IMG/VR virus record: IMGVR_UViG_3300045241_000115
Span: 9,960-73,959 of that record
Reading direction: 5' to 3' (one strand)
From: a virus
Length of the DNA: 64,000 bases
Shown: one piece after another, positions 1 through 64,000 of the stretch
How the letters are laid out: each line of letters opens with the position of its first letter
How positions within the stretch are numbered: the first letter of the stretch is position 1
The notes under the pieces: generated by a model
Databases searched by the model: none
What the model was told of the DNA's origin: nothing
The model's input: the letters and a program-made list of their open reading frames with translations, nothing else
Program-made: the position numbers and the translations under genes

Positions 1-8
1 AGGCCGAG

Positions 9-1031
9 TTGCCGGTACTCGAGAAAACCACGCCAAACCAGGAGGGAAAGGGCAAGTACCTCGACTACGGCGAGTTGTGGGAGACGTGCTGCCCGATCTG
101 GACCAAGCACGGTTTCACGGTCGCCTTCGACATCGTGCCGACCGATAACGGACTGATCCGCGTCAAGCTGATCCTTGATCATACAGCGGGCCATCGCGAG
201 ACCTTTCTGGCGCCCGACACGCCACCCGACACGGCTGGGCCAAAAGGCACACCCAACAAAACGGTCCCGCAGGGCAATCAAGCGACGATCACCTTCGTCC
301 AGCGCGGTCTGCTGACGCGGGCTCTCGGCATCGGCATGAAACGGGAAGAGGACGACGGCAACAGCGGCGCGACCGGCGATCATCGCGCAGCGCCGCATAC
401 AACAAGGACCGAGCGCCGGTACGCCGACGACCGCCCGCCGGTCAATTGGGTCGATAGCACCGTCGAGCTGCTCGACGCCGCGAAGACCCTGGAAGCCTGG
501 GAGACGCGGATCATCCAGGCGTTGCGTAACCCGCCGTCCGTCACCGAGGTCGAGGACCTCAAAAGCCGGCTGCGCGCGGCGGTCAACGGCATCCACGACC
601 GCGCGGTGCGCAATCGCATCGCCGATGCGTTCCGTGCGGCCTCGGGCAGTCTCGCGCCGTCAGCAGAGTCCAAACCCCGAAGCGCGGAAGGCGAAGACGC
701 CGACCGGGCCGAGGCGGCGGAAGCACAAGCGGCCCTCGAAGCGCGAATGCGTTCGTCGGCGGAAGCCCTGCGGCAGTCGCGCGAAGCCAGGGCGGCATCG
801 GGCGCGCCGGAATGGACCGCGCCACTCAGTGACGACGAGCAATGGGCGGAGAACCAGATCAGCGATCTCTCTCTGGTCAGCGACATGAACACGTTCCTGG
901 TGATGGCGAACGCCGCCGAGACTCAGAAGAAAATGAAGACGTTCTCCACCACCAACCGACCGCTCTACGAACGCGTGAAGGCCGCATACGAGGCTGCCCA
1001 GACGCGGATCAGCCGGGAGGCCGCGCGATGA
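9..1031 (+). CDS. ERF-family ssDNA annealing protein (5' end probably outside the window)
   Basis: Motifs YLDYGEL...KHGF, ILDHTAGH, PQG..ATITFVQR..L..ALGI...EDDGN match ERF recombinases; the frame is open back to the window edge. Confidence 0.75.
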   Translation: MPVLEKTTPNQEGKGKYLDYGELWETCCPIWTKHGFTVAFDIVPTDNGLIRVKLILDHTAGHRETFLAPDTPPDTAGPKGTPNKTVPQGNQATITFVQRGLLTRALGIGMKREEDDGNSGATGDHRAAPHTTRTERRYADDRPPVNWVDSTVELLDAAKTLEAWETRIIQALRNPPSVTEVEDLKSRLRAAVNGIHDRAVRNRIADAFRAASGSLAPSAESKPRSAEGEDADRAEAAEAQAALEARMRSSAEALRQSREARAASGAPEWTAPLSDDEQWAENQISDLSLVSDMNTFLVMANAAETQKKMKTFSTTNRPLYERVKAAYEAAQTRISREAAR

Positions 1032-1360
1032 CCGAACTTGTCGACCGGCAGTTCATGCTGTCGGCGATCCTCGCGCGCGATCCCGACGCGACAAGACTCC
1101 ATCTGCGCCATCTGCAGGTGTTGGAACACGTCTGCTCCGGCAACGGCGTGCTGACATCGGCAGTGATTGCCGCCGAGCTTGACATCAGCCCGGCGCAAAC
1201 GTCGCGGCTGCTCGCCAAGCTGGAGAGCCACGAAATGATCACGCGCTCCGATCCACGTTATCGCCCGATGACGTGGGGGCCGACGGTGCGCGGCCGCGCG
1301 CTGATCATACGCCTGCGCACCTACGTCTCTGCGTGCCTGTCAACCGACCAAGCCGCCTAA
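1028..1360 (+). CDS. MarR-like winged-helix DNA-binding protein
   Basis: LTSAVIAAELDISPAQTSRLLAKLESHEMITR...T..GR; ATG overlaps the ERF stop (ATGA). Confidence 0.7.
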   Translation: MTELVDRQFMLSAILARDPDATRLHLRHLQVLEHVCSGNGVLTSAVIAAELDISPAQTSRLLAKLESHEMITRSDPRYRPMTWGPTVRGRALIIRLRTYVSACLSTDQAA

Positions 1361-1376
1361 ACAGAAAGGAACAACC

Positions 1377-2975
1377 ATGAACACGCTGAGTATCGCGCTT
1401 GAGAACCTGCGCCCCGATCCCGCCAACGCCCGTCATGTCTGCGACAACGACGTTTCCAGCCTCGCCGCCTCCATCGACCGCGTCGGCCTGTTGCAGCCCA
1501 TCGTGGTGCGGCCCGACGGCGACTCCTGGCTCGTCGTCGCCGGCAACCGTCGCGTACAAGCCTGTCGTACGCTTGGTCGTACGCACATCGACGCCGTGGA
1601 ATTCGCCGTGGACGAGGACCATGAGGCCGTCGCGGCGTCGGCTGCGGAAAACATGGTGCGCATGCCCATGCACCCCGTTGACACGTGGCGTGCGATGACC
1701 GCGCTGATCGATGGGGGCTACTCCCGCGAGGGTGCCGCCGACGCGCTCGGCGTCTCCCACGTCATGGCCCGTCGCCTCGATCATCTGGGCCGCATGGCGC
1801 CGCAGCTCGTGGACGCCATCGCCACCCAGGCGGAACTGCCCCAGGCGTCGATCATGCGCACCATCGCGCTGGCCCCGACCCCGGTGCAGCAAAAGGCCCT
1901 GGCGGCCGCGAGCCGGGGCGGCAAGGTCGATTGGTGGCGCGTCGCCCAGGGCTGCGAGACCACCCGCATTCCGATGACGCGGGCGATCTTCGACACCGAG
2001 GCCGCCAGCGTCACCTTCGACGAGGACCTGTTCGCCCAGCCGGACGATGACGAGCGGTTCACCACGACCGACATCGCAGGCTTCCTCAAGGCGCAATGCG
2101 ACGCGCTGGACGCCAAGGCTACGGCGTCCAAGGGGCGCATGACCGCCTATGTCTGGTCGCGCCCCCTGCGCCTGCGCGACCGCATGCCGAAGGGATGGGC
2201 GGCGACTTACGACGACCCGCCGAAGCGGTGGAAGAAGGACGATCCGCGTCATCTGTTCGCCAGCGTGATCGGCGAGGGCTACGAGATCGGCGCGGTCGAG
2301 TACGTCGTGGCCGCCCCCAAGGTGGACCGCCCGGCTGCTGCGGCAACGGTCGGGACCGAGACGGTGCGCGAGCGGTCGCCGATCAGCAAGATGACGATAA
2401 ACCGCCTCGCGATGATGAAGCGCGAGGCCGTCGTGGAGCGTCTGCCTCTGATCGCGGCGAACGCCAACCCCTCGGACATGCTGCGCGCGCTGTTGCTCGT
2501 GCTGACCTTCGAGAATGTCAGCCTGTGGGACAGCGACCGCCGCTACGGCACCTCGCCCTATCGCGACCTCGCCCGCCATCTGGTCGATCACGAGGGAAAG
2601 CCTGTCGATCTGTCCGAGGCGCAGCTTTGCGTCCTAGCCGCCGATGCGATCGGACGCGTGGTGAAGTTCGAGGGCGCCGACATCGCCAACTCGTCCGGCC
2701 CCCAGGCCGAATGGCTGGCGGCGATGGTGGGGGCCGAGATGCCACGCTGCGACAGCGAGGAAATCCTGAAAGGGCTGACCAAGGACGCGCTGATCGAACT
2801 GGCCCGCCAGCACGGCATATCCGAGCAGGGCAAGACCGTCGAGATCAGGGGGAGGCTGATCGGACATTTGCCCGACTGGCGGCCCGCTGACTTCGGCGCC
2901 AAGGGCCCGTCCGGCTACCACTTCGAGCGGGAGCAGGCCGACGACGAGTCCGACGATGCGGAGGAGGCTGCGTGA
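1377..2975 (+). CDS. ParB/RepB/Spo0J-family protein (long form)
   Basis: LAASIDRVGLLQPIVVRP, VVAGNRRV, AENMVR..MHPVD and an HTH; preceded by the AACAGAAAGGAAC leader. Confidence 0.85.
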   Translation: MNTLSIALENLRPDPANARHVCDNDVSSLAASIDRVGLLQPIVVRPDGDSWLVVAGNRRVQACRTLGRTHIDAVEFAVDEDHEAVAASAAENMVRMPMHPVDTWRAMTALIDGGYSREGAADALGVSHVMARRLDHLGRMAPQLVDAIATQAELPQASIMRTIALAPTPVQQKALAAASRGGKVDWWRVAQGCETTRIPMTRAIFDTEAASVTFDEDLFAQPDDDERFTTTDIAGFLKAQCDALDAKATASKGRMTAYVWSRPLRLRDRMPKGWAATYDDPPKRWKKDDPRHLFASVIGEGYEIGAVEYVVAAPKVDRPAAAATVGTETVRERSPISKMTINRLAMMKREAVVERLPLIAANANPSDMLRALLLVLTFENVSLWDSDRRYGTSPYRDLARHLVDHEGKPVDLSEAQLCVLAADAIGRVVKFEGADIANSSGPQAEWLAAMVGAEMPRCDSEEILKGLTKDALIELARQHGISEQGKTVEIRGRLIGHLPDWRPADFGAKGPSGYHFEREQADDESDDAEEAA

Positions 2976-3169
2976 TGGGCGAGGCAGTCGAGGACATATT
3001 GGACGGACTCGCATGCGAGGTTTGCGGAGTGTGGTTCGATGACGTGCTGGACGGGGGCGAGCCGCCCGGTCACCCGCGACGATGCGAACAATGCGAACCG
3101 ACCCGGCCACAAAGCCGGGAGCGCAATCGCAAGGAACGACGACGCCGGCTGGCGGCGAGGCCGACATGA
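2972..3169 (+). CDS. small Zn-ribbon protein
   Basis: CEVC...CEQC; overlaps neighbouring starts and stops. Confidence 0.55.
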   Translation: MMGEAVEDILDGLACEVCGVWFDDVLDGGEPPGHPRRCEQCEPTRPQSRERNRKERRRRLAARPT

Positions 3170-3357
3170 GCGGCATCGGCAGGGTGCCGGCGTGGTGGCT
3201 CACGCTGACGGGCATCTCGGCGAGCGCCGCGCTCGAACTGCTGCGCGCGGTCGAGCGCCGCGGCGTCTCCAAGAACGACCGCCGGGAGGTCGAGCGCATC
3301 TGGCACGCGTTGCGCATTGATCAGGCCATCGAGAAGACCTTGGGAGGAGCGCCATGA
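3166..3357 (+). CDS. hypothetical protein
   Basis: ATGA overlaps on both sides. Confidence 0.5.
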   Translation: MSGIGRVPAWWLTLTGISASAALELLRAVERRGVSKNDRREVERIWHALRIDQAIEKTLGGAP

Positions 3358-3572
3358 GTCAAACTGAACTGGTGCCGATCGACCTGCCGGAGATGATCGG
3401 CGAAGTGCGGCGCGAACTGAACTACCGCCAGCGCGCCTATCCGCAGTGGGTGTCCGAAGGGAAACTCAACTCACGGATGGCGGCTCGTCAGATCGACCGG
3501 ATGGAAGCGGTCCTGAACCTTCTGATTGATCTGAATGGACCATCGCGTCCGCAGGCGCGGCGGGCGGCGTAA
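3354..3572 (+). CDS. conserved phage hypothetical protein
   Basis: GGAGG SD; EVRREL.YR..AYP.WV..GK motif familiar from phage proteins. Confidence 0.6.
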   Translation: MSQTELVPIDLPEMIGEVRRELNYRQRAYPQWVSEGKLNSRMAARQIDRMEAVLNLLIDLNGPSRPQARRAA

Positions 3573-3936
3573 GCAGTGGGCGTCGGGGGAATGCCGTCAG
3601 CCATCTGGCGAGTTCCCCCGACAGCCTGTTCAACTGCCCGGCCGGCACCGGGCGTCCTCGCACCTGCGACAGGCGCTCTGCCAACGTCAGCCAATTGGAT
3701 AGATCCTCGAGCGAAAGGCCGGTCAGCATTGGCGTTTCGCGGGGCAATTCCCCTGGCGCCTCGATCTCTCCCAAGTCCTGGCCGCGCTCGGCTGCGACAT
3801 AAGCGCGGATCGCCTGCCCGACCCATTCGGCAACCGTCGCGTCCTGCCGCCGCGCCGCCGCGAGCGCCGCCGCGCGGTCCGCTTCGTCCATGTCTCGGAT
3901 CGTCCAATGCGACGCCACGGTATCCCCGTACGACAT
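3466..3936 (-). CDS. ribbon-helix-helix-like regulator
   Basis: N-terminal WTIRDMD...AAARR...TVAEWV..AI pattern; the start may be the GTG about 18 nt downstream. Confidence 0.55.
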   Translation of the reverse strand: MSYGDTVASHWTIRDMDEADRAAALAAARRQDATVAEWVGQAIRAYVAAERGQDLGEIEAPGELPRETPMLTGLSLEDLSNWLTLAERLSQVRGRPVPAGQLNRLSGELARWLTAFPRRPLLTPPAAPADAMVHSDQSEGSGPLPSGRSDEPPSVS

Positions 3937-3947
3937 TTTGTCGTACG
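3927..3947. promoter_or_regulatory. perfect inverted repeat, probable operator
   Basis: CGTACGACA-TTT-TGTCGTACG between divergent regulator genes. Confidence 0.5.
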
Positions 3948-4055
3948 CGCTCGTACAGATGTGCTACGCGTCGGGGCAAGTTACAAAAGCGACGGAACGT
4001 TCGCGCGGCTCAGGGCGGCTACCTCCCCAGGCTGACACGTCCAAGGAGTGTTGTC

Positions 4056-4421
4056 ATGAGCGGCCCGGTCTACCAGGGGCCGCTGACACGGTATGGCGAT
4101 TTACCGGCGGCGAAGCTGTGGCAAGCATGGCTGCGCGCTCGGTACAAATCGCGCCGTCCTCCCGTGATCGGCGGCAAGGTCATCGCCCTGGCGCTCGCCT
4201 GTTATGGAGACTCGATGGCATGGCCGTTGACCGAGGATATCGCGGACTATTTCGGCTGTACGCAGACATCGGTGAACTCTCAGGTCGGTCTCAACGTGCG
4301 TCGCGGCCTGCTGAGTTGGCGGGGAGAGCCGCTGTACGTGAGCCGCCTGTGGTCGCCGGTCACGATCCGCTACCTCGAGCCGTCGTCGGAGGTTCGCAAA
4401 GAGAAGTTCGATGGGGTTTGA
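4056..4421 (+). CDS. HTH-domain protein
   Basis: AAGGAG SD; WPLTEDIADYFGCTQTSVNSQV..NVRRGLL. Confidence 0.6.
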   Translation: MSGPVYQGPLTRYGDLPAAKLWQAWLRARYKSRRPPVIGGKVIALALACYGDSMAWPLTEDIADYFGCTQTSVNSQVGLNVRRGLLSWRGEPLYVSRLWSPVTIRYLEPSSEVRKEKFDGV

Positions 4422-4453
4422 CATGAGCCGGGCGGCGGGAGTCGGATCGCCCC

Positions 4454-4678
4454 ATGCACATCATCCGGCTCCGCGATCCCGAGCGCCGCATGGCGCGCTA
4501 TCACTGTCTCTGCCTGCAAGGGACGCTCTGGCGGCAGGGGGTCGCCGTCGTCCATGAGTGGGGCCGCATCGGCAGCCCGGGCACGGTCCGCAGCGAGGAC
4601 CATGCCGACGAGGCGGCGGCCAGGAAGGCGGTCGCGCGATATCTGCGCGTCAAGCGCCGGAAGGGCTACGGACCATAG
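4454..4678 (+). CDS. WGR-domain protein
   Basis: ARY...Q.TL.....V.EWGRIGSPG...KRRKGY. Confidence 0.85.
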   Translation: MHIIRLRDPERRMARYHCLCLQGTLWRQGVAVVHEWGRIGSPGTVRSEDHADEAAARKAVARYLRVKRRKGYGP

Positions 4679-4715
4679 ACCCGGTTATCGATCCAACGGG
4701 GAGTTTCAAAGGGTT

Positions 4716-4916
4716 ATGAGCGAGTATCCATGGGGATCGGGACGCGCGAATGCACTCCGCTGGTGTGCGCTGGAAATATGTCGCAGGGAGCATCCCGCTA
4801 ATCTTTGCGACGAGCCATGTGTTCGCTGCTGGCAGGGAGCGGAAGCACAGATGCTGGAGGCGCAGGAGGTTGCCCGGTCGATCCGGCGAGCGCTGATGCG
4901 CCGGAAGGCTCCATAA
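4716..4916 (+). CDS. small Cys-rich cassette gene
   Basis: Starts and ends inside the repeats; C-terminus KAP*. Confidence 0.6.
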   Translation: MSEYPWGSGRANALRWCALEICRREHPANLCDEPCVRCWQGAEAQMLEAQEVARSIRRALMRRKAP

Positions 4917-4959
4917 TTGCCGACCCGGTTATCGATCCATTGAGGAGTTTCAGGAGGTT

Positions 4960-5184
4960 ATGAGTGAGCATCCCGAGCAGTATTTGGGCGACGGACTCTA
5001 TGTGAGCTTCGACGGCTACCATGTGGTCCTGCGGGCACCGCGCGTGGGCGGTGATCACTTCGTTGCCCTGGAACCAGAGGTGATGATCGCGTTTCAAGCA
5101 TACCTCACGGCTTTGGCTCGTAAGCATCCGGAACTGCAAACGCGATGGAATATGATGCGTGAGGCTGACCGCAAGACACCATAA
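4960..5184 (+). CDS. small cassette gene (YLGDGLYVSFDG motif)
   Basis: AGGAGG SD within the repeat; C-terminus KTP*. Confidence 0.7.
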   Translation: MSEHPEQYLGDGLYVSFDGYHVVLRAPRVGGDHFVALEPEVMIAFQAYLTALARKHPELQTRWNMMREADRKTP

Positions 5185-5227
5185 TTGCCGACCCGGTTAT
5201 CGTGCCAATGAGGAGTTTCAAAGGGTT

Positions 5228-5437
5228 ATGAGAGAGGTGCATGGCGTGGCTTACGCACACAAAGTCACCATGTCGGAGGCGGAAAGCGAGACTCAAAATG
5301 TGCTCGTCACGGATGACGGAACCGGAATCCGGCTGACGCTCACTGCTTGCTCGTATCCGGCGCGGCTCACTCCCGAGGAGGCTCGGTTCATAGCGCAGGC
5401 GCTCACGGAGGCAGCCGATCGCTGCAAGGCACCATAA
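5228..5437 (+). CDS. small cassette gene
   Basis: ATG within the repeat; C-terminus KAP*. Confidence 0.6.
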   Translation: MREVHGVAYAHKVTMSEAESETQNVLVTDDGTGIRLTLTACSYPARLTPEEARFIAQALTEAADRCKAP

Positions 5438-5482
5438 TAGCCAATATCGTCCCTTCGGGTCGGTGAGGAGGGTTTCGCCACA

Positions 5483-5722
5483 ATGATCAAGGCAATCGCG
5501 CACGGCGCCAACGGTCGCAAAATCCTGGTGCTCGGCCTGAGCTTCGGCGATCTCCGCGAGGCGCCCGGCGACACGTTCATCCGCGTCGTCGACGGCAAGG
5601 AAATGGGGCTGGACATGGACGTGATGATTATCTCCGGCGAGACCGAGGCGCATATGGCGGAAACGCTGGCCGGCATCGGGCCGGATACCAAGGTCCACGT
5701 CAGTCCACGCTCGAGGAGTTAA
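5483..5722 (+). CDS. hypothetical protein
   Basis: GAGGAGG SD; clean ORF. Confidence 0.65.
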   Translation: MIKAIAHGANGRKILVLGLSFGDLREAPGDTFIRVVDGKEMGLDMDVMIISGETEAHMAETLAGIGPDTKVHVSPRSRS

Positions 5723-5727
5723 AGACC

Positions 5728-6075
5728 GTGAACGATAATGACTTTCTACAATGGCTGCACGAGGCTAGCGGTTATCACTTCCCGACTGAGCTGCCCGGCG
5801 GGCGCTACGCCTGCATCAACCGGCGCTGGCACAACACACAGGTCATCACGGGCCGGATGGGAGATCGCACCGGGTTTGCTGACGCTTGGTGATACGATTC
5901 CCCCGAGCATGCCCTGGCAGGGCTGCTGGAATGGCTGGGCCGGGAAGGGGAGGGAGAGCCTGCCGGTTGGTTCCGGCACGCAGCGTCCGGCCGGCGCGTC
6001 TCCCGCTCGCCCGATGAGCGCGATGACGCCGGCAGGCGGGTGGGCGCGGTCGGGGTGACGTATGTGCGCAGGTAA
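5728..6075 (+). CDS. 115-aa ORF with in-frame TGA (5890-5892): candidate selenoprotein or nonsense pseudogene
   Basis: GAGGAG SD and GTG start; reading through TGA fills the gap to the next SD exactly; ...FADAW*YDSPEHALAGLLEW...GEPAGWFRH..SGRR; not in the supplied ORF track. Confidence 0.65.
5898..5931 (+). promoter_or_regulatory. bacterial SECIS-like hairpin
   Basis: TTCC/GGAA, AGCA/TGCT, bulged T, GCCCT/AGGGC, apical loop GGC starting 24 nt after the UGA. Confidence 0.45.
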
Positions 6076-6087
6076 GGAGGAAAATGA

Positions 6088-6318
6088 ATGTCCGACGAGC
6101 CGACGGAAAGGCTGGAACTCAGGATCACGCCAGATCTTTGGCAGGCGATCGACCGTCTGGCGAAGGAAGAGGGCCGCCACATTACATCCATGGCACGCTT
6201 GCTGATCGAGCGGGGCCTATTGGCTACGGCGTCGCGACCGAAACCGCACCATTTAGTCCCTGTCGCGAACCGCTGGGGCCTGGACAAACCACGCAAAAGG
6301 CCACGCTACCCGCGATAA
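6088..6318 (+). CDS. Arc/CopG-like ribbon-helix-helix regulator
   Basis: RLELRITPDLWQAIDRLAKEEGRHITSMARLLIERGL; AAGGAGG SD. Confidence 0.75.
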   Translation: MSDEPTERLELRITPDLWQAIDRLAKEEGRHITSMARLLIERGLLATASRPKPHHLVPVANRWGLDKPRKRPRYPR

Positions 6319-6357
6319 CTGGCCTTATCGCGCATAACGGAATTTCGGAGTCCAGGA

Positions 6358-6444
6358 TTGACCAACCTGATCTGGGCCGTGATCCTCGGAGGGGCCGCTG
6401 GGCTCTATATCGGGGCCGCGTTCGGATGGGCCTTCAAGGAGTGA
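6358..6444 (+). CDS. 28-aa single-TM membrane peptide
   Basis: GGAG SD, TTG start, MTNLIWAVILGGAAGLYIGAAFGWAFKE. Confidence 0.45.
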   Translation: MTNLIWAVILGGAAGLYIGAAFGWAFKE

Positions 6445-6491
6445 CGCCATGCCAGACAGGACGATCCTCGAGCAGGCCAAGGTGCCGACGA

Positions 6492-6743
6492 ATGGCTGAG
6501 GGGCAGAGCCGGGACGAAATGGCCGTCGAGCGCGCGGTCGAGAGCCTGTATCGCGTCCTCGAGTTCCGCCGATGGGTGCAGAGCAACGTGCTGTTCCCGA
6601 CCGTTCCCGACACCGTCGTTCACCCGCTGCTGGACCATCTGCGCGAGGCCGAGCACAGGCTTCTCGCCGCCCTTTATGACCGCGACGCCCTCGACCGCGT
6701 GGCAGCAATCAACCGGACGCTCGCTCGGCCCGGGAAAGTGTGA
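6492..6743 (+). CDS. hypothetical protein
   Basis: Last gene of the + strand cluster; helical composition. Confidence 0.5.
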   Translation: MAEGQSRDEMAVERAVESLYRVLEFRRWVQSNVLFPTVPDTVVHPLLDHLREAEHRLLAALYDRDALDRVAAINRTLARPGKV

Positions 6744-6747
6744 ATGA

Positions 6748-6778
6748 AAAAAGGCCCCGACGGGGTGCGGGGCCAGGG
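6748..6778 (-). terminator. intrinsic terminator of the late operon
   Basis: On the - strand: GGCCCCG-CACCCCGT-CGGGGCC followed by a T run. Confidence 0.75.
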
Positions 6779-6803
6779 AGTTCCTTTCAGGGTGAGGGCG
6801 ATC

Positions 6804-6992
6804 TTAGCCGCGGATTACCTGCACCCACTGATGACGATTGAGCGACACGACGCGATCGACGCCGGTCGCGTCGTTGTGCAACGCAACATCGATCCGTCGC
6901 GGCATGTACGAATTGTCGATCGCGGTCACGCGCTCGCCGGCAATCTTGTCGCCGATCGCGAGCAGCCGCGCCTCGACGGTAACGGTGCTCAT
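6804..6992 (-). CDS. hypothetical protein
   Basis: ATGA-coupled to the upstream gene. Confidence 0.5.
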   Translation of the reverse strand: MSTVTVEARLLAIGDKIAGERVTAIDNSYMPRRIDVALHNDATGVDRVVSLNRHQWVQVIRG

Positions 6993-7204
6993 GCGGTCCG
7001 GGCCGGCTCGGGCATCTGGCCGCCCTGGCTCTGCGCCAACTGCTGCTGGTAGAGCTGGATCTGCGCGGTCGCCTGGTTGCGCAGCTCCATGATCAGATCG
7101 GCGACGGTCTCGAACGGCTGCTTGCCGATGATCGCGAGCACCATGTTGGCCTGCGCCATCGGCAGCGTCCAGGTGATTTCAGGCTCGGGGGGACGGGTTG
7201 TCAT
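6989..7204 (-). CDS. small phage protein, typical downstream of tail fibres
   Basis: ANMVLAIIGKQPFETVADLIMELRNQA; AAGGAG SD. Confidence 0.6.
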   Translation of the reverse strand: MTTRPPEPEITWTLPMAQANMVLAIIGKQPFETVADLIMELRNQATAQIQLYQQQLAQSQGGQMPEPARTA

Positions 7205-7288
7205 GCGGTTCTCCTTGGCTGTGGTCAACGCAAAGCGCCCCGCGTCCGCGAGGACGCAGGGCGGCGACGGCGGGTGTGTCAGAACCGG

Positions 7289-7585
7289 TTAGAAACGCCT
7301 GGGCTGCGGGAGGGACTCTGGGCGAAGCAGCGGGCGAGGCTCTGGGATGGTTTCGACCGCCTGATGCTGTGGCGGTGTCGTGTCCTTCCTGATGTGCGGG
7401 CCCGGCAGGTCGGGCGGATCGGGCGGCGGCGCTATCGGCGCATCGACCACCCTTGGGTCGGGCTGCCACGCGTGTTCGATGATGACCATCGGCTCCGGCG
7501 ACTCCCGTTTGGCATCGAGATCGGTCGGCGGCGTCGGCACATCGGCCGCGTGCAAGAGTGGTGGGTCGGGTTCGGGTTCAGCCAT
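7289..7585 (-). CDS. Pro-rich hypothetical protein
   Basis: Overlaps the fibre stop; AAAGGA SD. Confidence 0.4.
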   Translation of the reverse strand: MAEPEPDPPLLHAADVPTPPTDLDAKRESPEPMVIIEHAWQPDPRVVDAPIAPPPDPPDLPGPHIRKDTTPPQHQAVETIPEPRPLLRPESLPQPRRF

Positions 7586-9698
7586 GGGCCATCCTTTCGA
7601 TCTTGTCGTCTAATTGCGCGATGGCGCGGAACAGGTGCGCCATCATCGTCAGCGGATCGAGGAACTCTTTGCCGGTGGGGCTTTCGCTGTCCGGCCCGAC
7701 CACAACAGCATCGGGGATCGTCTCGCGCAGTTGCTCGACGATGAACCCATGCTCTACGTGTCCACCGCCCGCGATCCAGTCGAAGGCGTTCGTCGGCGTC
7801 GCGCAGATCGCGCGCAAACTGTCAAAAGAGCCTGCGGCGCGCACGTTGGTTTTGCGATCCAGGGTGGAGGACGGGTAATAGACCGGCACCAGCACAAAGA
7901 GGCCGTTGTTTGCCAGAGACATCAGGTGGCCGCCGCCGCCTTGGTAATTTCCGCCGCCATCCATGTGACCGAAGTTCATTTGGTTGACGACCTGGAACCC
8001 CATCGCATTGCCGTCGCCCACGCTCCATGCGGTGACGGTCGGCTGCTGCCCCGGATTGCCCAAGGACATGAGGCGTCCGTTGTGGCTCGTGATCGAATTG
8101 TTGCAATTCAGGTTGCCGTCGAACTGCCCATCGCCATACGAGCGGATGTATTGCGCATAGGCGCCGGCGCTACAGTTGAAAGTGGAGTCGATTTGCGCCG
8201 CGCCGTGGATGATCAGTCCGGTGTTCGAGATGATGTTGCCGCCGGCGAGGAACTGTCCGTTGACAGTCTCGTTGCCCCAGATCTGCGAATAGCTTGCATA
8301 GAGCTGATAGCAGGAAATCTGGCCACTGACGTCGAAGTTGGCGCAATGCAGACTGCCTGCGACATAAAAGCTGCCGTTGCACTGGCCAGACCCGTAGAGC
8401 GTCATATAGCCGTTGTTGTCGAACACGGTGTCGGCGCGCGTCGGATTGCCAGAGCCGTCCATCTGGCCGAGCCACAAACCGCTGCCATCGACCCACATCC
8501 CCTTGGCGACGCCAGCGCTCGTGCTGTAAGCACAGACCGATGGCGCGCCACCAAGGCTCAATATCCGCGAGCCGTAGGCGCGGATCGCTCCTGACACCTG
8601 GAAGTTCGCGACACCGTCGAGGAACATCGACTGGCCGCCGGCGCAATACCATGTGCGGTTGCCTGTCTGGCCGTCCCAGCTATCGAACCATGAGCCGGCC
8701 CACTGTCGGTAACGGAAGCGGCCATCCCAGAAGTTGATGAAGTCGCCGACATTCGCGAACCACACGCTCGATCGAAAGCCGGAGGCCGCGGCCACATACA
8801 GGCCGGAGTTGATGTTCAACTGTCCGCTGAGTGTGCCGCCCGTGAGCGGCAGATAGTTGCCGACGAGCGTGTTGCTCCATCCGACCGTCGCGAGCTGGCC
8901 AACATAGACGCCATCGACCGCGGCGACGACGAACGAGCTGTCCCAGCCGAACGCTGTGCGGTGCGACAGGAAGTTGCCGCCGAGGCCGGGATAGTTGATG
9001 CCCTGGCCGCCGACGCCGAGCGGTCCCGTCATCTGGCCGCCGGCGATCGGCACGTAGGGAAGCAGAGCGCCGCCCACGGTCGGCGGGCGCGAAAAGTTCA
9101 CGACGCCGGTCGCGCGATTGATCGACATCGGCGTGTCGAGATAGGCGCCTGCGTCATTGAAGCTATTGATGTCGAGATTGCTGCCGGCGTTGGCTCCGAC
9201 CTCGGGCGCGTTGTCGGGCAGCGATATCTGCCAGCGCGCACTCGCTCCGGTGTAGCCATTGATGGAGGTATATTGCCCAGCCTGCCGGACGAGGTTCACG
9301 CTGCCCGACTGACCGGCCGGCGCTTGGATTTGCAGCGTCGGGGCGTTGATATAGAGCGGTCCCGTCAACGTGCCGCCAGTGAGAGGCAGGTAGCCGACAC
9401 CGACCGCGCCTTGCGCGACCGTCGTGATCGCTTGACGGAAGTGCGTCTGCAGCGCCGCGAGACCGCCCGGCGTGCCGTCGTCCAGCATGTCCTGATTGAT
9501 TTCGTCGGACGTGAACTGGCCGATCATGTGCGAGATCAGCGAAGCCTGCCGCCACACCTTGTTCAGTTGCACGCTGAGCGCGGTGCCCGTCGAAAACCCA
9601 AGCAGCCGCGCGGTGAAGCCCGCCGAGATATAGTCGGCCTGCGTCATCACGTTCGCTGCCGGGTCGCCGGCAAACGCCAGGAAGTCGTTCGTTGCCAT
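7578..9698 (-). CDS. tail fibre with C-terminal intramolecular chaperone (peptidase S74-like)
   Basis: N-terminal ATNDFL.FA...ANVMTQADY...GTALS.QLNKVWRQ baseplate-attachment motif; YLPLTGGTL repeats; C-terminal KTNV...HGFIVEQL. Confidence 0.85.
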   Translation of the reverse strand: MATNDFLAFAGDPAANVMTQADYISAGFTARLLGFSTGTALSVQLNKVWRQASLISHMIGQFTSDEINQDMLDDGTPGGLAALQTHFRQAITTVAQGAVGVGYLPLTGGTLTGPLYINAPTLQIQAPAGQSGSVNLVRQAGQYTSINGYTGASARWQISLPDNAPEVGANAGSNLDINSFNDAGAYLDTPMSINRATGVVNFSRPPTVGGALLPYVPIAGGQMTGPLGVGGQGINYPGLGGNFLSHRTAFGWDSSFVVAAVDGVYVGQLATVGWSNTLVGNYLPLTGGTLSGQLNINSGLYVAAASGFRSSVWFANVGDFINFWDGRFRYRQWAGSWFDSWDGQTGNRTWYCAGGQSMFLDGVANFQVSGAIRAYGSRILSLGGAPSVCAYSTSAGVAKGMWVDGSGLWLGQMDGSGNPTRADTVFDNNGYMTLYGSGQCNGSFYVAGSLHCANFDVSGQISCYQLYASYSQIWGNETVNGQFLAGGNIISNTGLIIHGAAQIDSTFNCSAGAYAQYIRSYGDGQFDGNLNCNNSITSHNGRLMSLGNPGQQPTVTAWSVGDGNAMGFQVVNQMNFGHMDGGGNYQGGGGHLMSLANNGLFVLVPVYYPSSTLDRKTNVRAAGSFDSLRAICATPTNAFDWIAGGGHVEHGFIVEQLRETIPDAVVVGPDSESPTGKEFLDPLTMMAHLFRAIAQLDDKIERMAHG

Positions 9699-9716
9699 TC
9701 CGGCGTGTCCCCTTGT

Positions 9717-10421
9717 TTATGTCGTCAGGACGACGATGCCCCAGGCCGCTTCATCAAATCCGCCCAGCGGACCGCCAGATGATGCAGGCACATCGAATGC
9801 AAAGATCGGCTGCGTCGAAAGCGTCGTCTCGATGAAGTTCGTCCGCACGCCGGAGGGTTTGATGGGAAAGTCCTGCTCCAACACAGCGAGAAGCAGCGAG
9901 CTGATCAGCGCGGACGGGATCAATATGTCCATCGCCATAAGCCCCGTCGGCGTGTCGCCGAGATCCTGGATCACTATGCCAGGAAACACCGCGTCGAGCT
10001 GATCGGCGATCTGCGACAGCGTGCCATCCCACTGGTTCGCAATCGCCTGCAGCTTGAGCACCGCGCGATATGTCTCGTCGTCCAGCGCGACAAGGCCATC
10101 TGTCGGATCATACCGGCCCAGCCACACGCCCTGGTCGAAGCCCGTGCGCGGGCTGCTGCCGGGTGTGCCATCGAGACTGTCATCGAAGCTGAAGAAGACG
10201 CCCTTGATCGGCTGTTTGACGTAGCGCGTGCGGCCGATCCACTGGCCGACAACATCGAGCTGAACGCCGACCGCGGTGTCCAGATCGAAGTCCGCCGTCA
10301 GCTTTGCCAGCATGTCCTGGGCGTCGACCAACGGCTGGATCAGCGCCGCGACGGTGTTCATGAACCGCGGCCGCGTCGAATGCCATGACGTGATCAGGCC
10401 GAGGTATTCTGCTAATGTCAT
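9717..10421 (-). CDS. baseplate wedge protein (DUF2612-like)
   Basis: FDLDTAVGVQLDVVGQWIG, LDDETYR, NQWDGT. Confidence 0.85.
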   Translation of the reverse strand: MTLAEYLGLITSWHSTRPRFMNTVAALIQPLVDAQDMLAKLTADFDLDTAVGVQLDVVGQWIGRTRYVKQPIKGVFFSFDDSLDGTPGSSPRTGFDQGVWLGRYDPTDGLVALDDETYRAVLKLQAIANQWDGTLSQIADQLDAVFPGIVIQDLGDTPTGLMAMDILIPSALISSLLLAVLEQDFPIKPSGVRTNFIETTLSTQPIFAFDVPASSGGPLGGFDEAAWGIVVLTT

Positions 10422-10426
10422 CGACG

Positions 10427-10612
10427 ATGAACCGCGAGCACATTTCCCTCCTTGCCGCGCCGCTCTACGCCGCGTTGATCGTCACCGCTGGCGCCGAACG
10501 GCAGCCAATGACTGATGACTGGCACCTGATGGCGCAGGGCATTGCCGTTCGCCGCGCGTTGCAGCTATGGCGCGAGACGTTAGGAAACGGTGATGATGAC
10601 GTCGCTCGCTAG
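10427..10612 (+). CDS. small antisense-oriented gene inside the late operon
   Basis: Fills the gap between baseplate J and DUF2612; plausible helical protein. Confidence 0.4.
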   Translation: MNREHISLLAAPLYAALIVTAGAERQPMTDDWHLMAQGIAVRRALQLWRETLGNGDDDVAR

Positions 10613-11806
10613 ACAGGTCGCTTCCTGGAAAATGCTGATCGGGATGTTCGTCGTGCCGTAGGTGCCGGTCGTCGGCGTCGCAATCGTCATCGCCGTGATG
10701 TCGTAGGTGTTCGTCGCTCCCGTCGGCATCCCCGTCGCATCGCACAGGTTCGCCGGCAGCCACAGTTTGGAATAAATCACGCTCTCGCCCGATCCCATCT
10801 CGTTGATGAAGTCAGCGACCGTTTGCGAGATCGCCTGCCCAATGATCGTTGAGTAGCCGTTCTTCGCGGTCAGCGTGATATGCACGCCGATCGGCACCGA
10901 GGTCGGGATATAGAAACCTATGTCGTGCGGCAGCCCGTAGATGTCGTTGACCATCTCGCGCGTGCTGCCATACGTGTAGCAGCCGGGCGTCTTCTTCAGC
11001 ACGATCGTCTGAGCGATCTGGATCGCATCGCCGCCACGCACCACCATGCTGATGCTGTGCGGCGGCAGAGGGCCGACGCCGGGCGGCGGCGCGCTGCCGG
11101 TATAGTCATTGTTCGTGTCGTTCTCGTAGCCCTTGACCGCGATCACGCCATCCAGGCCAGCGATCGCGCCGATGATGCCGGAAAGCACCGACAGCGCAGG
11201 CAATGCGGTGGACTGGCTCTGCCGGACGCGAAGCTGCGCATCCGTCTCCAGCGGTGCTCCCGGCGTCGCAGCGGCCGGGTTCGAAGCGCTCTGCCAGCCA
11301 AGCGTCACCGTTGCGATGCGCGATATGTCTCCCGGCGGCGCGGTCACCGCGCCAAGCGTCTGACACGTCGCCGTCACTGTGATCGCCCCGGAGGGCGGGA
11401 TCGTCACGGACGGCGGCAAGGCCCAGTTGTTCGATGGCGTGTCCTGCACGATGCCGTTGGTGATCACCGATCCAGCGGTGCCGATCAGCAGCAGCGCCGC
11501 CGTGGAATTCGTCGGCACATGACGCGCCATGCCGTTGATTTTGACGTTGGACGACAACCCGACGCCCTGCGCCGTCGTGGGACTAAAACTGTTGTAGACC
11601 GCAGCGCAGGCGGAGTTGACGTCGCTGAGCGCAAGCGAGAACACGCCGATCAATTGGCCGTCCTGGCTGTCGTTGGAAACAACGATGTCGCCGCCGTAGA
11701 TCGCCTGAAACTGACCGATCAGGAAAGACTGGATGTCAGCGAAGCTCGGCGCGTGAAAGCCGCTCGCATCGACATAAGCCGAGGTGGGAGAGATCGTTCC
11801 CGACAT
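10580..11806 (-). CDS. baseplate J/gp47-like protein
   Basis: AIYG.D...DSQDGQLI, PTTAQGVGL, ETDAQLR.R, YENDT, LPPHSI. Confidence 0.9.
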   Translation of the reverse strand: MSGTISPTSAYVDASGFHAPSFADIQSFLIGQFQAIYGGDIVVSNDSQDGQLIGVFSLALSDVNSACAAVYNSFSPTTAQGVGLSSNVKINGMARHVPTNSTAALLLIGTAGSVITNGIVQDTPSNNWALPPSVTIPPSGAITVTATCQTLGAVTAPPGDISRIATVTLGWQSASNPAAATPGAPLETDAQLRVRQSQSTALPALSVLSGIIGAIAGLDGVIAVKGYENDTNNDYTGSAPPPGVGPLPPHSISMVVRGGDAIQIAQTIVLKKTPGCYTYGSTREMVNDIYGLPHDIGFYIPTSVPIGVHITLTAKNGYSTIIGQAISQTVADFINEMGSGESVIYSKLWLPANLCDATGMPTGATNTYDITAMTIATPTTGTYGTTNIPISIFQEATCLASDVIITVS

Positions 11807-12274
11807 TCACCACACTCCGGCTCTGATCGCGACATGGAACTCTGTGATGTCCACGCGCCCTGGCATCGTCAGATCCGCCGGCGTCATGGAGACGCGCGTG
11901 CCGCTCGTTGCAAGAATGCCCACCGTTGTTGCAATCGGCACGCCTGTCGGTGCAGCGAGCGGGACGGGCGCGGCGCGTAGCGTGATCGGCACGTCGGGCG
12001 CAGCGAGCGGGGCGGGTGCGGCGCGTAGCGCGAAGCGCAACACGACGGGAGGGGCGGGCACCACAAGACGCAGCACGGGCGGCGGTTGGGCGGGCGCTGC
12101 AATGGGCGCCGCGCGCCGCCTGACAGGCCGTGGGGGCGGCGTGACAATCGCAGGGGCGATCAAACGCAGACGCGGCTCCGGGGCGCGTAGCGCAGGCCTG
12201 GGCAGCGCGCGGGGCACGTCACGAGCGCGCGCCACTCTGCTCGCCGGCGCCGGCGCCAACACGACGAGCGGCAT
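11807..12274 (-). CDS. Pro/Ala/Arg-rich protein sharing its C-terminal motif with the upstream baseplate protein
   Basis: TAATG coupling; LRAAP.PLAAP repeats; ends MTPADLT.PGR.DI..F...AG.W. Confidence 0.55.
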   Translation of the reverse strand: MPLVVLAPAPASRVARARDVPRALPRPALRAPEPRLRLIAPAIVTPPPRPVRRRAAPIAAPAQPPPVLRLVVPAPPVVLRFALRAAPAPLAAPDVPITLRAAPVPLAAPTGVPIATTVGILATSGTRVSMTPADLTMPGRVDITEFHVAIRAGVW

Positions 12275-12801
12275 TACCAGCGTCCCGCCTCGAGGCGCTG
12301 GATTGCGAAGTCCCGAATATCGCTGCGCGGGCCTTGCGTCAGATCGGCAGGCGTCATGCCGATCGACGTCCCGCCTGTCACGCCGAGCTGCTGCGCGTTG
12401 ATGATCGGCGCCGCCGCGGCCGCGGGAAGGGGAGGGACCGTTCCCGGCAGCCGGGCCGCCGCGAGAGCGACCGCGCCGTACACCGTGTCGATCGTCATGC
12501 GCGCCGTCCAGTCGCGCGCCTCGCCATCCATCACGGAGTAATAGTTCGCGATGCCGATCACGTTCGGCGTCGTCTGCACGCGCTCGCGTACAACGATGTC
12601 GCGCGTCGCCGACGTGCGCTCGCCAAGCACCTGCGTCGACCAGGGCGTGCCGTCGGACGTGTCAGCGAACCATTCGCCCTGACCAAGCCGCAACCGCGTC
12701 ATTACCCATTGGCCGACGCCCTCGGGCTGATTAATGAAAAAGTTGCCCTGGCCTTGGCCGAACGTCATGTCGCCGTTCGCATCGAGGCGGCGGTATCTCA
12801 T
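12274..12801 (-). CDS. baseplate wedge/sheath initiator (gp46/W-like) with C-terminal extension
   Basis: MRYRRLDANGDMTFGQG...TRLRL..GEWF.DT..GTPW. Confidence 0.85.
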   Translation of the reverse strand: MRYRRLDANGDMTFGQGQGNFFINQPEGVGQWVMTRLRLGQGEWFADTSDGTPWSTQVLGERTSATRDIVVRERVQTTPNVIGIANYYSVMDGEARDWTARMTIDTVYGAVALAAARLPGTVPPLPAAAAAPIINAQQLGVTGGTSIGMTPADLTQGPRSDIRDFAIQRLEAGRW

Positions 12802-13037
12802 CTGCGTTTGATGCCGACGTAGCGCGAGACGACCTGGCGCACGGCATGACAGCCGCGGCACGGCCGGAACACGGCCGTCCACGCAGGCCGCTTTGGCGGC
12901 TGCGCGACGAATGCTGGCTTTGGGTGGGATTTAGCAGGCGGTTCGTTCATAGCTCGTCCTCATCCGAAGGAGGCGGGCGATCCGCGGTGCACGCGATGAT
13001 GATCAGCATCAGCACAACGATGCCGACGTAGAGGATT

Positions 13038-13757
13038 TTATGACCCGCCGATCGGCGGCGGTTCGCCAGCGGTGTGACGATGCGTCGTCAAGCCGACCGA
13101 GCCGCCGCTGCCGAATTTGCCGGTCACTTCACCCTTGCATTCGATGCGACCGGTGACCGTCACCTTCGGGCAGTCCAGCACGATCTCGTTCGCGCTTTTG
13201 ACCGTCACCTTGCCGCCCTGCGGATCAAGCTCCACGAGCAGCATACCGTCGTCGCTGCGGAGCTGCACCGTCGTCGCGGAAACTGGCGCTCCTGAGTTGC
13301 GCAGCAGGTCGGAGCCACCGCCCGGTACTTTGGGCTGACTGCGTAGCCCGACATGGGCGACGGCGTCCGTGATGTCGTGCATGCGCCAGTCGCTCGGCTT
13401 CTGGACGCCTCCCTGCTGGTGCCAGTTGTCGATGCTGCGCTCGCTGAAAGACAGCCAGCATTCATCGCCGGCCTTGACAGGGAAGCTCAGCATGTGGCCG
13501 CCGCCGCCAGGGAAGTGCACGGGCACGTCGGGGATGTTGGCAATCGTCAGCGGTGTGATCGTGCCGTCCGTGTTTCTTTGGAAAGCCTGCAGCGCGGGCT
13601 GGACGACAGCGGTCAGCTTCGTCGCGTCGTAACTGACGATCACGCCCGGCATCCCGGTGTGGATTTGCGACTGGCGGCCGTCCAGATGCGTCTGCGTCGC
13701 CTCGAACTGATCGATGCCGCGTTGCCGCCATTCCAACGGAGGCGCTGAACCGCTCAT
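13038..13757 (-). CDS. baseplate central spike (Gp138-like)
   Basis: HTGMPG, DVPVHFP.GGG...FPV..GDEC...F.ER.ID.W, RMHDITD, C-terminal HRH. Confidence 0.9.
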   Translation of the reverse strand: MSGSAPPLEWRQRGIDQFEATQTHLDGRQSQIHTGMPGVIVSYDATKLTAVVQPALQAFQRNTDGTITPLTIANIPDVPVHFPGGGGHMLSFPVKAGDECWLSFSERSIDNWHQQGGVQKPSDWRMHDITDAVAHVGLRSQPKVPGGGSDLLRNSGAPVSATTVQLRSDDGMLLVELDPQGGKVTVKSANEIVLDCPKVTVTGRIECKGEVTGKFGSGGSVGLTTHRHTAGEPPPIGGS

Positions 13758-14089
13758 GTCTCTGTCACCCAGTACACGTGACTGCCCGTGCCAAGATTGG
13801 CGAAGGTGGGCACGCGCGCGCCGTGCGCGTCGCCATCCGTCGCGACGAGCATGATGCCGCCCAGCGCGAGATATTCGTACTGGGCCAAAAGGTCCGCGCC
13901 GATCACCAGAGGAATGCCGCAGACGATGGGCGCGCCGTACGTGTCAGCGATATCGACCGTCCAGCCGCAGCCGCCGGCGGCCGTCGTGTCGCGGTAGACG
14001 AACGTGAGCTCGTAGCGCACGCCAGACAGCACGATGCCGAAGTTCACCGGCGAGTTCGTCAGCGGGATCTCGGCGTACTGAAAAGCCAT
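13754..14089 (-). CDS. baseplate plug-like protein
   Basis: EIPL, W..DI.D..G..IV.GIPLV.GADLL.QY.YL. Confidence 0.8.
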   Translation of the reverse strand: MAFQYAEIPLTNSPVNFGIVLSGVRYELTFVYRDTTAAGGCGWTVDIADTYGAPIVCGIPLVIGADLLAQYEYLALGGIMLVATDGDAHGARVPTFANLGTGSHVYWVTET

Positions 14090-14847
14090 CAGAACAGCCC
14101 CGGCAGCAGGCCGTGCAGCGCTTGCATGCCCTTCTGCTTCAGATCGGCGAGCGGCGTCGATGTGCGCTCCGTTGGCGTGTCCGTCTTCTTGTCAGGCGCA
14201 GCAGTCGTCGCCTGCGTGGACTCTGGCTTTGCCTGATCGGATTGCGCGGGCTGTGTCGTCGTCTGTGTCTCGACGATGAACACTTCCTGCATGTGACACT
14301 CGATCATCAGGCTGTATTCGGTCGTGTGGTCCGTCCGAACGCCAAGCTCGACGATCACCATGTTCTCGTAGGTACGCTTGCCAGTCGTCAGTTGAAACGG
14401 CTGGACGGGATTGCCGCCCTTCGCCGCTTCTTCCTTGTCGTATTGCAGCTTGATCAGGCCGTCGTAGATGTCCCTGACGCGCTGCTCCGTTGCCGATGAC
14501 AGCAGTCCCTTGCCGGCGCCCAGCAGGCCGCCGCCGATGTTCTCGAAGCCGCCTCCCGCCTGAAAGCCCTGGACTGCTGACCCGACGGGATTGGCGTTCG
14601 TCCAGCCCATGCGCATCGTCACCGTCGCAGGCAGCTTGAACGCATGATCGGAGACGGGCGATCCGCGCGCGACGGGATGCTGCGTCACCTGCAACCGATC
14701 GCTGTGCTGCTCTTCAATCGTCACGTCGGGGATTATCGCCCCGACCCTGCGCGTGTTGCGGATGAACGCGGGCATCAGTCCCGCAGCGGACAACCCTTGC
14801 TGCGCGAAGGATGCGCCTGTGGAGAGGCCGGCGAGCAGTCCGCTCAT
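14089..14847 (-). CDS. Dit-like/tail tube initiator protein
   Basis: DVTIEEQHSD...TQHPV..G...SDHAF, TGKRTYENM. Confidence 0.8.
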   Translation of the reverse strand: MSGLLAGLSTGASFAQQGLSAAGLMPAFIRNTRRVGAIIPDVTIEEQHSDRLQVTQHPVARGSPVSDHAFKLPATVTMRMGWTNANPVGSAVQGFQAGGGFENIGGGLLGAGKGLLSSATEQRVRDIYDGLIKLQYDKEEAAKGGNPVQPFQLTTGKRTYENMVIVELGVRTDHTTEYSLMIECHMQEVFIVETQTTTQPAQSDQAKPESTQATTAAPDKKTDTPTERTSTPLADLKQKGMQALHGLLPGLF

Positions 14848-17288
14848 GCGAGCCGCGACTGTGAGTAGCGCGTCTGGAAGTCGAATACGCGCGTCATCTC
14901 AGCATAAACCTTGTGCCCAGCGAGAGTCGGATCGGGCGACTGCACGACGATCGAGGCGGTGTTGTTGACCGCAAGTTGCCTGCCGCCCGGTCCATCGGCA
15001 GCGGAAGTCTGTCGTCTTGCGTTTGACGGCAGCCGAGAAATTTCCAAGGTGGAGCGTCCGTGCTGCCATGGATCTGCGGCGCGAAGATTGCCCGACGATG
15101 CCTCATAGAACCCGCCCCAATTGTGCATCGCCAGCGCCTCGCGCCAGCGCGCGAATGCGGGATTGTTATTTAGTTCATAGACCATGAATTGGAGCTGCGT
15201 TTCCCGTTCCCTGGGGTCCATCTTTCGTTGGTTGGCGAATGCTTCGAGCGCTTTGTGGCGCGATCCAGTCCATTGCGCCAATCCGACCGCATCGGTCCCG
15301 CCGACATCATAAGCGCCGCCACCGAACCGAATGTCTGAGCGCAGGCCACTCTCAAACTTCATCGCTGAAACGATCTCGGAGGCTTGCTCTGGTGGGATGT
15401 TCAATCGCTGCGCGATATCGTCGCGCAAGTCCGCCGCGCTCATCGCCTGCTGCGTCGTCATCGGACCGCCGCCAGTCAGCGCGCTGCCTGCCTGCGCGAC
15501 GCCGCCGGCCGCTGCCGCTTGCTCCGGCGTCAACCCAGCCGCCAGACCTTCTGATGCGTCCTGAAACACCATCTCATTGTGTCGGATCAGCTCGCCGATG
15601 CCTTCGGCGGTTTCCTTCCCCCACTTTCCGATGGTTTCAAGGATGCCGATCGTCTTCTTATCCGTCTTGGTGACGGGAGCCTTCGTCTCATCCACGGTCC
15701 CATACGCAGGCCCAGACGAATTGTCAGTGGAGAACAGAGGGAACGTGCGTTTCAGCCAACCACCGATGCCCTCGGCTATCGTTTTGCCGGTGATCAGTCC
15801 CGGCTCCGGCCCTTGCCCCTCGCGCGACTTATCCGGCGCTGGCGGCGGCTTGCCTCCCCATGTCCCGCCTGTCGGCCTGCCATACTCATCGACCACCGGC
15901 GCGTTCATATGACCAGCAAGGCCGCCGAGGCCGAGCATCGCAAGAATTCCCGCCAGCACTCCGCCGCCAGCGGTCGTGAACAGCAAGCCGAGTCCTCTAA
16001 CTGCCCATGAGAGTCCTCGGATCGACCCGGTAACCATGTTGACCTTGGGAACAAGTCCAAGGAAGAAGGCGGCAATGCCAGCACCCAGGAGCCACTCGAA
16101 GGCGCCCTTGAGGCCCGTCATGCTCTCTACCCAATCGTCGAACTCCTTGACCATCGGAGTCACGGACTTGGCTATCTTGTCGAAACCGCCCCAATCGAAT
16201 GCCGTCTTGACCGTGCTGCCAGTCTCTTGGTTCTTCTGCCATTGCTGGTAATCGTCCAGCGCGAGCATAAACAATGTGAACAACGCGAGGAACCGCCCGA
16301 GTGGCGAGGACAGCAGTTGGATGCCGACCTTCAACGCGAGCATTGCTTCCGCCGCGTCCTTGACCGCAGGCGGCAGCTTGCCGATCCAATCGATCGTGTT
16401 GATCAGCAGATCGATCCAGGTGCCCAGCGCGGTGATGAAGCCGCGCAGGAAGGCAATCGCATCCGGTGCGTAGCGGATGATCAGATTGAACAGCGCCTCG
16501 AGATGCGGCTGCATCTGCAACAGCGACTTGTTCAGCTTGTCGATGTCGGGACCGATCGCGGTGAACAGGCGAAGTGCGAACTTCTGCGTCAGCGTCTCGA
16601 AGAACAACCCCATCGTGTTGAACTTCTGGACCATCGCGTTGGATGCCTCGCCGTAGGCATCCGTCTGTTGCTTCAATCTGCTCCTGACATCGCCGCGTGA
16701 GCCGCCTCCGCCGACACCCCAGATCTGCGCTTGCAGCCTTTCGTTCTGCTGGGCGTACTGCGCATAGCGAGGATCGGCGATCGCGCGCATCTGGCGCTCG
16801 TCCAATCCCATCATCTGCGCGTATTGCAGCGCGATCGCATAGGCGGTCGTGCCGGGGCGGTTGGCGCCCATCGCGGACAGCCGGCGCCCGAGCTGCTCAA
16901 GCTGCAGGTCGGTTTCGGTGGCCGTCACGCCAAGCGTGCGCATGAAGCCCGTCGCGGCCGCGCCCATGCTGCGCTGCCATGAGCCGAACCGCTCCATCGC
17001 CGACTGCGCCTCCGACGTGGAGACGCCCAGGTTCGCCATCGCGAAACTGGCACCTTGTATGGCGGCGATGGACGTGTTGAGCCGCTGGCTCGCCCAATAG
17101 AGCGCGTCGCCGTGCTGCGCGAGCTTCTTGGTGATCTCCACCAGGCCGACCGACAGGCCGACGAGTTCCGTCGTCACGCCGCCGATGGATGACGCGACGC
17201 GTTTCAGATTGTTGAGGAAGTTCTGCTGGCTTGGCTGGTCGATCGTGTATTTGACGTTGACCAGGAATTCTTCGAGCGTCTGTGCCAT
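14844..17288 (-). CDS. tape measure protein with C-terminal phage tail lysozyme domain
   Basis: Helical body with central TM-like segments; ESGL...GLAQWTGSR...QLQFM.YEL. Confidence 0.85.
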   Translation of the reverse strand: MAQTLEEFLVNVKYTIDQPSQQNFLNNLKRVASSIGGVTTELVGLSVGLVEITKKLAQHGDALYWASQRLNTSIAAIQGASFAMANLGVSTSEAQSAMERFGSWQRSMGAAATGFMRTLGVTATETDLQLEQLGRRLSAMGANRPGTTAYAIALQYAQMMGLDERQMRAIADPRYAQYAQQNERLQAQIWGVGGGGSRGDVRSRLKQQTDAYGEASNAMVQKFNTMGLFFETLTQKFALRLFTAIGPDIDKLNKSLLQMQPHLEALFNLIIRYAPDAIAFLRGFITALGTWIDLLINTIDWIGKLPPAVKDAAEAMLALKVGIQLLSSPLGRFLALFTLFMLALDDYQQWQKNQETGSTVKTAFDWGGFDKIAKSVTPMVKEFDDWVESMTGLKGAFEWLLGAGIAAFFLGLVPKVNMVTGSIRGLSWAVRGLGLLFTTAGGGVLAGILAMLGLGGLAGHMNAPVVDEYGRPTGGTWGGKPPPAPDKSREGQGPEPGLITGKTIAEGIGGWLKRTFPLFSTDNSSGPAYGTVDETKAPVTKTDKKTIGILETIGKWGKETAEGIGELIRHNEMVFQDASEGLAAGLTPEQAAAAGGVAQAGSALTGGGPMTTQQAMSAADLRDDIAQRLNIPPEQASEIVSAMKFESGLRSDIRFGGGAYDVGGTDAVGLAQWTGSRHKALEAFANQRKMDPRERETQLQFMVYELNNNPAFARWREALAMHNWGGFYEASSGNLRAADPWQHGRSTLEISRLPSNARRQTSAADGPGGRQLAVNNTASIVVQSPDPTLAGHKVYAEMTRVFDFQTRYSQSRLA

Positions 17289-17292
17289 CGTC

Positions 17293-18438
17293 TTAAGCCG
17301 ACGTTGTCAGTTCAGGCTTAACCGGCTTGATCGGCGCGGTCATCATGTAGGTGAACCACGGATTGCCGCGGTTCTCGCCGATGTGCTGCACGCCGCCCAC
17401 TTCGTAGAACCCGCTCTCGTTCAGGCCCATGCGCTGAATGTTCAAGCGCTGCGCGTCCGTCGGCAGGTTGTCCGCGTCACCGGACGGACTCGCCTTCTGC
17501 ACGACGAGATCGCGCTCATCGATATGGATGCGCCGCCCTGGCCGGATCGCGAAGTTCAACAGGCTATGGACCTCAACGCCGCCGTCCCGCGTCTGTGCCG
17601 GGACGTCCAGCATGCCGGACTGTGAGTTGAGCACCGGCACCTGCTCCGTCGCGAACGTCTCGAACTCCTTCAGGATGTGCAGCTTGTTATCGTCGTCGAT
17701 GTGATAGTGCGCGCCAGCGGAGCGCACGACATCGCGCAGAACGTCGCTCGCCATGCCGAAACAGACGCGCCCACGCGGCGCCTTCTCCTTGCCAAGATCC
17801 GTGATGTAGCCAAGCCCTATACCGTATGGCGCCATCGCCGCGGCGCACGCATTGACGACATCCCGCTGCGTCGCGCCGGCGGGAAGCGTCGTATTGACGA
17901 CTGCCTGGGTGACCGCCTCGTCGCCCGTCGCAGCGTGCAGCTCGATATACGTGTCCGTCGCGTTCTGCCGGCCGTATTTGAACCATGCGATCGGCCCAGC
18001 GAAGATTTTGCCGTATTGCTGCGATGGCGCCTGGTAGCCCGCCTCGAGCAGCACATGCGTCAGCGTCTTTTGCAGCCTCGCGACCAGGTTGCTGTCGATG
18101 TTGTAGATCGTGATGCGCGCCTTCCACAACGTCTGGCCGAGCTGCTTGGAGACATCGAAGTTGAACGCGAGTTTCGACAGATCAACAGCGTCCTTGCCGG
18201 ACTGCGTGCCGACCGTCAGGTTCCACTTGCGCATCCACAGCTTGCCGGCGCTGTGCGGATCGAGCGGCATGTCGGGACGCTGGACTGACGACGGGGCAGC
18301 GATCGCCGACTTCGTCGCGCCCTTGCCGATTTCCCCTGGCAGCAACGGCGCAGGCGGGCCGGGAACGCTCGTGTCGGGGAAGTTCAGATCCCCGCCGCCA
18401 GCGATAGGCCCGCGTGGTGCTACGACCGCGCCGCTCAT
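17293..18438 (-). CDS. baseplate hub protein
   Basis: RKWNLTV, A.ITIYN, LEAGY, IF.G.I, PRGRV.FG, GENRGN.W. Confidence 0.85.
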   Translation of the reverse strand: MSGAVVAPRGPIAGGGDLNFPDTSVPGPPAPLLPGEIGKGATKSAIAAPSSVQRPDMPLDPHSAGKLWMRKWNLTVGTQSGKDAVDLSKLAFNFDVSKQLGQTLWKARITIYNIDSNLVARLQKTLTHVLLEAGYQAPSQQYGKIFAGPIAWFKYGRQNATDTYIELHAATGDEAVTQAVVNTTLPAGATQRDVVNACAAAMAPYGIGLGYITDLGKEKAPRGRVCFGMASDVLRDVVRSAGAHYHIDDDNKLHILKEFETFATEQVPVLNSQSGMLDVPAQTRDGGVEVHSLLNFAIRPGRRIHIDERDLVVQKASPSGDADNLPTDAQRLNIQRMGLNESGFYEVGGVQHIGENRGNPWFTYMMTAPIKPVKPELTTSA

Positions 18439-18701
18439 CGGCGATTGTGCTCCGCGTAGGCGTCCTCGGCGCGCTGCTCGTTCTCTTCCTGGGCGTCGAT
18501 GTAGTCGTTCGCGACCGCGATGATTTCCAAATCCAGCGTGCCGTCCACCAGGCCCTCGAGGCGACACATGCCTTTGTAGACAGGTCGCATCAGGAAATCT
18601 TCTCCATCTGGGAGGCCAACCCACTCAATCCCAATGAGGGCGTCTGGGGTTCGGCGTCGCCAGGTACGTTTGGGAGCGCCAGCCCTGTAGCGAAAAAACC
18701 C
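18435..18701 (-). CDS. C-terminal (-1 frame) part of the tail assembly chaperone (GT-like)
   Basis: Reached via G GGT TTT at 18701-18695; MRPV..GMC....L.DGTLDL..IA..ND.ID. Confidence 0.7.
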   Translation of the reverse strand, partial: GFFRYRAGAPKRTWRRRTPDALIGIEWVGLPDGEDFLMRPVYKGMCRLEGLVDGTLDLEIIAVANDYIDAQEENEQRAEDAYAEHNRR

Positions 18702-19090
18702 GACAGGTTCTCCTGGATCACGTTCCACGCGATGTGGACGAGCTCCGTCAGGTCATAGTCCTCGAACTGCTCGCGGCCTGCCGTGGGGTTCCACAGGTCC
18801 ATCCATATCTCGCCCTGGCCGTTCGCGCCCGCGCGACGCTGCACGCCGGCGAGGCATTGGTTCACGAGATCGTCCACCTCGTGCTTTTCCATCGAGGCGA
18901 AGGCGCGGAAGAACGGCCCCATGAACATCAACTGGCGCGCGGATGCGTTCTGGCCTTCCTCCGGCGCGGTGACCGCGAATTGCACGAGCGGCCCGAACAG
19001 CGGACCGACGCCGCGCAACAGATGCAGTTGCGCGCGCGCGTTCAGCCGCTTGGTGCGATACGTGTGGCCGCCGACTTCGAACTCCGGCAT
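18590..19090 (-). CDS. tail assembly chaperone
   Basis: Follows the tube gene; EFEVGGHTY...LNA..QLH; ends with V..ENL.GFF and a slippery site. Confidence 0.8.
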   Translation of the reverse strand: MPEFEVGGHTYRTKRLNARAQLHLLRGVGPLFGPLVQFAVTAPEEGQNASARQLMFMGPFFRAFASMEKHEVDDLVNQCLAGVQRRAGANGQGEIWMDLWNPTAGREQFEDYDLTELVHIAWNVIQENLSGFFATGLALPNVPGDAEPQTPSLGLSGLASQMEKIS

Positions 19091-19093
19091 GGG

Positions 19094-19549
19094 CTACGCG
19101 CTCCCAGCCGTGCCGTCGCCCAGGATGCCGTCGATGGATCCAGCATCGAACACCCACTCCTGCGTGCCGCCCTCTTTCGCATAATTGACGTTGGGCCAAC
19201 GCTGGAAGGCGCATTGACGGCAACTGATCTGATCGCCGCGCGCCGGGTCGCTGATGACGATCGTATTGTTGCCCCACAACGCGGACGACACGCGCTGCAG
19301 GTCGTACATCATCGCGAGCAACTGGTTCGTGCCGGATGTCTTGAGGAACCTGATCGTCACGGTGCCGCCGTTTCCGGCATGGAGGCTGTGCATCACGCAG
19401 CCGTCCGCACCGATGGTCATCGTGTTTTTGTTCTCGACCATCGCAATGCTGATGCCTTCTTCGGCATTGCATGAGCCGTAACCGAGCGAGAACGATCCGC
19501 CGGGCCCGACAATCGTCGCGGCCACGTCCATGAAGCTGTAGGTCGCCAT
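19094..19549 (-). CDS. tail tube protein (DUF3277-like)
   Basis: MATYSFMDV.A...GP, AEEGI, NTMTIGADG..MHSLHA. Confidence 0.9.
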   Translation of the reverse strand: MATYSFMDVAATIVGPGGSFSLGYGSCNAEEGISIAMVENKNTMTIGADGCVMHSLHAGNGGTVTIRFLKTSGTNQLLAMMYDLQRVSSALWGNNTIVISDPARGDQISCRQCAFQRWPNVNYAKEGGTQEWVFDAGSIDGILGDGTAGSA

Positions 19550-19625
19550 GTATGAGCTCCATCTGAGGGATGCGGCGCCTCACGGCGCTGCGGTCGCCTT
19601 GCCCAAGGGCGATGTATGAAGGGGC

Positions 19626-19850
19626 TTAGAGCGGCGGCAGCGTCACTTTGCCGACGCGTGGAACAGACTTCGGCTTTGGTTTGGCGGGCGCGCGGTGCCT
19701 GTCGTTCAGGCCCATGCGACGCAGCTCGCGCGAGATCGCCTCGTTACCGCGACCCAATCGCTCGGCCATCACGTCGTAGGTCAGGCCTTGCTCGCGCATT
19801 TTGCGTAGCTTCGCCCGTTCCTCATCGGTCCAGTGGTTCGTGCGTCCCAT
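19626..19850 (-). CDS. GcrA N-terminal-like HTH protein
   Basis: WTDEE...L......GL....A..LGR...AI....RMGL. Confidence 0.6.
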   Translation of the reverse strand: MGRTNHWTDEERAKLRKMREQGLTYDVMAERLGRGNEAISRELRRMGLNDRHRAPAKPKPKSVPRVGKVTLPPL

Positions 19851-19854
19851 CGCA

Positions 19855-20490
19855 TCACCACGTAGCGAATTTCAGTGCCGCCGCCTTCATCGCCAGCGCC
19901 GCGCGTTCCTCCGCGGCCGGCTGCAAAGGCTGGATCCACGCGAGCGCCAGACCGCCGACGGCAACGCCGAGAATGGGCGGCACCGCGACCAAGCAAACGC
20001 GGCGATAGCCTTTGACGGCCATCGCCTTCATGTCCTCGTTCAGCGCCTCGCCAGCGTTGACGCACGCCACTTCATTGTTGAGAAATTTGACAACCAACGG
20101 CATCGAGGACTCTGGCAGGAGCGCTTGCTGCGGACCGGAGCTGGGGATCCAGCGGTTGCCGTCACGATCCACGCCGACGCGGTCAACCAAGATATTGTCG
20201 TTGATATTGGTCTCGATCAGTAGCGCATAGTCAGCGCGCGTGTCGCGCAACAGCCGGTCGGCGTCACGCAGGAATACGGGAGAGTCCAGCTCCGCCTGTT
20301 CATGCGCTTTGTGCAGGATCGCATCGGCGATCGTGCCACGCTCGAGATAGAGGATGTATCCGAGGCCGCCGAGGACGAGCAGGACGATGACGACGATGGC
20401 TTTCCAGGGACGGTCCATGAAAGCGAGCAGGCCACGGAACACCGATGCGGCGGTGAGCTTTTCCTCCGGCTCCGGCGCCTTGTCGCTCAT
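19855..20490 (-). CDS. single-TM protein with C-terminal periplasmic domain; possible T4 T-like holin
   Basis: One N-terminal TM (AIVVIVLLVLGGLGYILYL), two Cys in the C-terminal domain, adjacent to the amidase. Confidence 0.5.
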   Translation of the reverse strand: MSDKAPEPEEKLTAASVFRGLLAFMDRPWKAIVVIVLLVLGGLGYILYLERGTIADAILHKAHEQAELDSPVFLRDADRLLRDTRADYALLIETNINDNILVDRVGVDRDGNRWIPSSGPQQALLPESSMPLVVKFLNNEVACVNAGEALNEDMKAMAVKGYRRVCLVAVPPILGVAVGGLALAWIQPLQPAAEERAALAMKAAALKFATW

Positions 20491-20861
20491 TCGATAGCGA
20501 TCTCCACGACGTAGAACATATCGCCGTCGTTGACCGCGTTGCCGCTGCCGCCGCGGTATCTGATCACGCGCTGATGCACGGGCTGCCCGCGCCATTGATC
20601 GGAAACGAGAAGTCCGTCGCTGTTCTCGCTCAGCAGCACCGCCGTGTGCGAACGCCCGTCCGTGTGATTGCCGTACAGTCCGTTGGGATCGAATGTCGCA
20701 ATCGCGGTGCCAGGCGCGCACCCGCTGCCACGCACCGGATCGCCGCGCCGCCAGAGTGACGTGTGAGGAAGGCCGCAGACCTCCCTCACATACGCCACGC
20801 AATGACCGTCCCCGACCACCGTGCCGGAATGCCGGTGATGATCGGTCGCGGTGTAAGGCAC
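20487..20861 (-). CDS. BPSL0067/Tae2-like cysteine peptidoglycan amidase; probable endolysin
   Basis: GHCVAYVR...HTSLWRRG..V...GTAIATFD..G.Y.N...HTAV...DQW. Confidence 0.75.
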   Translation of the reverse strand: MPYTATDHHRHSGTVVGDGHCVAYVREVCGLPHTSLWRRGDPVRGSGCAPGTAIATFDPNGLYGNHTDGRSHTAVLLSENSDGLLVSDQWRGQPVHQRVIRYRGGSGNAVNDGDMFYVVEIAIE

Positions 20862-20862
20862 G

Positions 20863-21516
20863 TCAGCCGCGCTTTGGCTGCGCTTCGGGAGGCAGGCCCT
20901 GATCAGGATGCCCCGGCACTGGCGGCAATCCCTGATCCGGGTGCCCAGGCACCGTGTGAGGCGGGTAGATCGGATGCGTTGGCTTCAGGCTGCAATCGAT
21001 CGTCGTCCAACGATAACCGACGCCGACGATCCAGCAGAACACCGTCAGCTTGCCCGTCACGCCCGGCGGCAACGGCGGATAGACCGCGCCGGGAGGCAGC
21101 ACTGGCAACTGCTCCGCTGTGCCCCCGCCGCCGCCAGGACGATAGATCGGATGCTCCGGAGAGACAGGAACATCGATGCCATAGTTCGGATCGACCGGAC
21201 GCGGCGGATGCGGCCACACGGTCGGCGGCGTCGGTAGGCCATAATCGGGATCGACGGGATAGGTCGGGCGTGGCGGTCGAGCGATCGGATGCGACGGACG
21301 CTCGCCAGTCGGCGGCAGCGGATGACCTGGCGTTACCGGCGGCAGAGGGATGCCGTAACCCGGATCGACCGGTCCCTCACCACCAGGGAGTCCCTGATCG
21401 GGATGACCGCCTTCATCGACGCCATACCCAGGATCGACCGGCCCTTCAACGCCGGGGAGTCCCTGATCGGGATGTCCACCACGGCGAATGCGCAGAAAGC
21501 CACTAACGAATGGCAT
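20863..21516 (-). CDS. Pro/Gly-rich repeat protein
   Basis: Four GHPDQGLP and four PVDP.YG repeats; GAAGGAG SD. Confidence 0.7.
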   Translation of the reverse strand: MPFVSGFLRIRRGGHPDQGLPGVEGPVDPGYGVDEGGHPDQGLPGGEGPVDPGYGIPLPPVTPGHPLPPTGERPSHPIARPPRPTYPVDPDYGLPTPPTVWPHPPRPVDPNYGIDVPVSPEHPIYRPGGGGGTAEQLPVLPPGAVYPPLPPGVTGKLTVFCWIVGVGYRWTTIDCSLKPTHPIYPPHTVPGHPDQGLPPVPGHPDQGLPPEAQPKRG

Positions 21517-21605
21517 AGGCTACTCCTTCATGTTTTAGGTTGTAGACACGGTCATCCATACGCTGTCGCCACGCGATTGCGTGTGACTGTATGGGGTCGT
21601 TTGGA

Positions 21606-23477
21606 TTATCTGTTGACGTTGACGATGACGTTGGCGAAGTGCACCGCGCCCGCGAGTTTGATCGCGCATTGGATCGTCGGCGCGATACGCTGCTCCCTGA
21701 TCGCCTGCGGCTGCGCCTCGACCAACGGCGCCCAGACATAAAAGCCCTTTGGCAGCATTTGGCCGTACTGGATCTGGCCGAAACCCGGCGCATTCCACTG
21801 CCCGGGCGCGACCATGCCGTTGACGACCGCCTGTTGCAGCGAGGCTTCCACGGTCGCGACAATGATGTGCACGCCTTGGTTCGTCTGCGGGATTTTCGTT
21901 GGGCTGGTGTAGAGCACGTTGAACACATCCGTCTGAATGCGGTTCGCCAGCCAATCGACGTTGTGCCGCTCATCGAAGAACATGCCCGAACACATGACAC
22001 CCTCTTGGATGATTGCCGCGTCGTTGCTGTAGGTGACGAACACATTGGCGCGTTTCAGTTTCAGCGCGGCCGCCTGGTTCTCTGTCAGAACTTCCGCAGC
22101 GACCCCTGGCTCCTGCTTGAATTTCAGCGTGATCACCGTGTTGTTCGCCTCGAAGTCCACGGTGAACGCGCGGGCATACATGCTCGCGACCGCATAGGGA
22201 CTGCTGCTGCTGAATTGGCCGAACGAGCGCGTGTAACCCAGCGCCCTCATCTGGGAGAAGATGTCGTTGATCACGACAGGATCGAGCGCGGCGGTGTCCT
22301 GCGACGTGAAGCCAAAGATCGAGACAGGATCGCAAGCCTCGATGTACTCCGCGACGTTCACATAGTCCGTCGTCGTGATGTCGTTCGTCAGCGCGAACTG
22401 CAGGCCATACCATTGCGGATGCGCGCGCAGCGCGACCGCACATTCCAAGGCGGTCTCGGCCGCGATGCCGTTGACCGGCGCGGAGGCGCCCGTTGCCTGC
22501 GTCAGTTTCAACGGCGTGGAAACGTCCTGGCCGATGCCGGCAGAACTCGCGTAGCTCAGTGACGATGTCGGCCCGTTGGAGATCGCCTGGATGTGGAACC
22601 GCGTGCCATCGAACCAACACGACGCGCCCTGCAAAGCATTGTTGATGATCGTCGCCGCGCCGTTCAGGTTCGTCACACCGGAGAAGTCCATGCCCGTCGT
22701 GCCGTTGACGGGCGCCTGTGCTCCCGTCGCGGAGCTGAGTCTCAACTCTTGGGCAAGGTTGGTGCCTGCCGCGCCGACAGTCGCGTAGGTGATCGTCGAT
22801 GTCGTGCCCGTCGTCGCGCTGCGGATGACGAAGGCACTGTACGTCGTGCTCCACGTCGCGCTGCCGGACGTGCCCAGACCGGTGTCGATCAGCGCCGCGG
22901 CGGCCTCGAGGAACGGCAGCGTGTCCGTCTCGGTGATCGTCGTGAAATCGATTGGCCCTACCGCCTTCGCCGTGCCATCGATCGTGATGCTCATCTCGCC
23001 GTCAGTGACGCCTTGCAGCGTCGTCACCAGCGCATCCTGATCCGTCGTGGAGAACAGGCCGCCGGTCAGATGTGCCGAGGACGCCTGGACGGTCCTTGGT
23101 GTGCCGTCGATCGTGATCGCCATCGTGCCGTTGGTGACCAGTTTCATCTGGCTCAGCAGCGTCACCTGCTGCGACGGCGTCAGGATGCCGCCATGCAGCA
23201 CGGCGGACGTTGGCGTCTGCGCGAAGCGGCCGACATACAGGATCGCCGGCCGTGGCGACTGACTGAAAAACAAATCGGCAGCCAAGTATTCCGGCGCCGT
23301 TGTGCCGAAGTCCGCTGCGACACCATCGAGCGTCGCGTATTCGCGCAGCCGCTCCGAAACATCGACGACCGCGGAAGGCCCAGCGATGCACAAGGCGCCG
23401 AAGTTGCGCAGCGGCACCGCCAGCGGCGACATATTGATCGTGACGTCTACAACGTCGGAGACGGACAAGCCGGGCAT
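21606..23477 (-). CDS. tail sheath protein (DUF3383-like)
   Basis: LSVSDVVDV, PEYLAA..FFSQSP.P, ITLKFKQEPG, KIPQT, AGAVH. Confidence 0.9.
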   Translation of the reverse strand: MPGLSVSDVVDVTINMSPLAVPLRNFGALCIAGPSAVVDVSERLREYATLDGVAADFGTTAPEYLAADLFFSQSPRPAILYVGRFAQTPTSAVLHGGILTPSQQVTLLSQMKLVTNGTMAITIDGTPRTVQASSAHLTGGLFSTTDQDALVTTLQGVTDGEMSITIDGTAKAVGPIDFTTITETDTLPFLEAAAALIDTGLGTSGSATWSTTYSAFVIRSATTGTTSTITYATVGAAGTNLAQELRLSSATGAQAPVNGTTGMDFSGVTNLNGAATIINNALQGASCWFDGTRFHIQAISNGPTSSLSYASSAGIGQDVSTPLKLTQATGASAPVNGIAAETALECAVALRAHPQWYGLQFALTNDITTTDYVNVAEYIEACDPVSIFGFTSQDTAALDPVVINDIFSQMRALGYTRSFGQFSSSSPYAVASMYARAFTVDFEANNTVITLKFKQEPGVAAEVLTENQAAALKLKRANVFVTYSNDAAIIQEGVMCSGMFFDERHNVDWLANRIQTDVFNVLYTSPTKIPQTNQGVHIIVATVEASLQQAVVNGMVAPGQWNAPGFGQIQYGQMLPKGFYVWAPLVEAQPQAIREQRIAPTIQCAIKLAGAVHFANVIVNVNR

Positions 23478-23499
23478 GGCATTGCTCCTTGGGGGCCGG

Positions 23500-23730
23500 A
23501 TGCTGTTGGTGAGAGTCGTCGCGCCCCACTTCGTCGCGGGGCTCGTGCTGGACGATCAGGATCGCTGCGTGAGAGCAGCGCCCATCCTGCGGTGGACGCT
23601 TGGCTGGCGGCGCGAGGACTTGCGCGATGTGTTCGAGCAGAAGCGGTGGCGCGCCTCGGTGATCTCGCGGTTCGACGCTATGGACGGACCACGGTGTTCG
23701 GACGCACCGTCACCGTCACGTCGGACGTAG
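23500..23730 (+). CDS. small antisense-oriented phage protein
   Basis: LVRVVAPHFVAGLV...RAAPILRW; occupies the gap between the tail terminator and the sheath. Confidence 0.5.
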   Translation: MLLVRVVAPHFVAGLVLDDQDRCVRAAPILRWTLGWRREDLRDVFEQKRWRASVISRFDAMDGPRCSDAPSPSRRT

Positions 23731-24313
23731 AGCCGTCCAGTTCGCGGTGCACGACGATGTCCGCGCCGTCCAGATTGAGCACGGGGTAGGCGCGGTCGAT
23801 CTGGCCGCGCATCTCGAGGCGGATGTCCAGCCGGTCGATCCACTGCTGATTGATCAGCTCCGCGTTGCGCGCGAGGTCGTGGACGGAAAGCAGCTTCATG
23901 CCGACCAGGTGCATCGGCTCCCAATTTTGCGGCACGTAGAGGCCGTCGCGGAATGCGCCCGCCAAATCCTCTGCTTCCGGCCCGTAGAACGTCGCGACGA
24001 CGGTCAGCGTCGCGTGGCGCTGCATGCGATCCACGCCTGGGCCGGGAGCGCCGGGAAGCTGCGTGACGCTATCGTGGACGATGTAGGGGTAATCGTCCGC
24101 CTCGACATGCGTGATGCCGATCGCCGCCCATGTCGTGTCCGCTGAGGGCTGCGCTGGCGGCATGGGCTGCCATCGCGGTCTCACCAGTGTCCCCGGCAGC
24201 GCGGTCAGCGCGACGACCGCCTGTTGCAGAGCGGCGGTCACTTCCCGCCCCGTGGGCGGCGGCGTCAGCACTTCCGCGATATAGCCGCCCGTCGCGGATG
24301 TGTTGCCGCTCAT
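23678..24313 (-). CDS. tail terminator/neck protein
   Basis: NTSATGGY, LVRPRWQP.PP..P, W.AIG, FYGP. Confidence 0.85.
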   Translation of the reverse strand: MSGNTSATGGYIAEVLTPPPTGREVTAALQQAVVALTALPGTLVRPRWQPMPPAQPSADTTWAAIGITHVEADDYPYIVHDSVTQLPGAPGPGVDRMQRHATLTVVATFYGPEAEDLAGAFRDGLYVPQNWEPMHLVGMKLLSVHDLARNAELINQQWIDRLDIRLEMRGQIDRAYPVLNLDGADIVVHRELDGSTSDVTVTVRPNTVVRP

Positions 24314-24402
24314 CGCTGCCACACACCGGCCTTGCCGCATCTCGGGCAGCACGGCCCGGGCGCGAAGGCGATCTTGCAGTCAGAGCAATACCAGAGGCTC
24401 AC
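24310..24402 (-). CDS. 30-aa Zn-ribbon micro-protein
   Basis: MSLWYCSDCKIAFAPGPCCPRCGKAGVWQR; GTGA and ATGA overlaps at the two ends. Confidence 0.5.
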   Translation of the reverse strand: MSLWYCSDCKIAFAPGPCCPRCGKAGVWQR

Positions 24403-24776
24403 CAGAACCTCGCGTCGCTCTCCATTGCGCGCAGCAGCAGCCATAAGAACAGGCGCGACATCACGTCGGTGCCCAAAGTTTTCTGCGTCGCCAGATGCTC
24501 ACGCAGCCCTTCGATGCTGCCTTCCCATTTGCCATCCGCATGCAGCGTAATCACCAGATCGGGCGACAGCGTGATGGTGGTCGGAAACCATGGCGTCTCG
24601 TTGAACAGCCACGTGCCGGTGAACATCGACGGATCAGCAGCTACCAGATGCGACGCGTCGACCGTAACGATGTCAGCAACGCCAAGCATCTTGCTTTCCG
24701 CTTCGTCGCGGACCGCCTCGGCGGTTTCCTTGAACGCCTTCAGCCATTGCTCCGAGTGATCGTCAGCGTTGCTCAT
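24399..24776 (-). CDS. hypothetical protein
   Basis: TGATG coupling. Confidence 0.55.
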   Translation of the reverse strand: MSNADDHSEQWLKAFKETAEAVRDEAESKMLGVADIVTVDASHLVAADPSMFTGTWLFNETPWFPTTITLSPDLVITLHADGKWEGSIEGLREHLATQKTLGTDVMSRLFLWLLLRAMESDARFW

Positions 24777-24946
24777 CAGTAAATCCTCCCGCCGCCGAAC
24801 AGTAGCACGAGCACGATGACGATCAGCACGATGCCGAGCAGGCTGAAGCCGCCCTGGCCGTAGTAACCTCCCCGATAGCCGTAATATCCGCCACCCAGGC
24901 CGCCAAAGAGCAGCACGATGACGATGATGATCAGGATCAGGCTCAT
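24776..24946 (-). CDS. small Gly-rich two-TM membrane protein (DUF3309-like)
   Basis: MSLILIIIVIVLLFGGLGGGYYGYRGGYYGQGGFSLLGIVLIVIVLVLLFGGGRIY; AAAGGAG SD. Confidence 0.7.
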   Translation of the reverse strand: MSLILIIIVIVLLFGGLGGGYYGYRGGYYGQGGFSLLGIVLIVIVLVLLFGGGRIY

Positions 24947-24990
24947 CGGCGGTTCTCCTTTCAGGGCGCGACGCCAGTCCTCAAGGGTAG

Positions 24991-25323
24991 TTATGGCGTG
25001 AAGCTCTCCAAGGTCTCGTGGTCGAGCTTCTCAGTCGGCTCCAATCCATGTGCCCGCTGATAACGGCCGAGCGCGCCGGCCGTCGCCGGACCCCATACGC
25101 CATCAATCGGCCCGTGATAGAACCCATCGCGCGTCAACCGCCCCTGAATGCCCTTTATCTGATCACGCGTCGCCGACGAGTCTCGCGTTGACGCCTGGGC
25201 TTCTGTCTGCGCCGCGCTATGGGCAGCGCTCTGCACCGGCGGTGCCGGCACTTGCGCTGCGGGCTGCGAAGGCTGGCTACACGCCGCCAGCGCGAGGACG
25301 CCAAGGAATGCCACTCTAAACAT
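24991..25323 (-). CDS. lipoprotein with peptidoglycan-binding domain
   Basis: Lipobox LAAC; IQ..L...GFY.GPIDG.WGP.T..AL..YQ...GL. Confidence 0.8.
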   Translation of the reverse strand: MFRVAFLGVLALAACSQPSQPAAQVPAPPVQSAAHSAAQTEAQASTRDSSATRDQIKGIQGRLTRDGFYHGPIDGVWGPATAGALGRYQRAHGLEPTEKLDHETLESFTP

Positions 25324-25468
25324 CTCTACCGACCTCCTGTCGCGCATGGCGAAGCGCGTTCACTTCCTCCGTCAGTTGCCTCACCTGCTCCGACAGCCGC
25401 GACACCACCAGCTCCAGGTGCAGCAGCCGACGATCCAGTTCTCGCGCATCCCCATCAGCCATGATGGT

Positions 25469-25657
25469 TCACCGAACTCCAGGACCTTGGATGGCAAAGC
25501 CAAACACCGCCCAGCCCAGCAGAAAAAACAAAATGAACAGCCAGATCGCGTTGAACCGCGGCACGTTCGGGTTGCCAGCATACGGGCCCCAATAGCCGGC
25601 GACGTGAAAAATTATCGCCAGCAACATCAACAGCCAGAAGATGAACCCGATCGTCAT
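25469..25657 (-). CDS. small two-TM membrane protein
   Basis: MTIGFIFWLLMLL...LFFLLGWAVFGF. Confidence 0.65.
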   Translation of the reverse strand: MTIGFIFWLLMLLAIIFHVAGYWGPYAGNPNVPRFNAIWLFILFFLLGWAVFGFAIQGPGVR

Positions 25658-25658
25658 A

Positions 25659-25889
25659 TCAGTTCCTCCCCGTGCCTGCCCGTATCCAGAAGATCATCTC
25701 GTCCATCTTCGGGATCGCCATGCTGCGCGCATGGTGGGACAGGTTCGCGCTCTCGATGAATGCGCGGCACTGCTCCCGCCACGCGTCGATTGCTTCCTTG
25801 GACAGAGCTCGCGATTGCGCCGCGCCAACCTTGTTCTCGGCGTATTCGACCTGCGCGTTCAGGCTGATGTCCTTCGGGAGATCGCTCAT
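25659..25889 (-). CDS. Acb2/Tad1-like helical-hairpin protein
   Basis: RSMAIPKMDEMIFW resembles the R.S.A.TKL(E/D)E..(M/F)W motif. Confidence 0.4.
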   Translation of the reverse strand: MSDLPKDISLNAQVEYAENKVGAAQSRALSKEAIDAWREQCRAFIESANLSHHARSMAIPKMDEMIFWIRAGTGRN

Positions 25890-26074
25890 GTCTTGGTCTC
25901 CTTTGTCGCGCGCGAGAGGCATTTGACCTCGATGAAAACGTGCAATTCCAACTCGCCCTCGGTCTCTTGGTAGATTGATCTGGCTTGGCCCCAGCGGACG
26001 GTTCTGATGTGATCGAGACATGCCGCCGCGCATTTCATGATGTGACTCCGGGTCCGATCCTCGTCCTCGTTCAT
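25886..26074 (-). CDS. hypothetical protein
   Basis: ATGA overlaps. Confidence 0.45.
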   Translation of the reverse strand: MNEDEDRTRSHIMKCAAACLDHIRTVRWGQARSIYQETEGELELHVFIEVKCLSRATKETKT

Positions 26075-26460
26075 GGCGGCCCCGCTTGTGGAGAGATCGT
26101 CTTGATCTCCATCGTCGCCTCGTAGTGCCCTGCGTTGTTCGCGAAGTTGCCGAAGCGGGCGACGTTGGTGACGACGTGCTCGCAGCCACGCCATAGAACC
26201 GTGTCCGCCTTGTTGGTGTCGGTCGCGGTGGCCAGCGCGAACGTCGTGATGATCTCGTAGCTGCCGCCTGTGCGCGCGAGGTCTGGCGTCACGGTCAGGT
26301 CGTCGCCGCTCATCGCGCCGATGTAGGCGAGGATGTCGAATTGCTGCGTCTGATACGTCACCCTGCCGTCCTGCCCGATCACCTCGACGCTGCGCAGCAC
26401 GGTGACGGGATCCACGAAATCTGGATCGAACAGGTTCTCGACGACGCTGATGTTCGCCAT
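26071..26460 (-). CDS. head closure/head-tail joining protein
   Basis: LFDPDF.D...V.R, D.V.W.G..., FGNF...GHY.A; position in the neck region. Confidence 0.75.
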   Translation of the reverse strand: MANISVVENLFDPDFVDPVTVLRSVEVIGQDGRVTYQTQQFDILAYIGAMSGDDLTVTPDLARTGGSYEIITTFALATATDTNKADTVLWRGCEHVVTNVARFGNFANNAGHYEATMEIKTISPQAGPP

Positions 26461-26474
26461 GCTATGCTCCTGCC

Positions 26475-26813
26475 ATGCGGGTGATCGTCTGTGGCGGGCG
26501 GAACTACAGGAACGAGGCCGAGATAGCGCGGCGGCTAGGCGCCTTCCATGCGCGTCACGGGATCGAATGCATCATCCACGGAGGCTATCGCGGTCTCGAT
26601 CGCCTGGCGGCACGCTGGGGCGAGCGGAACGGCATTCCGACGCTCGCGGTCCTTGCCGACTGGAATCGCTACGGCGACGCGGCCGGACCAATCCGCAATC
26701 GCGCAATGCTGCGAGAGAAGCCGGACGCGGTGATCGCGTTCGAAGGCGGCAACGGGACCGCCGATATGATCAGACAGGCGCTGTTCGCGGGCTTGCAGGT
26801 CTTTCTCGACTAG
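26475..26813 (+). CDS. DUF2493/YspA-like SLOG protein (antisense moron)
   Basis: MRVIVCGGRNY, IIHGG..G.D..A, A.W..YG.AAGPIRN..ML, AF.GG.GTADM. Confidence 0.85.
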   Translation: MRVIVCGGRNYRNEAEIARRLGAFHARHGIECIIHGGYRGLDRLAARWGERNGIPTLAVLADWNRYGDAAGPIRNRAMLREKPDAVIAFEGGNGTADMIRQALFAGLQVFLD

Positions 26814-27415
26814 CTCTCCGCCTTCCTGACGACGTAGGTGATGCTGGCACGGAGCTGCCCGGTGTCGATCAGCGGCCGCACATTCAGGCCCGCGCCGCCC
26901 GTGTCCCAGGAAGAGCTGCCATAGGCGGTCAATGCCTGTCGCATCGTCATGCCCGCTGCCTGCCCGCCCTCCTTGATTTCACGCAGCTTGCGCCGTCCTC
27001 CCTGCGTCCTGCGCAGCCGCCCACGGATTGTCGCCGCGGCGAGCGGCGCGTACGGCGGCGCCGGATTGCTGATCTCGCGCACGACGGAATTGCGCGCGGC
27101 CATGCCGACCTTCTCAAGCACGAGCAGCGACGCCGCTACATCCTTCGCTTCCAGCGCGTCCTGTGCGCCCTTCTTCATGATCGAGACGATCTGCGGCCGC
27201 GCCTTCTTGATGCCAGGATTTATGAACGGTCTCGCTGGGATGTTGTGCGCGGGCGAGCCAAACTCATGCACGCGGGCGAGCATTGCGTTGGTGACGACGC
27301 CTTCCTTGCGCGCGCCCTTTTCCTCTGGGACGCCGACGAGCACCTCGCTCCTGGTCAGCGCGGTGACGCGCGCGAGCAGCTCGTTGACGTTGTCGATTGT
27401 CTTCTTGACGTCCAC
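26810..27415 (-). CDS. neck/tail completion protein
   Basis: VLVGVPE, NA.LA..HEFG.P..NIPARPF, PLIDTGQLR.SITYVVR. Confidence 0.85.
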   Translation of the reverse strand: MDVKKTIDNVNELLARVTALTRSEVLVGVPEEKGARKEGVVTNAMLARVHEFGSPAHNIPARPFINPGIKKARPQIVSIMKKGAQDALEAKDVAASLLVLEKVGMAARNSVVREISNPAPPYAPLAAATIRGRLRRTQGGRRKLREIKEGGQAAGMTMRQALTAYGSSSWDTGGAGLNVRPLIDTGQLRASITYVVRKAES

Positions 27416-27416
27416 G

Positions 27417-27767
27417 TCACATCGCCGAGCCGCCGTTGTCCAACTGTTCGAGGAACGGTCGCGCGATCGGCCAGAACGTATCCCAGGCCGTCGCGAGGCT
27501 GTCGATCGCATAGCGGTAGTCGCTGCCCTTGGCACCTGGAGTCTCGGGATCGGGTTGCACGCCAAAATTGTTAGGCGGTGCCGGCGGCATCGCGCCAAAC
27601 GACGCCGTCTCAAACTCGGTGCCTTCCACACCAGTATAGCCTGCCGACGCAGTGGCGACGGCTTCGCGCAGCCGCGTGATCTGACCGTGCAGTTGAATGA
27701 ACCGGTTGACCATTTGGTTCGTCATGGTGCCAAACGGCGTCTGATTGGAGATGATGGTTGCCGTCAT
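27417..27767 (-). CDS. hypothetical virion-associated protein
   Basis: Coupled to the fibre gene. Confidence 0.55.
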   Translation of the reverse strand: MTATIISNQTPFGTMTNQMVNRFIQLHGQITRLREAVATASAGYTGVEGTEFETASFGAMPPAPPNNFGVQPDPETPGAKGSDYRYAIDSLATAWDTFWPIARPFLEQLDNGGSAM

Positions 27768-29560
27768 GTGATGATCCTTTCAATGGCTTCGACACGAGCG
27801 GTCAGTTGCTGCACGGAACCGACCAGGGCCGCCATCATCCTGTTGGCATCGATGCTCATCAACAGCATGGAGTCGCGGCCATCCAACCGCTTCGGTGCGA
27901 CGACGCCGTGGCCCATGACACCAGACGGAAACACGTCGGCCACACGCTGAGCGACGAAACCGACCGGTATTAGTTCGGCATCAGGATCGGCATCGCCAGG
28001 GATGCCATGCGCCATCTTGCGGTAGCGGAACTCGTGCAGCGGGATGCGACACACAAGATCAAGACAGTCGACGCGGCATGGCGCGATGTCATGCTTGATA
28101 CGCTCATCTGAGGGGTTGCCGATGCCGATGTCAGAGTTGCCCGACCATCGCTGATAGAGCCAACCGCCGCTGACGAACCACGACCAGTTGTCCGGGTTTG
28201 CTGTGGCGGTGGTGCAGATGTTCGGCACGAAGCTGTTGCCGGCGGCATGCAGTTCTGTGGTGTAGAAGTTGCCGCGATTGGATGCGTCGCCGCCGGGAGC
28301 GACCGTGAAGTTGATCGTGTTGTTCTCGACGAAACGCCAGTTCCCGTCGTTGCTGTTGCGCGCAAGATAATAGGCAGGGTTGTCGGCGACATAGAACACA
28401 CCGCTCACGCACATGACCGCATCTGCGGTGCGCAGCCGTCCGTTAACCGTCAGACCGCCCGTGCAGGTGTCACCGCCTTTATAGAGGTAGCGTCCGTCGG
28501 ACGTGCCGGCCGGATAGAAGTTGTTGCTGACCCACGTGCTGGAAACCAGCGTGCAGGCGTAAGCGCCGTTGGCGTAGGCCGGAACGTTCGTTCCATCCCA
28601 GTTGAAGCCTATCCAGTAGGCGCCGCCGCCAAGGACACCCGCGATCTGCGATCCCCAGGCATTGTAGCCTGAGCCACCCGCCCATAGCGTGCTGTCCGCA
28701 CGGATGTCGCCGGTCGAATGCACGTAGGCGCCGTAAAGCCCGCCGCGCACGGTGAGATTGCCGGCAGTGTCGAGCGTGGAGTTGATCGTGCCACCTTCGA
28801 CAAAGCGCCACGCGCCATCACTGCCACGCTGCAAGTAATAGCCGCTCGCGATGTAGAACAAGCCACCGCTCGCCATCACGTTAACGCAATGCACCTCGCC
28901 GCTTGGAGCGTAAAGGTTCGCAGCCGTAAGACTGCCTGTCATCGTGTCGCCGCTGACGTTGACATACACCGCATCCACGACTTGCGTCACGTCATTGGTG
29001 GTCAAGGTTACGGCGCCTTGGCGGCCATTGAACGATACGACACCGGAAGCGCCGATGAGACTATCCACATAGCGTTTCGTCGCGGCTTCGGTTGCCCCGA
29101 GCGGATCGCGTGACAGCAGCAGCGGCCCGGTCAACGTATCGCCGCTGGTATTGACATAGGCCGCGTCTGATTGAACAGCGGTGCGGTAGGGTGCCAGCGC
29201 CGTAGTGATCTGCGCGCCGACCTGTGCGGCGGTCTGATAGCCTGCTGGGTTGGTCGCGTTGTAAGGCGTGAAGGTAAGCGCGCCCGTCTCGTCGCTCGAA
29301 GTCAGCGTGACGACGCCCTTGCGCCCGTTGAAGGTGACGACGCCAGCGTTGTCCACGTATTGTTTGGTCGCCGCTTCCATGAACGCGAGCGGATCGCGCG
29401 ACAGGATCAGCGGCCCGGTCAGCGTGCCGCCTGAGATGGGCAGCCAGATCGGCGTGGATGAGGACGATGAGGTCCACTTCGCGCCATCCCAGCGATACGA
29501 CGCGGACGGCGACTGCACGATGTCGCCGATCGTCGGGCTGTTCGGGAAGTCGAACGCCAT
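27764..29560 (-). CDS. fibre protein with C-terminal intramolecular chaperone
   Basis: FDFPNSPT.G...WDG.KW, AATK.YVD, FNGR.G.V repeats; SDERIKHDI...GFVAQ. Confidence 0.8.
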   Translation of the reverse strand: MAFDFPNSPTIGDIVQSPSASYRWDGAKWTSSSSSTPIWLPISGGTLTGPLILSRDPLAFMEAATKQYVDNAGVVTFNGRKGVVTLTSSDETGALTFTPYNATNPAGYQTAAQVGAQITTALAPYRTAVQSDAAYVNTSGDTLTGPLLLSRDPLGATEAATKRYVDSLIGASGVVSFNGRQGAVTLTTNDVTQVVDAVYVNVSGDTMTGSLTAANLYAPSGEVHCVNVMASGGLFYIASGYYLQRGSDGAWRFVEGGTINSTLDTAGNLTVRGGLYGAYVHSTGDIRADSTLWAGGSGYNAWGSQIAGVLGGGAYWIGFNWDGTNVPAYANGAYACTLVSSTWVSNNFYPAGTSDGRYLYKGGDTCTGGLTVNGRLRTADAVMCVSGVFYVADNPAYYLARNSNDGNWRFVENNTINFTVAPGGDASNRGNFYTTELHAAGNSFVPNICTTATANPDNWSWFVSGGWLYQRWSGNSDIGIGNPSDERIKHDIAPCRVDCLDLVCRIPLHEFRYRKMAHGIPGDADPDAELIPVGFVAQRVADVFPSGVMGHGVVAPKRLDGRDSMLLMSIDANRMMAALVGSVQQLTARVEAIERIIT

Positions 29561-32500
29561 CAGTGCAGCGTCCTGGCTTTGAGTTCTTGCACTTCGGCGT
29601 GAAGCTCCTGCACTGCTCTGACCAAGGCGGCGACGATAGGCGTGGTGCTGAAGCTCAGTCTTTCACTCTTAGGATCGACCTCGCCGTCAAATCCTATGCC
29701 GCATGGTATTGCTGCCTCGGGGATAATCTCGTGGACCTGCTGGGCGCCAAAGCCGATGTCCTCACGATCATCAGGCACTAGCTTGCGGTTGATGCGAAAA
29801 ACACGACGATACCGGACAGGTCGCAGCCGCAGCACTTCAGCCAACCCATATTCTGACGGCACGATGTCCATTTTGACGCGCTCATCTGAGCTAAGGTCTT
29901 GATACGGACCCATGCCCCCGACATAAAGCAGGTTGTTGTAGCACCACCTGTCGTTGCGATTATACCATTGGTAGCCGTAGCCAGCATTATACCATATCAA
30001 GTCGCCATTGGAGCCGTTCCAAAGCCAGAACCAACTTCCCGCAAACGAGAATTGCCTGTTAGCGCCATTCGGAAAGAAGCCGAAGTTGCCGTCGTTCTGA
30101 GCAAACACGCCACCTTGGGCAAGGACCGAATTGGCGGCATAGAAATCCCCGTTGGCACGCATACTCGCCTTAAGCGCAGCATTGGCGACGAAATCGTAAT
30201 TCCCGTTTCCGGTGTTATAAGAAAAATAGTAGTTCGTGTTGTCGGCCCAATAGATGGCATTGCCCGCGTTCATGATGTAGCTGCCCGAGCGGATGATGCC
30301 GGTGACGGTCATTTTAGGCGTGGTCACTTGCAGGTTCGCCAGACCATCGACGTTCAGGTTCATATTCGTGCCGTCGGAGAACCCGACGTAGCCCTGTCGC
30401 GTGCCAGCCGCGTTGAAGAACCCGACGTAGCCAGCATTCGAGGCGCCGCCTGGATTGAGTTGAGCGTTGCCGGTGCCTTGCCCAGCCGTCACAGAGCCAC
30501 CCACTGTGGCGTTGCCGGTCACGTTCAATCCGACGATGTTGGTCAGTCCGCTCGCGCGGTTGATGGTGATCGGACTGTCGAGGTATGTGCCGGCGTCGTT
30601 GAAGCGTGAGACGGCGAAGTTCGACCCCGTGTTGCTGCCGCTCTCTGCCGTGGCGTCGGCCATAGAAATAGTCCAGCGCGGGGCTGCGCCGGTATAACTA
30701 GCGATCTGAGCACCGAAACCAGATGCGCGGGTCAGATTGAGGTTCGCCCACTGGCCAGCAGCCCCGTTGATACCAACCGCGTTGGTCACGGCGAGACTGC
30801 CCGACAGGGTTCCCCCTGTGAGCGGAAGATACGCGGAGAGCGACGCGGAGACCTGTGCGGCGGTTTGATAGCCCGACGGGTTGGACGCCGCGTAGCGGCT
30901 GGTATCCGTGGGATGAACGTGATCCGCGCGCGCCCACGTCGTGCCGGTGCCGACAGCGGCAGTCCCGTCCATCACGGGTGTAGTCGTGGACGCCGGCAAC
31001 ACCGCAACCACGTCGGCGTTGGTCAGCACCACCGCGCCTTGGCGCCCATTGAAGCTCGACACGCCCGCGACGCTGGCAGCGAGCGCGTTCATCACAAAAG
31101 CCGTGGTGGCCCAGAATGTCGTGCTGTCGCCGGGCGAGCGCGTGTTGCCGGCATTGTAGAGCGGATAGATGCCGGCAGTGTCAGTCCACACCGCCTGCGA
31201 GGCGCCCGACGGGATCGTAATAGTGCCACCGCTCGTGCCGCGAACGGTGGTCGGCTGTGTCGTGGTATTGTTGATCGTCCATAGCAGCCGGATCGTCGAA
31301 GCGACCGGCATGGTGATCGTGGATGGCGCGGTCGGGCTGCCATAAACGTAAAGATAGGCCCAATCCACTTGATCGACCGATGGCGTCGCCGCGTTCGACG
31401 TCACATCCACAAGGCCGCGCGCCTTGTTGCGATCGGAATATTGCTTCGTCGCGGCTTGCAGCGCAGCGGTCGGATCAGCAGCCAGGAGCAGCGGCTGGTA
31501 GACGTTCACGTTGCCGCCGGCGGCCGCGAGAACATCATTGCCAGCGATCACAAGACCAATGACTCCACCGGCAGCGGCGACGAGGTTCAGGCGTCCGCTC
31601 GACACCCCTACCCCGTAGCTGGTGCTGAATAGGGCGATGTGCTTCGACAGATCGTAGATCGAACCGCCGACCGCGTTGCCGAACGACAGCCCGACATTTG
31701 CCGTCAGCAATCCATTGAATGTGGCGGGTCCACTGACGGTGAGCGCGCCGGTCATTTGCAGCCCATTCACCGTGAAACGCGCAATCCGGTTTTGATTAGC
31801 ATCGGATGCGGTGTCGTTCTGCCCGCCGTTGTTGACCCACACATCGAGATATTCATTGCCCCATGCGCTCGTTGAATACCCAGAGCGCAGCGACGCAGTG
31901 AGGCGCGCCCCCAGGTCCGCGCCGCTTTGGAACGTGCCGGCGAACCGCAGCTTGCCTTCCAAAGAATTACCGACGCCGGGTGGGCCTACCTGTAGCTGGG
32001 CGCTCGTCGCGGTCGGCAAGACGGTGACGACCAGCGCGCCAGTCATCGTATCGCCGGTCACGTTTACCCACCGCGCATCCCCTGCGGCTGGCGTGATCGT
32101 GTTGTTGTCAACATACTGCTTGGTCGCGGCGTGCATTGCGGCAGTTGGATCGGCGGGAAGCGTGATGCCGTTTGAGTTGATCACCGCTATGTCAACACCA
32201 GCCTTCACGAACACATGTTGACCACTAGCATCAACGTTGTAATTGAGGCGAGCAGAAGAAACGCTGAAACCGTAAGTGCCGCCCCACAGACTGATGTGGT
32301 GCGAAAGATCTGTGATACCACTGGTCACACTACCAAGCGACAACCCAGCATTTGCCGTCAGCAATCCATTGTTAACTAGCGCACCAGAAAGTGTGCCGCC
32401 GCTAAGAGGTAAGTAATTTCCAAGGTCGCCCGAATTTGCCAGTTGTCCGACATGGTTGCCGTCGACATACATATCGGCATGGCCGTTGACCCAGGCGAAA

Positions 32501-34566
32501 CCAAAGAGGTTGCCGCCACCAGAGATACCAGCGTAACCGAGACCGACACCCGCAATATTCAAATTACCACCGGAGCCAAGGGTCATAACTTGTTTGGCGG
32601 TGGAGGCTGCGGTCTGCTGAAACCACGCGAACGAAGTGGTGGGCAGGAAGCCGAGGAAGTTATTGAAGAAATCAACCTCTGCCTGACCGGCGTTGAAATT
32701 CCACCCGATCGAACCTACTGCCCCAGGCAGTGCCGGGATCGTGCCACCCAGATTGCCAAAGACCGATAAGAGGGAGGCCGCCGCTCCCGAGTTCGCCGTC
32801 AGCAGCCCACCCACAGTGAGCGGACTGTCAGAGACGTTCCCTCCTGGGGCGAGATGCAGCAGGCGCGTTGTGGCAGAGTAGAAATCGTGCACCGCGCCGC
32901 TGCCGGCGATGTAATTCAGGGTGTGGTCGGTGACCGAGAAGCCATAAGCGGCGCCATACAGATCGATGTGGTGCGAAAAATCGCTTGGCGTGCCTGAGAC
33001 TGCGGAACCGAGCGAGATGCCAAAGTTGAAAGATGAACGCTGCATGAACTGCGACGTGCTGTTGAATGTCGCAGCCACATCCACCGCCACACTGCCGGAA
33101 TAGAGCCGGATAAGCGTGGTTTCGACCGATTGATTAGCCCAGAACGAAATGTCTAACCGGTTGGAATAGTTGCCTATCATAAACTGCGAACCGGCAGGAC
33201 TTGCGTTGCCGATCCATATCGCGGCGTAATGACTGGCCGTGTCCAGGTAGAGGTTCGCGCCGAAGCTTCGCCAGCCGGTCTCCGGTGCATTGATCGTCAG
33301 CGTTCCGGTCATGGTATCGCCGGCAACGTTCACCCATCGCGCATCGCCAGCCGCCGGGGTGATCGTGTTGTTATCCACGTATTGTTTCGTCGCCGCTTGC
33401 AGCCCGGAGGCGGGATCGGCGGCGAGCATCAACGGACCAAAGAGATTGATGGCGCCGGTAGCGCGGATGATTTGCAGTCCGTTGCCGATAAACGAGCCAT
33501 CGTCGGCGAAGCGATGGATGATGAAATTGGTGCCAGCGTTGCCGCCGCTCTCGGCCTCAGTGCCGCCGAACTCCACCGACCAGCGCGTCTTGCCTTGACG
33601 TTTGCTCTCAAAGTAACCCGCTGCCGTCCCGGCGGCCTGTGTCGTGTTCCATTTGACCGCAGGCCAGTCGCTACCCGTGCCGGTGACATACAGCGCCGAG
33701 TCGGTCGCCGACTGGATCGTCAGTGCGCCGGTCAGCGTGCCGCCTGTCAACAACAGGTATCGTGCATCACCCTGTGCCTGCGTCAGATAGCGCGCGTCGC
33801 CCGTGCGCATGTTCAGCCCATCGGTCGCCGCCGTCGCGTCCGCCACCTGCGTGATGCGGTTGTTCAGCATCGACAATGTGCCGTAGAACTGGGCGGCACC
33901 GGCAAACGTGCCGAAAATCGTGCTGCCCTGCACGCTCATGACGATCGCGTTAGCGCTGCGCGATAGCCCGGTGCCGTCGGCCGCACCAAGCTGCAAGGCC
34001 GGCGCAGCAACGGTGCCGTTCGGCAATTGCAGCGGCCCGGTGAGCGCGCCACCGGTCAAAGGCAGATAGGCGCCCTCGACGCCTGTGATCTGCGCGTCAA
34101 CGTATTGCTTGGTCGCCGCCTCCATCGGATCGACCGGGTTTTGGAACAGATACAGCGGCCCCTGCATCGTGCCGCCGACCAGCGGCAAATAACCCGCCAT
34201 GCCGCTGTTCGCGATGACCCACTGGCTGCTGGTCGGGTCCGTGTAGCGGATGAAGAGCTGCGTCGAAACGCTGTCCCACCACAGATCGCCAGAGTTGGGC
34301 GAGCCTGGTGGCGTGTCCGAGATCGTGACCGAGGCGCCGCCGCCAGGACCGCCCGACGCCGCGCTGTTGTACAGCAGCTTGCGTCCCGTCGCGTCCATGT
34401 CGGTCGGCACACCGACCCAGAGTTTCATCGGGTCCGCAAGCTCGATGCCAAGCTCGCCCACGAGCAGCAGGTTCTCCGGCGGCGCCTTGTCCGGATCCAC
34501 CGTGTAAAGATGCTGAGCGAGATCCCAGCGCTCGCCGCTCACGCGCGTCCGAACGTCGTCCGGCAT
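29560..34566 (-). CDS. giant modular fibre protein (about 1670 aa) with C-terminal intramolecular chaperone
   Basis: GELGI, GDLWWDS, many YLPL.GGT and AATKQYVD repeats; SDERVKMDI...GFGAQ; TAATG start coupling. Confidence 0.8.
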   Translation of the reverse strand: MPDDVRTRVSGERWDLAQHLYTVDPDKAPPENLLLVGELGIELADPMKLWVGVPTDMDATGRKLLYNSAASGGPGGGASVTISDTPPGSPNSGDLWWDSVSTQLFIRYTDPTSSQWVIANSGMAGYLPLVGGTMQGPLYLFQNPVDPMEAATKQYVDAQITGVEGAYLPLTGGALTGPLQLPNGTVAAPALQLGAADGTGLSRSANAIVMSVQGSTIFGTFAGAAQFYGTLSMLNNRITQVADATAATDGLNMRTGDARYLTQAQGDARYLLLTGGTLTGALTIQSATDSALYVTGTGSDWPAVKWNTTQAAGTAAGYFESKRQGKTRWSVEFGGTEAESGGNAGTNFIIHRFADDGSFIGNGLQIIRATGAINLFGPLMLAADPASGLQAATKQYVDNNTITPAAGDARWVNVAGDTMTGTLTINAPETGWRSFGANLYLDTASHYAAIWIGNASPAGSQFMIGNYSNRLDISFWANQSVETTLIRLYSGSVAVDVAATFNSTSQFMQRSSFNFGISLGSAVSGTPSDFSHHIDLYGAAYGFSVTDHTLNYIAGSGAVHDFYSATTRLLHLAPGGNVSDSPLTVGGLLTANSGAAASLLSVFGNLGGTIPALPGAVGSIGWNFNAGQAEVDFFNNFLGFLPTTSFAWFQQTAASTAKQVMTLGSGGNLNIAGVGLGYAGISGGGNLFGFAWVNGHADMYVDGNHVGQLANSGDLGNYLPLSGGTLSGALVNNGLLTANAGLSLGSVTSGITDLSHHISLWGGTYGFSVSSARLNYNVDASGQHVFVKAGVDIAVINSNGITLPADPTAAMHAATKQYVDNNTITPAAGDARWVNVTGDTMTGALVVTVLPTATSAQLQVGPPGVGNSLEGKLRFAGTFQSGADLGARLTASLRSGYSTSAWGNEYLDVWVNNGGQNDTASDANQNRIARFTVNGLQMTGALTVSGPATFNGLLTANVGLSFGNAVGGSIYDLSKHIALFSTSYGVGVSSGRLNLVAAAGGVIGLVIAGNDVLAAAGGNVNVYQPLLLAADPTAALQAATKQYSDRNKARGLVDVTSNAATPSVDQVDWAYLYVYGSPTAPSTITMPVASTIRLLWTINNTTTQPTTVRGTSGGTITIPSGASQAVWTDTAGIYPLYNAGNTRSPGDSTTFWATTAFVMNALAASVAGVSSFNGRQGAVVLTNADVVAVLPASTTTPVMDGTAAVGTGTTWARADHVHPTDTSRYAASNPSGYQTAAQVSASLSAYLPLTGGTLSGSLAVTNAVGINGAAGQWANLNLTRASGFGAQIASYTGAAPRWTISMADATAESGSNTGSNFAVSRFNDAGTYLDSPITINRASGLTNIVGLNVTGNATVGGSVTAGQGTGNAQLNPGGASNAGYVGFFNAAGTRQGYVGFSDGTNMNLNVDGLANLQVTTPKMTVTGIIRSGSYIMNAGNAIYWADNTNYYFSYNTGNGNYDFVANAALKASMRANGDFYAANSVLAQGGVFAQNDGNFGFFPNGANRQFSFAGSWFWLWNGSNGDLIWYNAGYGYQWYNRNDRWCYNNLLYVGGMGPYQDLSSDERVKMDIVPSEYGLAEVLRLRPVRYRRVFRINRKLVPDDREDIGFGAQQVHEIIPEAAIPCGIGFDGEVDPKSERLSFSTTPIVAALVRAVQELHAEVQELKARTLH

Positions 34567-34814
34567 TACCGCCCGCTCCACCATTCGTACAAGTCCGCGA
34601 TCTCCCGGAGCCGCTCGGCAATCAGCGCGTTGTGCTTTGCCGCTTGCGGCCACATCGCCGGATGGACAACCCGGCCCGGCTCCGCTCGCAGATAGGCGCG
34701 CGCGACCTTCAACTCCGTCAGCAGATCGTCAACCACCAACGCGAGGCGTGCCTTTTCCTCACGCTGGCGTTGGACGATTGCCTCCTCGATCTCGAACACG
34801 TCGGCGCGCGTCAT
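34566..34814 (-). CDS. hypothetical protein
   Basis: TGATG and TAATG coupling. Confidence 0.5.
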   Translation of the reverse strand: MTRADVFEIEEAIVQRQREEKARLALVVDDLLTELKVARAYLRAEPGRVVHPAMWPQAAKHNALIAERLREIADLYEWWSGR

Positions 34815-35341
34815 CACGAACCCCAGCGCCACATCACGCCCAGGCTCCACGTCAACACCGTCCCCGACATCCCGCCGCTCGCTGCCCCCAGCGTCTCGTA
34901 TCCGCCGATGCCGACGATGCGCATCAGCCAATAGAACCTCTGGCCATACATCGTGTAATTCCACGGTCCGCCGCCCTCGACCGCCGTCACGTCAACGTTG
35001 TAGCCGACCGAGACCTTGCTGACGCTCTTGTTGGTCATCAGACCGCCGGCGGCGCCGGGCGCGCCGCCACCTCCCTGCATCGCACGCTGCGACAGCGCCA
35101 GCATGTGCGCCGTCATCAACTCCACACCGGCCTGCAACAACGAACCCCAGCGATACGGGTCGAGGCAGGCGGTATTGAGATCGATGAAGAATTGCACCTG
35201 CGAGTCAGGATAGGTGGTCGTGTCGGAAAACTCGGGGAAATGGGAACGGAACGTCGGCGGGTCCGTGACCGTGCTCGTCGTCAGCGCGACAGGAACCGGC
35301 GGCGTCCCCTCCGGCAGCAGCGGCGAGAGGACCTCGCTCAT
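34814..35341 (-). CDS. head-tail adaptor (DUF4054-like)
   Basis: FR..FPEF.D...YPD, AH.L.L, KSV.KVSV.Y, WN.T.YG.RF. Confidence 0.9.
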   Translation of the reverse strand: MSEVLSPLLPEGTPPVPVALTTSTVTDPPTFRSHFPEFSDTTTYPDSQVQFFIDLNTACLDPYRWGSLLQAGVELMTAHMLALSQRAMQGGGGAPGAAGGLMTNKSVSKVSVGYNVDVTAVEGGGPWNYTMYGQRFYWLMRIVGIGGYETLGAASGGMSGTVLTWSLGVMWRWGS

Positions 35342-35347
35342 GCGAGC

Positions 35348-35755
35348 TTAGGCTTCCTTCGCCGGCGCGGTCCTGCTCGCCGACGATGCGTGCTGAGAGG
35401 ATGGCGGCACCCGTTCCGCCGACAACGGCGGTTGCGCTTGCTTCGGGGCCGTCGCGTCGGCCGGCGCGGGTTGCGACGGGTCCTCCTCCCTCGGTTTCAT
35501 GACCTCGATCGCCTGGTATTCCGGCATTCCTGGCGTCGGGCCAGGTTCCTCGTAGCCCTCGAGATGCATCTTGCAATACCAGTGGTTGGCGACCTCGTCG
35601 GGCACATCGTCATATGTGCCGACGGCGAAGTACTTCTTCTCCACCGCGCCATAGACCGGCAGCTTCTTTTCGGCGTTCTGCGGATCCGGCATTTCGCCGA
35701 TCTGCTTCGGGTCAAGCTGCAGCATGAACGGCTTGACGACCTTGATGGTAGCCAT
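35348..35755 (-). CDS. conserved head-associated protein
   Basis: I.V.KPF.L...F.VG..D.VPDEVA.HWY; AAAGGAG SD. Confidence 0.7.
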   Translation of the reverse strand: MATIKVVKPFMLQLDPKQIGEMPDPQNAEKKLPVYGAVEKKYFAVGTYDDVPDEVANHWYCKMHLEGYEEPGPTPGMPEYQAIEVMKPREEDPSQPAPADATAPKQAQPPLSAERVPPSSQHASSASRTAPAKEA

Positions 35756-35947
35756 TGCGGTCTCCTTTCCGCGTGGATCAACGAACGACAGTGATCGCCT
35801 CCGCGCGCCTTCGCCGGGAACGCGCGGAGGGCCACCCTTTGGCCTCACCGGGGAGGAAGGTTCTTGGCCAGCAGCTTGTGGGGTGGTTCTCTCTGCGCGT
35901 CCGCGGAGATCGCCACGTCGGACCTCACCCCGGAGGGTTCTTGGCCG

Positions 35948-36157
35948 TCAGCCCTGATAGAGTTTCGCGCGCACCGCCGCGTCCTTCGCCTCGAGCAGCT
36001 TGCGCAAGGCTACTGTACGTTCCGTGTTACGCGGTAGCGCCTCTATTAGATGACGCGCCAGTTGGCCGAATGGCTTCGACACCTCTTTCAGGTCCTCGCG
36101 CAAATGGTCATAGGCAAAGAACTGAAAGATCGGTTCAAGGCTTTCCGGTCCGGTCAT
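35948..36157 (-). CDS. small helical-hairpin protein, Acb2/Tad1-like fold candidate
   Basis: FF.Y.HL...L..VSKPF..LA....LP...E...ALRKLLEAKD.AVRA. Confidence 0.55.
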   Translation of the reverse strand: MTGPESLEPIFQFFAYDHLREDLKEVSKPFGQLARHLIEALPRNTERTVALRKLLEAKDAAVRAKLYQG

Positions 36158-36274
36158 CGTTCATTTCCTCATCAGAGGCAGGCAATGGGGCGGATCGGCG
36201 TGCGCGCGTGAGCGCGGAGTAATCTGCCGCCCGCAAGGCTGAGAATAAGATCGGAATATTTAGCGTCGGTTTTG

Positions 36275-37261
36275 TTAGATGCCGTCGCGGTATCCAATGG
36301 TCTCCGGATACGGGCTTTCGACCTGCCCCATCCGTGCCCAGTACGTCGTCAGGTTGTAGAGGCTGCGCCATTCCAGCGGTGTTCTCTGCAACGGCGTCAT
36401 CGGGAAACGCACTTTGTCGTATTCCTTCGTGTAGGCGATCATCCGCTGCGTGTTGCCGCTGCCGCGGTTCTTCAGCCACTTCGACGCCTGGATGTTCAGC
36501 GGCTTGGCGCCGTTCGTCGTGGTCAGGTTGTTCTCTTGGATGTAGCGCAGCACCGAGACGTTGCCGGCCGAGCTGACCTTGGTCGAGATCAACAGCGACA
36601 TCTGCAACGGCGGAATGCGCAACTCGGACGGCACGATTGCGAAGCCCGACGCTTCCCACACGCTTTCGAGCAGCTCGTTGATCTGCGCGATCATCGTATC
36701 GGGGTTGGTCGTCCAGGCACCGCCGGTGACGTTTGCGACGTTGGTCACCTGCGACAGGTTCGTGATGCCTGTCGTGCCGATCAGCGGATCACCGATATAG
36801 ACGAGCTGATCGATGTCCATCTGATTTTTGAGCCGAAGCGCTTGGAACTTCTGCTCATCGATCGGACGGCCAAGCTGCATCGCCGAGGCGAGTTCCGGCA
36901 TCGTGTAGGACAGCTCTTGCGCCCACAGACGCAGGGGCAGAGCGGTCTTGCCGATGTCCAGCGATACGCTCTGGATCGCGTTGGTGGCTTTGCCGATCCA
37001 CGAGATGCCTTGCGTGGCAAAGCCACCCGAGGCGCCAAACGTGGAATTGGTGAAGGACGACCACTCGTCGCCGGTCGTGATGTCGGATCGCAGGTCGATA
37101 TCGCGTGACCATGTGATCGACACCAGCGGCTCGTGCAGTGCGGGATCGAGCCGTTCGAGTTCGCCGAGCAGGAAGGCGCCGGCGCTGTCGCGCGTGACGC
37201 CGTCGAATGTTTGCAGACCTCCGTACGTGGGAGGGCCGCCCATGTTCATGCCGTCTGGCAT
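36275..37261 (-). CDS. major capsid protein (DUF2184-like)
   Basis: GAFL.GELERLD..L.EPL...TW.RDI.LR, ID...Y.GD, Y.DGI end. Confidence 0.9.
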   Translation of the reverse strand: MPDGMNMGGPPTYGGLQTFDGVTRDSAGAFLLGELERLDPALHEPLVSITWSRDIDLRSDITTGDEWSSFTNSTFGASGGFATQGISWIGKATNAIQSVSLDIGKTALPLRLWAQELSYTMPELASAMQLGRPIDEQKFQALRLKNQMDIDQLVYIGDPLIGTTGITNLSQVTNVANVTGGAWTTNPDTMIAQINELLESVWEASGFAIVPSELRIPPLQMSLLISTKVSSAGNVSVLRYIQENNLTTTNGAKPLNIQASKWLKNRGSGNTQRMIAYTKEYDKVRFPMTPLQRTPLEWRSLYNLTTYWARMGQVESPYPETIGYRDGI

Positions 37262-37331
37262 GTGAGCTCCTTTCAGTATTCGATTGTGAGGGAGGGGGTT
37301 GCCGCTGCGACGCTGCGGCCCGCGTCAGGCG

Positions 37332-37847
37332 TCAGATGTTGTAGGCAACCTCGACGATGCCGTTCGCGTCAGCGCCCGACATGAAGATGGCATTGGGCAG
37401 AGCGACGCAGGTGCCGGCCGCAGGAGCGACCGCTGTCACGTTGCCTTGCGTCTGTCCGCCGGCACTCGCGCCCGTCCAGACATTGACGGGAGCGTTCTTC
37501 ACCGCGGCCGTTGCGCCGCCGAGTTTGACCAGCATGTATCCGCGCCGCAGCACGTCGACCGTCCCTGCTGGAGGCGGTGTTGCTGCGCCGATCGGATCGT
37601 TGAGCGAGCCGGGCGGTACGCCGAAGCCCTGCGTCGGGTAGGGACGCACGCTCAGACCGTAGAAGCCCGCCACGTCCGCGGTTGCAGGCGGGCGGATCGT
37701 GCCGGTCGCAGGATCCATCACGACGACCTGGCCGTAGTACGTGGGAGGCGTCGTCGTGTTGATCTGCTGGGCCTCGACCGTCGCGTGCTCAACGCGACTG
37801 AGTGCCCCGGGAAACCCCGTGGGCATGTTCAAGAGGTATGCTACCAC
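37332..37847 (-). CDS. head decoration/cement protein
   Basis: AYL..MP.G.PG..SR, G..VRPYP, VLRRGY, VEVAYNI. Confidence 0.8.
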   Translation of the reverse strand: MVAYLLNMPTGFPGALSRVEHATVEAQQINTTTPPTYYGQVVVMDPATGTIRPPATADVAGFYGLSVRPYPTQGFGVPPGSLNDPIGAATPPPAGTVDVLRRGYMLVKLGGATAAVKNAPVNVWTGASAGGQTQGNVTAVAPAAGTCVALPNAIFMSGADANGIVEVAYNI

Positions 37848-37881
37848 TTGCCTATCTCCTTTCCTTGCGAGTGGTTGGTAG

Positions 37882-38823
37882 TCACGAGGCGCGACGCGCA
37901 GTGCCGCCCCAGGCGGCCCAGCGTTCGGCGTTGCGCTTGTTGATGTCCTCGATCTTCGCGCGCAGGCTGTCGTTGGTGGCCCGCTGCTGCTGACCGAACT
38001 GCGGGCTTGGGATGTTCGCCGCATTGTTCATCGAACGCATGCGATCGGACGCATCGATGAACAGCATGCGCACCGCATCGCAGGACATCGTCTTGATCGC
38101 ATCGCTGGTATGACGTCCGATCGCCACCATGCCGCGCTCCGTGCCGGCCGCCGTCAGCAGAGCGGAACGACGCGTATCGCAGATGCGTTGCCCGGCCTGC
38201 TTCATGCGGTCAGGCCCGAGCGCGCCATCGAGAACGCCGATCTTGATACCGGGAGCGAGCACTTCCGCGCGCGCCTTGGTATCGCGGATCACCGAGTTCA
38301 TCGCCGAATTGACACGCGCGACCAACGTCGCATCGCCCATCATCGACTTGCCGGTCTTGAGCGCGGGATCGGCCTCCATCAGATCAGGCTCGGCCGATGG
38401 CGGATCAGAGGACGTAGCGGCGCCCTCGCCGGGCGGGTCGGCCAGTTCCTCGTCCTTGGTCTCGTCCTTGTCGTCCTCGTCGTCGTCCTTTTTGGGCGGG
38501 AACTCATCGCGCCCGGTCAGTTTGTCGGTGATCGCTTTGACCGCGTCGCGCAGCTCTTTCAGAGTGTCGTCGGTCTTCTTTTTCCAATCGTCGTCGTCGT
38601 CACCGTTCTTGTCGGGATCGGCATCGCCGGTGCCGTTGCCGCCTTCGTTGTGGTGATTGTGGATGACGATGGCCTGCTTGCCTTCGTCACCGTCCGGCTC
38701 GTCGTGTTCTGGGCCGGCTGCCGCAGCAGCTTCCTCGGCATCCAGCACGATCTTCGCGACCGACGCCTTGTCGCGCGCGAAGAACCCTTCGTAGATGTAG
38801 TCACGCAACGTGCGCTTGCTCAT
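37882..38823 (-). CDS. scaffold-like protein (resembles the usual C-terminal half of DUF2213 proteins)
   Basis: Acidic linker, IVIHNH, AEVLAPG, IN.RN...W end; AAAGGAGG SD. Confidence 0.65.
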   Translation of the reverse strand: MSKRTLRDYIYEGFFARDKASVAKIVLDAEEAAAAAGPEHDEPDGDEGKQAIVIHNHHNEGGNGTGDADPDKNGDDDDDWKKKTDDTLKELRDAVKAITDKLTGRDEFPPKKDDDEDDKDETKDEELADPPGEGAATSSDPPSAEPDLMEADPALKTGKSMMGDATLVARVNSAMNSVIRDTKARAEVLAPGIKIGVLDGALGPDRMKQAGQRICDTRRSALLTAAGTERGMVAIGRHTSDAIKTMSCDAVRMLFIDASDRMRSMNNAANIPSPQFGQQQRATNDSLRAKIEDINKRNAERWAAWGGTARRAS

Positions 38824-38861
38824 CGTTGCCCTCCTTTGCTGGCAGTAGTCACAGCCGCAAA

Positions 38862-39038
38862 TCACGGCTGGTCGGGCTCGTCGGGATAATCGATGTCCTC
38901 GTCGAGCTTCTCGATCGGCGATTTCTGTCCGACCAAGGACGGCACACCGAGTTGCTCGGCCTCGCCGTCCCACACCACCTCGTCGTCGATGGTGACGATC
39001 ATGCCGTCGGACGTGTTGCTCTTGGGGTCCTTGGCCAT
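38862..39038 (-). CDS. small acidic protein downstream of the ART domain
   Basis: AAAGGG SD; 58 aa. Confidence 0.55.
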   Translation of the reverse strand: MAKDPKSNTSDGMIVTIDDEVVWDGEAEQLGVPSLVGQKSPIEKLDEDIDYPDEPDQP

Positions 39039-39049
39039 CGCTTTCCCTT

Positions 39050-42000
39050 TCAGACCGTGGTGCAGCGAACGATGTGCTGCTTGCCGACTTTCTCGATTTC
39101 GTAGACATCGAATGCGATGCCGTGCCGCAGCAGCACTTCGTTCTCTGAGACGTAGGATTTGTCTGCCGCCCATATGCCGAGTGCCGGCGTTCCCTTTCGG
39201 GCGACGATTTCGTAGATCACGCTCTTGGATGAGAACGCCGCTTCCTTCGCCATGCTGGTCGAAGTGAAACCGAGGCGCTGTGGCCGCACGATTTTGCCGG
39301 CCGCCAGACCGTCCTTCCATTGCTGCAGCATCGCGTCGGGAACGTCCTCGCCGCGTCGCAGTATCGCGTCCGCGTGCAGCACCGCGTCGGGATGCTCGAA
39401 CAGAAGGTCGATGTCATCGACCATTTCCTGGGCGTATGCCGGCGCCGTGGCGTCGCTGCGCAATGCACCGTTGATGCCGCCGGACCCGCCTTTGTAGGAG
39501 ACACATGCGGCCTTGCCGGCCTTGCTCACGTCGGGCTTGGTCCACCACGAACGATCGAGCGAGGGGCAAATAGCTCTGGCCTGCGGAGCGGCGGCGCTGG
39601 GGACGTCGTGTGCCTGCTTACGTTTTGCCTGCGCTATCTCGAGGCGCTTCTGGTTCGGCGTTCGGACCGCGTTGGGGCTGGGTGTGGTCGAGGAGGACGG
39701 GGACGCAGATGTGGCCGGACTCACGGTTCCGACCGGCGTACCGCTCAGCTTTTGGATCCATTGGTTGGCAAGTGTTTTGACGGAAGGATCGAGCGATGTG
39801 TTCGCCAGCGCGGTGATCTTCGCGATCTTCGCTGCGCTGATGTTGGAGGGATCGACCGCGATCTTGAAGATTTGGGCATGTAGCGATGCCGCGCTTTGCG
39901 GCGGCGGCGTTGAGGCCGCTGGCTGAGGCGTCGGCGTCGCGGCCGGTTTGGGCGGTACGGACGCGGTCGGTTTCGGCGCCGCCTTGGCCGAAGGCGTGAC
40001 GCCATGCGCCGCGCCCACATGGGCGATCATCGTGTTGGCGTATTTGGCGATCGATCCGTGTTTATAGTTGCTGGCGAGCTGCTGGATCTGCGCGGCCGCC
40101 TCGTGCGGGTCGGTGCCTTTTGTCAGCAATTCCTTGGTGAGCGCGTGCAGCTTCTTGCCGGCCGGCGTCGACCAATAGGCGGGCGGATGAGGCACGGTCT
40201 GCGCCGCAGCCGCGACCTTGCTCCCACCACTGCCGCCGCCGCCCCCACCGCCGCCCGATGTGAACTCGCCACCGCCCGGGCTGCCCTTCGGCACGCGTGG
40301 GTGCTCGCCTTCCACGAAGTCGGCGTCGGCGTAATCGATGTCCTCGCCGTTGTCGTAGTCGATGTCAGCGCCATCGTCGGCCTCGCCTTCGTCCTCGTCC
40401 TCGAGGAATTCCAGCGGGTCGAAGCCCAGCATGGCGATGACATCGGCGGGCGTTACCTCGAGCAGCTCGTCGTCGGGATCCTCGTCATCCTCGTCCGGAT
40501 CCGGCAGCGGAGATCCGACCTCGCCCCAATGGGCGTCGGGAAGTTCTCTGTCCCCGTCGTCATCGGCCCATGCAGCGTCCGCAGTGCCGCCGATGCCGGC
40601 CGATTGCTGCCATTGCGCGAACACGACCGGCGAGATGTAGGACTGCAAGGCGATCGTCGGCGTGTTGCCGAGCTTCTGCGAAACGATGGTGGCGACGTGT
40701 TTGACCGCGCGCTTGTACTCGCGCTCGTTGGTCGGCTCCGGCGTTCTCTCCACTTCATCGAGCGCGGTCTGCGTGCCGAGGTGGGTGCGGAAATCCTTGG
40801 TCTTGAACGAGCCGTCGCCGAGCGAGTGGACGTGCTTGAGCAGCCCGCCTGCGTTGACACCGAACAGATCGCCGCGTGCGCCTGCGGCCTCTTTGCGCTT
40901 GAGCAGCATCTTGGCGATGCCGGGGTCCTGGATCGGCAGGTCGAGGGAGACGCCCTTCTTGCCGGTGAAGCGCAGCCGCACGCCGTCCTTCAGCGAGACG
41001 ACGTGGCGACCTTGGAGTGTGGTGGCGCCGTATGCCTGCGTCTCAGCCCCGGTATCGCCGGTGCTGCCGGGCCGGATGCCGGTCGCCATGATCAACGCGG
41101 TCGCATCAGCCGCCTCGCGGGTCGCAAGCTCGCGCCGCGCCGCCTCGTTCTGTTTGCGAACGTCCTTGAACGCCTCGGCGAGCTTCTTGGCGCGCGCGAA
41201 CTTCGCGGCCGCCTGTTTGGCGGAGAATTCCGCCGAATAGACCAATTGCCTGCGACCCTTCACGTCGCGTCCGGTCGCCTGCAGTTTGGCCGCGGGATCG
41301 GGCGAATAGGTGACGTCGGTCCAGGCGGGCGGGAGCTTGAGCTTCTGGATGTGCTCAGGCAGGTCGGCGCCCGACGAAGTGACGCGTTTGCCGTTGGCGA
41401 CCTTCGTCGTCTCGTGATGAGCGGCAGCGCCACCGCCGCCACCGCCACCTGACGTGAACTCACCACCGCCAGGACCGCTTTTGACGCGCGGATGCTCGGA
41501 CTCAACGAAGGCGTCGTAGCTGTATTCGGGTGTGCCGCTGTCGAGGATCGTGCATCGGCTGCCGCAGCGACCTTCGTCCACCAACGCCACGTGGTTGCAG
41601 AAGATGTTGCGCTGTCGGCCGAGGCCAGGAGCCGTCTGCTCGTAGTGCGCGTTGTACCCCACGCTGATCGCGCGCTTGCCGCGCTTGACCGCATCGATGC
41701 CGCGTCGTGTCGTGAAGATCAGATCCGCAAGCAGCAGGTCATCGTAGGCGCCCTCACCGCGGCGCGGATTGGACACGTAGCCTATGGCGAGATCGGAATA
41801 GTTGTCTGGCCCGACCGCATCGTACGGATGATCGTCCACCAGCGGTTTGCCAATGAAGCTGCGCACGCTGTCTGGCGAGAACACTTCGGACGCCTCGCGG
41901 TCGACGTGCACGCGCCCGCCCTGGTCGCCCTGCAATGGAGGGACTTCATTTTCCCAGTAAATCTGCGTGCCGGTGCGCGCGATGGGCACGTTGCGGCAGA

Positions 42001-42064
42001 TCAGGTAGCCTTCGGCGGTCTCTTCCTGATTGGCCGAGAGTTTGGAGACGGTATGCCATTCCAT
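39050..42064 (-). CDS. DUF2213-type prohead protease fused to type IB topoisomerase and VIP2/Alt-like ADP-ribosyltransferase
   Basis: Protease: GYLIC..VPIARTG.Q.Y, HP, S.GY, NHVALV..GRCG. TopoIB: GRD.KGR.Q..Y, IRPG, YGATTL, F.GKKG, KDFRT, LGNTP...SYI. ART: IN..LR, LRRG, GFTSTS, ENEVLL. Confidence 0.85.
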   Translation of the reverse strand: MEWHTVSKLSANQEETAEGYLICRNVPIARTGTQIYWENEVPPLQGDQGGRVHVDREASEVFSPDSVRSFIGKPLVDDHPYDAVGPDNYSDLAIGYVSNPRRGEGAYDDLLLADLIFTTRRGIDAVKRGKRAISVGYNAHYEQTAPGLGRQRNIFCNHVALVDEGRCGSRCTILDSGTPEYSYDAFVESEHPRVKSGPGGGEFTSGGGGGGGAAAHHETTKVANGKRVTSSGADLPEHIQKLKLPPAWTDVTYSPDPAAKLQATGRDVKGRRQLVYSAEFSAKQAAAKFARAKKLAEAFKDVRKQNEAARRELATREAADATALIMATGIRPGSTGDTGAETQAYGATTLQGRHVVSLKDGVRLRFTGKKGVSLDLPIQDPGIAKMLLKRKEAAGARGDLFGVNAGGLLKHVHSLGDGSFKTKDFRTHLGTQTALDEVERTPEPTNEREYKRAVKHVATIVSQKLGNTPTIALQSYISPVVFAQWQQSAGIGGTADAAWADDDGDRELPDAHWGEVGSPLPDPDEDDEDPDDELLEVTPADVIAMLGFDPLEFLEDEDEGEADDGADIDYDNGEDIDYADADFVEGEHPRVPKGSPGGGEFTSGGGGGGGGSGGSKVAAAAQTVPHPPAYWSTPAGKKLHALTKELLTKGTDPHEAAAQIQQLASNYKHGSIAKYANTMIAHVGAAHGVTPSAKAAPKPTASVPPKPAATPTPQPAASTPPPQSAASLHAQIFKIAVDPSNISAAKIAKITALANTSLDPSVKTLANQWIQKLSGTPVGTVSPATSASPSSSTTPSPNAVRTPNQKRLEIAQAKRKQAHDVPSAAAPQARAICPSLDRSWWTKPDVSKAGKAACVSYKGGSGGINGALRSDATAPAYAQEMVDDIDLLFEHPDAVLHADAILRRGEDVPDAMLQQWKDGLAAGKIVRPQRLGFTSTSMAKEAAFSSKSVIYEIVARKGTPALGIWAADKSYVSENEVLLRHGIAFDVYEIEKVGKQHIVRCTTV

Positions 42065-42289
42065 GATGACGGGGCGCCTCCCCTGACCGACGAGGAACGA
42101 CACAAGCAGCAAAAGTTGCGGCTGTGGGCTATGGAGTTGTCCTATTCCATGCCGGAATTAGACGACCTGATGCTCGGTCGGCCGCCTCGTCCGCCGCCGT
42201 CATTCTGGCAGCGCGTGAAGCGTTGGTTTCGGCGGCTTTATCGCGACTGATAGACGCGCACGCGCCCGTTGCGCATCACGTCGCTGCGT

Positions 42290-42580
42290 TCATCGCCGAG
42301 TGACCTTGACGCGGCCTGACGGCATCACATCGATGCGCAAAATGCGCCTGGTCGCGCTGTCCTTCGGCTTTTGACGTGCCGCCTTGGTTTTGGCGTTACG
42401 CTCGAACGCCGACTCCTTGCCCTCCCAGTACTCTTCCTCTTTCGGCTTCTCGGCCATGGCATCTACCCCTGTGATCGTGCCCTTGTTCTTGGAGCGGTAG
42501 AACACCTCCTCGCCCTTCTCCTCGCCGTACTGCTCCTTCATGGCCGCGAGGATCTTCTCGCCCTTCGCCGTCAACGGCAT
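42290..42580 (-). CDS. conserved small phage head-region protein
   Basis: MPLT.KG.KI...M...YG..KG..VFY.S.NKG.I.GV. Confidence 0.7.
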   Translation of the reverse strand: MPLTAKGEKILAAMKEQYGEEKGEEVFYRSKNKGTITGVDAMAEKPKEEEYWEGKESAFERNAKTKAARQKPKDSATRRILRIDVMPSGRVKVTRR

Positions 42581-42837
42581 CAGCCGTCTAACTCGCAGGG
42601 ATCGATCATGTACATGACCGCCGACAGCATCGCCGCCTTGGCCTCTGGATCAACGGTCAACTCGCGCAACTGGTCGTGGATCAGGAAACACATCGCCAGC
42701 AGCACTTCGCCGCGCGAGTGGCCGACCGCCGCTTTATCCAGTTTCCTCGCCAGCGCTTCCACGCGATCCTTATCGAATAAGCGGCCCGGCTCCAGCGCAT
42801 ACAGAATGTCGTCGGTGAGCTGCATCACGGTTTCCAT
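42580..42837 (-). CDS. hypothetical protein
   Basis: TGATG coupling. Confidence 0.5.
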   Translation of the reverse strand: METVMQLTDDILYALEPGRLFDKDRVEALARKLDKAAVGHSRGEVLLAMCFLIHDQLRELTVDPEAKAAMLSAVMYMIDPCELDG

Positions 42838-42910
42838 ACGGAGATCACCGTCGCGACGATCAGCACGAGCGCGATGTTGATGAGCAACTGTGCGGTGAGA
42901 CGGTGCATCG

Positions 42911-43447
42911 TCACCTCCCCCGAGAGAGTACGAACCGGGCGGGATAGTTGATAGCGCCCCATCGCGGCGTCGCCCTGCCCACCATACCGGCCCGCTCCAT
43001 CACCTTGATCTGCTCGTAGACCGCCACCCGCGTCAGTCCACAGCCCGCGGCGATCTCAGCAACGGTGACGTCGTTGTGTGAGGCCAGGAATTCCGTTATC
43101 CGCTTCTGTCGCGACGGCCCCACCAGCGTATCCTCGCGATTAACTTCCGGGGATGTTTTCAGTCGGGCGCGATAGGCAGCGCGTTTGATCGCGATGAACC
43201 GCAACGGCGCGGTCTGGCTGAGGCCCGGCTTGATAATGCGATAGACGGCCATCGGTTTGTCGTCGATCCGCACGAGATAACTATGACGCGACGCGCCGCC
43301 GCCTATCACGACACCATGGCCTTCAACGATGGGATGTCCGCCGACCGCCGCACCGTGCACCACCACGCGGTCACCAATCTGAAACGGCGCATCCGACGGG
43401 ATCGGATGAGCGTATTGCGGCGTCATCCTGCGGTTCGCGCGCGGCAT
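42911..43447 (-). CDS. protein with C-terminal winged HTH
   Basis: TVAEIAAGCGLTRVAVYEQI..MERAGMV. Confidence 0.6.
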   Translation of the reverse strand: MPRANRRMTPQYAHPIPSDAPFQIGDRVVVHGAAVGGHPIVEGHGVVIGGGASRHSYLVRIDDKPMAVYRIIKPGLSQTAPLRFIAIKRAAYRARLKTSPEVNREDTLVGPSRQKRITEFLASHNDVTVAEIAAGCGLTRVAVYEQIKVMERAGMVGRATPRWGAINYPARFVLSRGR

Positions 43448-43450
43448 ACC

Positions 43451-44263
43451 TCAGTCAGGGATGATCGGCAGCGCGACGCAACGACAATTCCAAATCTGGC
43501 CGGGATGGCTGTGATAGTCGGGCGGATCAGACAGCGGCGGATCATCCCAACTGTGCACCGAATGGTTGAGCTTGCGATGCGACGGCCGGACTTTCCAATC
43601 GCCCACCGTCTGCCAGATGTACTGCTCGGCACCGATATGCTTGGCCCGTGCCTGGGTCAGCACCGAGGCTGTGCGCGCCGTCTCGGTTCTGGCGATCAGC
43701 GTCGCGCGGTTCTTCAGCCATTCCTCCGTCGCCTTGGGATGCGCCTCGGCAAGCGCCTCCTCGATTTCCGCTGTGCGCTCGGGATATCGCGCCGAAGTCT
43801 CCAATGCGGCGACCGTGCGCTCGTGCACGCGCTCGGCGGCTTCGGTGGGCAATGACGTGATCAATTCGACCTGCTCGGCGAGTAATTGCTGCATGTGTTC
43901 GCCGGTCGGGGCGTTGCGGATTTCCATCTGCAGGCCGGCGGACATGCGGGCGGTGTATTTCTGCCACGCCGTTTTGTTGCGTCGATTGACCTCGCGGATC
44001 ATGCGCCACGCCGTCGCCCGCGCCCACGGCGTGATCGCCGTCTTATAGGCGCGCATCGCTTCGCGGATACGAGCGAGCTGCGCCGGCGTGAACGGCGTCT
44101 TGGGATCCTCGGGCGCATGCGCCTCGACGATGCGCGCGATATGGCGCGCAGCCTGACGCAGTTGAGCGCCGTACGAGGCCTGAGCGTTGCGGGCCTTCTG
44201 GAATTGGGCCTCGGCTGCTTCCGCCTGACGTTGTGCTTTGCGGCGTTCCGATTGCGACGGCAT
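43451..44263 (-). CDS. MuF/gp7-like minor head protein
   Basis: RA.LIARTET, Y.W.T.GD.KVR.SH, HPGQIWNCRC. Confidence 0.9.
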   Translation of the reverse strand: MPSQSERRKAQRQAEAAEAQFQKARNAQASYGAQLRQAARHIARIVEAHAPEDPKTPFTPAQLARIREAMRAYKTAITPWARATAWRMIREVNRRNKTAWQKYTARMSAGLQMEIRNAPTGEHMQQLLAEQVELITSLPTEAAERVHERTVAALETSARYPERTAEIEEALAEAHPKATEEWLKNRATLIARTETARTASVLTQARAKHIGAEQYIWQTVGDWKVRPSHRKLNHSVHSWDDPPLSDPPDYHSHPGQIWNCRCVALPIIPD

Positions 44264-44267
44264 CGCA

Positions 44268-44693
44268 TCAGACGTTCGGCGGATCCTTGAGCGCCAGCGG
44301 GTTGTCGCGCGCCCATTGGTTCCAGGCAACCGCCAGATCGTAGTCGGCGAACTTGGCGTAGATCGGCCGGTTTGCGCCGTTGTTGGTCGCCAGCGCATAG
44401 AACATCTCGGTCGGTGTGCCGCGCGCGATGTCGGGAGCGAACAGCGTGGTGCCTTCGCGCACGATCCAAGCCGGCGATTTGACCGGCGATGTGTCAGGCG
44501 GCGGTCCCCCCATCGAGCCGAGGATCACCGGCACGACCGGTACCGCGCCCGTCTCATCGACGAGCCATGCCAGCACGGGGTTGTCGTGCAGGATCACCCA
44601 GGCGAGGCCGGGCCCGATACCATCGACGGGGTCGGGATTGTATTCGCAGGTGACCAAAATCGAGCCGGTGACCGGTGCAACGGCGAGGGTCAT
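44268..44693 (-). CDS. hypothetical protein
   Basis: ATGA coupling to the portal gene. Confidence 0.55.
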   Translation of the reverse strand: MTLAVAPVTGSILVTCEYNPDPVDGIGPGLAWVILHDNPVLAWLVDETGAVPVVPVILGSMGGPPPDTSPVKSPAWIVREGTTLFAPDIARGTPTEMFYALATNNGANRPIYAKFADYDLAVAWNQWARDNPLALKDPPNV

Positions 44694-46222
44694 TCCTCAT
44701 TCTCCATGCTGCTCGCGGCACCATTGCCGCTCTTGGGAACGGGGGTCGAGACGCCCGGCATTCCTGGACCGACGCCCCCGCCAGCGCCGTTCGTCTTGCC
44801 ACCAGGGGCCGCTCCGGGCATTCCCGGCATCGTCTCTCCAGGCTCGGGCTGCTCCCACGGCGCGGGCGCCTCGCCTGCGTCCTCGATGTCCTGCTCGGAG
44901 ATGTTCGTGAACCTGCCTGTTTGGATGCTGCTCTGTTTCAACTCTTTCAGCGCGATCTGCGTGGTGATCACGCCGGCGTCGTGCAGCAGCTTGATTGTAT
45001 CGGAGTCGCGTTGCGCGACCTCGGCCTTTTCCATCTCGTTCAACTGATAGAGCGAGTTGAAGGTGAACGCGAACGTATCGGGCGTATCGGTGCCAAGCGT
45101 GCTGCGCCATATCACGTCGAACAGCTTGGTCAGCGGCCTGCGCAACCGCGCCTCCTGCTGCGCCTTGATCATGTCATAGTACTGCCGGAGGTCGCTTTCC
45201 CCGGTAGAGTTCAGCCCAGCCGGCGATTGACCGAACAGCCGCACGAGCGGAATGCCGAGGGCGCCCGAGATCTGCTGGCCCAGCATCAGCAACGTCTCAG
45301 ACAGACCAGCGAACGAATACGAGTGCGTTTCGAATTCATCCTCGGCATCGATGACCGTCAGCCCTTCGTTGGACTGATAAATCCGCATCAGTTCCATCAG
45401 CTTGTGGAACTTCTCGGTCAGCTCGGAATTGAATGCGACGAGGTTGCGGTAGTCTTTGACCTTGTACGTGCGCAGATAGGCTTTATAGAGAAGCTGCGCG
45501 GTGCCCATCGTGCCGCTGTCAAATGCGACGAGACGGTCCTGCAACCGCTCGATCACGCTCATGCCCCACAGGTTCTCAGTGATGCGTTGATTGAACGGCA
45601 GCCCGATGCCGTCGAGACGAATGCAGCGGGAGTAATGCACCTTCATGTTCGGCAGATACGGCGCCTGCTGAACCACGTCGTACTGCACGGGCATGCCGTA
45701 ATCGGGGCCGAACTCCTTGACGAGGTTCTGATACGTTGGCTGGACCATCCAACGATCCAGCACGACGAAGCCTTTGAGCTGATCCTTCGCGATGCGGTCG
45801 GTCAGCAAAGGCTGCGCCGTGTCCTGACCGTCGATCATCATGACCATCAGCGCGCCGCCGTACAGCCGGCTCCATTTGATCGTGTCGCCCAAGCTCTGCC
45901 ACATGCAGAGTTCGTTGATGCGGGTGTGGATTTTTTCGATGTCGTCAGGCGGCGTGTCGGAATTCATGATCACGCCGGCCCGCGTCATGTCGTCGGCCAC
46001 CACATCAACCGCGGCGCCGACGACCCACGAGCCGCGATACATCCACTCGAGCTTCTGCCGCAGGCGAGTGAGCGGCAGATAGCCGTAGGTCGTGGCCGCC
46101 ATCAGGTTTTGCGTGCCGATGCCCACGCGCGCGGCGAAGTTCTCCACCGAGTCCGTCGTCATGGCGCCTTCCCATGACGATGCACCGGCGCGCACCCGGA
46201 TGCGTGGGCGCGTGCCTGACAT
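44690..46222 (-). CDS. portal protein (DUF1073-like)
   Basis: MYRGSW....VD..A.DMTR, W.RLYGG, IP..RLFGQSP.GLNSTGESD...YYD. Confidence 0.9.
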   Translation of the reverse strand: MSGTRPRIRVRAGASSWEGAMTTDSVENFAARVGIGTQNLMAATTYGYLPLTRLRQKLEWMYRGSWVVGAAVDVVADDMTRAGVIMNSDTPPDDIEKIHTRINELCMWQSLGDTIKWSRLYGGALMVMMIDGQDTAQPLLTDRIAKDQLKGFVVLDRWMVQPTYQNLVKEFGPDYGMPVQYDVVQQAPYLPNMKVHYSRCIRLDGIGLPFNQRITENLWGMSVIERLQDRLVAFDSGTMGTAQLLYKAYLRTYKVKDYRNLVAFNSELTEKFHKLMELMRIYQSNEGLTVIDAEDEFETHSYSFAGLSETLLMLGQQISGALGIPLVRLFGQSPAGLNSTGESDLRQYYDMIKAQQEARLRRPLTKLFDVIWRSTLGTDTPDTFAFTFNSLYQLNEMEKAEVAQRDSDTIKLLHDAGVITTQIALKELKQSSIQTGRFTNISEQDIEDAGEAPAPWEQPEPGETMPGMPGAAPGGKTNGAGGGVGPGMPGVSTPVPKSGNGAASSMENEE

Positions 46223-47598
46223 CAGAGGTTCGCCCAGACGTTCAGGTTGGTGGCGGCGACGAGCTGAAAGGCGCGCGAGGTCGCGTCCGCGTCATCATCG
46301 TGCGGGAGCATGGGGAAGCCCTCGAGCATCTGAAACCAGCGCTCGTTCCAATCGCCGCGCAGCACGAGCACGTTGCCCGCCTGGGCCTGGGCCGAGAACG
46401 GACTGAACCGCGTGATCTTGTCGCCGGTCTCGGGCGAGTACTCGATAGGGAAGCCGGCCAGCATGCGCACGAAGGCGGCGATCTGATGCTTGCCCGCTTG
46501 GCCTGGATCCTGTGGCAGCCCGACCTTGCAGCCGTAACCGTCCTGGCTGGACGTATTCAGCACGACACGCTCGACATCGGCGGGTGTGCCGCGCATGGCT
46601 GAGGCATGCAGCACGATGTACTGGCCTTGCAGCGTGCGGCCGATCTTGACCGATGCCGTCCAGTCCGGATCGTTCTCTTTGGTCTCCGGCGTCGCCGCAA
46701 GATCCCAGCCGCGTCCGCTCAGCACCAATGCTGGCGGGATGTCCACCACACGAACCCACGAGCGGTTGAAGTACAGGCCAGCGGACGGCCTGATCTTCCA
46801 ATTGCCGTTCAACAGCCTTTCGCGTTCGACCGCCGGCAACATCATCAGATTGCCGAGGTACGCCGGGTCGTTGCGCATCAACGCCGGGTTGTCGGCCAAC
46901 TTGGCGGCTATGAATGTGGCGGATTTGATAGTCGCTCTCGATTGCCCGGTTGCGCGCATCGCCTCGTGTTTGCTGTCGAACCAGAGCAGCCCATCGTCGG
47001 GGCCGCGCACGAAGTAGCGGACGACGCCGGAGCGTTCGGCGATCGGGTAGCCGGACTGCTGGTCGATCCACCAGGCGATGAACTCGGCGACCCACGAACC
47101 GGCATCGGCATTGCAGCTCGCGCGGATGTATGGCCGCACGCCGGTCAGACCGCGGTTGCGGGAGAGCAGGTAGAAGAACTGATGGCGGGTGAACGTGGTC
47201 AGCTCGTCGAAGCAGATCAGCGGAACCTGCGAGCCGTGCCAGTCCAGGACGGTGTGTTCATATTCCAAATGGCTGAGTTTGACGCTGCCGCCGTTGGGCC
47301 AGCGCCATTGCAGCAGATGGTTGATCGGGATGCCCTGGCCGTGCGGGAACACCTTCATGCTCTCGGACCACAGCCCGCCCGGGCGACGGATGTCGGTGGT
47401 GTTGCGGCGGAACATCACCGCATCGAAGCCGCGTGTGCGGGAGGGGTAACGCATCGCTTCGAGCAGGAGCGCCCACGATTTGCCCGAGCCGGCGGCGCCG
47501 CCGAAGATGGCGATGTCGGCCGATGAGCTGAGGAAGGCGAGTTGCGGGCCTTCCTGCGGCATGATGCGGCGTTCGGTTTGTCCGATGGCGGCACTCAT
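46222..47598 (-). CDS. terL: terminase large subunit
   Basis: GGAAGSGKS, ICFDELT, ASCN, WDLAAT, QDPGQAG, HDD.AD. Confidence 0.95.
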   Translation of the reverse strand: MSAAIGQTERRIMPQEGPQLAFLSSSADIAIFGGAAGSGKSWALLLEAMRYPSRTRGFDAVMFRRNTTDIRRPGGLWSESMKVFPHGQGIPINHLLQWRWPNGGSVKLSHLEYEHTVLDWHGSQVPLICFDELTTFTRHQFFYLLSRNRGLTGVRPYIRASCNADAGSWVAEFIAWWIDQQSGYPIAERSGVVRYFVRGPDDGLLWFDSKHEAMRATGQSRATIKSATFIAAKLADNPALMRNDPAYLGNLMMLPAVERERLLNGNWKIRPSAGLYFNRSWVRVVDIPPALVLSGRGWDLAATPETKENDPDWTASVKIGRTLQGQYIVLHASAMRGTPADVERVVLNTSSQDGYGCKVGLPQDPGQAGKHQIAAFVRMLAGFPIEYSPETGDKITRFSPFSAQAQAGNVLVLRGDWNERWFQMLEGFPMLPHDDDADATSRAFQLVAATNLNVWANL

Positions 47599-48044
47599 GC
47601 GGCCTCCTCGACCTCGCCTTCAATGATCGGGCCGTCATCGTCAGGCTCGGGCTCGTCGCGATGGTTGGGCGGCATGTAGATGTGCACGGTCTCGGCGCGG
47701 TCCTCGCCGAACAGGCCGTCGAGCACGGCGGCCTCGGCGCCCTTCGGCAATTTCCATTCGTCGCCGGCCCGGGTGAGCAGCCAGAACTTGATGGCCGAGA
47801 CGTTGCCGCTCATGGCCTGTTTGACCAGCGAGGCGCCGATCGCCGCCTTGACCCGCTCGTAGCCGCCAGCGAGTTCATGACGAAAGGCGTGAGCGAACGT
47901 CTTGTTGGACACGCCGATCACCTCACCGCACACCCGATGCGAAATGCCGTTGGCGACGAGGACGCGCACCAGCTCGCGTTGCTCGTCGGTGGGCACAAAG
48001 GCCGGTCGGCCGACGCCCGATTTGCGTGGTGCGGAGGCGTCCAT
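47595..48044 (-). CDS. terS: terminase small subunit
   Basis: GRP.F.PT.EQR..V, HTH, A..G.V.A..FWL..R; directly upstream of terL. Confidence 0.8.
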   Translation of the reverse strand: MDASAPRKSGVGRPAFVPTDEQRELVRVLVANGISHRVCGEVIGVSNKTFAHAFRHELAGGYERVKAAIGASLVKQAMSGNVSAIKFWLLTRAGDEWKLPKGAEAAVLDGLFGEDRAETVHIYMPPNHRDEPEPDDDGPIIEGEVEEAA

Positions 48045-48077
48045 CCATAAATCCTTCGGTTCATTGGTTGTGGGATT

Positions 48078-48398
48078 ATGCCGAGGCCGCTGTTCATTCC
48101 GCTGCGCGGCGAATTCTTCGATGCCTTCGCGCGTGGCGAGAAGACCGAGGAATGGCGTCGGCATGGGCCGCGTTGGAATGACGAGGTCTGTTCGGTCGGG
48201 CGGCGTGTCGTGCTGTCACGCGGCTACTCGGGCGCGCGATTATCGGCCCGGATCACAGCGATTGCGGTGCGTCCTGCGAGACTGCCTGAGGTGGTCGCGA
48301 TCTACGGCAGGGACACGCCGTGCCTGGTTCTGACTCTTCAGGTGGCAACCACGAGACGAGCGGCGAGGTCGCGGTCTTCCATCGCCGGCCCGCAATAG
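48078..48398 (+). CDS. ASCH-domain protein (antisense moron)
   Basis: L.IPL..EFFDAF..GEKT.E.R...RW, SRGY. Confidence 0.75.
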   Translation: MPRPLFIPLRGEFFDAFARGEKTEEWRRHGPRWNDEVCSVGRRVVLSRGYSGARLSARITAIAVRPARLPEVVAIYGRDTPCLVLTLQVATTRRAARSRSSIAGPQ

Positions 48399-49498
48399 GC
48401 GAACACGGCGTTGGGCCGTCCACCGAAGCCGCCGGCCATGTCGGGCGCCGATGAGATGTTGACGTTGCGACGGCTCGGACGCCCTGGCGGCGAGACGAGG
48501 TCCCAGACCGGCGAACGATCGAAGGATCGGATCAGCATGGGGTGCGCCGGATAGGCGTGATAGCGACGAGCCGCGGCGCGATAGGCCGAGGCGACGCGGT
48601 CGGCGAGCACGAAGGCGAGGCCGAGGCCCTGGAAGTCGGGCAGTGTGACCAGCCGGCTCATGCCGTAGATGTTCTTGCTCTTGGCGTGCGGGCGATAAAC
48701 GACGGCTGCGAAGGCGGCCGGAATGCCGCTGACCGACAGGCGATAGCACCGGGAGGCTGGCGGAAGGTCGGCGGTCAGATAGTGAAAGCGAGCGAAGGCG
48801 CTCCAGGCACGATGGTCGACGCGATGGATTTCGCAGTCGAGGGGTGGTCGTCGTTGAAGAGACCTCCAGCGGAAGTCCATGGTGGCCGGGTCGAATATCC
48901 AGTCCGGCTGCAACCAGTCTTCCAGATCGTAATGGCAGGTGGCGGCGACGAAGCGGCGTGAGGCGTCGCGGCGGATGAACTTCTGCACGGCATGGGCGCC
49001 GATCTTGGCCACCTGGCGATCAACCACCGAGGTGAACTCGTCGCAGACCACGGCGGGTTTCCCATCGAACGCGTTCGATGGGGTCCCGTGATCATCGCCT
49101 TCGAGCAGGCGGCGCGCGAGATCGACGCGGAAGCGCTCCCCATTGCTCAGGACGGCGTACGGGCGCAGCCACGCCGGGATGGTGTTGAAACCGACCGCTT
49201 GGCAGATGCGGGCGACGGTCTCGACGCTGTGGCGGCGGTCGAAGTCATCAATCACCGAGGCGCCCGGCCATTCGAAGGACAAGGGCGCGCCGAAGATGCG
49301 GTTGAGAATGGTGGTCTTGCCTGAGCCTGAGGGCCCGACGATCAAGCCGATCTGCCAGGGCTGCTGTTCGATCGGCAATTGGCCGTGCCAGTTCAGCGTG
49401 GCGCGCTCGGTCGGTGGCACGTCGAACATCGATGAGACTTGCGCGGCCCGCGCCGAGTTGGAGATCGGCGAGGTAACGGTGATATCGATCTCGGGCAT
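48338..49498 (-). CDS. ABC-type ATPase fused to GNAT/Mom-like acyltransferase
   Basis: GPSGSGKTT, LSNGE.FR, DEFTS.VDR, CH.D; then F..HYL, SRLVTLPDFQGLGL. Confidence 0.85.
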   Translation of the reverse strand: MPEIDITVTSPISNSARAAQVSSMFDVPPTERATLNWHGQLPIEQQPWQIGLIVGPSGSGKTTILNRIFGAPLSFEWPGASVIDDFDRRHSVETVARICQAVGFNTIPAWLRPYAVLSNGERFRVDLARRLLEGDDHGTPSNAFDGKPAVVCDEFTSVVDRQVAKIGAHAVQKFIRRDASRRFVAATCHYDLEDWLQPDWIFDPATMDFRWRSLQRRPPLDCEIHRVDHRAWSAFARFHYLTADLPPASRCYRLSVSGIPAAFAAVVYRPHAKSKNIYGMSRLVTLPDFQGLGLAFVLADRVASAYRAAARRYHAYPAHPMLIRSFDRSPVWDLVSPPGRPSRRNVNISSAPDMAGGFGGRPNAVFAYCGPAMEDRDLAARLVVAT

Positions 49499-50100
49499 CA
49501 GGTGATCAGGGGCTTGGCGGTCAGGCCGAGGGCGCGGATGCGATCGATGGCGTCGGCCTGGGCGGCCTCGTCGGCGCATTCGACGAGGACTTGGTATTGC
49601 AGTCCGTCATGGAGGCGACGTGTCACGGGGGTTCCTTCGCCGAGGATGGTGGAGATGTCGGGCATGTTGAAGCCGGTCAGCGACAGATCGAAGCCGGCGA
49701 CGCGGAGGTCGCCGAACTCGCCGCGCAGCAGATCGATGTCCCAGCCGGCCTCGAGGGCGAGCTTGTTGTCGGCGATGACGTAGGCGCGGCGCTCGGGCTG
49801 GCTGAGATGTGAGAGATCGATGGTGGGGCCTGTCCAGGGATCGGCGTTGCGCGGGATGGGTTGATTTGCCTCGGCCATCTCGATGGCGGCGGCGAGGCGC
49901 GCATGGCCGGCAATCAGGCCGGACTCGGCGATGAGCATGGGGTTCGTCCAGCCGAAGCGGGCGAGCGAGGCGCGGATTTTAGCGAGCTGGGATTTCGTGT
50001 GGGTGCGTGAGTTGCGCGCATAGGGTTCGAGGTCGCGCAGCGGCCGGTATGTCACCGATAACTGTGTCGCCTGCCGATCGTTACCATTGTGGCGTGGCAT
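49498..50100 (-). CDS. ParB-N-like domain protein
   Basis: PYARNSRTH, FGWTNP, IAGH.RL.AA, AYVIADNKL...AGWD. Confidence 0.85.
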   Translation of the reverse strand: MPRHNGNDRQATQLSVTYRPLRDLEPYARNSRTHTKSQLAKIRASLARFGWTNPMLIAESGLIAGHARLAAAIEMAEANQPIPRNADPWTGPTIDLSHLSQPERRAYVIADNKLALEAGWDIDLLRGEFGDLRVAGFDLSLTGFNMPDISTILGEGTPVTRRLHDGLQYQVLVECADEAAQADAIDRIRALGLTAKPLIT

Positions 50101-50792
50101 GCGGTGGCCTCATGGCGTGAGGATGCGACAAAAGACTGTTTCGCTAGTTGAAACAGTTGCGACAATAACTGGCCGAATATTGCTGCGGGTGCCGTCTGAT
50201 CGTGTCGGAAGCCATTGATCTGACAAGGAAATAATACAGATTGTTCCGTTGCGGCAATCTGCGACTATCGCATTGCTATCGATGATCTTTGACAAATGAA
50301 TACGGATCGCACGCCGCCCCACACGGGGCGCGGGGGTCGCTCGGGGGCCAAGCGCACGTTGCGCGGGGTCGAACCCATCCACGAGCCGCTTACGCGATGT
50401 GCACGTCTACCGCGATCCGATGATCTGTTCCTGATCATTTCCCGTCTTTGACAAATAAATCCGCCACCCTGAGCACGAAACGACATCCGTGGTCGCGCAG
50501 CCTATCGGCGCAATCGGATGCACGTCATGCGAGGGGAGCGGGTTTCATAGGCAACCCAATTCACCGCATTCCCGCGCTTCGGCGCTGCCTGTAAGGCGAT
50601 GCGGGGTGATGTTCGTGGATGTTTAGTTGCATCTCGGTGCAACCCTCTGCCCGTGGCTATCGGGGTGAGGGCGGTTACCTGCCTGCAAGGCGTGCGACGA
50701 AAGCTGACGCGAACAGCACCGGAGTGGTTTGGTGTGTTCTTTTCTTTCTGTTGATTGGCATCGTGTGAAGGCTACGGCCTTTGCGCGATGCC

Positions 50793-50841
50793 GGTCCGGG
50801 ATGTGAGCCATCCCGCTGAACGAGGCCATGAGGCCGAAACC
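50793..50841 (+). ncRNA. type III hammerhead ribozyme with variant core (CUGAACGA)
   Basis: GGUC^ CGGGAUG-UGAGC-CAUCCCG CUGAACGA GGCC-AUGA-GGCC GAAACC; predicted cut after 50796. Confidence 0.7.
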
Positions 50842-50860
50842 CAACAGAAAGGAACATCAT

Positions 50861-51124
50861 ATGACAATGGATCAATTTGTTCTCGGCGCGCGCGTGCGTC
50901 TCGTTCGCCGCGCCGGCGGAAACTACCCGGGTGCGAGTTTCTGCATCGAACCCGGCCCGATCGGCACGGTGATCAAATCGCCCGAGGATTTCTGCGTGGA
51001 CGAGTTCGCCCCGAATGTCGGGGTGCGGTTTGATGACCGCGTTGCCGATCTCGATATGTGGGACAACATCGTGATCGTGGGCGACGACTTCGACGCCACG
51101 GCCGATCATTTCGAGACACTCTGA
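50861..51124 (+). CDS. hypothetical early protein
   Basis: Conserved leader and ATG. Confidence 0.7.
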   Translation: MTMDQFVLGARVRLVRRAGGNYPGASFCIEPGPIGTVIKSPEDFCVDEFAPNVGVRFDDRVADLDMWDNIVIVGDDFDATADHFETL

Positions 51125-51193
51125 GACGAAACACGGCGCGTTGCGTCGTGTCCGTCGGCGCCTGCCCCTCCCGACGCTGATGAGTCAGGGGCA
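51125..51193 (+). ncRNA. type II hammerhead ribozyme with pseudoknot
   Basis: GAC GAAA, stem III ACACGGCGC/GCGUCGUGU, C^51152, stem I CGUCGG/CCGACG, CUGAUGA GUC; UGCCCCU/AGGGGCA pseudoknot. Confidence 0.92.
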
Positions 51194-51212
51194 AACAGAA
51201 AGGAACAACCCT

Positions 51213-51383
51213 ATGCGCAAGCAAATCGAGACGATGAAGACGAAGCTGCAGACGATGCTCGCCCGCGCCGAAGAGAAGGCCGACAGCGAGAACGAGACGG
51301 TCGGCGACAAGTACGCCGCCGTCATGGACGGTCTGCAAACCGCGCTCGACGGCCTGGACGAAGCGTTGCTCGCATTTGAATGA
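51213..51383 (+). CDS. small helical early protein
   Basis: Conserved leader and ATG. Confidence 0.7.
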   Translation: MRKQIETMKTKLQTMLARAEEKADSENETVGDKYAAVMDGLQTALDGLDEALLAFE

Positions 51384-51456
51384 CGAAACGCGCGGTGGAT
51401 GAGACATCGCGCGTCTGCATGGAACCCCGCCCATCCTGCACTGATGAGTCAGGGCG
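51381..51456 (+). ncRNA. type II hammerhead ribozyme with pseudoknot
   Basis: UGAC GAAA ... GUC^51415, stem I UGCA(U)GGA/UCCUGCA, CUGAUGA GUCA; CGCCC/GGGCG pseudoknot. Confidence 0.92.
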
Positions 51457-51475
51457 AACAGAAAGGAACATCACA

Positions 51476-51778
51476 ATGCCAAAGACCACAATCATGCTCA
51501 AGGCCGACGTTGCGCAGCGCAAGGCGCGTCATACGTGCCCCCAGTACGATCAATTCAAGAAGCCATCGCGCAAGGCGTCCAGAGCGAAGATTGATCCGAC
51601 GACAACCGCCGAGGCGGATCAGGCGATCTACGAGGCCGCACTGAGTCAGGTACGCGAGGCGATGCGCCGCTTCGCCGGCCCGCATGCGTCCAAACGCCAG
51701 CTCAAAGAGATCGACGCGGCGCTGAGCGAGGCATTCGGGCAACTCGACGCCATCGCGTACGATCTTGTTTGCATGTGA
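51476..51778 (+). CDS. hypothetical early protein
   Basis: Conserved leader and ATG. Confidence 0.7.
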   Translation: MPKTTIMLKADVAQRKARHTCPQYDQFKKPSRKASRAKIDPTTTAEADQAIYEAALSQVREAMRRFAGPHASKRQLKEIDAALSEAFGQLDAIAYDLVCM

Positions 51779-51847
51779 CGAAACGCGGCGCGCGCAGCGC
51801 TGCGTCTGCACGGACCTGCCCCACCCTGCACTGATGAGTCAGGGGCA
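51776..51847 (+). ncRNA. type II hammerhead ribozyme with pseudoknot
   Basis: UGAC GAAA ... GUC^51806, stem I UGCA.GG/CC.UGCA, CUGAUGA GUCA; UGCCCC/GGGGCA pseudoknot. Confidence 0.92.
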
Positions 51848-51864
51848 ACAGAAAGGAACAACCC

Positions 51865-52059
51865 ATGCCTAAGTTTCGTATCTCATACGAGATCGAATGC
51901 GAGGCCGCCAACGCTGCCGAAGCGTTGGAGGGCTTTTTGTCGTCCGGCCACGTTCACGAGGAAGAGTGGACGGTGACGCGGGTTCATCCGCGGCCATCGT
52001 CTGTCATCGTGACGGCGCGCAACCCGCGCAAAATACGGCGTGACGGAGCGACGCGATGA
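51865..52059 (+). CDS. hypothetical early protein
   Basis: Conserved leader and ATG. Confidence 0.65.
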   Translation: MPKFRISYEIECEAANAAEALEGFLSSGHVHEEEWTVTRVHPRPSSVIVTARNPRKIRRDGATR

Positions 52060-52583
52060 GCGACAGCACTTCCCAGCTTGTCGCTGTTCTCGGCATGTTG
52101 GGATCGCAGTTCGACGGCGAGTGCCTGAACGCGGCCCGGATGGCCGAGAAAATGCGACGCAAGATGGACAAGACGTGGCAGCAATTGCTGACCGCCGGCG
52201 CGTCGTCTCCCAAGGACGAGCTCGGCTGGCTCGCACGCGCGTTGCGTGCCGAGAAAATGGTCAGCGATCTGACGGCGCGTATCGGCAAAATGGAGGCCGA
52301 ACTTGCCGAATTGCGCAAGGCTCGTCCGAGCGCGTCCGCGTCCTCGACCGGCCCACGTCCTCGCAGTCCCGGCTACAAGTACTCACTCAGCGCCGAGACC
52401 GAGCAGATCTTGATCGACAAGATGTTGCTGATCGAACGATCGACCAACGAGATCTATTACATCACCAAATGGCCGCGCGCGCATTTGCGCGTCGTCCTCG
52501 AGCGCATCGCCCATCGCCGCAAACTCGAGCTTCATGTGCGGCGACGGTTCGGCAGCACGTTCTATCGTTTCACGCGTGTCTAA
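52056..52583 (+). CDS. coiled-coil early protein
   Basis: LGMLGS.FDGE.LNAA motif; ATGA overlap. Confidence 0.65.
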   Translation: MSDSTSQLVAVLGMLGSQFDGECLNAARMAEKMRRKMDKTWQQLLTAGASSPKDELGWLARALRAEKMVSDLTARIGKMEAELAELRKARPSASASSTGPRPRSPGYKYSLSAETEQILIDKMLLIERSTNEIYYITKWPRAHLRVVLERIAHRRKLELHVRRRFGSTFYRFTRV

Positions 52584-52694
52584 CCCGTACGGATGCAGCA
52601 TCGTTCGATGCTGTATTCGCCTGGGTTAGCGGGGACTCATTCCGAGTCCCGCCCAGGCATCGCAATCATGCGATGGATACAGAAAGGAACATCC

Positions 52695-53039
52695 ATGCCT
52701 ACCATGAAGACGACATCTGAGCCCCGCGGTCAGACGGCCATCATCTGCAAGGTGCTGCAGCACAAGGACGGTTATACCGCCCAAGAGCTGCTCGCCGAGA
52801 CGGGTGGCACGACGCCGCACAACTCCTATTCGCTCCAGCTCATCGCCGATCGCTTCGGCTATGACTTCGTGTCCCACAAGGGCAGCGAGTACGAGGACGG
52901 GCTGATGCGGTATCGCTTCGTCCGCAAGGCGGCCCGCAAGGCCGTGAGCACCCGTCGCGCCGGCAAGGCGAAGGCGGTTAAGGCGGCGGCCGCGTCGACC
53001 AAGCGGCCTGCGAAGAAGACCGCGAAGTCCAGGGCGTAA
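52695..53039 (+). CDS. HTH-like protein with Lys/Ala-rich tail
   Basis: GYTAQELL..TG; histone-like C-terminus. Confidence 0.65.
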   Translation: MPTMKTTSEPRGQTAIICKVLQHKDGYTAQELLAETGGTTPHNSYSLQLIADRFGYDFVSHKGSEYEDGLMRYRFVRKAARKAVSTRRAGKAKAVKAAAASTKRPAKKTAKSRA

Positions 53040-53171
53040 CACGAGACCGAGCGCGGCGGGCGATCATATCGTCCGCCGCGAACGGACCTGACCCGTACGG
53101 ATGCAGCATCAAACGATGCTGCATTCGCCTGGGCCAGTGATGGTACAGGGCTAAACAGAAGGGAACACCGA

Positions 53172-54173
53172 ATGGCGAGAGAGTTTCTCACGTTGAAGCA
53201 ATTGCGCGAGAGGACCTGGAAGAACCAAGACGAGGCTATTCTGGATCTGAAACGCGCGGGGCTGAAGCCGGTCGGCACCGACTATGTGCTGGGCGAGCAT
53301 ACGCCCGGCAGCAAGGTCTGGCAGTTGCTGGACCGCACGGACGCCGATGGTTCGCAAGAGCCGCCGACGGCCAAGCCGGCGAAGGCCGCGAAGGCTCCCA
53401 AGAAGACGGCCAAGTCCGAACATCCGGGTGACGCCGACATGAAAGCCAAGGCCGCGAAGGCGACCGGCTATGACGTTCACTTCCGAGTCAGTCCGACCAA
53501 GAAGTTGAACGAGCAGGCCGACACGTTGGAGGCGGCCCGTGCGATCGCCGCGCGCATGAATGCCGAACACGGCAAGAATGGGCGACGTGCGATGATCTAC
53601 GCGCGACAGGCGAAGGGTCCGTCCATCCCGATCACAGGCGACGATCCGCCTGTGACGAAGGTGGCGGAGAAGGTGAAGGGCGCGAAGGCGAAGCCCGCCG
53701 ATGCGCCGGAGCCGGAGCCTGCGCCGGAGCCTGCGAAGCCTGCCGAGCCGGCCAACGACATGACGCCGTTGCCGGCGGCCAACGGGCCGTACAACTTCCG
53801 TCTCGATCAGCCGCCGGCGCAGCATTCGCTGTTGCCGACGGCGCTCGAATGGTCGCGCAAGACCGGCTTCGTCGTGGCGATCATCGACAAGGCCGGCAAC
53901 GTCGTGCGCAAGATCGACGGCCGGCTGGGCGGCAAACGTCCTACGCGCACGGCGACGCGCGTGGCAACGCGCACCCCCCGCGCACCGCAGGGCGAGGGCA
54001 AGATGGCCACCGCCACGCGGCTGCTGATGCGTCCCGAGGGCGCATCGGCTGACGAGATCAGCAAGGCGACCGGATGGCCGACCGGGCAACGTCATATCAA
54101 CAAATTAGCGAAGCTCGGCGGGCTGAAGATCGTGAACGTCCGCGACAAACATTGGCGGCTCGTCAAAGCCTGA
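53172..54173 (+). CDS. multi-domain protein with C-terminal DUF3489-like HTH
   Basis: LL.RPEGAS..EI..ATGW. Confidence 0.65.
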   Translation: MAREFLTLKQLRERTWKNQDEAILDLKRAGLKPVGTDYVLGEHTPGSKVWQLLDRTDADGSQEPPTAKPAKAAKAPKKTAKSEHPGDADMKAKAAKATGYDVHFRVSPTKKLNEQADTLEAARAIAARMNAEHGKNGRRAMIYARQAKGPSIPITGDDPPVTKVAEKVKGAKAKPADAPEPEPAPEPAKPAEPANDMTPLPAANGPYNFRLDQPPAQHSLLPTALEWSRKTGFVVAIIDKAGNVVRKIDGRLGGKRPTRTATRVATRTPRAPQGEGKMATATRLLMRPEGASADEISKATGWPTGQRHINKLAKLGGLKIVNVRDKHWRLVKA

Positions 54174-54245
54174 CCCGCGAGGGATGCAGCGTCGGTTGAC
54201 GCTGCATCTCCCTGGGCCAGACCAGGAAACAGAAGGGAACATCAC

Positions 54246-54437
54246 ATGCAATATCACATGCCACTCGATCCGGAATGCCCGGACGTCGCGGCCTTCACCG
54301 AGTCATTGTTCGATGACCCGATGACGACAGCGATGGGCGCGCCGGTCGATGACATCATTGAAGGCTTCGACAGACGACATCGCGCGAAGTGCGCGCGGTG
54401 TCAGGCATTCGGGGCCGCCAACGTGGAGGTGCGCTGA
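54246..54437 (+). CDS. small Cys/His (Zn-binding?) protein
   Basis: C...H...CARC. Confidence 0.6.
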   Translation: MQYHMPLDPECPDVAAFTESLFDDPMTTAMGAPVDDIIEGFDRRHRAKCARCQAFGAANVEVR

Positions 54438-54655
54438 TGAAGATCGGTCCGTGGACGGTGCATGCCTCGATCACGAGCGATCGGGTGTGCGAAGCCGTGG
54501 AGCGTCATCTGACCAGCTTGGACAACCCGGGATTTTGCCTCGCTTGCGGCGCGGATGCAGAAGGCGTTGAGCCGGACGCTGAAGGCTACGAGTGCGAAAT
54601 CTGCGAGGAGCCCGCCGTTTGGGGCGCCGACCAGCTTCTCATCTATCTCGCCTAA
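54437..54655 (+). CDS. Zn-ribbon protein
   Basis: GFCLACG....VEPDA..Y.CE.C....V.GA. Confidence 0.7.
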   Translation: MKIGPWTVHASITSDRVCEAVERHLTSLDNPGFCLACGADAEGVEPDAEGYECEICEEPAVWGADQLLIYLA

Positions 54656-54739
54656 CCCGCGACCGATGCAGCGACACGTTCTCTGCATCTGCCTGGGTTA
54701 GACAACGGGGGCCAGGCCCCGAACAGAAAGGAACATCAC

Positions 54740-55063
54740 ATGCGAAAAACTGCCATGACGCCGATCGAACGTGATCGATTGATGGTGCTGTCGCCGGGCG
54801 AATGGCCGAAGTGGCCAGTTCTACCGCTCATGCGGCGGGATGGCGATTTTCATGCCGACGACGCGGCGGGATTTCTTCTCGCCGTGGTCGATCAGTCGAG
54901 ACCGGTCGTTTATCTCGGCACGATCTATCGGACCGACGACATCGCCACAGAAATCAAACAGGAAACCGGCAAAAGAGCCAATTGGTCCCAGATCGTGGCC
55001 AGACTCCCAAAGCGGGAGTTCGACACGTTGGATGCCATGCTCTCCGCATATCGCATCGACTGA
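54740..55063 (+). CDS. hypothetical early protein
   Basis: Conserved leader; WP.WP.LP..R. Confidence 0.7.
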   Translation: MRKTAMTPIERDRLMVLSPGEWPKWPVLPLMRRDGDFHADDAAGFLLAVVDQSRPVVYLGTIYRTDDIATEIKQETGKRANWSQIVARLPKREFDTLDAMLSAYRID

Positions 55064-55149
55064 CCCGCGACGGAAGCAGCATCACTGATGCTGCTTCTGC
55101 CTGGGTCAGTTTTACCGCGCCACCAGGGGCGCAACAGAAAGGAACAACC

Positions 55150-55422
55150 ATGACTACACGGATGACCATCGGTGCCGTGCTGAAGGCGAAAGCCGGCAAG
55201 CACGATCCCGAACCGGTCTATTGGATCAGCGAGCCTCCCGCTGTCTGCGAGCTTTGCGGACAGAAGATCAAGGAAACGTTCGCTGATGCCCGGACGGTTC
55301 AAGGGCCTTGGGGCTCCTTGGATCTGAAATGCCTGCGCATCCACGGTGTGGGTGTCGGCAAGGGCAAGGGCCAGGTCTATCGTCGTCAGGACGATGGGCG
55401 CTGGCTGAAGGTCGAGGGCTGA
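55150..55422 (+). CDS. Zn-finger-like early protein
   Basis: CELC...F.DART..GPW....C...G.G.G.G.GQ.Y. Confidence 0.7.
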   Translation: MTTRMTIGAVLKAKAGKHDPEPVYWISEPPAVCELCGQKIKETFADARTVQGPWGSLDLKCLRIHGVGVGKGKGQVYRRQDDGRWLKVEG

Positions 55423-55423
55423 C

Positions 55424-55699
55424 ATGGCCGAATTGCGCATGAGTCCCGACAAGTACGAGATGGTCCGTGTCGTTGGAGACTGGATACGTGAAAAGGCGGA
55501 CGTCGAATATGCCACCTTCGACGGCCTCGACCGGTTGACGATCCCGGACCTCAAGCTGCTCTGCCTCGCTATCGGGTGCAAACTCGACCTGCACGAGGTG
55601 GCGCGGATGCGTGACTATTACCGGCGGCAATGGGAGTACCGCAACGGCAAGAAGGCAACGGTCGTCATCGATCTGAAGGCGATCACCGACGACACCTGA
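55424..55699 (+). CDS. hypothetical early protein
   Basis: Tightly packed behind the upstream gene. Confidence 0.6.
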   Translation: MAELRMSPDKYEMVRVVGDWIREKADVEYATFDGLDRLTIPDLKLLCLAIGCKLDLHEVARMRDYYRRQWEYRNGKKATVVIDLKAITDDT

Positions 55700-55777
55700 C
55701 CCGTGTGGATGCAGCGAGTTAGCTCGCTGCATTCATCTGGGCCAGACCCCAGAGCAACAGAAAGGAACACATGACAC

Positions 55778-56791
55778 ATGAGACAACCCGAATGGGTCCA
55801 ACGACCCGACGGCCGAGGTACGCGCCTCGAGCGTGAGGCAACTCGCGTCGAGGAATGGAGCCCGACCGTCACGCAGATGCGCGATGTCGTCCAGGCAGGG
55901 CGCGTCTGCGGACTCGACTTCTCGGAGATGCTGGACCTCATGCCGGAAGGCCACAACTATCTGGTCGGTCAGGCAGAGGTCGAGCGGGCCAGCGAGATAG
56001 CATTGGAGGCCGTCACCACCGGGCGTGTGATCGACTTCGGCTTCCTGCCGAATGCGGTCATCCGCTTCGGCGGCGAGCGCGGTGGGCCGCTCTGGAACAG
56101 GAGCGCGCTCGCCATGCCGTTCACCGACCCGTGGATCATCTATCACCGCTGGGAGGGACAGACCGGCATGTATCTGGTCAATCCCTCGTCGGACGGCAGG
56201 TCCTTTCAGATCGTGGAATTCCAACCAGCAAAGATCGATGGCGAGAACATGCTGTTGATCGGCGACCGCGGCGAATTCCACAAAACGCCCGATGGTTCCG
56301 ATCTGCCGGACAAGCGGTACAACGCCTGGATGATGCCGTCGGCGGCACGATTTGTCTCCGATGGGATTGCGCGCAATCGGATCAACAACGACGCGTCCTC
56401 GCCCGAGGGCGCGGCCGCCGGCAACGTCGGCGATCCGGTCATGATCGCGTTGCTGATCCTGAATACGCGCAACATCGACCGCGAGACGGTGAGCGCGCCG
56501 CCGAAACTGCAGGCGGCGCGTCGCAAGTCGGGCAAACCGCCGATCCCGAACTACGATCGGGTGAACTCGGCGCCTTACGTGACGGCCATCAACATCTCCG
56601 GTCCGCGTCGCGGACGCAGCGAGGACCTGGGCGGTACGCACCGTTCCCCAGTGCCTCACATCCGTCTCGGCCATCCCCGGACTTACCAGACGGGGCGCAG
56701 CATTTTCATCCGCGATACGCTGGTGGGAGTGCCGGACGAGCAGCGCGCGGCGTTCAAGAGCCAGCGCACTCATTACGAAGTGAAGCCCTAA
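55778..56791 (+). CDS. conserved phage protein with C-terminal SP..H.R.GH.R motif
   Basis: RRK.GKPP...GTH.SP.PH.R.GH.R. Confidence 0.7.
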   Translation: MRQPEWVQRPDGRGTRLEREATRVEEWSPTVTQMRDVVQAGRVCGLDFSEMLDLMPEGHNYLVGQAEVERASEIALEAVTTGRVIDFGFLPNAVIRFGGERGGPLWNRSALAMPFTDPWIIYHRWEGQTGMYLVNPSSDGRSFQIVEFQPAKIDGENMLLIGDRGEFHKTPDGSDLPDKRYNAWMMPSAARFVSDGIARNRINNDASSPEGAAAGNVGDPVMIALLILNTRNIDRETVSAPPKLQAARRKSGKPPIPNYDRVNSAPYVTAINISGPRRGRSEDLGGTHRSPVPHIRLGHPRTYQTGRSIFIRDTLVGVPDEQRAAFKSQRTHYEVKP

Positions 56792-56862
56792 CCGAAGCAC
56801 CGCGCGGTTCGCCGCCCGGTGTTTCGGCCAGCGCTTCGCTGGGCAACAGAAAGGAACACCAA

Positions 56863-57234
56863 ATGCCGAAAACCGACGCGACAACAGAGCGGGACGCGAT
56901 GGTGCAAGCCCTGCATGACAGCATGGCCTTGCGCAGTCCCGCCGAGTTCGTCGAAACGATGGAGTTACCCCACGATCTGTATGTCGCCATTGCCACCGGC
57001 CGTCCCGAGCTTATCACGCTCGCGACGGCACGGGACATGACGGCGGCGGAAGTCGCCGAGCTCTACGAGGTGATCGCGGTCCTGATCCGCACAAACTACG
57101 CGCTGCAGGTTCACGCTCGCGAGCTTGCGAAGATGGCGAGCGATTTCGGTCGTCAGATGCACGGTGCGGCGCGTCAGATCGCGGCGATCGAGCAGTTCGC
57201 CGACTTCCGGAAGTCAGACAATGACGACCGGTGA
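56863..57234 (+). CDS. hypothetical early protein
   Basis: Conserved leader and ATG. Confidence 0.65.
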   Translation: MPKTDATTERDAMVQALHDSMALRSPAEFVETMELPHDLYVAIATGRPELITLATARDMTAAEVAELYEVIAVLIRTNYALQVHARELAKMASDFGRQMHGAARQIAAIEQFADFRKSDNDDR

Positions 57235-57700
57235 GCTGCGCGCCAGTCTGCGCACGACGTCCGAGGGCTTTCGTCGCCTGGGGTCTTCCCCTGGCGGTTG
57301 GCTGCTCGCGGAACTCGTGCTGCAAGTCGGCGTCGACTATACCGCGCGGCCATTGCCGCGACGCTACATGCGCCGTGCGCCGAAGCAATGTTTTGCCAAT
57401 GCCGCCGCCCTGGTGCGACGCACGCGCGGATTGACTTACGTGGAAGGCTTCGTCCGCACGGCGCGCATCCCGTTTCCCGTGCACCATGCGTGGGCGGTCA
57501 ACACGGACGGCGAGGTCTACGATAACACGCTCGGCGATCCTGAGACCTGCGCCTATGTCGGGGTGCCGATCTCGCGGCACGATTATGCGGCGCAGACCAG
57601 TCCCGACAGCGCCAGCGTATTCCTCAATCACATCGGCATCCTGCGCGTGGACTACATCGTCTCGCGCTGTCCCGCCTTGCGGGAGATGATGCCTGCCTGA
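57221..57700 (+). CDS. transglutaminase/papain-like Cys-His-Asp protein
   Basis: KQCFANA...YVEG....HAW.....YD.T. Confidence 0.6.
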   Translation: MTTGELRASLRTTSEGFRRLGSSPGGWLLAELVLQVGVDYTARPLPRRYMRRAPKQCFANAAALVRRTRGLTYVEGFVRTARIPFPVHHAWAVNTDGEVYDNTLGDPETCAYVGVPISRHDYAAQTSPDSASVFLNHIGILRVDYIVSRCPALREMMPA

Positions 57701-57781
57701 TCAAGATGGAAGCACCGCGCCGCCCCTGGCGGTCCGGTGTTTCCACCCCGATCAGGGGACAACCAACAGAAAGGAACACCG

Positions 57782-58186
57782 ATGAACAGATACGTGGCGT
57801 TCTGCGCCATTTCAGTTCTTGCTGCGTGCACGATGGCACCGCCGCAGCAAAAATCTACAATCGCCGTCGACCGGTACGACGGCTCACCATGTTGGCCCAA
57901 CGACCAGCCGGATGCTGGACGGCCGCTGGAGCCGGGCGAATCGCAACTGCTGCACTTGTGCGGCTCGAACCCACGCCAGCAGGCGATCATGGACGCCGAG
58001 TATCACAAGGGCATGGCGGAGTCGGCGGCTTATACGCGTCAATGGCAGGCGCAGCATCCCGATGCTCGATCCTATGTCGGCATCAGCACAAGCGGGCGAC
58101 CGCTCGACTGCGTCGGATGGACCGAGGGAGGCGTATGGCAGTCTTCGTGCATGAGCCATCCCGGAGCCTGGCCGGGAGTTCGATGA
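57782..58186 (+). CDS. putative lipoprotein
   Basis: MNRYVAFCAISVLAAC lipobox. Confidence 0.6.
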   Translation: MNRYVAFCAISVLAACTMAPPQQKSTIAVDRYDGSPCWPNDQPDAGRPLEPGESQLLHLCGSNPRQQAIMDAEYHKGMAESAAYTRQWQAQHPDARSYVGISTSGRPLDCVGWTEGGVWQSSCMSHPGAWPGVR

Positions 58187-58449
58187 TGGACAAGACGAAG
58201 ACGCCGCCGCGCGGTGCGTTCGATTACCTGCTGCGCGACGTGGACAAGACGATCTGGCGCGATGCCGACCTGGGCGACGCGCCACCTGCGCCACCTGAAC
58301 GGGGTGGCGGCGGTCCGCGCGTACGCGTGGAGATCGAGATCGTGCAGCGCCCGCCCGCGCCTCGGCGTGAGTGGGCGATCAACAAAGTGCTGTTCTGGGT
58401 CGTCGCGATCATGCTGATCGCTGGCCTGCTGGGCAGTCTGCACGCCTGA
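58183..58449 (+). CDS. protein with C-terminal TM
   Basis: VLFWVVAIMLIAGLLG; ATGA overlap. Confidence 0.55.
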   Translation: MMDKTKTPPRGAFDYLLRDVDKTIWRDADLGDAPPAPPERGGGGPRVRVEIEIVQRPPAPRREWAINKVLFWVVAIMLIAGLLGSLHA

Positions 58450-58530
58450 CTCGCGAGGGATGCAGCGATACGCTCGCTGCATCTCCCTGGGCCAGACACG
58501 GAACCAGGGCAACAGAAAGGACGACACCAA

Positions 58531-59070
58531 ATGATGCACCGAGAAAGACTTGATCGGCAGATCGCAGTGCTGCGCGAGGTCGCGGCATCCGAGCGCGTAT
58601 TCGACATGCGCGCTTGGATAGAAAAGCCGCGCTCTCATGAAGGCGCTTGCGGCACGTCCGCTTGCGCGTTCGGCTACGGCGCGCTCGATCCGCAACTGCG
58701 GGCCGAGGGGCTGCGTATGGCGGTCGGCTTCACCAAGGAGGGCAACGACGAGAAGACCTGTGTCGATGTCGCCTCGAAAGCGGAATACAACGCGCTGGTG
58801 ATGACGCTGACGCTGGACGAGCTCAGCACGCTTTCCGCCTATCCGGAGTTCGGTGGGTTGTCAGGCTTCGAGGCGGCGGTGGAATTCTTCGGCATCACCG
58901 AGGACTCGGCGAGCTATCTGTTCGATCCCGACTTCTACCCCGATCGCTACGACATCACGCCCGAGGACGTGATCAAGCGCATTGAGAGTGTGATCGAGTT
59001 CGACGGCAGGATACCGCGCTCCTACGTCCACAACGAACAAGAGCCGGAGGACGACGAAGAGAATTCCTGA
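58531..59070 (+). CDS. hypothetical early protein (CGTSAC motif)
   Basis: FDM..W...CGTSACA.G...FFGI....YLF.P..Y. Confidence 0.7.
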   Translation: MMHRERLDRQIAVLREVAASERVFDMRAWIEKPRSHEGACGTSACAFGYGALDPQLRAEGLRMAVGFTKEGNDEKTCVDVASKAEYNALVMTLTLDELSTLSAYPEFGGLSGFEAAVEFFGITEDSASYLFDPDFYPDRYDITPEDVIKRIESVIEFDGRIPRSYVHNEQEPEDDEENS

Positions 59071-59150
59071 TCGAAGGGGCGCCGCATCCCACTTGGGGTG
59101 CGGCTGCCCTTTCGACCAGCAATTCGCTGGGAACAGAAAGGATCAACACC

Positions 59151-59783
59151 ATGAAGAAGCCCAACCGGGCAGTCCGCGAGGGGCGTTTCGACTGGCTGAA
59201 GCAGCACCGCTTCGATGTCGAGTTCGCCAAACGCATACTGCTCACGACCGGCGAATGCCGGCCGATGTTCGTCATCGTCGGCAAGGTCCGCTCGTCGGTC
59301 ATGCCGGCGCTGTGGAACAGCGACGACGAACGCGACACGATGTATCTGCTGATGACGTTGCTGGCAGCGGCGGACAATGCGGTCGGTCTCGTGTTCATCG
59401 CCGAGGCTTGGATGCGCGGCGTGCTGCAAGTACCGGGAGAGACCACAGCGCAGACGCGCGAGCGCGCTATGCAGGTGGCGCCACGTGACGCGGAAGACCG
59501 GATCGAGGTGATCCACGTCGTGTGCTGTTACCGCGACGATGCCGGCGAGAAGCAGACGTTGTATTCGATCCTCGAGATCGAGCGCGACGCGACCGGCAAA
59601 CCGACCGGGACACGTCCCCGCAACATCGAGGGAATCTCGATGGAGTCGCGGCTGATGACGTGCCTGCCGCCCAAGGAGTTCAGCGAGGACGAATGCGAAC
59701 TGGCGCGTCGGCTGGCGATGGACACCGCCGAGCGCGCCGGCATCAAGCTGAACCTCGTGCACCCTACTGTCGGACACGCCTGA
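59151..59783 (+). CDS. hypothetical early protein
   Basis: EAWM...P....DR.EV. Confidence 0.7.
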   Translation: MKKPNRAVREGRFDWLKQHRFDVEFAKRILLTTGECRPMFVIVGKVRSSVMPALWNSDDERDTMYLLMTLLAAADNAVGLVFIAEAWMRGVLQVPGETTAQTRERAMQVAPRDAEDRIEVIHVVCCYRDDAGEKQTLYSILEIERDATGKPTGTRPRNIEGISMESRLMTCLPPKEFSEDECELARRLAMDTAERAGIKLNLVHPTVGHA

Positions 59784-59870
59784 CCCGTACCAAGGCAGCA
59801 TGAGCGATCATGCTGTCCTGGCCTGGGTCAGATCATCGCGCCACCAGGGGCGCAACAGAAAGGAACACCA

Positions 59871-60557
59871 ATGACCAAAGCATATCTGATTGACTCGGCC
59901 GCGCGGGAAGTCCGTGAGGTCGAGCATCATCAGAACCAGAAGCCGACGCTGCAGGACCATCTCGGCGGCTACATCGAGGTCGCCTGGTCCTGGTCAACTG
60001 GCGAGGTCTGCTACGTGGACGAGGAAGGCCTGTTCAAGCCGCAGCGCGGCGGCTACTGGCTGGCAGGGCGTCCTGACCAGCCGATGGTCGGCAACGGCAT
60101 CGTCGTCGGCCGCGAGGTCGAGGACGACGCCGGCTTCCACACGGAGCCTCCGTCGTTCAGTCTCGATTTCCTGCGCGCTCAGGTCGTGTTCATCACGCGC
60201 GCGGACATCGATGCCTGGGCCAAGGGCAACCGCTCGCCCGGCGTGGCGTTCACCGGCTTCGATGCCGGCGGAGGGTTGGCGACGACCGAGGTCATAGCCA
60301 CGATGGGCGAGATTTACGGCGAGATGCCCTCGCCGTCTTATCCCGTGGTGGTCGACTCATTCGGCGCGCAGATCATCGGCGAGGCGACGACCGAACGGGA
60401 CGCGGCGTTGGTGCTGCGGACGTGGTACACGACGGAACGTCCCGGCTCTGGCGTGAAGATCGTCGGCGCCGAAGTCGGCAACGTGCTGATGGGCAAGAAT
60501 GATGCCCAGGGCACCTACGAGCAGGCGATCCAGGCGTGGATCGGGAGGGCGGCATGA
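59871..60557 (+). CDS. DUF3846-like protein
   Basis: LQ..LGGYIE.....YVDEEGL....VGN.IV.G. Confidence 0.7.
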   Translation: MTKAYLIDSAAREVREVEHHQNQKPTLQDHLGGYIEVAWSWSTGEVCYVDEEGLFKPQRGGYWLAGRPDQPMVGNGIVVGREVEDDAGFHTEPPSFSLDFLRAQVVFITRADIDAWAKGNRSPGVAFTGFDAGGGLATTEVIATMGEIYGEMPSPSYPVVVDSFGAQIIGEATTERDAALVLRTWYTTERPGSGVKIVGAEVGNVLMGKNDAQGTYEQAIQAWIGRAA

Positions 60558-60778
60558 GCGACGATCCGTTCCTGCCGCCGTCGGTTCCGCTGATGTCGGC
60601 AGTCAAGGCGCGCAACATCGCCCGTAGCTGTCAGGCCATGGCCAATCATCTCCGAGACCAAGGCGTCGAGTCCGGCACCGTCCGACTGCTCGAACAGCGC
60701 AGCGCATGGTGGATGGCCTATTCCATCGCTCTGTCGCAGATACCGCCGGGCAAGATCGACATGGGGGAGTCGCCGTAA
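60554..60778 (+). CDS. hypothetical protein
   Basis: ATGA overlap, GGAGG SD. Confidence 0.55.
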   Translation: MSDDPFLPPSVPLMSAVKARNIARSCQAMANHLRDQGVESGTVRLLEQRSAWWMAYSIALSQIPPGKIDMGESP

Positions 60779-61041
60779 TGGACCCCGATGCCTGCCTGCG
60801 GGCGTTGCTCGACGCGTTCCGCGACGGCGATCGCGAGGCTGCCTACCAGGGCCTCGAGGACTTGCTGGATTGGTGCTCCAAGGGCGGCTTCCTGCCGAAA
60901 GACCCGCGTCTCGACGTTGGTCTGGAAGCGGCCGCGGCGACGGCAGAGCATCTGCGCCTGACCGCGCAAGTGCTGATCAAAACGGCGGAGAACTACGAGC
61001 GCGCGGTCACGCGAGGAAAAGAACACACCAAACCAGGGTAG
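60778..61041 (+). CDS. conserved phage protein (MDPDA.L...L..W...GGF.P)
   Basis: TAATG coupling; motif. Confidence 0.65.
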   Translation: MDPDACLRALLDAFRDGDREAAYQGLEDLLDWCSKGGFLPKDPRLDVGLEAAAATAEHLRLTAQVLIKTAENYERAVTRGKEHTKPG

Positions 61042-61053
61042 CTTATGCAATGC

Positions 61054-61091
61054 AAAGGGCGCTGGCGGGAAACCGCTGGCGCCCTTTTTTT
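61054..61091 (+). terminator. intrinsic (probably bidirectional) terminator
   Basis: AAAGGGCGCTGGCGG-GAAA-CCGCTGGCGCCC-TTTTTTT between convergent operons. Confidence 0.85.
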
Positions 61092-61351
61092 GGGCCACGG
61101 GCGCGGCGATTCCCGGGCAGTCTAACTAGAACTATGGCTGATGACAGCCTGCATAGCAATACCTTGATTTTCGGCCTGCTTGCGGGAGTCGGTCCGCAGC
61201 ACTATCTTTCGCCCAGGAATGGCAGGCAAGACAGCAGGCCCCTCGTCCTATCGGGGAGTCGGTGCCCTCACCGGGTGAGTCATGTTGTTCCTTTCTGTTT
61301 GGAACGGCGGTGCTGGTCGGCGCCGCCGTTCCTGCGTACGGACGCCTGTGG

Positions 61352-61639
61352 TCATTCCCGCCGGTCGAAGAACTGCTCGATGATCTGCCGGACGTGCTTG
61401 TGGATGCTGTCGGCGACGAACAGCGCATCGCGCCGCGTCGTCATGCCGAGGCTATGCCGCGCGGTGAGTAACTCGATACCGACCTGACGCGCGACCGGGT
61501 CTTGCGTGTTCCGGTTCATCGCATCGGTCAGCGCCTCGAGCAGCGGCAGGTGTTCCTCCGCGAGGACGGCAGTCTTCGCCCGGCCGCCGCCATGCGTGGT
61601 GAACGTCTTGCCGAGACCGGTCTGGAAAAAGTCGCTCAT
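61352..61639 (-). CDS. hypothetical protein
   Basis: ATGA overlap, GGAGG SD. Confidence 0.6.
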   Translation of the reverse strand: MSDFFQTGLGKTFTTHGGGRAKTAVLAEEHLPLLEALTDAMNRNTQDPVARQVGIELLTARHSLGMTTRRDALFVADSIHKHVRQIIEQFFDRRE

Positions 61640-62406
61640 GCGACCTCCAGCATCCTGCCCTTCGCCAGCGCCTCGTCGATCTCGGCGGCGTAGTGATCGG
61701 CGAGCACGTCGAGCGCCGCCAAGAGGCGGCCCATCTCCACCTTCGGATCACGCGGCGGGTCGTTCGCATGGCACCACGCCTGGACCGATCGATTGAACAG
61801 CACGATCTCGGTCACCAGGACGCGCGCAGGCGGCGCGAGCCGCAGGAGGGCGCGTCTGGCCTGCGCCAGCGCCCAGACCCGCTGTACGGCGCTGCCAGAC
61901 GGCCCAGCGACCGGGCCGAAACCGCTCCGACCGAGCGCCTCCATCGAACGCGCGCCTTTGCCGATCACCGCGATGTCCACCTGGGAGCGCAAAAGGTCGG
62001 CCGCGAGGACCTGCCGCTCGTCGATCTGGCTCCCCTTGTTCAGCATCATCCGGCGCAACGGGCAGTACGTCCGGTAGCCGGCGATCTCGCGCGGGGCGCG
62101 CGCATTGGGCCGCATGTCGTCGGGATCGCGCCATGCGCCGCGCATGACCGCGGTCGGGCCGGCGCCGATCACTTGGCGCACGCGGGCCGGGCCCTCGGGG
62201 TCGTGCGAGGCCATGCGCTGCCAGCCGTGCACGACGGCCCTGGGCGAGACGGTCTCGGGCGAGGCCTTTAGCAGGTCGAGTGAGAGCCGGCCGCCGCCGG
62301 CCATGCGGACGATGGCGACGATGCGCCACACCTCATCCTGCCCGCGACCGGCGAGGTAGTCGCCCGGGAAGGGTGCCGGGCCGTCCCAGGCGACGATCTG
62401 ACGCAT
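61636..62406 (-). CDS. putative late-gene regulator (DUF6456/Q-like)
   Basis: W.DPDD, I..RQ..AA..LR, C-terminal L..ALD.LA.HY; last large gene of the replication operon. Confidence 0.5.
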   Translation of the reverse strand: MRQIVAWDGPAPFPGDYLAGRGQDEVWRIVAIVRMAGGGRLSLDLLKASPETVSPRAVVHGWQRMASHDPEGPARVRQVIGAGPTAVMRGAWRDPDDMRPNARAPREIAGYRTYCPLRRMMLNKGSQIDERQVLAADLLRSQVDIAVIGKGARSMEALGRSGFGPVAGPSGSAVQRVWALAQARRALLRLAPPARVLVTEIVLFNRSVQAWCHANDPPRDPKVEMGRLLAALDVLADHYAAEIDEALAKGRMLEVA

Positions 62407-62636
62407 CAGGGGAGTCTCCATTCGTGGTGCGGGCAGAAATCGCGGTCGGCGCCCATCGGAATTGCACAACGGTCGCAGAGAGGCGCGTCACAGGTCCCGA
62501 CGAGCAGCGGATAGTCGCAGAGCTTGGTGGACCGGGCGCCGCACTTGCATGGCTTGGAACGCGGTCGAGGGCCGCTGCCGCAGACGATCGCCGTCGTGCC
62601 GTCGTCCAGCCTGATCCACTCTGACCAGCGCGGCAT
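62406..62636 (-). CDS. Cys-rich Zn-finger protein
   Basis: CKCG....LCDYP...TCD.PLC..C....D.CP.H. Confidence 0.7.
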   Translation of the reverse strand: MPRWSEWIRLDDGTTAIVCGSGPRPRSKPCKCGARSTKLCDYPLLVGTCDAPLCDRCAIPMGADRDFCPHHEWRLP

Positions 62637-62637
62637 T

Positions 62638-62886
62638 TCAGGCGCTCCCGCCGACGACGGGATATCGCGCATCGGCGATGATCTGCGCGGCGCGGCGGTT
62701 GCGGATGATGCCGACGCAGCACGGGCAGGAGACGATCGCCGGGCGGTTGCCGGTGGGCACGACGATCCAGGTGTTCTCGTAGCCCTCGGGGATTTCGTCG
62801 GCCTCGCAGGCATCGCGCGCGCGGCACACCAGCACGCCATCAACGCGCTCGTTGCCGCGCCATAGCGGGAACTCGTTATGCGGCAT
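62638..62886 (-). CDS. small Cys-containing protein
   Basis: C...SCPCC; GGAG SD. Confidence 0.5.
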   Translation of the reverse strand: MPHNEFPLWRGNERVDGVLVCRARDACEADEIPEGYENTWIVVPTGNRPAIVSCPCCVGIIRNRRAAQIIADARYPVVGGSA

Positions 62887-63799
62887 GTTCGGTCTCCTCC
62901 TCGATGTCCCAGGGCGCGCGCCATTTGGCGAACTCGATGATCTCGGCCTCGGTCGGCTTACGGGGTTCCGGCGGCGGCTCGGGCTCGGTGAATACCTCGA
63001 CCGGCTCGGCCTGCGGATCGGTCGCGAGCTGCGCGACGTTGAGTTTCTGGCAGAGCGCCGCGATACCATACGCGCGGCCCGGCACGCGCGGATCGGATCG
63101 CAGGCTGGCGAGCAGAGACAGGTCGTCGGCTCGCGAGCGCTCGATCGGCTTCGGCGGCGTCTCTACCGCGTCCTGCTGGTCCTCGACCGTATGCGCCTTA
63201 CGATACAACGGCCCGGCACGCATCGCCGCGATCGCCTCGGCGACGACCGCCGACGCTCGCGCCTTCTCTGCCTCGGTCCGCTCGCGGCCGCGTTCTGACG
63301 CGTCCTCGAGCCAGCCCCGATGCAGAGCGATCCGTTCGGCCTCGGCGTCGGTGCGACAGATGTGGGCAAAGACGCGCGGGGAATATTGGCGATGGGAAGA
63401 CAACGACTGCGCCATGCGGTTGTGGAAGTCAGCGAGATTGATGTGGGTGAAGCCCTCGGCGCGGTGTTTGAGCCAGACGGAGAGCTTGATCTGATCCTCC
63501 CGCGTCAGGGTGGAGTCCTCGCTACCCGGCCAATCAGTCGCCGGGCTGGGCCCGGTCTTGCGGTCCTTCCACCATGCAGCGAGGCGGTCGGCGATGACGA
63601 TGCCTGCGGGGAACTCGTCCAGGCCGTTCTTGATCGCGTTGGCGGACTCGAACGTGAAGGCCTCCGCTGGATACAGCACGCGCAGCGAGCGGGCGGTCAG
63701 TTGGATGCGCGCCGCGAGTTCCTTTGCCGGCAACGACGGCTTGAAACTCGACGCAATGTCCGTCAACCAGGTCGTGACGACGATCTGCTTAGTCGGCAT
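62876..63799 (-). CDS. hypothetical protein, possibly replication-associated
   Basis: AGGAG SD; position in the replication operon. Confidence 0.5.
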   Translation of the reverse strand: MPTKQIVVTTWLTDIASSFKPSLPAKELAARIQLTARSLRVLYPAEAFTFESANAIKNGLDEFPAGIVIADRLAAWWKDRKTGPSPATDWPGSEDSTLTREDQIKLSVWLKHRAEGFTHINLADFHNRMAQSLSSHRQYSPRVFAHICRTDAEAERIALHRGWLEDASERGRERTEAEKARASAVVAEAIAAMRAGPLYRKAHTVEDQQDAVETPPKPIERSRADDLSLLASLRSDPRVPGRAYGIAALCQKLNVAQLATDPQAEPVEVFTEPEPPPEPRKPTEAEIIEFAKWRAPWDIEEETEHAA

Positions 63800-64000
63800 T
63801 GGCGGTCTCCTGGCGCTTGAAAGCCTCTCGAAGCAGTTGCTGGGATGATTTCCATCCAGGCAATTTCCACGGGCCGTTGTGCAGCCATGTGCGTGGATGC
63901 TGGCGGAAGTCGCCCTTCGCTGGATCGTGCTTGGCGAATTGACCGTCGTCGTCGTCTATCGCATCGACCAGAGCGTCGATGATGTCGTTGTAGTCGTCGA

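Follow-up and report, generated by a model that had tools for sequence, protein, structure and literature searches.

The 64,000-nt window covers positions 9,960 to 73,959 of a complete, 74-kb soil phage record (IMG/VR IMGVR_UViG_3300045241_000115). A plus-strand operon at 50.8–61.0 kb contains an array in which the small genes of the early operon are divided by copies of an RNA hairpin, eight of them 51–53 nt long and three divergent. The 5' border of the hairpin is the upstream stop codon or lies close to it, and the 3' border directly precedes a conserved ribosome-binding site, the motif of which follows each spacer and occurs 17 times in the window, compared with 0.09 expected. The operon probably ends at 61056–61092 (+), where a G+C-rich hairpin followed by seven T can be read from the sequence after the last gene; a simple terminator scan did not list this hairpin. 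The copies of the family are not intrinsic terminators: none coincides with any of the 16 terminator-like sites, none is followed by a T-run, and the 3' flank reads CCUGGG.

The first four slots of the operon are occupied by hammerhead ribozymes. The operon leader carries a variant type III hammerhead (50793–50841, +; RF00008, 24.1 bits, E 0.21, below the gathering score), which has a 1-nt insertion in its core and directly precedes the first ribosome-binding site. Similar leader matches are present in the related loci L064, L304, and L306. Three type II hammerheads (51124–51194, 51381–51458, and 51776–51848, +) have canonical CUGAUGA, GAAA, and GUC cores and fill the first three spacers, which is the slot of the hairpin. 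Their RF02276 scores of 27.1, 25, and 27.6 bits are all below the gathering score of 37.

The hairpin, called state A, consists of an 8-bp basal stem and a 9–29-bp upper stem separated by an internal loop, and its 3' arm can alternatively pair with a downstream complement, forming the small hairpin called state B. The covariance model R1, built from the copies, finds eight sense-strand copies in the window, which agrees with the eight hairpins of about 50 nt recognised by the initial annotation. All of the following features are on the plus strand. The module of copy 1 (52580–52691, 61.9 bits) has its hairpin at 52580–52630 with the stop codon TAA within the basal stem, its 3' arm CCUGGGU at 52620–52626, the alternative partner at 52651–52657, and the ribosome-binding site at 52678–52691. 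Copy 2 (53088–53167, 69 bits) has its hairpin at 53088–53138, a weak alternative pairing of 53128–53131 with 53146–53149, and the ribosome-binding site at 53154–53167. As had been noted, copy 2 keeps the TGA although it is not the upstream stop; the real stop, TAA, is located 51 nt upstream. In copy 3 (54170–54241, 72 bits; hairpin 54170–54221, ribosome-binding site 54228–54241), the arm CCUGG at 54211–54215 pairs with CCAGG at 54222–54226, and the predicted lowest-energy fold is state B. A single nucleotide separates the basal 3' strand from the partner, and the two folds of copy 3 are therefore mutually exclusive. The hairpin of copy 4 (54652–54735, 62.1 bits) spans 54652–54702, with the stop TAA paired to UUA, arm 54692–54696, partner 54712–54716, and ribosome-binding site 54722–54735. 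Copy 5 (55060–55146, 69.2 bits) has its hairpin at 55060–55110, the upper stem GGAAGCAGC/GCUGCUUCU, arm 55100–55104, partner 55123–55127, and ribosome-binding site 55133–55146; state A is its predicted minimum-energy fold (−48.6 kcal/mol, z −7.65). In copy 6 (55696–55769, 63.1 bits; hairpin 55696–55746, ribosome-binding site 55756–55769), the variant arm UCUGGG at 55736–55741 is matched by the compensating partner CCCAGA at 55748–55753. The basal stem of copy 9 (58446–58524, 65 bits; hairpin 58446–58496, arm 58486–58490, partner 58504–58508, ribosome-binding site 58511–58524) contains a C-to-U change that preserves pairing as U.G. Copy 11 (59780–59867, 55.1 bits; hairpin 59780–59832, arm 59822–59826, partner 59844–59848, ribosome-binding site 59854–59867) is positioned upstream of a DUF3846 gene (59871–60557).

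Copies 7, 8, and 10, which the initial annotation had also counted in the series, are divergent members that R1 detects weakly, with filters off, at 18.5, 22.1, and 10.9 bits, respectively. Copy 7 (56784–56858; R1 match 56784–56838) contains the stop TAA at 56789–56791, the upper hairpin CCGAAGCACCG...CGGUGUUUCGG, and an adjacent hairpin CCAGCG/CGCUGG at 56828–56842 that begins at CC, followed by the ribosome-binding site at 56845–56858; it has no convincing basal stem. In copy 8 (57697–57778; R1 match 57697–57756, ribosome-binding site 57765–57778), the 5' strand UGAUC at 57698–57702 pairs with GAUCA at 57750–57754, which doubles as the loop of an alternative hairpin CCCC/GGGG (57746–57758). 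Copy 10 (59061–59145; R1 match 59067–59120) has an upper hairpin at 59071–59115, a 5' strand GAAUU at 59061–59065 that pairs with AAUUC at 59121–59125, and the ribosome-binding site at 59132–59145. The AAUUC strand likewise doubles as the loop of an alternative hairpin, CCAGC/GCUGG (59116–59130).

The family comprises 81 unique copies from the window, six other viral records, and about nine soil metagenome contigs. All of them are on the coding strand, preceded by a stop codon and followed by a conserved ribosome-binding site, and are inter-cistronic in a polycistronic phage transcript. No copy was found in cultured phages or in the species genomes scanned. In terms of Rfam 15, the hairpin is an uncatalogued RNA, as initially supposed: the hairpin copies have no match above the gathering thresholds, and relaxing the cut-off to E 10 adds nothing relevant.

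State A has about 21 bp in all and is broken by an internal loop of 2–3 + 2 nt, in which (N)GA or UA faces CC. The upper helix has a mode of 13 bp and is at least 12 bp long in 74 of the 81 copies; together with the 8 bp of the basal stem it amounts to about two helical turns. The covariation of state A is strong. Among 39 distinct sequences, 93.1% of the cells are paired, compared with 77.4% after shuffling (0 of 500 shuffles equal), 14 pairs are altered on both sides, and the covariation score is 0.464, compared with 0.18 for shuffled sequences and 0.05–0.09 for slid controls. The basal stem tracks the identity of the stop codon (UGA/YCA, UAA/UUA, or UAG/CUA), and the covariation already described in the window, UAA/UUA in copies 1 and 4 and UGA/UCA in copies 5 and 11, holds. 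The letters at the junction are near-invariant, with A just 5' of the upper stem in 80 of 81 copies and CCU just 3' of it in 80–81, while the adjoining pairs vary. A G.U pair beside the internal loop is conserved in 38 of the 39 sequences, and the sequence G-A-W-G-C is conserved low in the upper stem. Several copies, mainly from G004, have weak basal stems of only 2–4 pairs. The non-Watson-Crick pairs had been described as mostly G-U; however, they are not G-U alone, since 26 of the 39 distinct sequences have an A.C mismatch at basal pair 4. The assignment of the sense RNA as the folding strand stands: the eight window copies score 55–72 bits on the plus strand and 26–43 bits at the same sites on the minus strand, a sense advantage of about 30 bits, and five stem positions have G.U pairs that the opposite strand would read as A.C mismatches.

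State B starts at the first C of the invariant CCU in 78 of the 81 copies, and its helix stops there, as the pair outside it could form in only 16 of the 78. A complement of the arm is found downstream in all 81 copies, with a mean best-stem score of 5.37, compared with 3.85 ± 0.09 for shuffled downstream sequence, and the state-B model R2 has 54 matches, every one of them in sense orientation. Variant arms fit their own partners (CCUUGUCA/UGACAAGG, CCUCAUC/GAUGAGG, and CCUGAUC/GAUCAGG), each of which occurs in 0 of 74 downstream sequences of other copies. Compensatory changes are found in 7–9 variant copies, and the five core pairs hardly vary. The initial annotation had reported a second, covarying downstream partner. 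The partner is present in every copy, but the covariation emerges only once relatives are added; within the window, true compensation is limited to copy 6. States A and B use 3–4 common nucleotides and therefore cannot coexist, in line with the mutual exclusion originally proposed. An H-type pseudoknot, which needs both helices simultaneously and connecting loops that can span the grooves, is ruled out by this overlap and by the stretch that links the basal 3' strand to the partner, which is 0–1 nt in many copies. The predicted energies of the two states are close, with a mean difference of 0.4 kcal/mol and state A preferred in 23 of 53 copies, and both predicted structures leave the ribosome-binding site uncovered. 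The module thus has two mutually exclusive folds, each supported by covariation.

Beyond what had been noted before, the slot of the hairpin is common to hammerhead and twister ribozymes, in the operon of the window and at homologous genes of related contigs. Locus L299 contains eight twister-P1 matches interspersed with three hairpins, and hammerheads are present in L304, L306, and L064. The DUF3846 gene is preceded by the hairpin in the window phage and L065 and by a twister in L299 (E 2e-27), and a 333-aa gene is preceded by the hairpin in the window phage, L064, and L306 and by a type II hammerhead in L304 (E 5e-47). The hairpin module is therefore interchangeable with hammerhead and twister ribozymes, homologous genes included. 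In prophage operons, single genes are flanked by clusters of hammerheads and twisters (Perreault et al. 2011, PMC3088659; reviewed in PMC6765202), and the hairpin resembles these ribozymes in its slot, operon type, and downstream conserved ribosome-binding site. The predicted hammerhead products, with one hairpin closing the upstream 3' end and another at the downstream 5' end, mirror those predicted for the hairpin module; in contrast to these ribozymes, the hairpin has no multi-helix core and fits none of the ribozyme models. The RAGATH-type motifs are structured RNAs near twister- and hammerhead-associated genes (Weinberg et al. 2015, 2017), and those tested did not self-cleave (PMC6765202). 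Like them, the hairpin is a conserved structured RNA without an assigned function that occurs between genes in ribozyme-rich, phage-like DNA, with hammerheads and twisters in the same operons. None of the Rfam families, RAGATH included, matches the hairpin within the window or any of ten related loci, and no two-state design was found in the descriptions of RAGATH-type motifs outside their supplements.

Since ribozymes stand at the same spots in related phages, the hairpin most likely marks a site where the message is cut and the new ends are protected, and the common slot argues for a role in processing. We propose, with a probability of about 0.5, that the hairpin serves both processing and insulation and that a protein nuclease, for which host RNase III is the strongest candidate, cuts it, as at the early sites of phage T7. 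The module would partition the long early message into gene-sized pieces and prepare their ends. Nascent RNA would take state A first, with the 5' strand usually holding the upstream stop codon. An endoribonuclease would then cut at the 3' foot of the upper stem, adjacent to the invariant CCU. The most probable enzyme is host RNase III, which requires a two-turn helix of this kind; an internal loop restricts it to one strand. The upper hairpin would stay on the upstream message as a 3' cap, and the released arm, with its unpaired CC as a toehold, would refold with the downstream complement into state B. State B would then be a small hairpin at the extreme 5' end of the downstream message, ahead of the ribosome-binding site, and its formation would also drive the two fragments apart. 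The tiny internal loop and the upper helix of almost always at least 12 bp are easier to reconcile with a double-strand-specific nuclease than with a ribozyme core.

The T7 early RNase III signals (R0.3, R0.5, R1, R1.1, and R1.3) are also repeated, sequence-related hairpins in the spacers of a phage early operon. When folded for comparison, the T7 early spacers form conserved hairpins right after stop codons, with an upper stem of about 10 bp; both systems have an upper stem of about 10–13 bp above an internal loop. The hairpin family shares with RNase III signals the interrupted hairpin of about two turns, except for the minority of copies with weak basal stems, and the inter-cistronic position. 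In T7, a single cut on the 3' side of the loop leaves the upstream message with a 3' hairpin, whereas the cut in the hairpin family is a predicted one. The two systems have no sequence similarity, the internal loop is much smaller here, and the junction A and CCU are invariant across many phages. Furthermore, the 3' arm has a second conserved partner, with which it would form a terminal 5' hairpin downstream; we know of no such feature at T7 sites. Stem-loops of the ompA type at the 5' end stabilise bacterial mRNAs, and the synthetic RiboJ insulator combines a ribozyme with a hairpin before the ribosome-binding site. The downstream message would similarly begin with state B from its first nucleotide, immediately before the ribosome-binding site, but state B is one of two competing folds and would become terminal only after the predicted cut.

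Several observations count against processing by RNase III. To our knowledge, the enzyme does not require specific letters, and the near-invariant A and CCU amid varying pairs hint at a sequence-specific partner or a catalytic role. The copies with 2–4 basal pairs, mainly from G004, would be poor two-turn substrates. Phages bearing ribozymes in the same slot may select for cutting that is independent of the host. The near-equal energies of the two states make switching possible without a cut, and the compensatory changes of state B come from 7–9 copies.

An uncut two-state switch or insulator is rather unlikely to account for the array. A ribosome terminating at the stop codon in the basal stem would melt state A and allow state B to form, coupling or insulating the next gene; alternatively, the hairpins would block exonucleases and keep the ribosome-binding site unstructured. 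The stop codon is at motif positions 2–4 in 55 of the 81 copies and at most 10 nt away in about 16 more, and its covariation with the basal stem and the similar energies of the folds are consistent with such a switch. However, in about nine copies, including copy 2 of the window, the stop is located 34–59 nt upstream, beyond the reach of the ribosome, and the module is intact, which weakens the ribosome-driven flip that the initial annotation had offered as an alternative; its interpretation as a whole is partly supported. Moreover, the ribosome-binding site is covered by neither predicted fold, and the replacement of the hairpin by ribozymes at homologous genes would be left unexplained.

We consider a new self-cleaving ribozyme unlikely. 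State A, or a fold with the invariant A and CCU, would cut itself near the junction, and state B would trap the product and block religation. The slot common to three ribozyme types, at homologous genes too, points in this direction, as ribozyme neighbourhoods of this kind led to twister-sister, pistol, and hatchet (PMC6765202), and so do the near-invariant junction letters, the loop-side G.U pair, the lack of an Rfam match, and the absence of an RNase III domain encoded by the phage. Nevertheless, the loop of 2–3 + 2 nt provides neither a junction nor a stable pseudoknot for an active site, and it is smaller than that of the smallest known natural cores, which are twister-sister-like and have 5 + 6 loop nucleotides and a CA step (PMC11620745). 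The peripheral stems of ribozymes vary freely, whereas the upper helix has a minimum length of about 12 bp, and other structured RNAs from such slots failed to cleave on testing (PMC6765202). Known self-cleaving classes (hammerhead, twister, twister-sister, pistol, hatchet, HDV-like, and hairpin) gave no covariance-model match on any copy, with either the gathering thresholds or a cut-off of E 10, in a search that recovered the neighbouring hammerheads. A minimal twister-sister-like ribozyme is rejected: its two stems enclose internal loops of 5 nt and 6 nt, and its CA cleavage step is conserved (PMC11620745), whereas the hairpin has (N)GA or UA opposite CC.

It is very unlikely that the invariant A and CCU form a site bound or cut by a sequence-specific protein other than RNase III, of phage or host origin, such as a Cas6-like or RNase P-type enzyme. 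The junction letters that persist despite varying flanking pairs would fit such a protein, as would the conserved G-A-W-G-C low in the upper stem; CC directly 3' of a helix of at least 12 bp also recalls RNase P and Cas6-type substrates. On the other hand, the unpaired discriminator base that precedes CC in RNase P-type substrates is missing, and the lowest pair of the stem is formed in all cases. No nuclease or RNA-binding domain was found in the 20 proteins examined out of approximately 22 in the operon, and a 210-aa protein common to seven groups of array-bearing contigs has no match to a solved fold.

A DNA-level element, with the copies as cassette borders for gene shuffling akin to integron attC sites or phage boundary repeats, is scarcely credible: the hairpin-gene-hairpin-gene layout recalls cassette arrays (PMC5737381) and homologous genes occur in differing orders and neighbourhoods among related contigs, but the element is tied to the stop codon and ribosome-binding site of the transcript, and its pairing is strand-specific, as the G.U positions and the sense-strand scores indicate. 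An integron attC site is an imperfect inverted repeat that folds as single-stranded DNA near an integrase; its RYYYAAC/GTTRRRY cores are absent from the copies, and the asymmetry of pairing favours the transcript strand.

The virus record originates from a soil metagenome, has a length of 73,959 nt, of which the window is a part, and is complete according to CheckV. A search of sequencing runs listed one soil DNA run, possibly the source sample, and no RNA run containing this stretch. The host is likely alphaproteobacterial, because the large terminase shares 56% identity with its counterparts in two Rhizobium phages and the G+C content is about 63%. The plus-strand operon that carries the hairpins spans approximately 50.8–61.0 kb, encodes some 22 small proteins, and ends with a G+C-rich hairpin followed by seven T. 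The only known families identified among the operon proteins in Pfam and PHROG are DUF3846 and a weak match to DUF3489. Most operon genes, that is, the first gene of each spacer-bounded unit, are preceded by the ribosome-binding motif AACAGAAAGGAACA, which occurs 17 times in the window, versus 0.09 expected. The motif is also located before genes outside the operon: at window positions 1360–1373 (+), ahead of a ParB-like gene at 1377; at 61286–61299 (−); and, in the full record, about 840 nt short of where the window begins. These occurrences mark it as a translation signal used throughout the phage genome and not as a part of the hairpin module.

A covariance model built from the hairpin copies recovered eight of them, 51–53 nt long, at the places flagged in the initial annotation. 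Their scores are 55–72 bits on the plus strand, whereas the minus strand at these sites gives 26–43 bits. The elements previously counted as copies 7, 8, and 10 share the same plan when inspected by eye, and are divergent members that score 18.5, 22.1, and 10.9 bits, respectively, with the search filters off. The family was correctly described as unassigned: Rfam 15 contains no match to it, whether gathering thresholds are applied across the whole window or E-values up to 10 are allowed over 50–62 kb. Relatives, which were found by pattern scans and then by searches with the covariance model, are present in six further IMG/VR records and roughly nine JGI metagenome contigs. In total, there are 81 unique sense-strand copies, typically 5–10 per contig, and every copy is positioned between the end of a gene and a ribosome-binding site, which reads CAGAGGACACC in the relatives. 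A looser viral pattern scan provided one true locus among the matches listed. No match to window positions 50700–58600 was found in cultured phages using blastn, and the covariance model has no match in the two Rhizobium phages whose large terminases are nearest. Furthermore, no family member was found in cultured phages, plasmids, or one genome per prokaryote species, the last of which were scanned with a narrow pattern. In its strict form, the pattern identified 83 loci in the species genomes, none of which exceeds about 31 bits with the covariance model, and which are thus pattern-level matches only; it covers only about one-sixth of the known copies, so absence from these genomes is not established. 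The DUF3846 protein alone, used as a query, retrieved no relative.

The module can be folded in two ways. State A is a long interrupted hairpin composed of a basal stem, an internal loop, and an upper stem. The basal stem has 8 bp with the consensus C-U-R-A-C-C-Y-G paired with U-G-G-G-Y-Y-A-G, in the internal loop a 5′-side (N)GA or UA lies opposite a 3′-side CC, and the upper helix is 9–29 bp long (mode 13, at least 12 bp in 74/81 copies) with a free-form tip. The letters at the junction are near-invariant: A precedes the upper stem in 80/81 copies, and CCU follows it in 80–81/81. The covariation claimed for this fold is borne out by 39 distinct high-scoring sequences, in which 93.1% of the cells are pairing, versus 77.4% after shuffling, and fourteen pairs vary in both partners. 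Covariation scores 0.464, versus 0.18 for shuffles and 0.05–0.09 for slid controls. The basal stem tracks the identity of the stop codon (UGA/YCA, UAA/UUA, UAG/CUA) and pairs even without a stop codon, for example as CGAGC/GCUCG or CGAACC/GGUUCG. The G·U pair beside the loop is conserved in 38 of the 39 sequences. Basal pair 4 is an A·C mismatch in 26 of the 39 (e.g. window position 53092 with 53135); an A-U pair there would likewise preserve the stop codon.

State B is a small alternative hairpin formed by the 3′ arm and a downstream partner. The arm from the first C of the CC has a complement 3–24 nt downstream in 81/81 copies, and the stem begins at this C in 78/81 and is not extended past it. 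The mean best-stem score is 5.37, versus 3.85 ± 0.09 for shuffled downstream sequence. As proposed in the initial annotation, this second partner covaries with the arm, since arms that depart from UGG are matched by the partner in the variant copies: CCUUGUCA/UGACAAGG, CCUCAUC/GAUGAGG, CCUGAUC/GAUCAGG, CCUUGC/GCAAGG, UCUGGG/CCCAGA, CCUGC/GCAGG, and CCUCG/CGAGG. For the first three of these arms, none of the downstream sequences from 74 other copies scores as well as the arm's own partner. G·U accounts for 38 of the 454 state B pairs, and the transcript strand is therefore indicated again. A covariance model of state B, intended to provide an independent covariation count, recovers consensus arms only, and its five pairs barely vary. 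Because the initial three pairs of the stem, formed by CCU with AGG or GGG, are near-constant, the count from a model built on consensus copies is uninformative. The downstream partner was not registered by the MAFFT alignment.

The two states have 3–4 nt in common and are thus mutually exclusive, as expected from the initial annotation. Often only 0–1 nt separates the downstream partner from the 3′ strand of the basal stem; a connecting loop of this length, found in many copies, makes a pseudoknot impossible, and this reading was rejected. The 5′ strand of the divergent copies pairs with the entire loop of the state B hairpin. The predicted energies of states A and B differ by a mean of 0.4 kcal/mol (n = 53 copies, spread −8 to +11), and state A is favoured in 23 of the 53. 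Copies 4, 5, and 11 contain an additional small hairpin rich in G+C (GCGCC...GGCGC or GGGG...CCCC; window positions 54705–54721, 55116–55132, and 59837–59853), which holds the partner CCAGG in its loop when state A is formed.

Ribozyme-like elements occupy the same slots. The operon leader of the window contains a variant type III hammerhead-like element (50793–50841) just before the first ribosome-binding site, with a 1-nt insertion in its CUGANGA core (CUGAACGA). Type III hammerhead-like elements are also located in the operon leaders of related contigs (L064:13794–13841(−), L304:5346–5399(−), and L306:666–722(+)), and no hairpin copy was observed in the leader slot of any of these operons. 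The first three spacers of the window operon contain type II hammerheads with canonical cores (51124–51194, 51381–51458, and 51776–51848), which score 25–27.6 bits, below the Rfam gathering score of 37. Loop I of these hammerheads pairs with the 3′ tail, and the open stem II, limited to 3 bp, shares positions with the upstream stop codon. Contig L304 has a type II hammerhead in addition to the type III element in its leader. In the JGI soil contig L299, eight type-P1 twister-like elements lie in consecutive spacers of one operon (6297–11812, plus strand), intermixed with three hairpin copies. The twister matches have scores of 37–53.5 bits (E 3.6e-9 to 2e-4), all below the Rfam gathering score of 67.2, so that the entire array would escape a routine annotation with Rfam.

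The gene encoding the DUF3846 protein is preceded by the hairpin in the window and in the related contig L065, and in L299 (E 2e-27) by a twister. Similarly, the hairpin precedes the 333-aa gene in the window, L064, and L306, and a type II hammerhead precedes it in L304 (E 5e-47). A structurally simple RNA stands in for hammerhead and twister at homologous genes, and selection in the slot is therefore for a function within the reach of several unrelated RNAs. This equivalence says that the hairpin does the ribozymes' job there, or something that makes ribozymes unnecessary. Prophage genes flanked singly by clustered ribozymes that cleave in vitro are known (PMC3088659). Other structured RNAs of such regions, of unknown function, showed no cleavage in tests, and the reason for self-cleaving ribozymes between genes of bacterial and phage operons is still open (PMC6765202).

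We propose, with a probability of about one half, that the hairpin is a protein-mediated processing module for which RNase III is the leading candidate. A cut at the junction of the upper stem and the CC would leave the upstream message ending in a hairpin directly after its stop codon, and the downstream message starting with a hairpin directly before its ribosome-binding site; these predicted products mirror those of hammerhead ribozymes. The unpaired CC could serve as a toehold for state B, the formation of which may help to part fragments otherwise joined by the 8-bp G+C-rich stem. The cutting agent would most simply be the host RNase III, because the two-turn helix, the small internal loop, the floor on upper-stem length, and the parallel with phage T7 fit this enzyme. 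The early sites of T7, which we folded, are likewise related hairpins after stop codons and provide a close parallel. The invariant A and CCU, the weak basal stems of some copies, and the near-equal energies of the two folds count against processing by RNase III. A phage-encoded nuclease was rejected, since no RNase III domain was found in the phage genome and 20 of the roughly 22 operon proteins have no informative Pfam or PHROG match.

The module might instead act uncut, as a switch or an insulator, which we consider improbable, as the stop codon is 34–59 nt upstream in about nine copies and both predicted folds leave the ribosome-binding site uncovered. Slightly more doubtful is a self-cleaving ribozyme of a new and very small class, which would be cut at the A/CCU junction and be interchangeable by phages with hammerhead and twister, its 3′ product refolding into the terminal hairpin and thus making the reaction irreversible; the smallest known natural ribozymes have 5 + 6-nt loops (PMC11620745), beside which this core is very small. 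The remaining weight falls to another specific protein partner or a role at the DNA level. A twister-sister-like element was rejected on loop size, and a terminator by a terminator scan.

The hairpin is of a kind already known, whether as one of the structured RNAs that occupy ribozyme slots or as a processing signal between phage cistrons, and the family itself is uncatalogued. In the accessible literature, no description was found of a two-state design that is conserved and anchored at a fixed junction. The design predicts a 3′ hairpin on one side and a 5′-terminal hairpin before the ribosome-binding site on the other, and the 81 natural variants with their natural compensatory changes constitute a concrete and cheap test set. 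If the hairpin is an RNase III site, these phages mix host-dependent and host-independent cutting within a single operon; self-cleavage would instead make it a new ribozyme class. In either case, synthetic operons could use it as a natural insulator of compact size.

Two copies of CTTTGACAAAT(G/A)AAT, 160 nt apart, are located upstream of the long operon leader (window positions 50287–50302 and 50447–50462). They are candidate promoters or operator sites, and were not called by a simple sigma-70 scan. The 333-aa operon protein has no relatives in cultured phages or plasmids according to tblastn. A 210-aa array protein has a good predicted model (pLDDT 84) without a fold match in the PDB, and its neighbours are only phage hypotheticals. 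The commonest array gene, present in 9 of 14 contig groups, encodes a protein of about 330–350 aa (window positions 53172–54173) that likewise lacks relatives in cultured phages and plasmids, with homologues in the related contigs L064, L065, L067, L138, L295, L301, L304, and L306. The protein has a Lys/Ala/Pro-rich low-complexity middle and a weakly DUF3489-like C-terminus.
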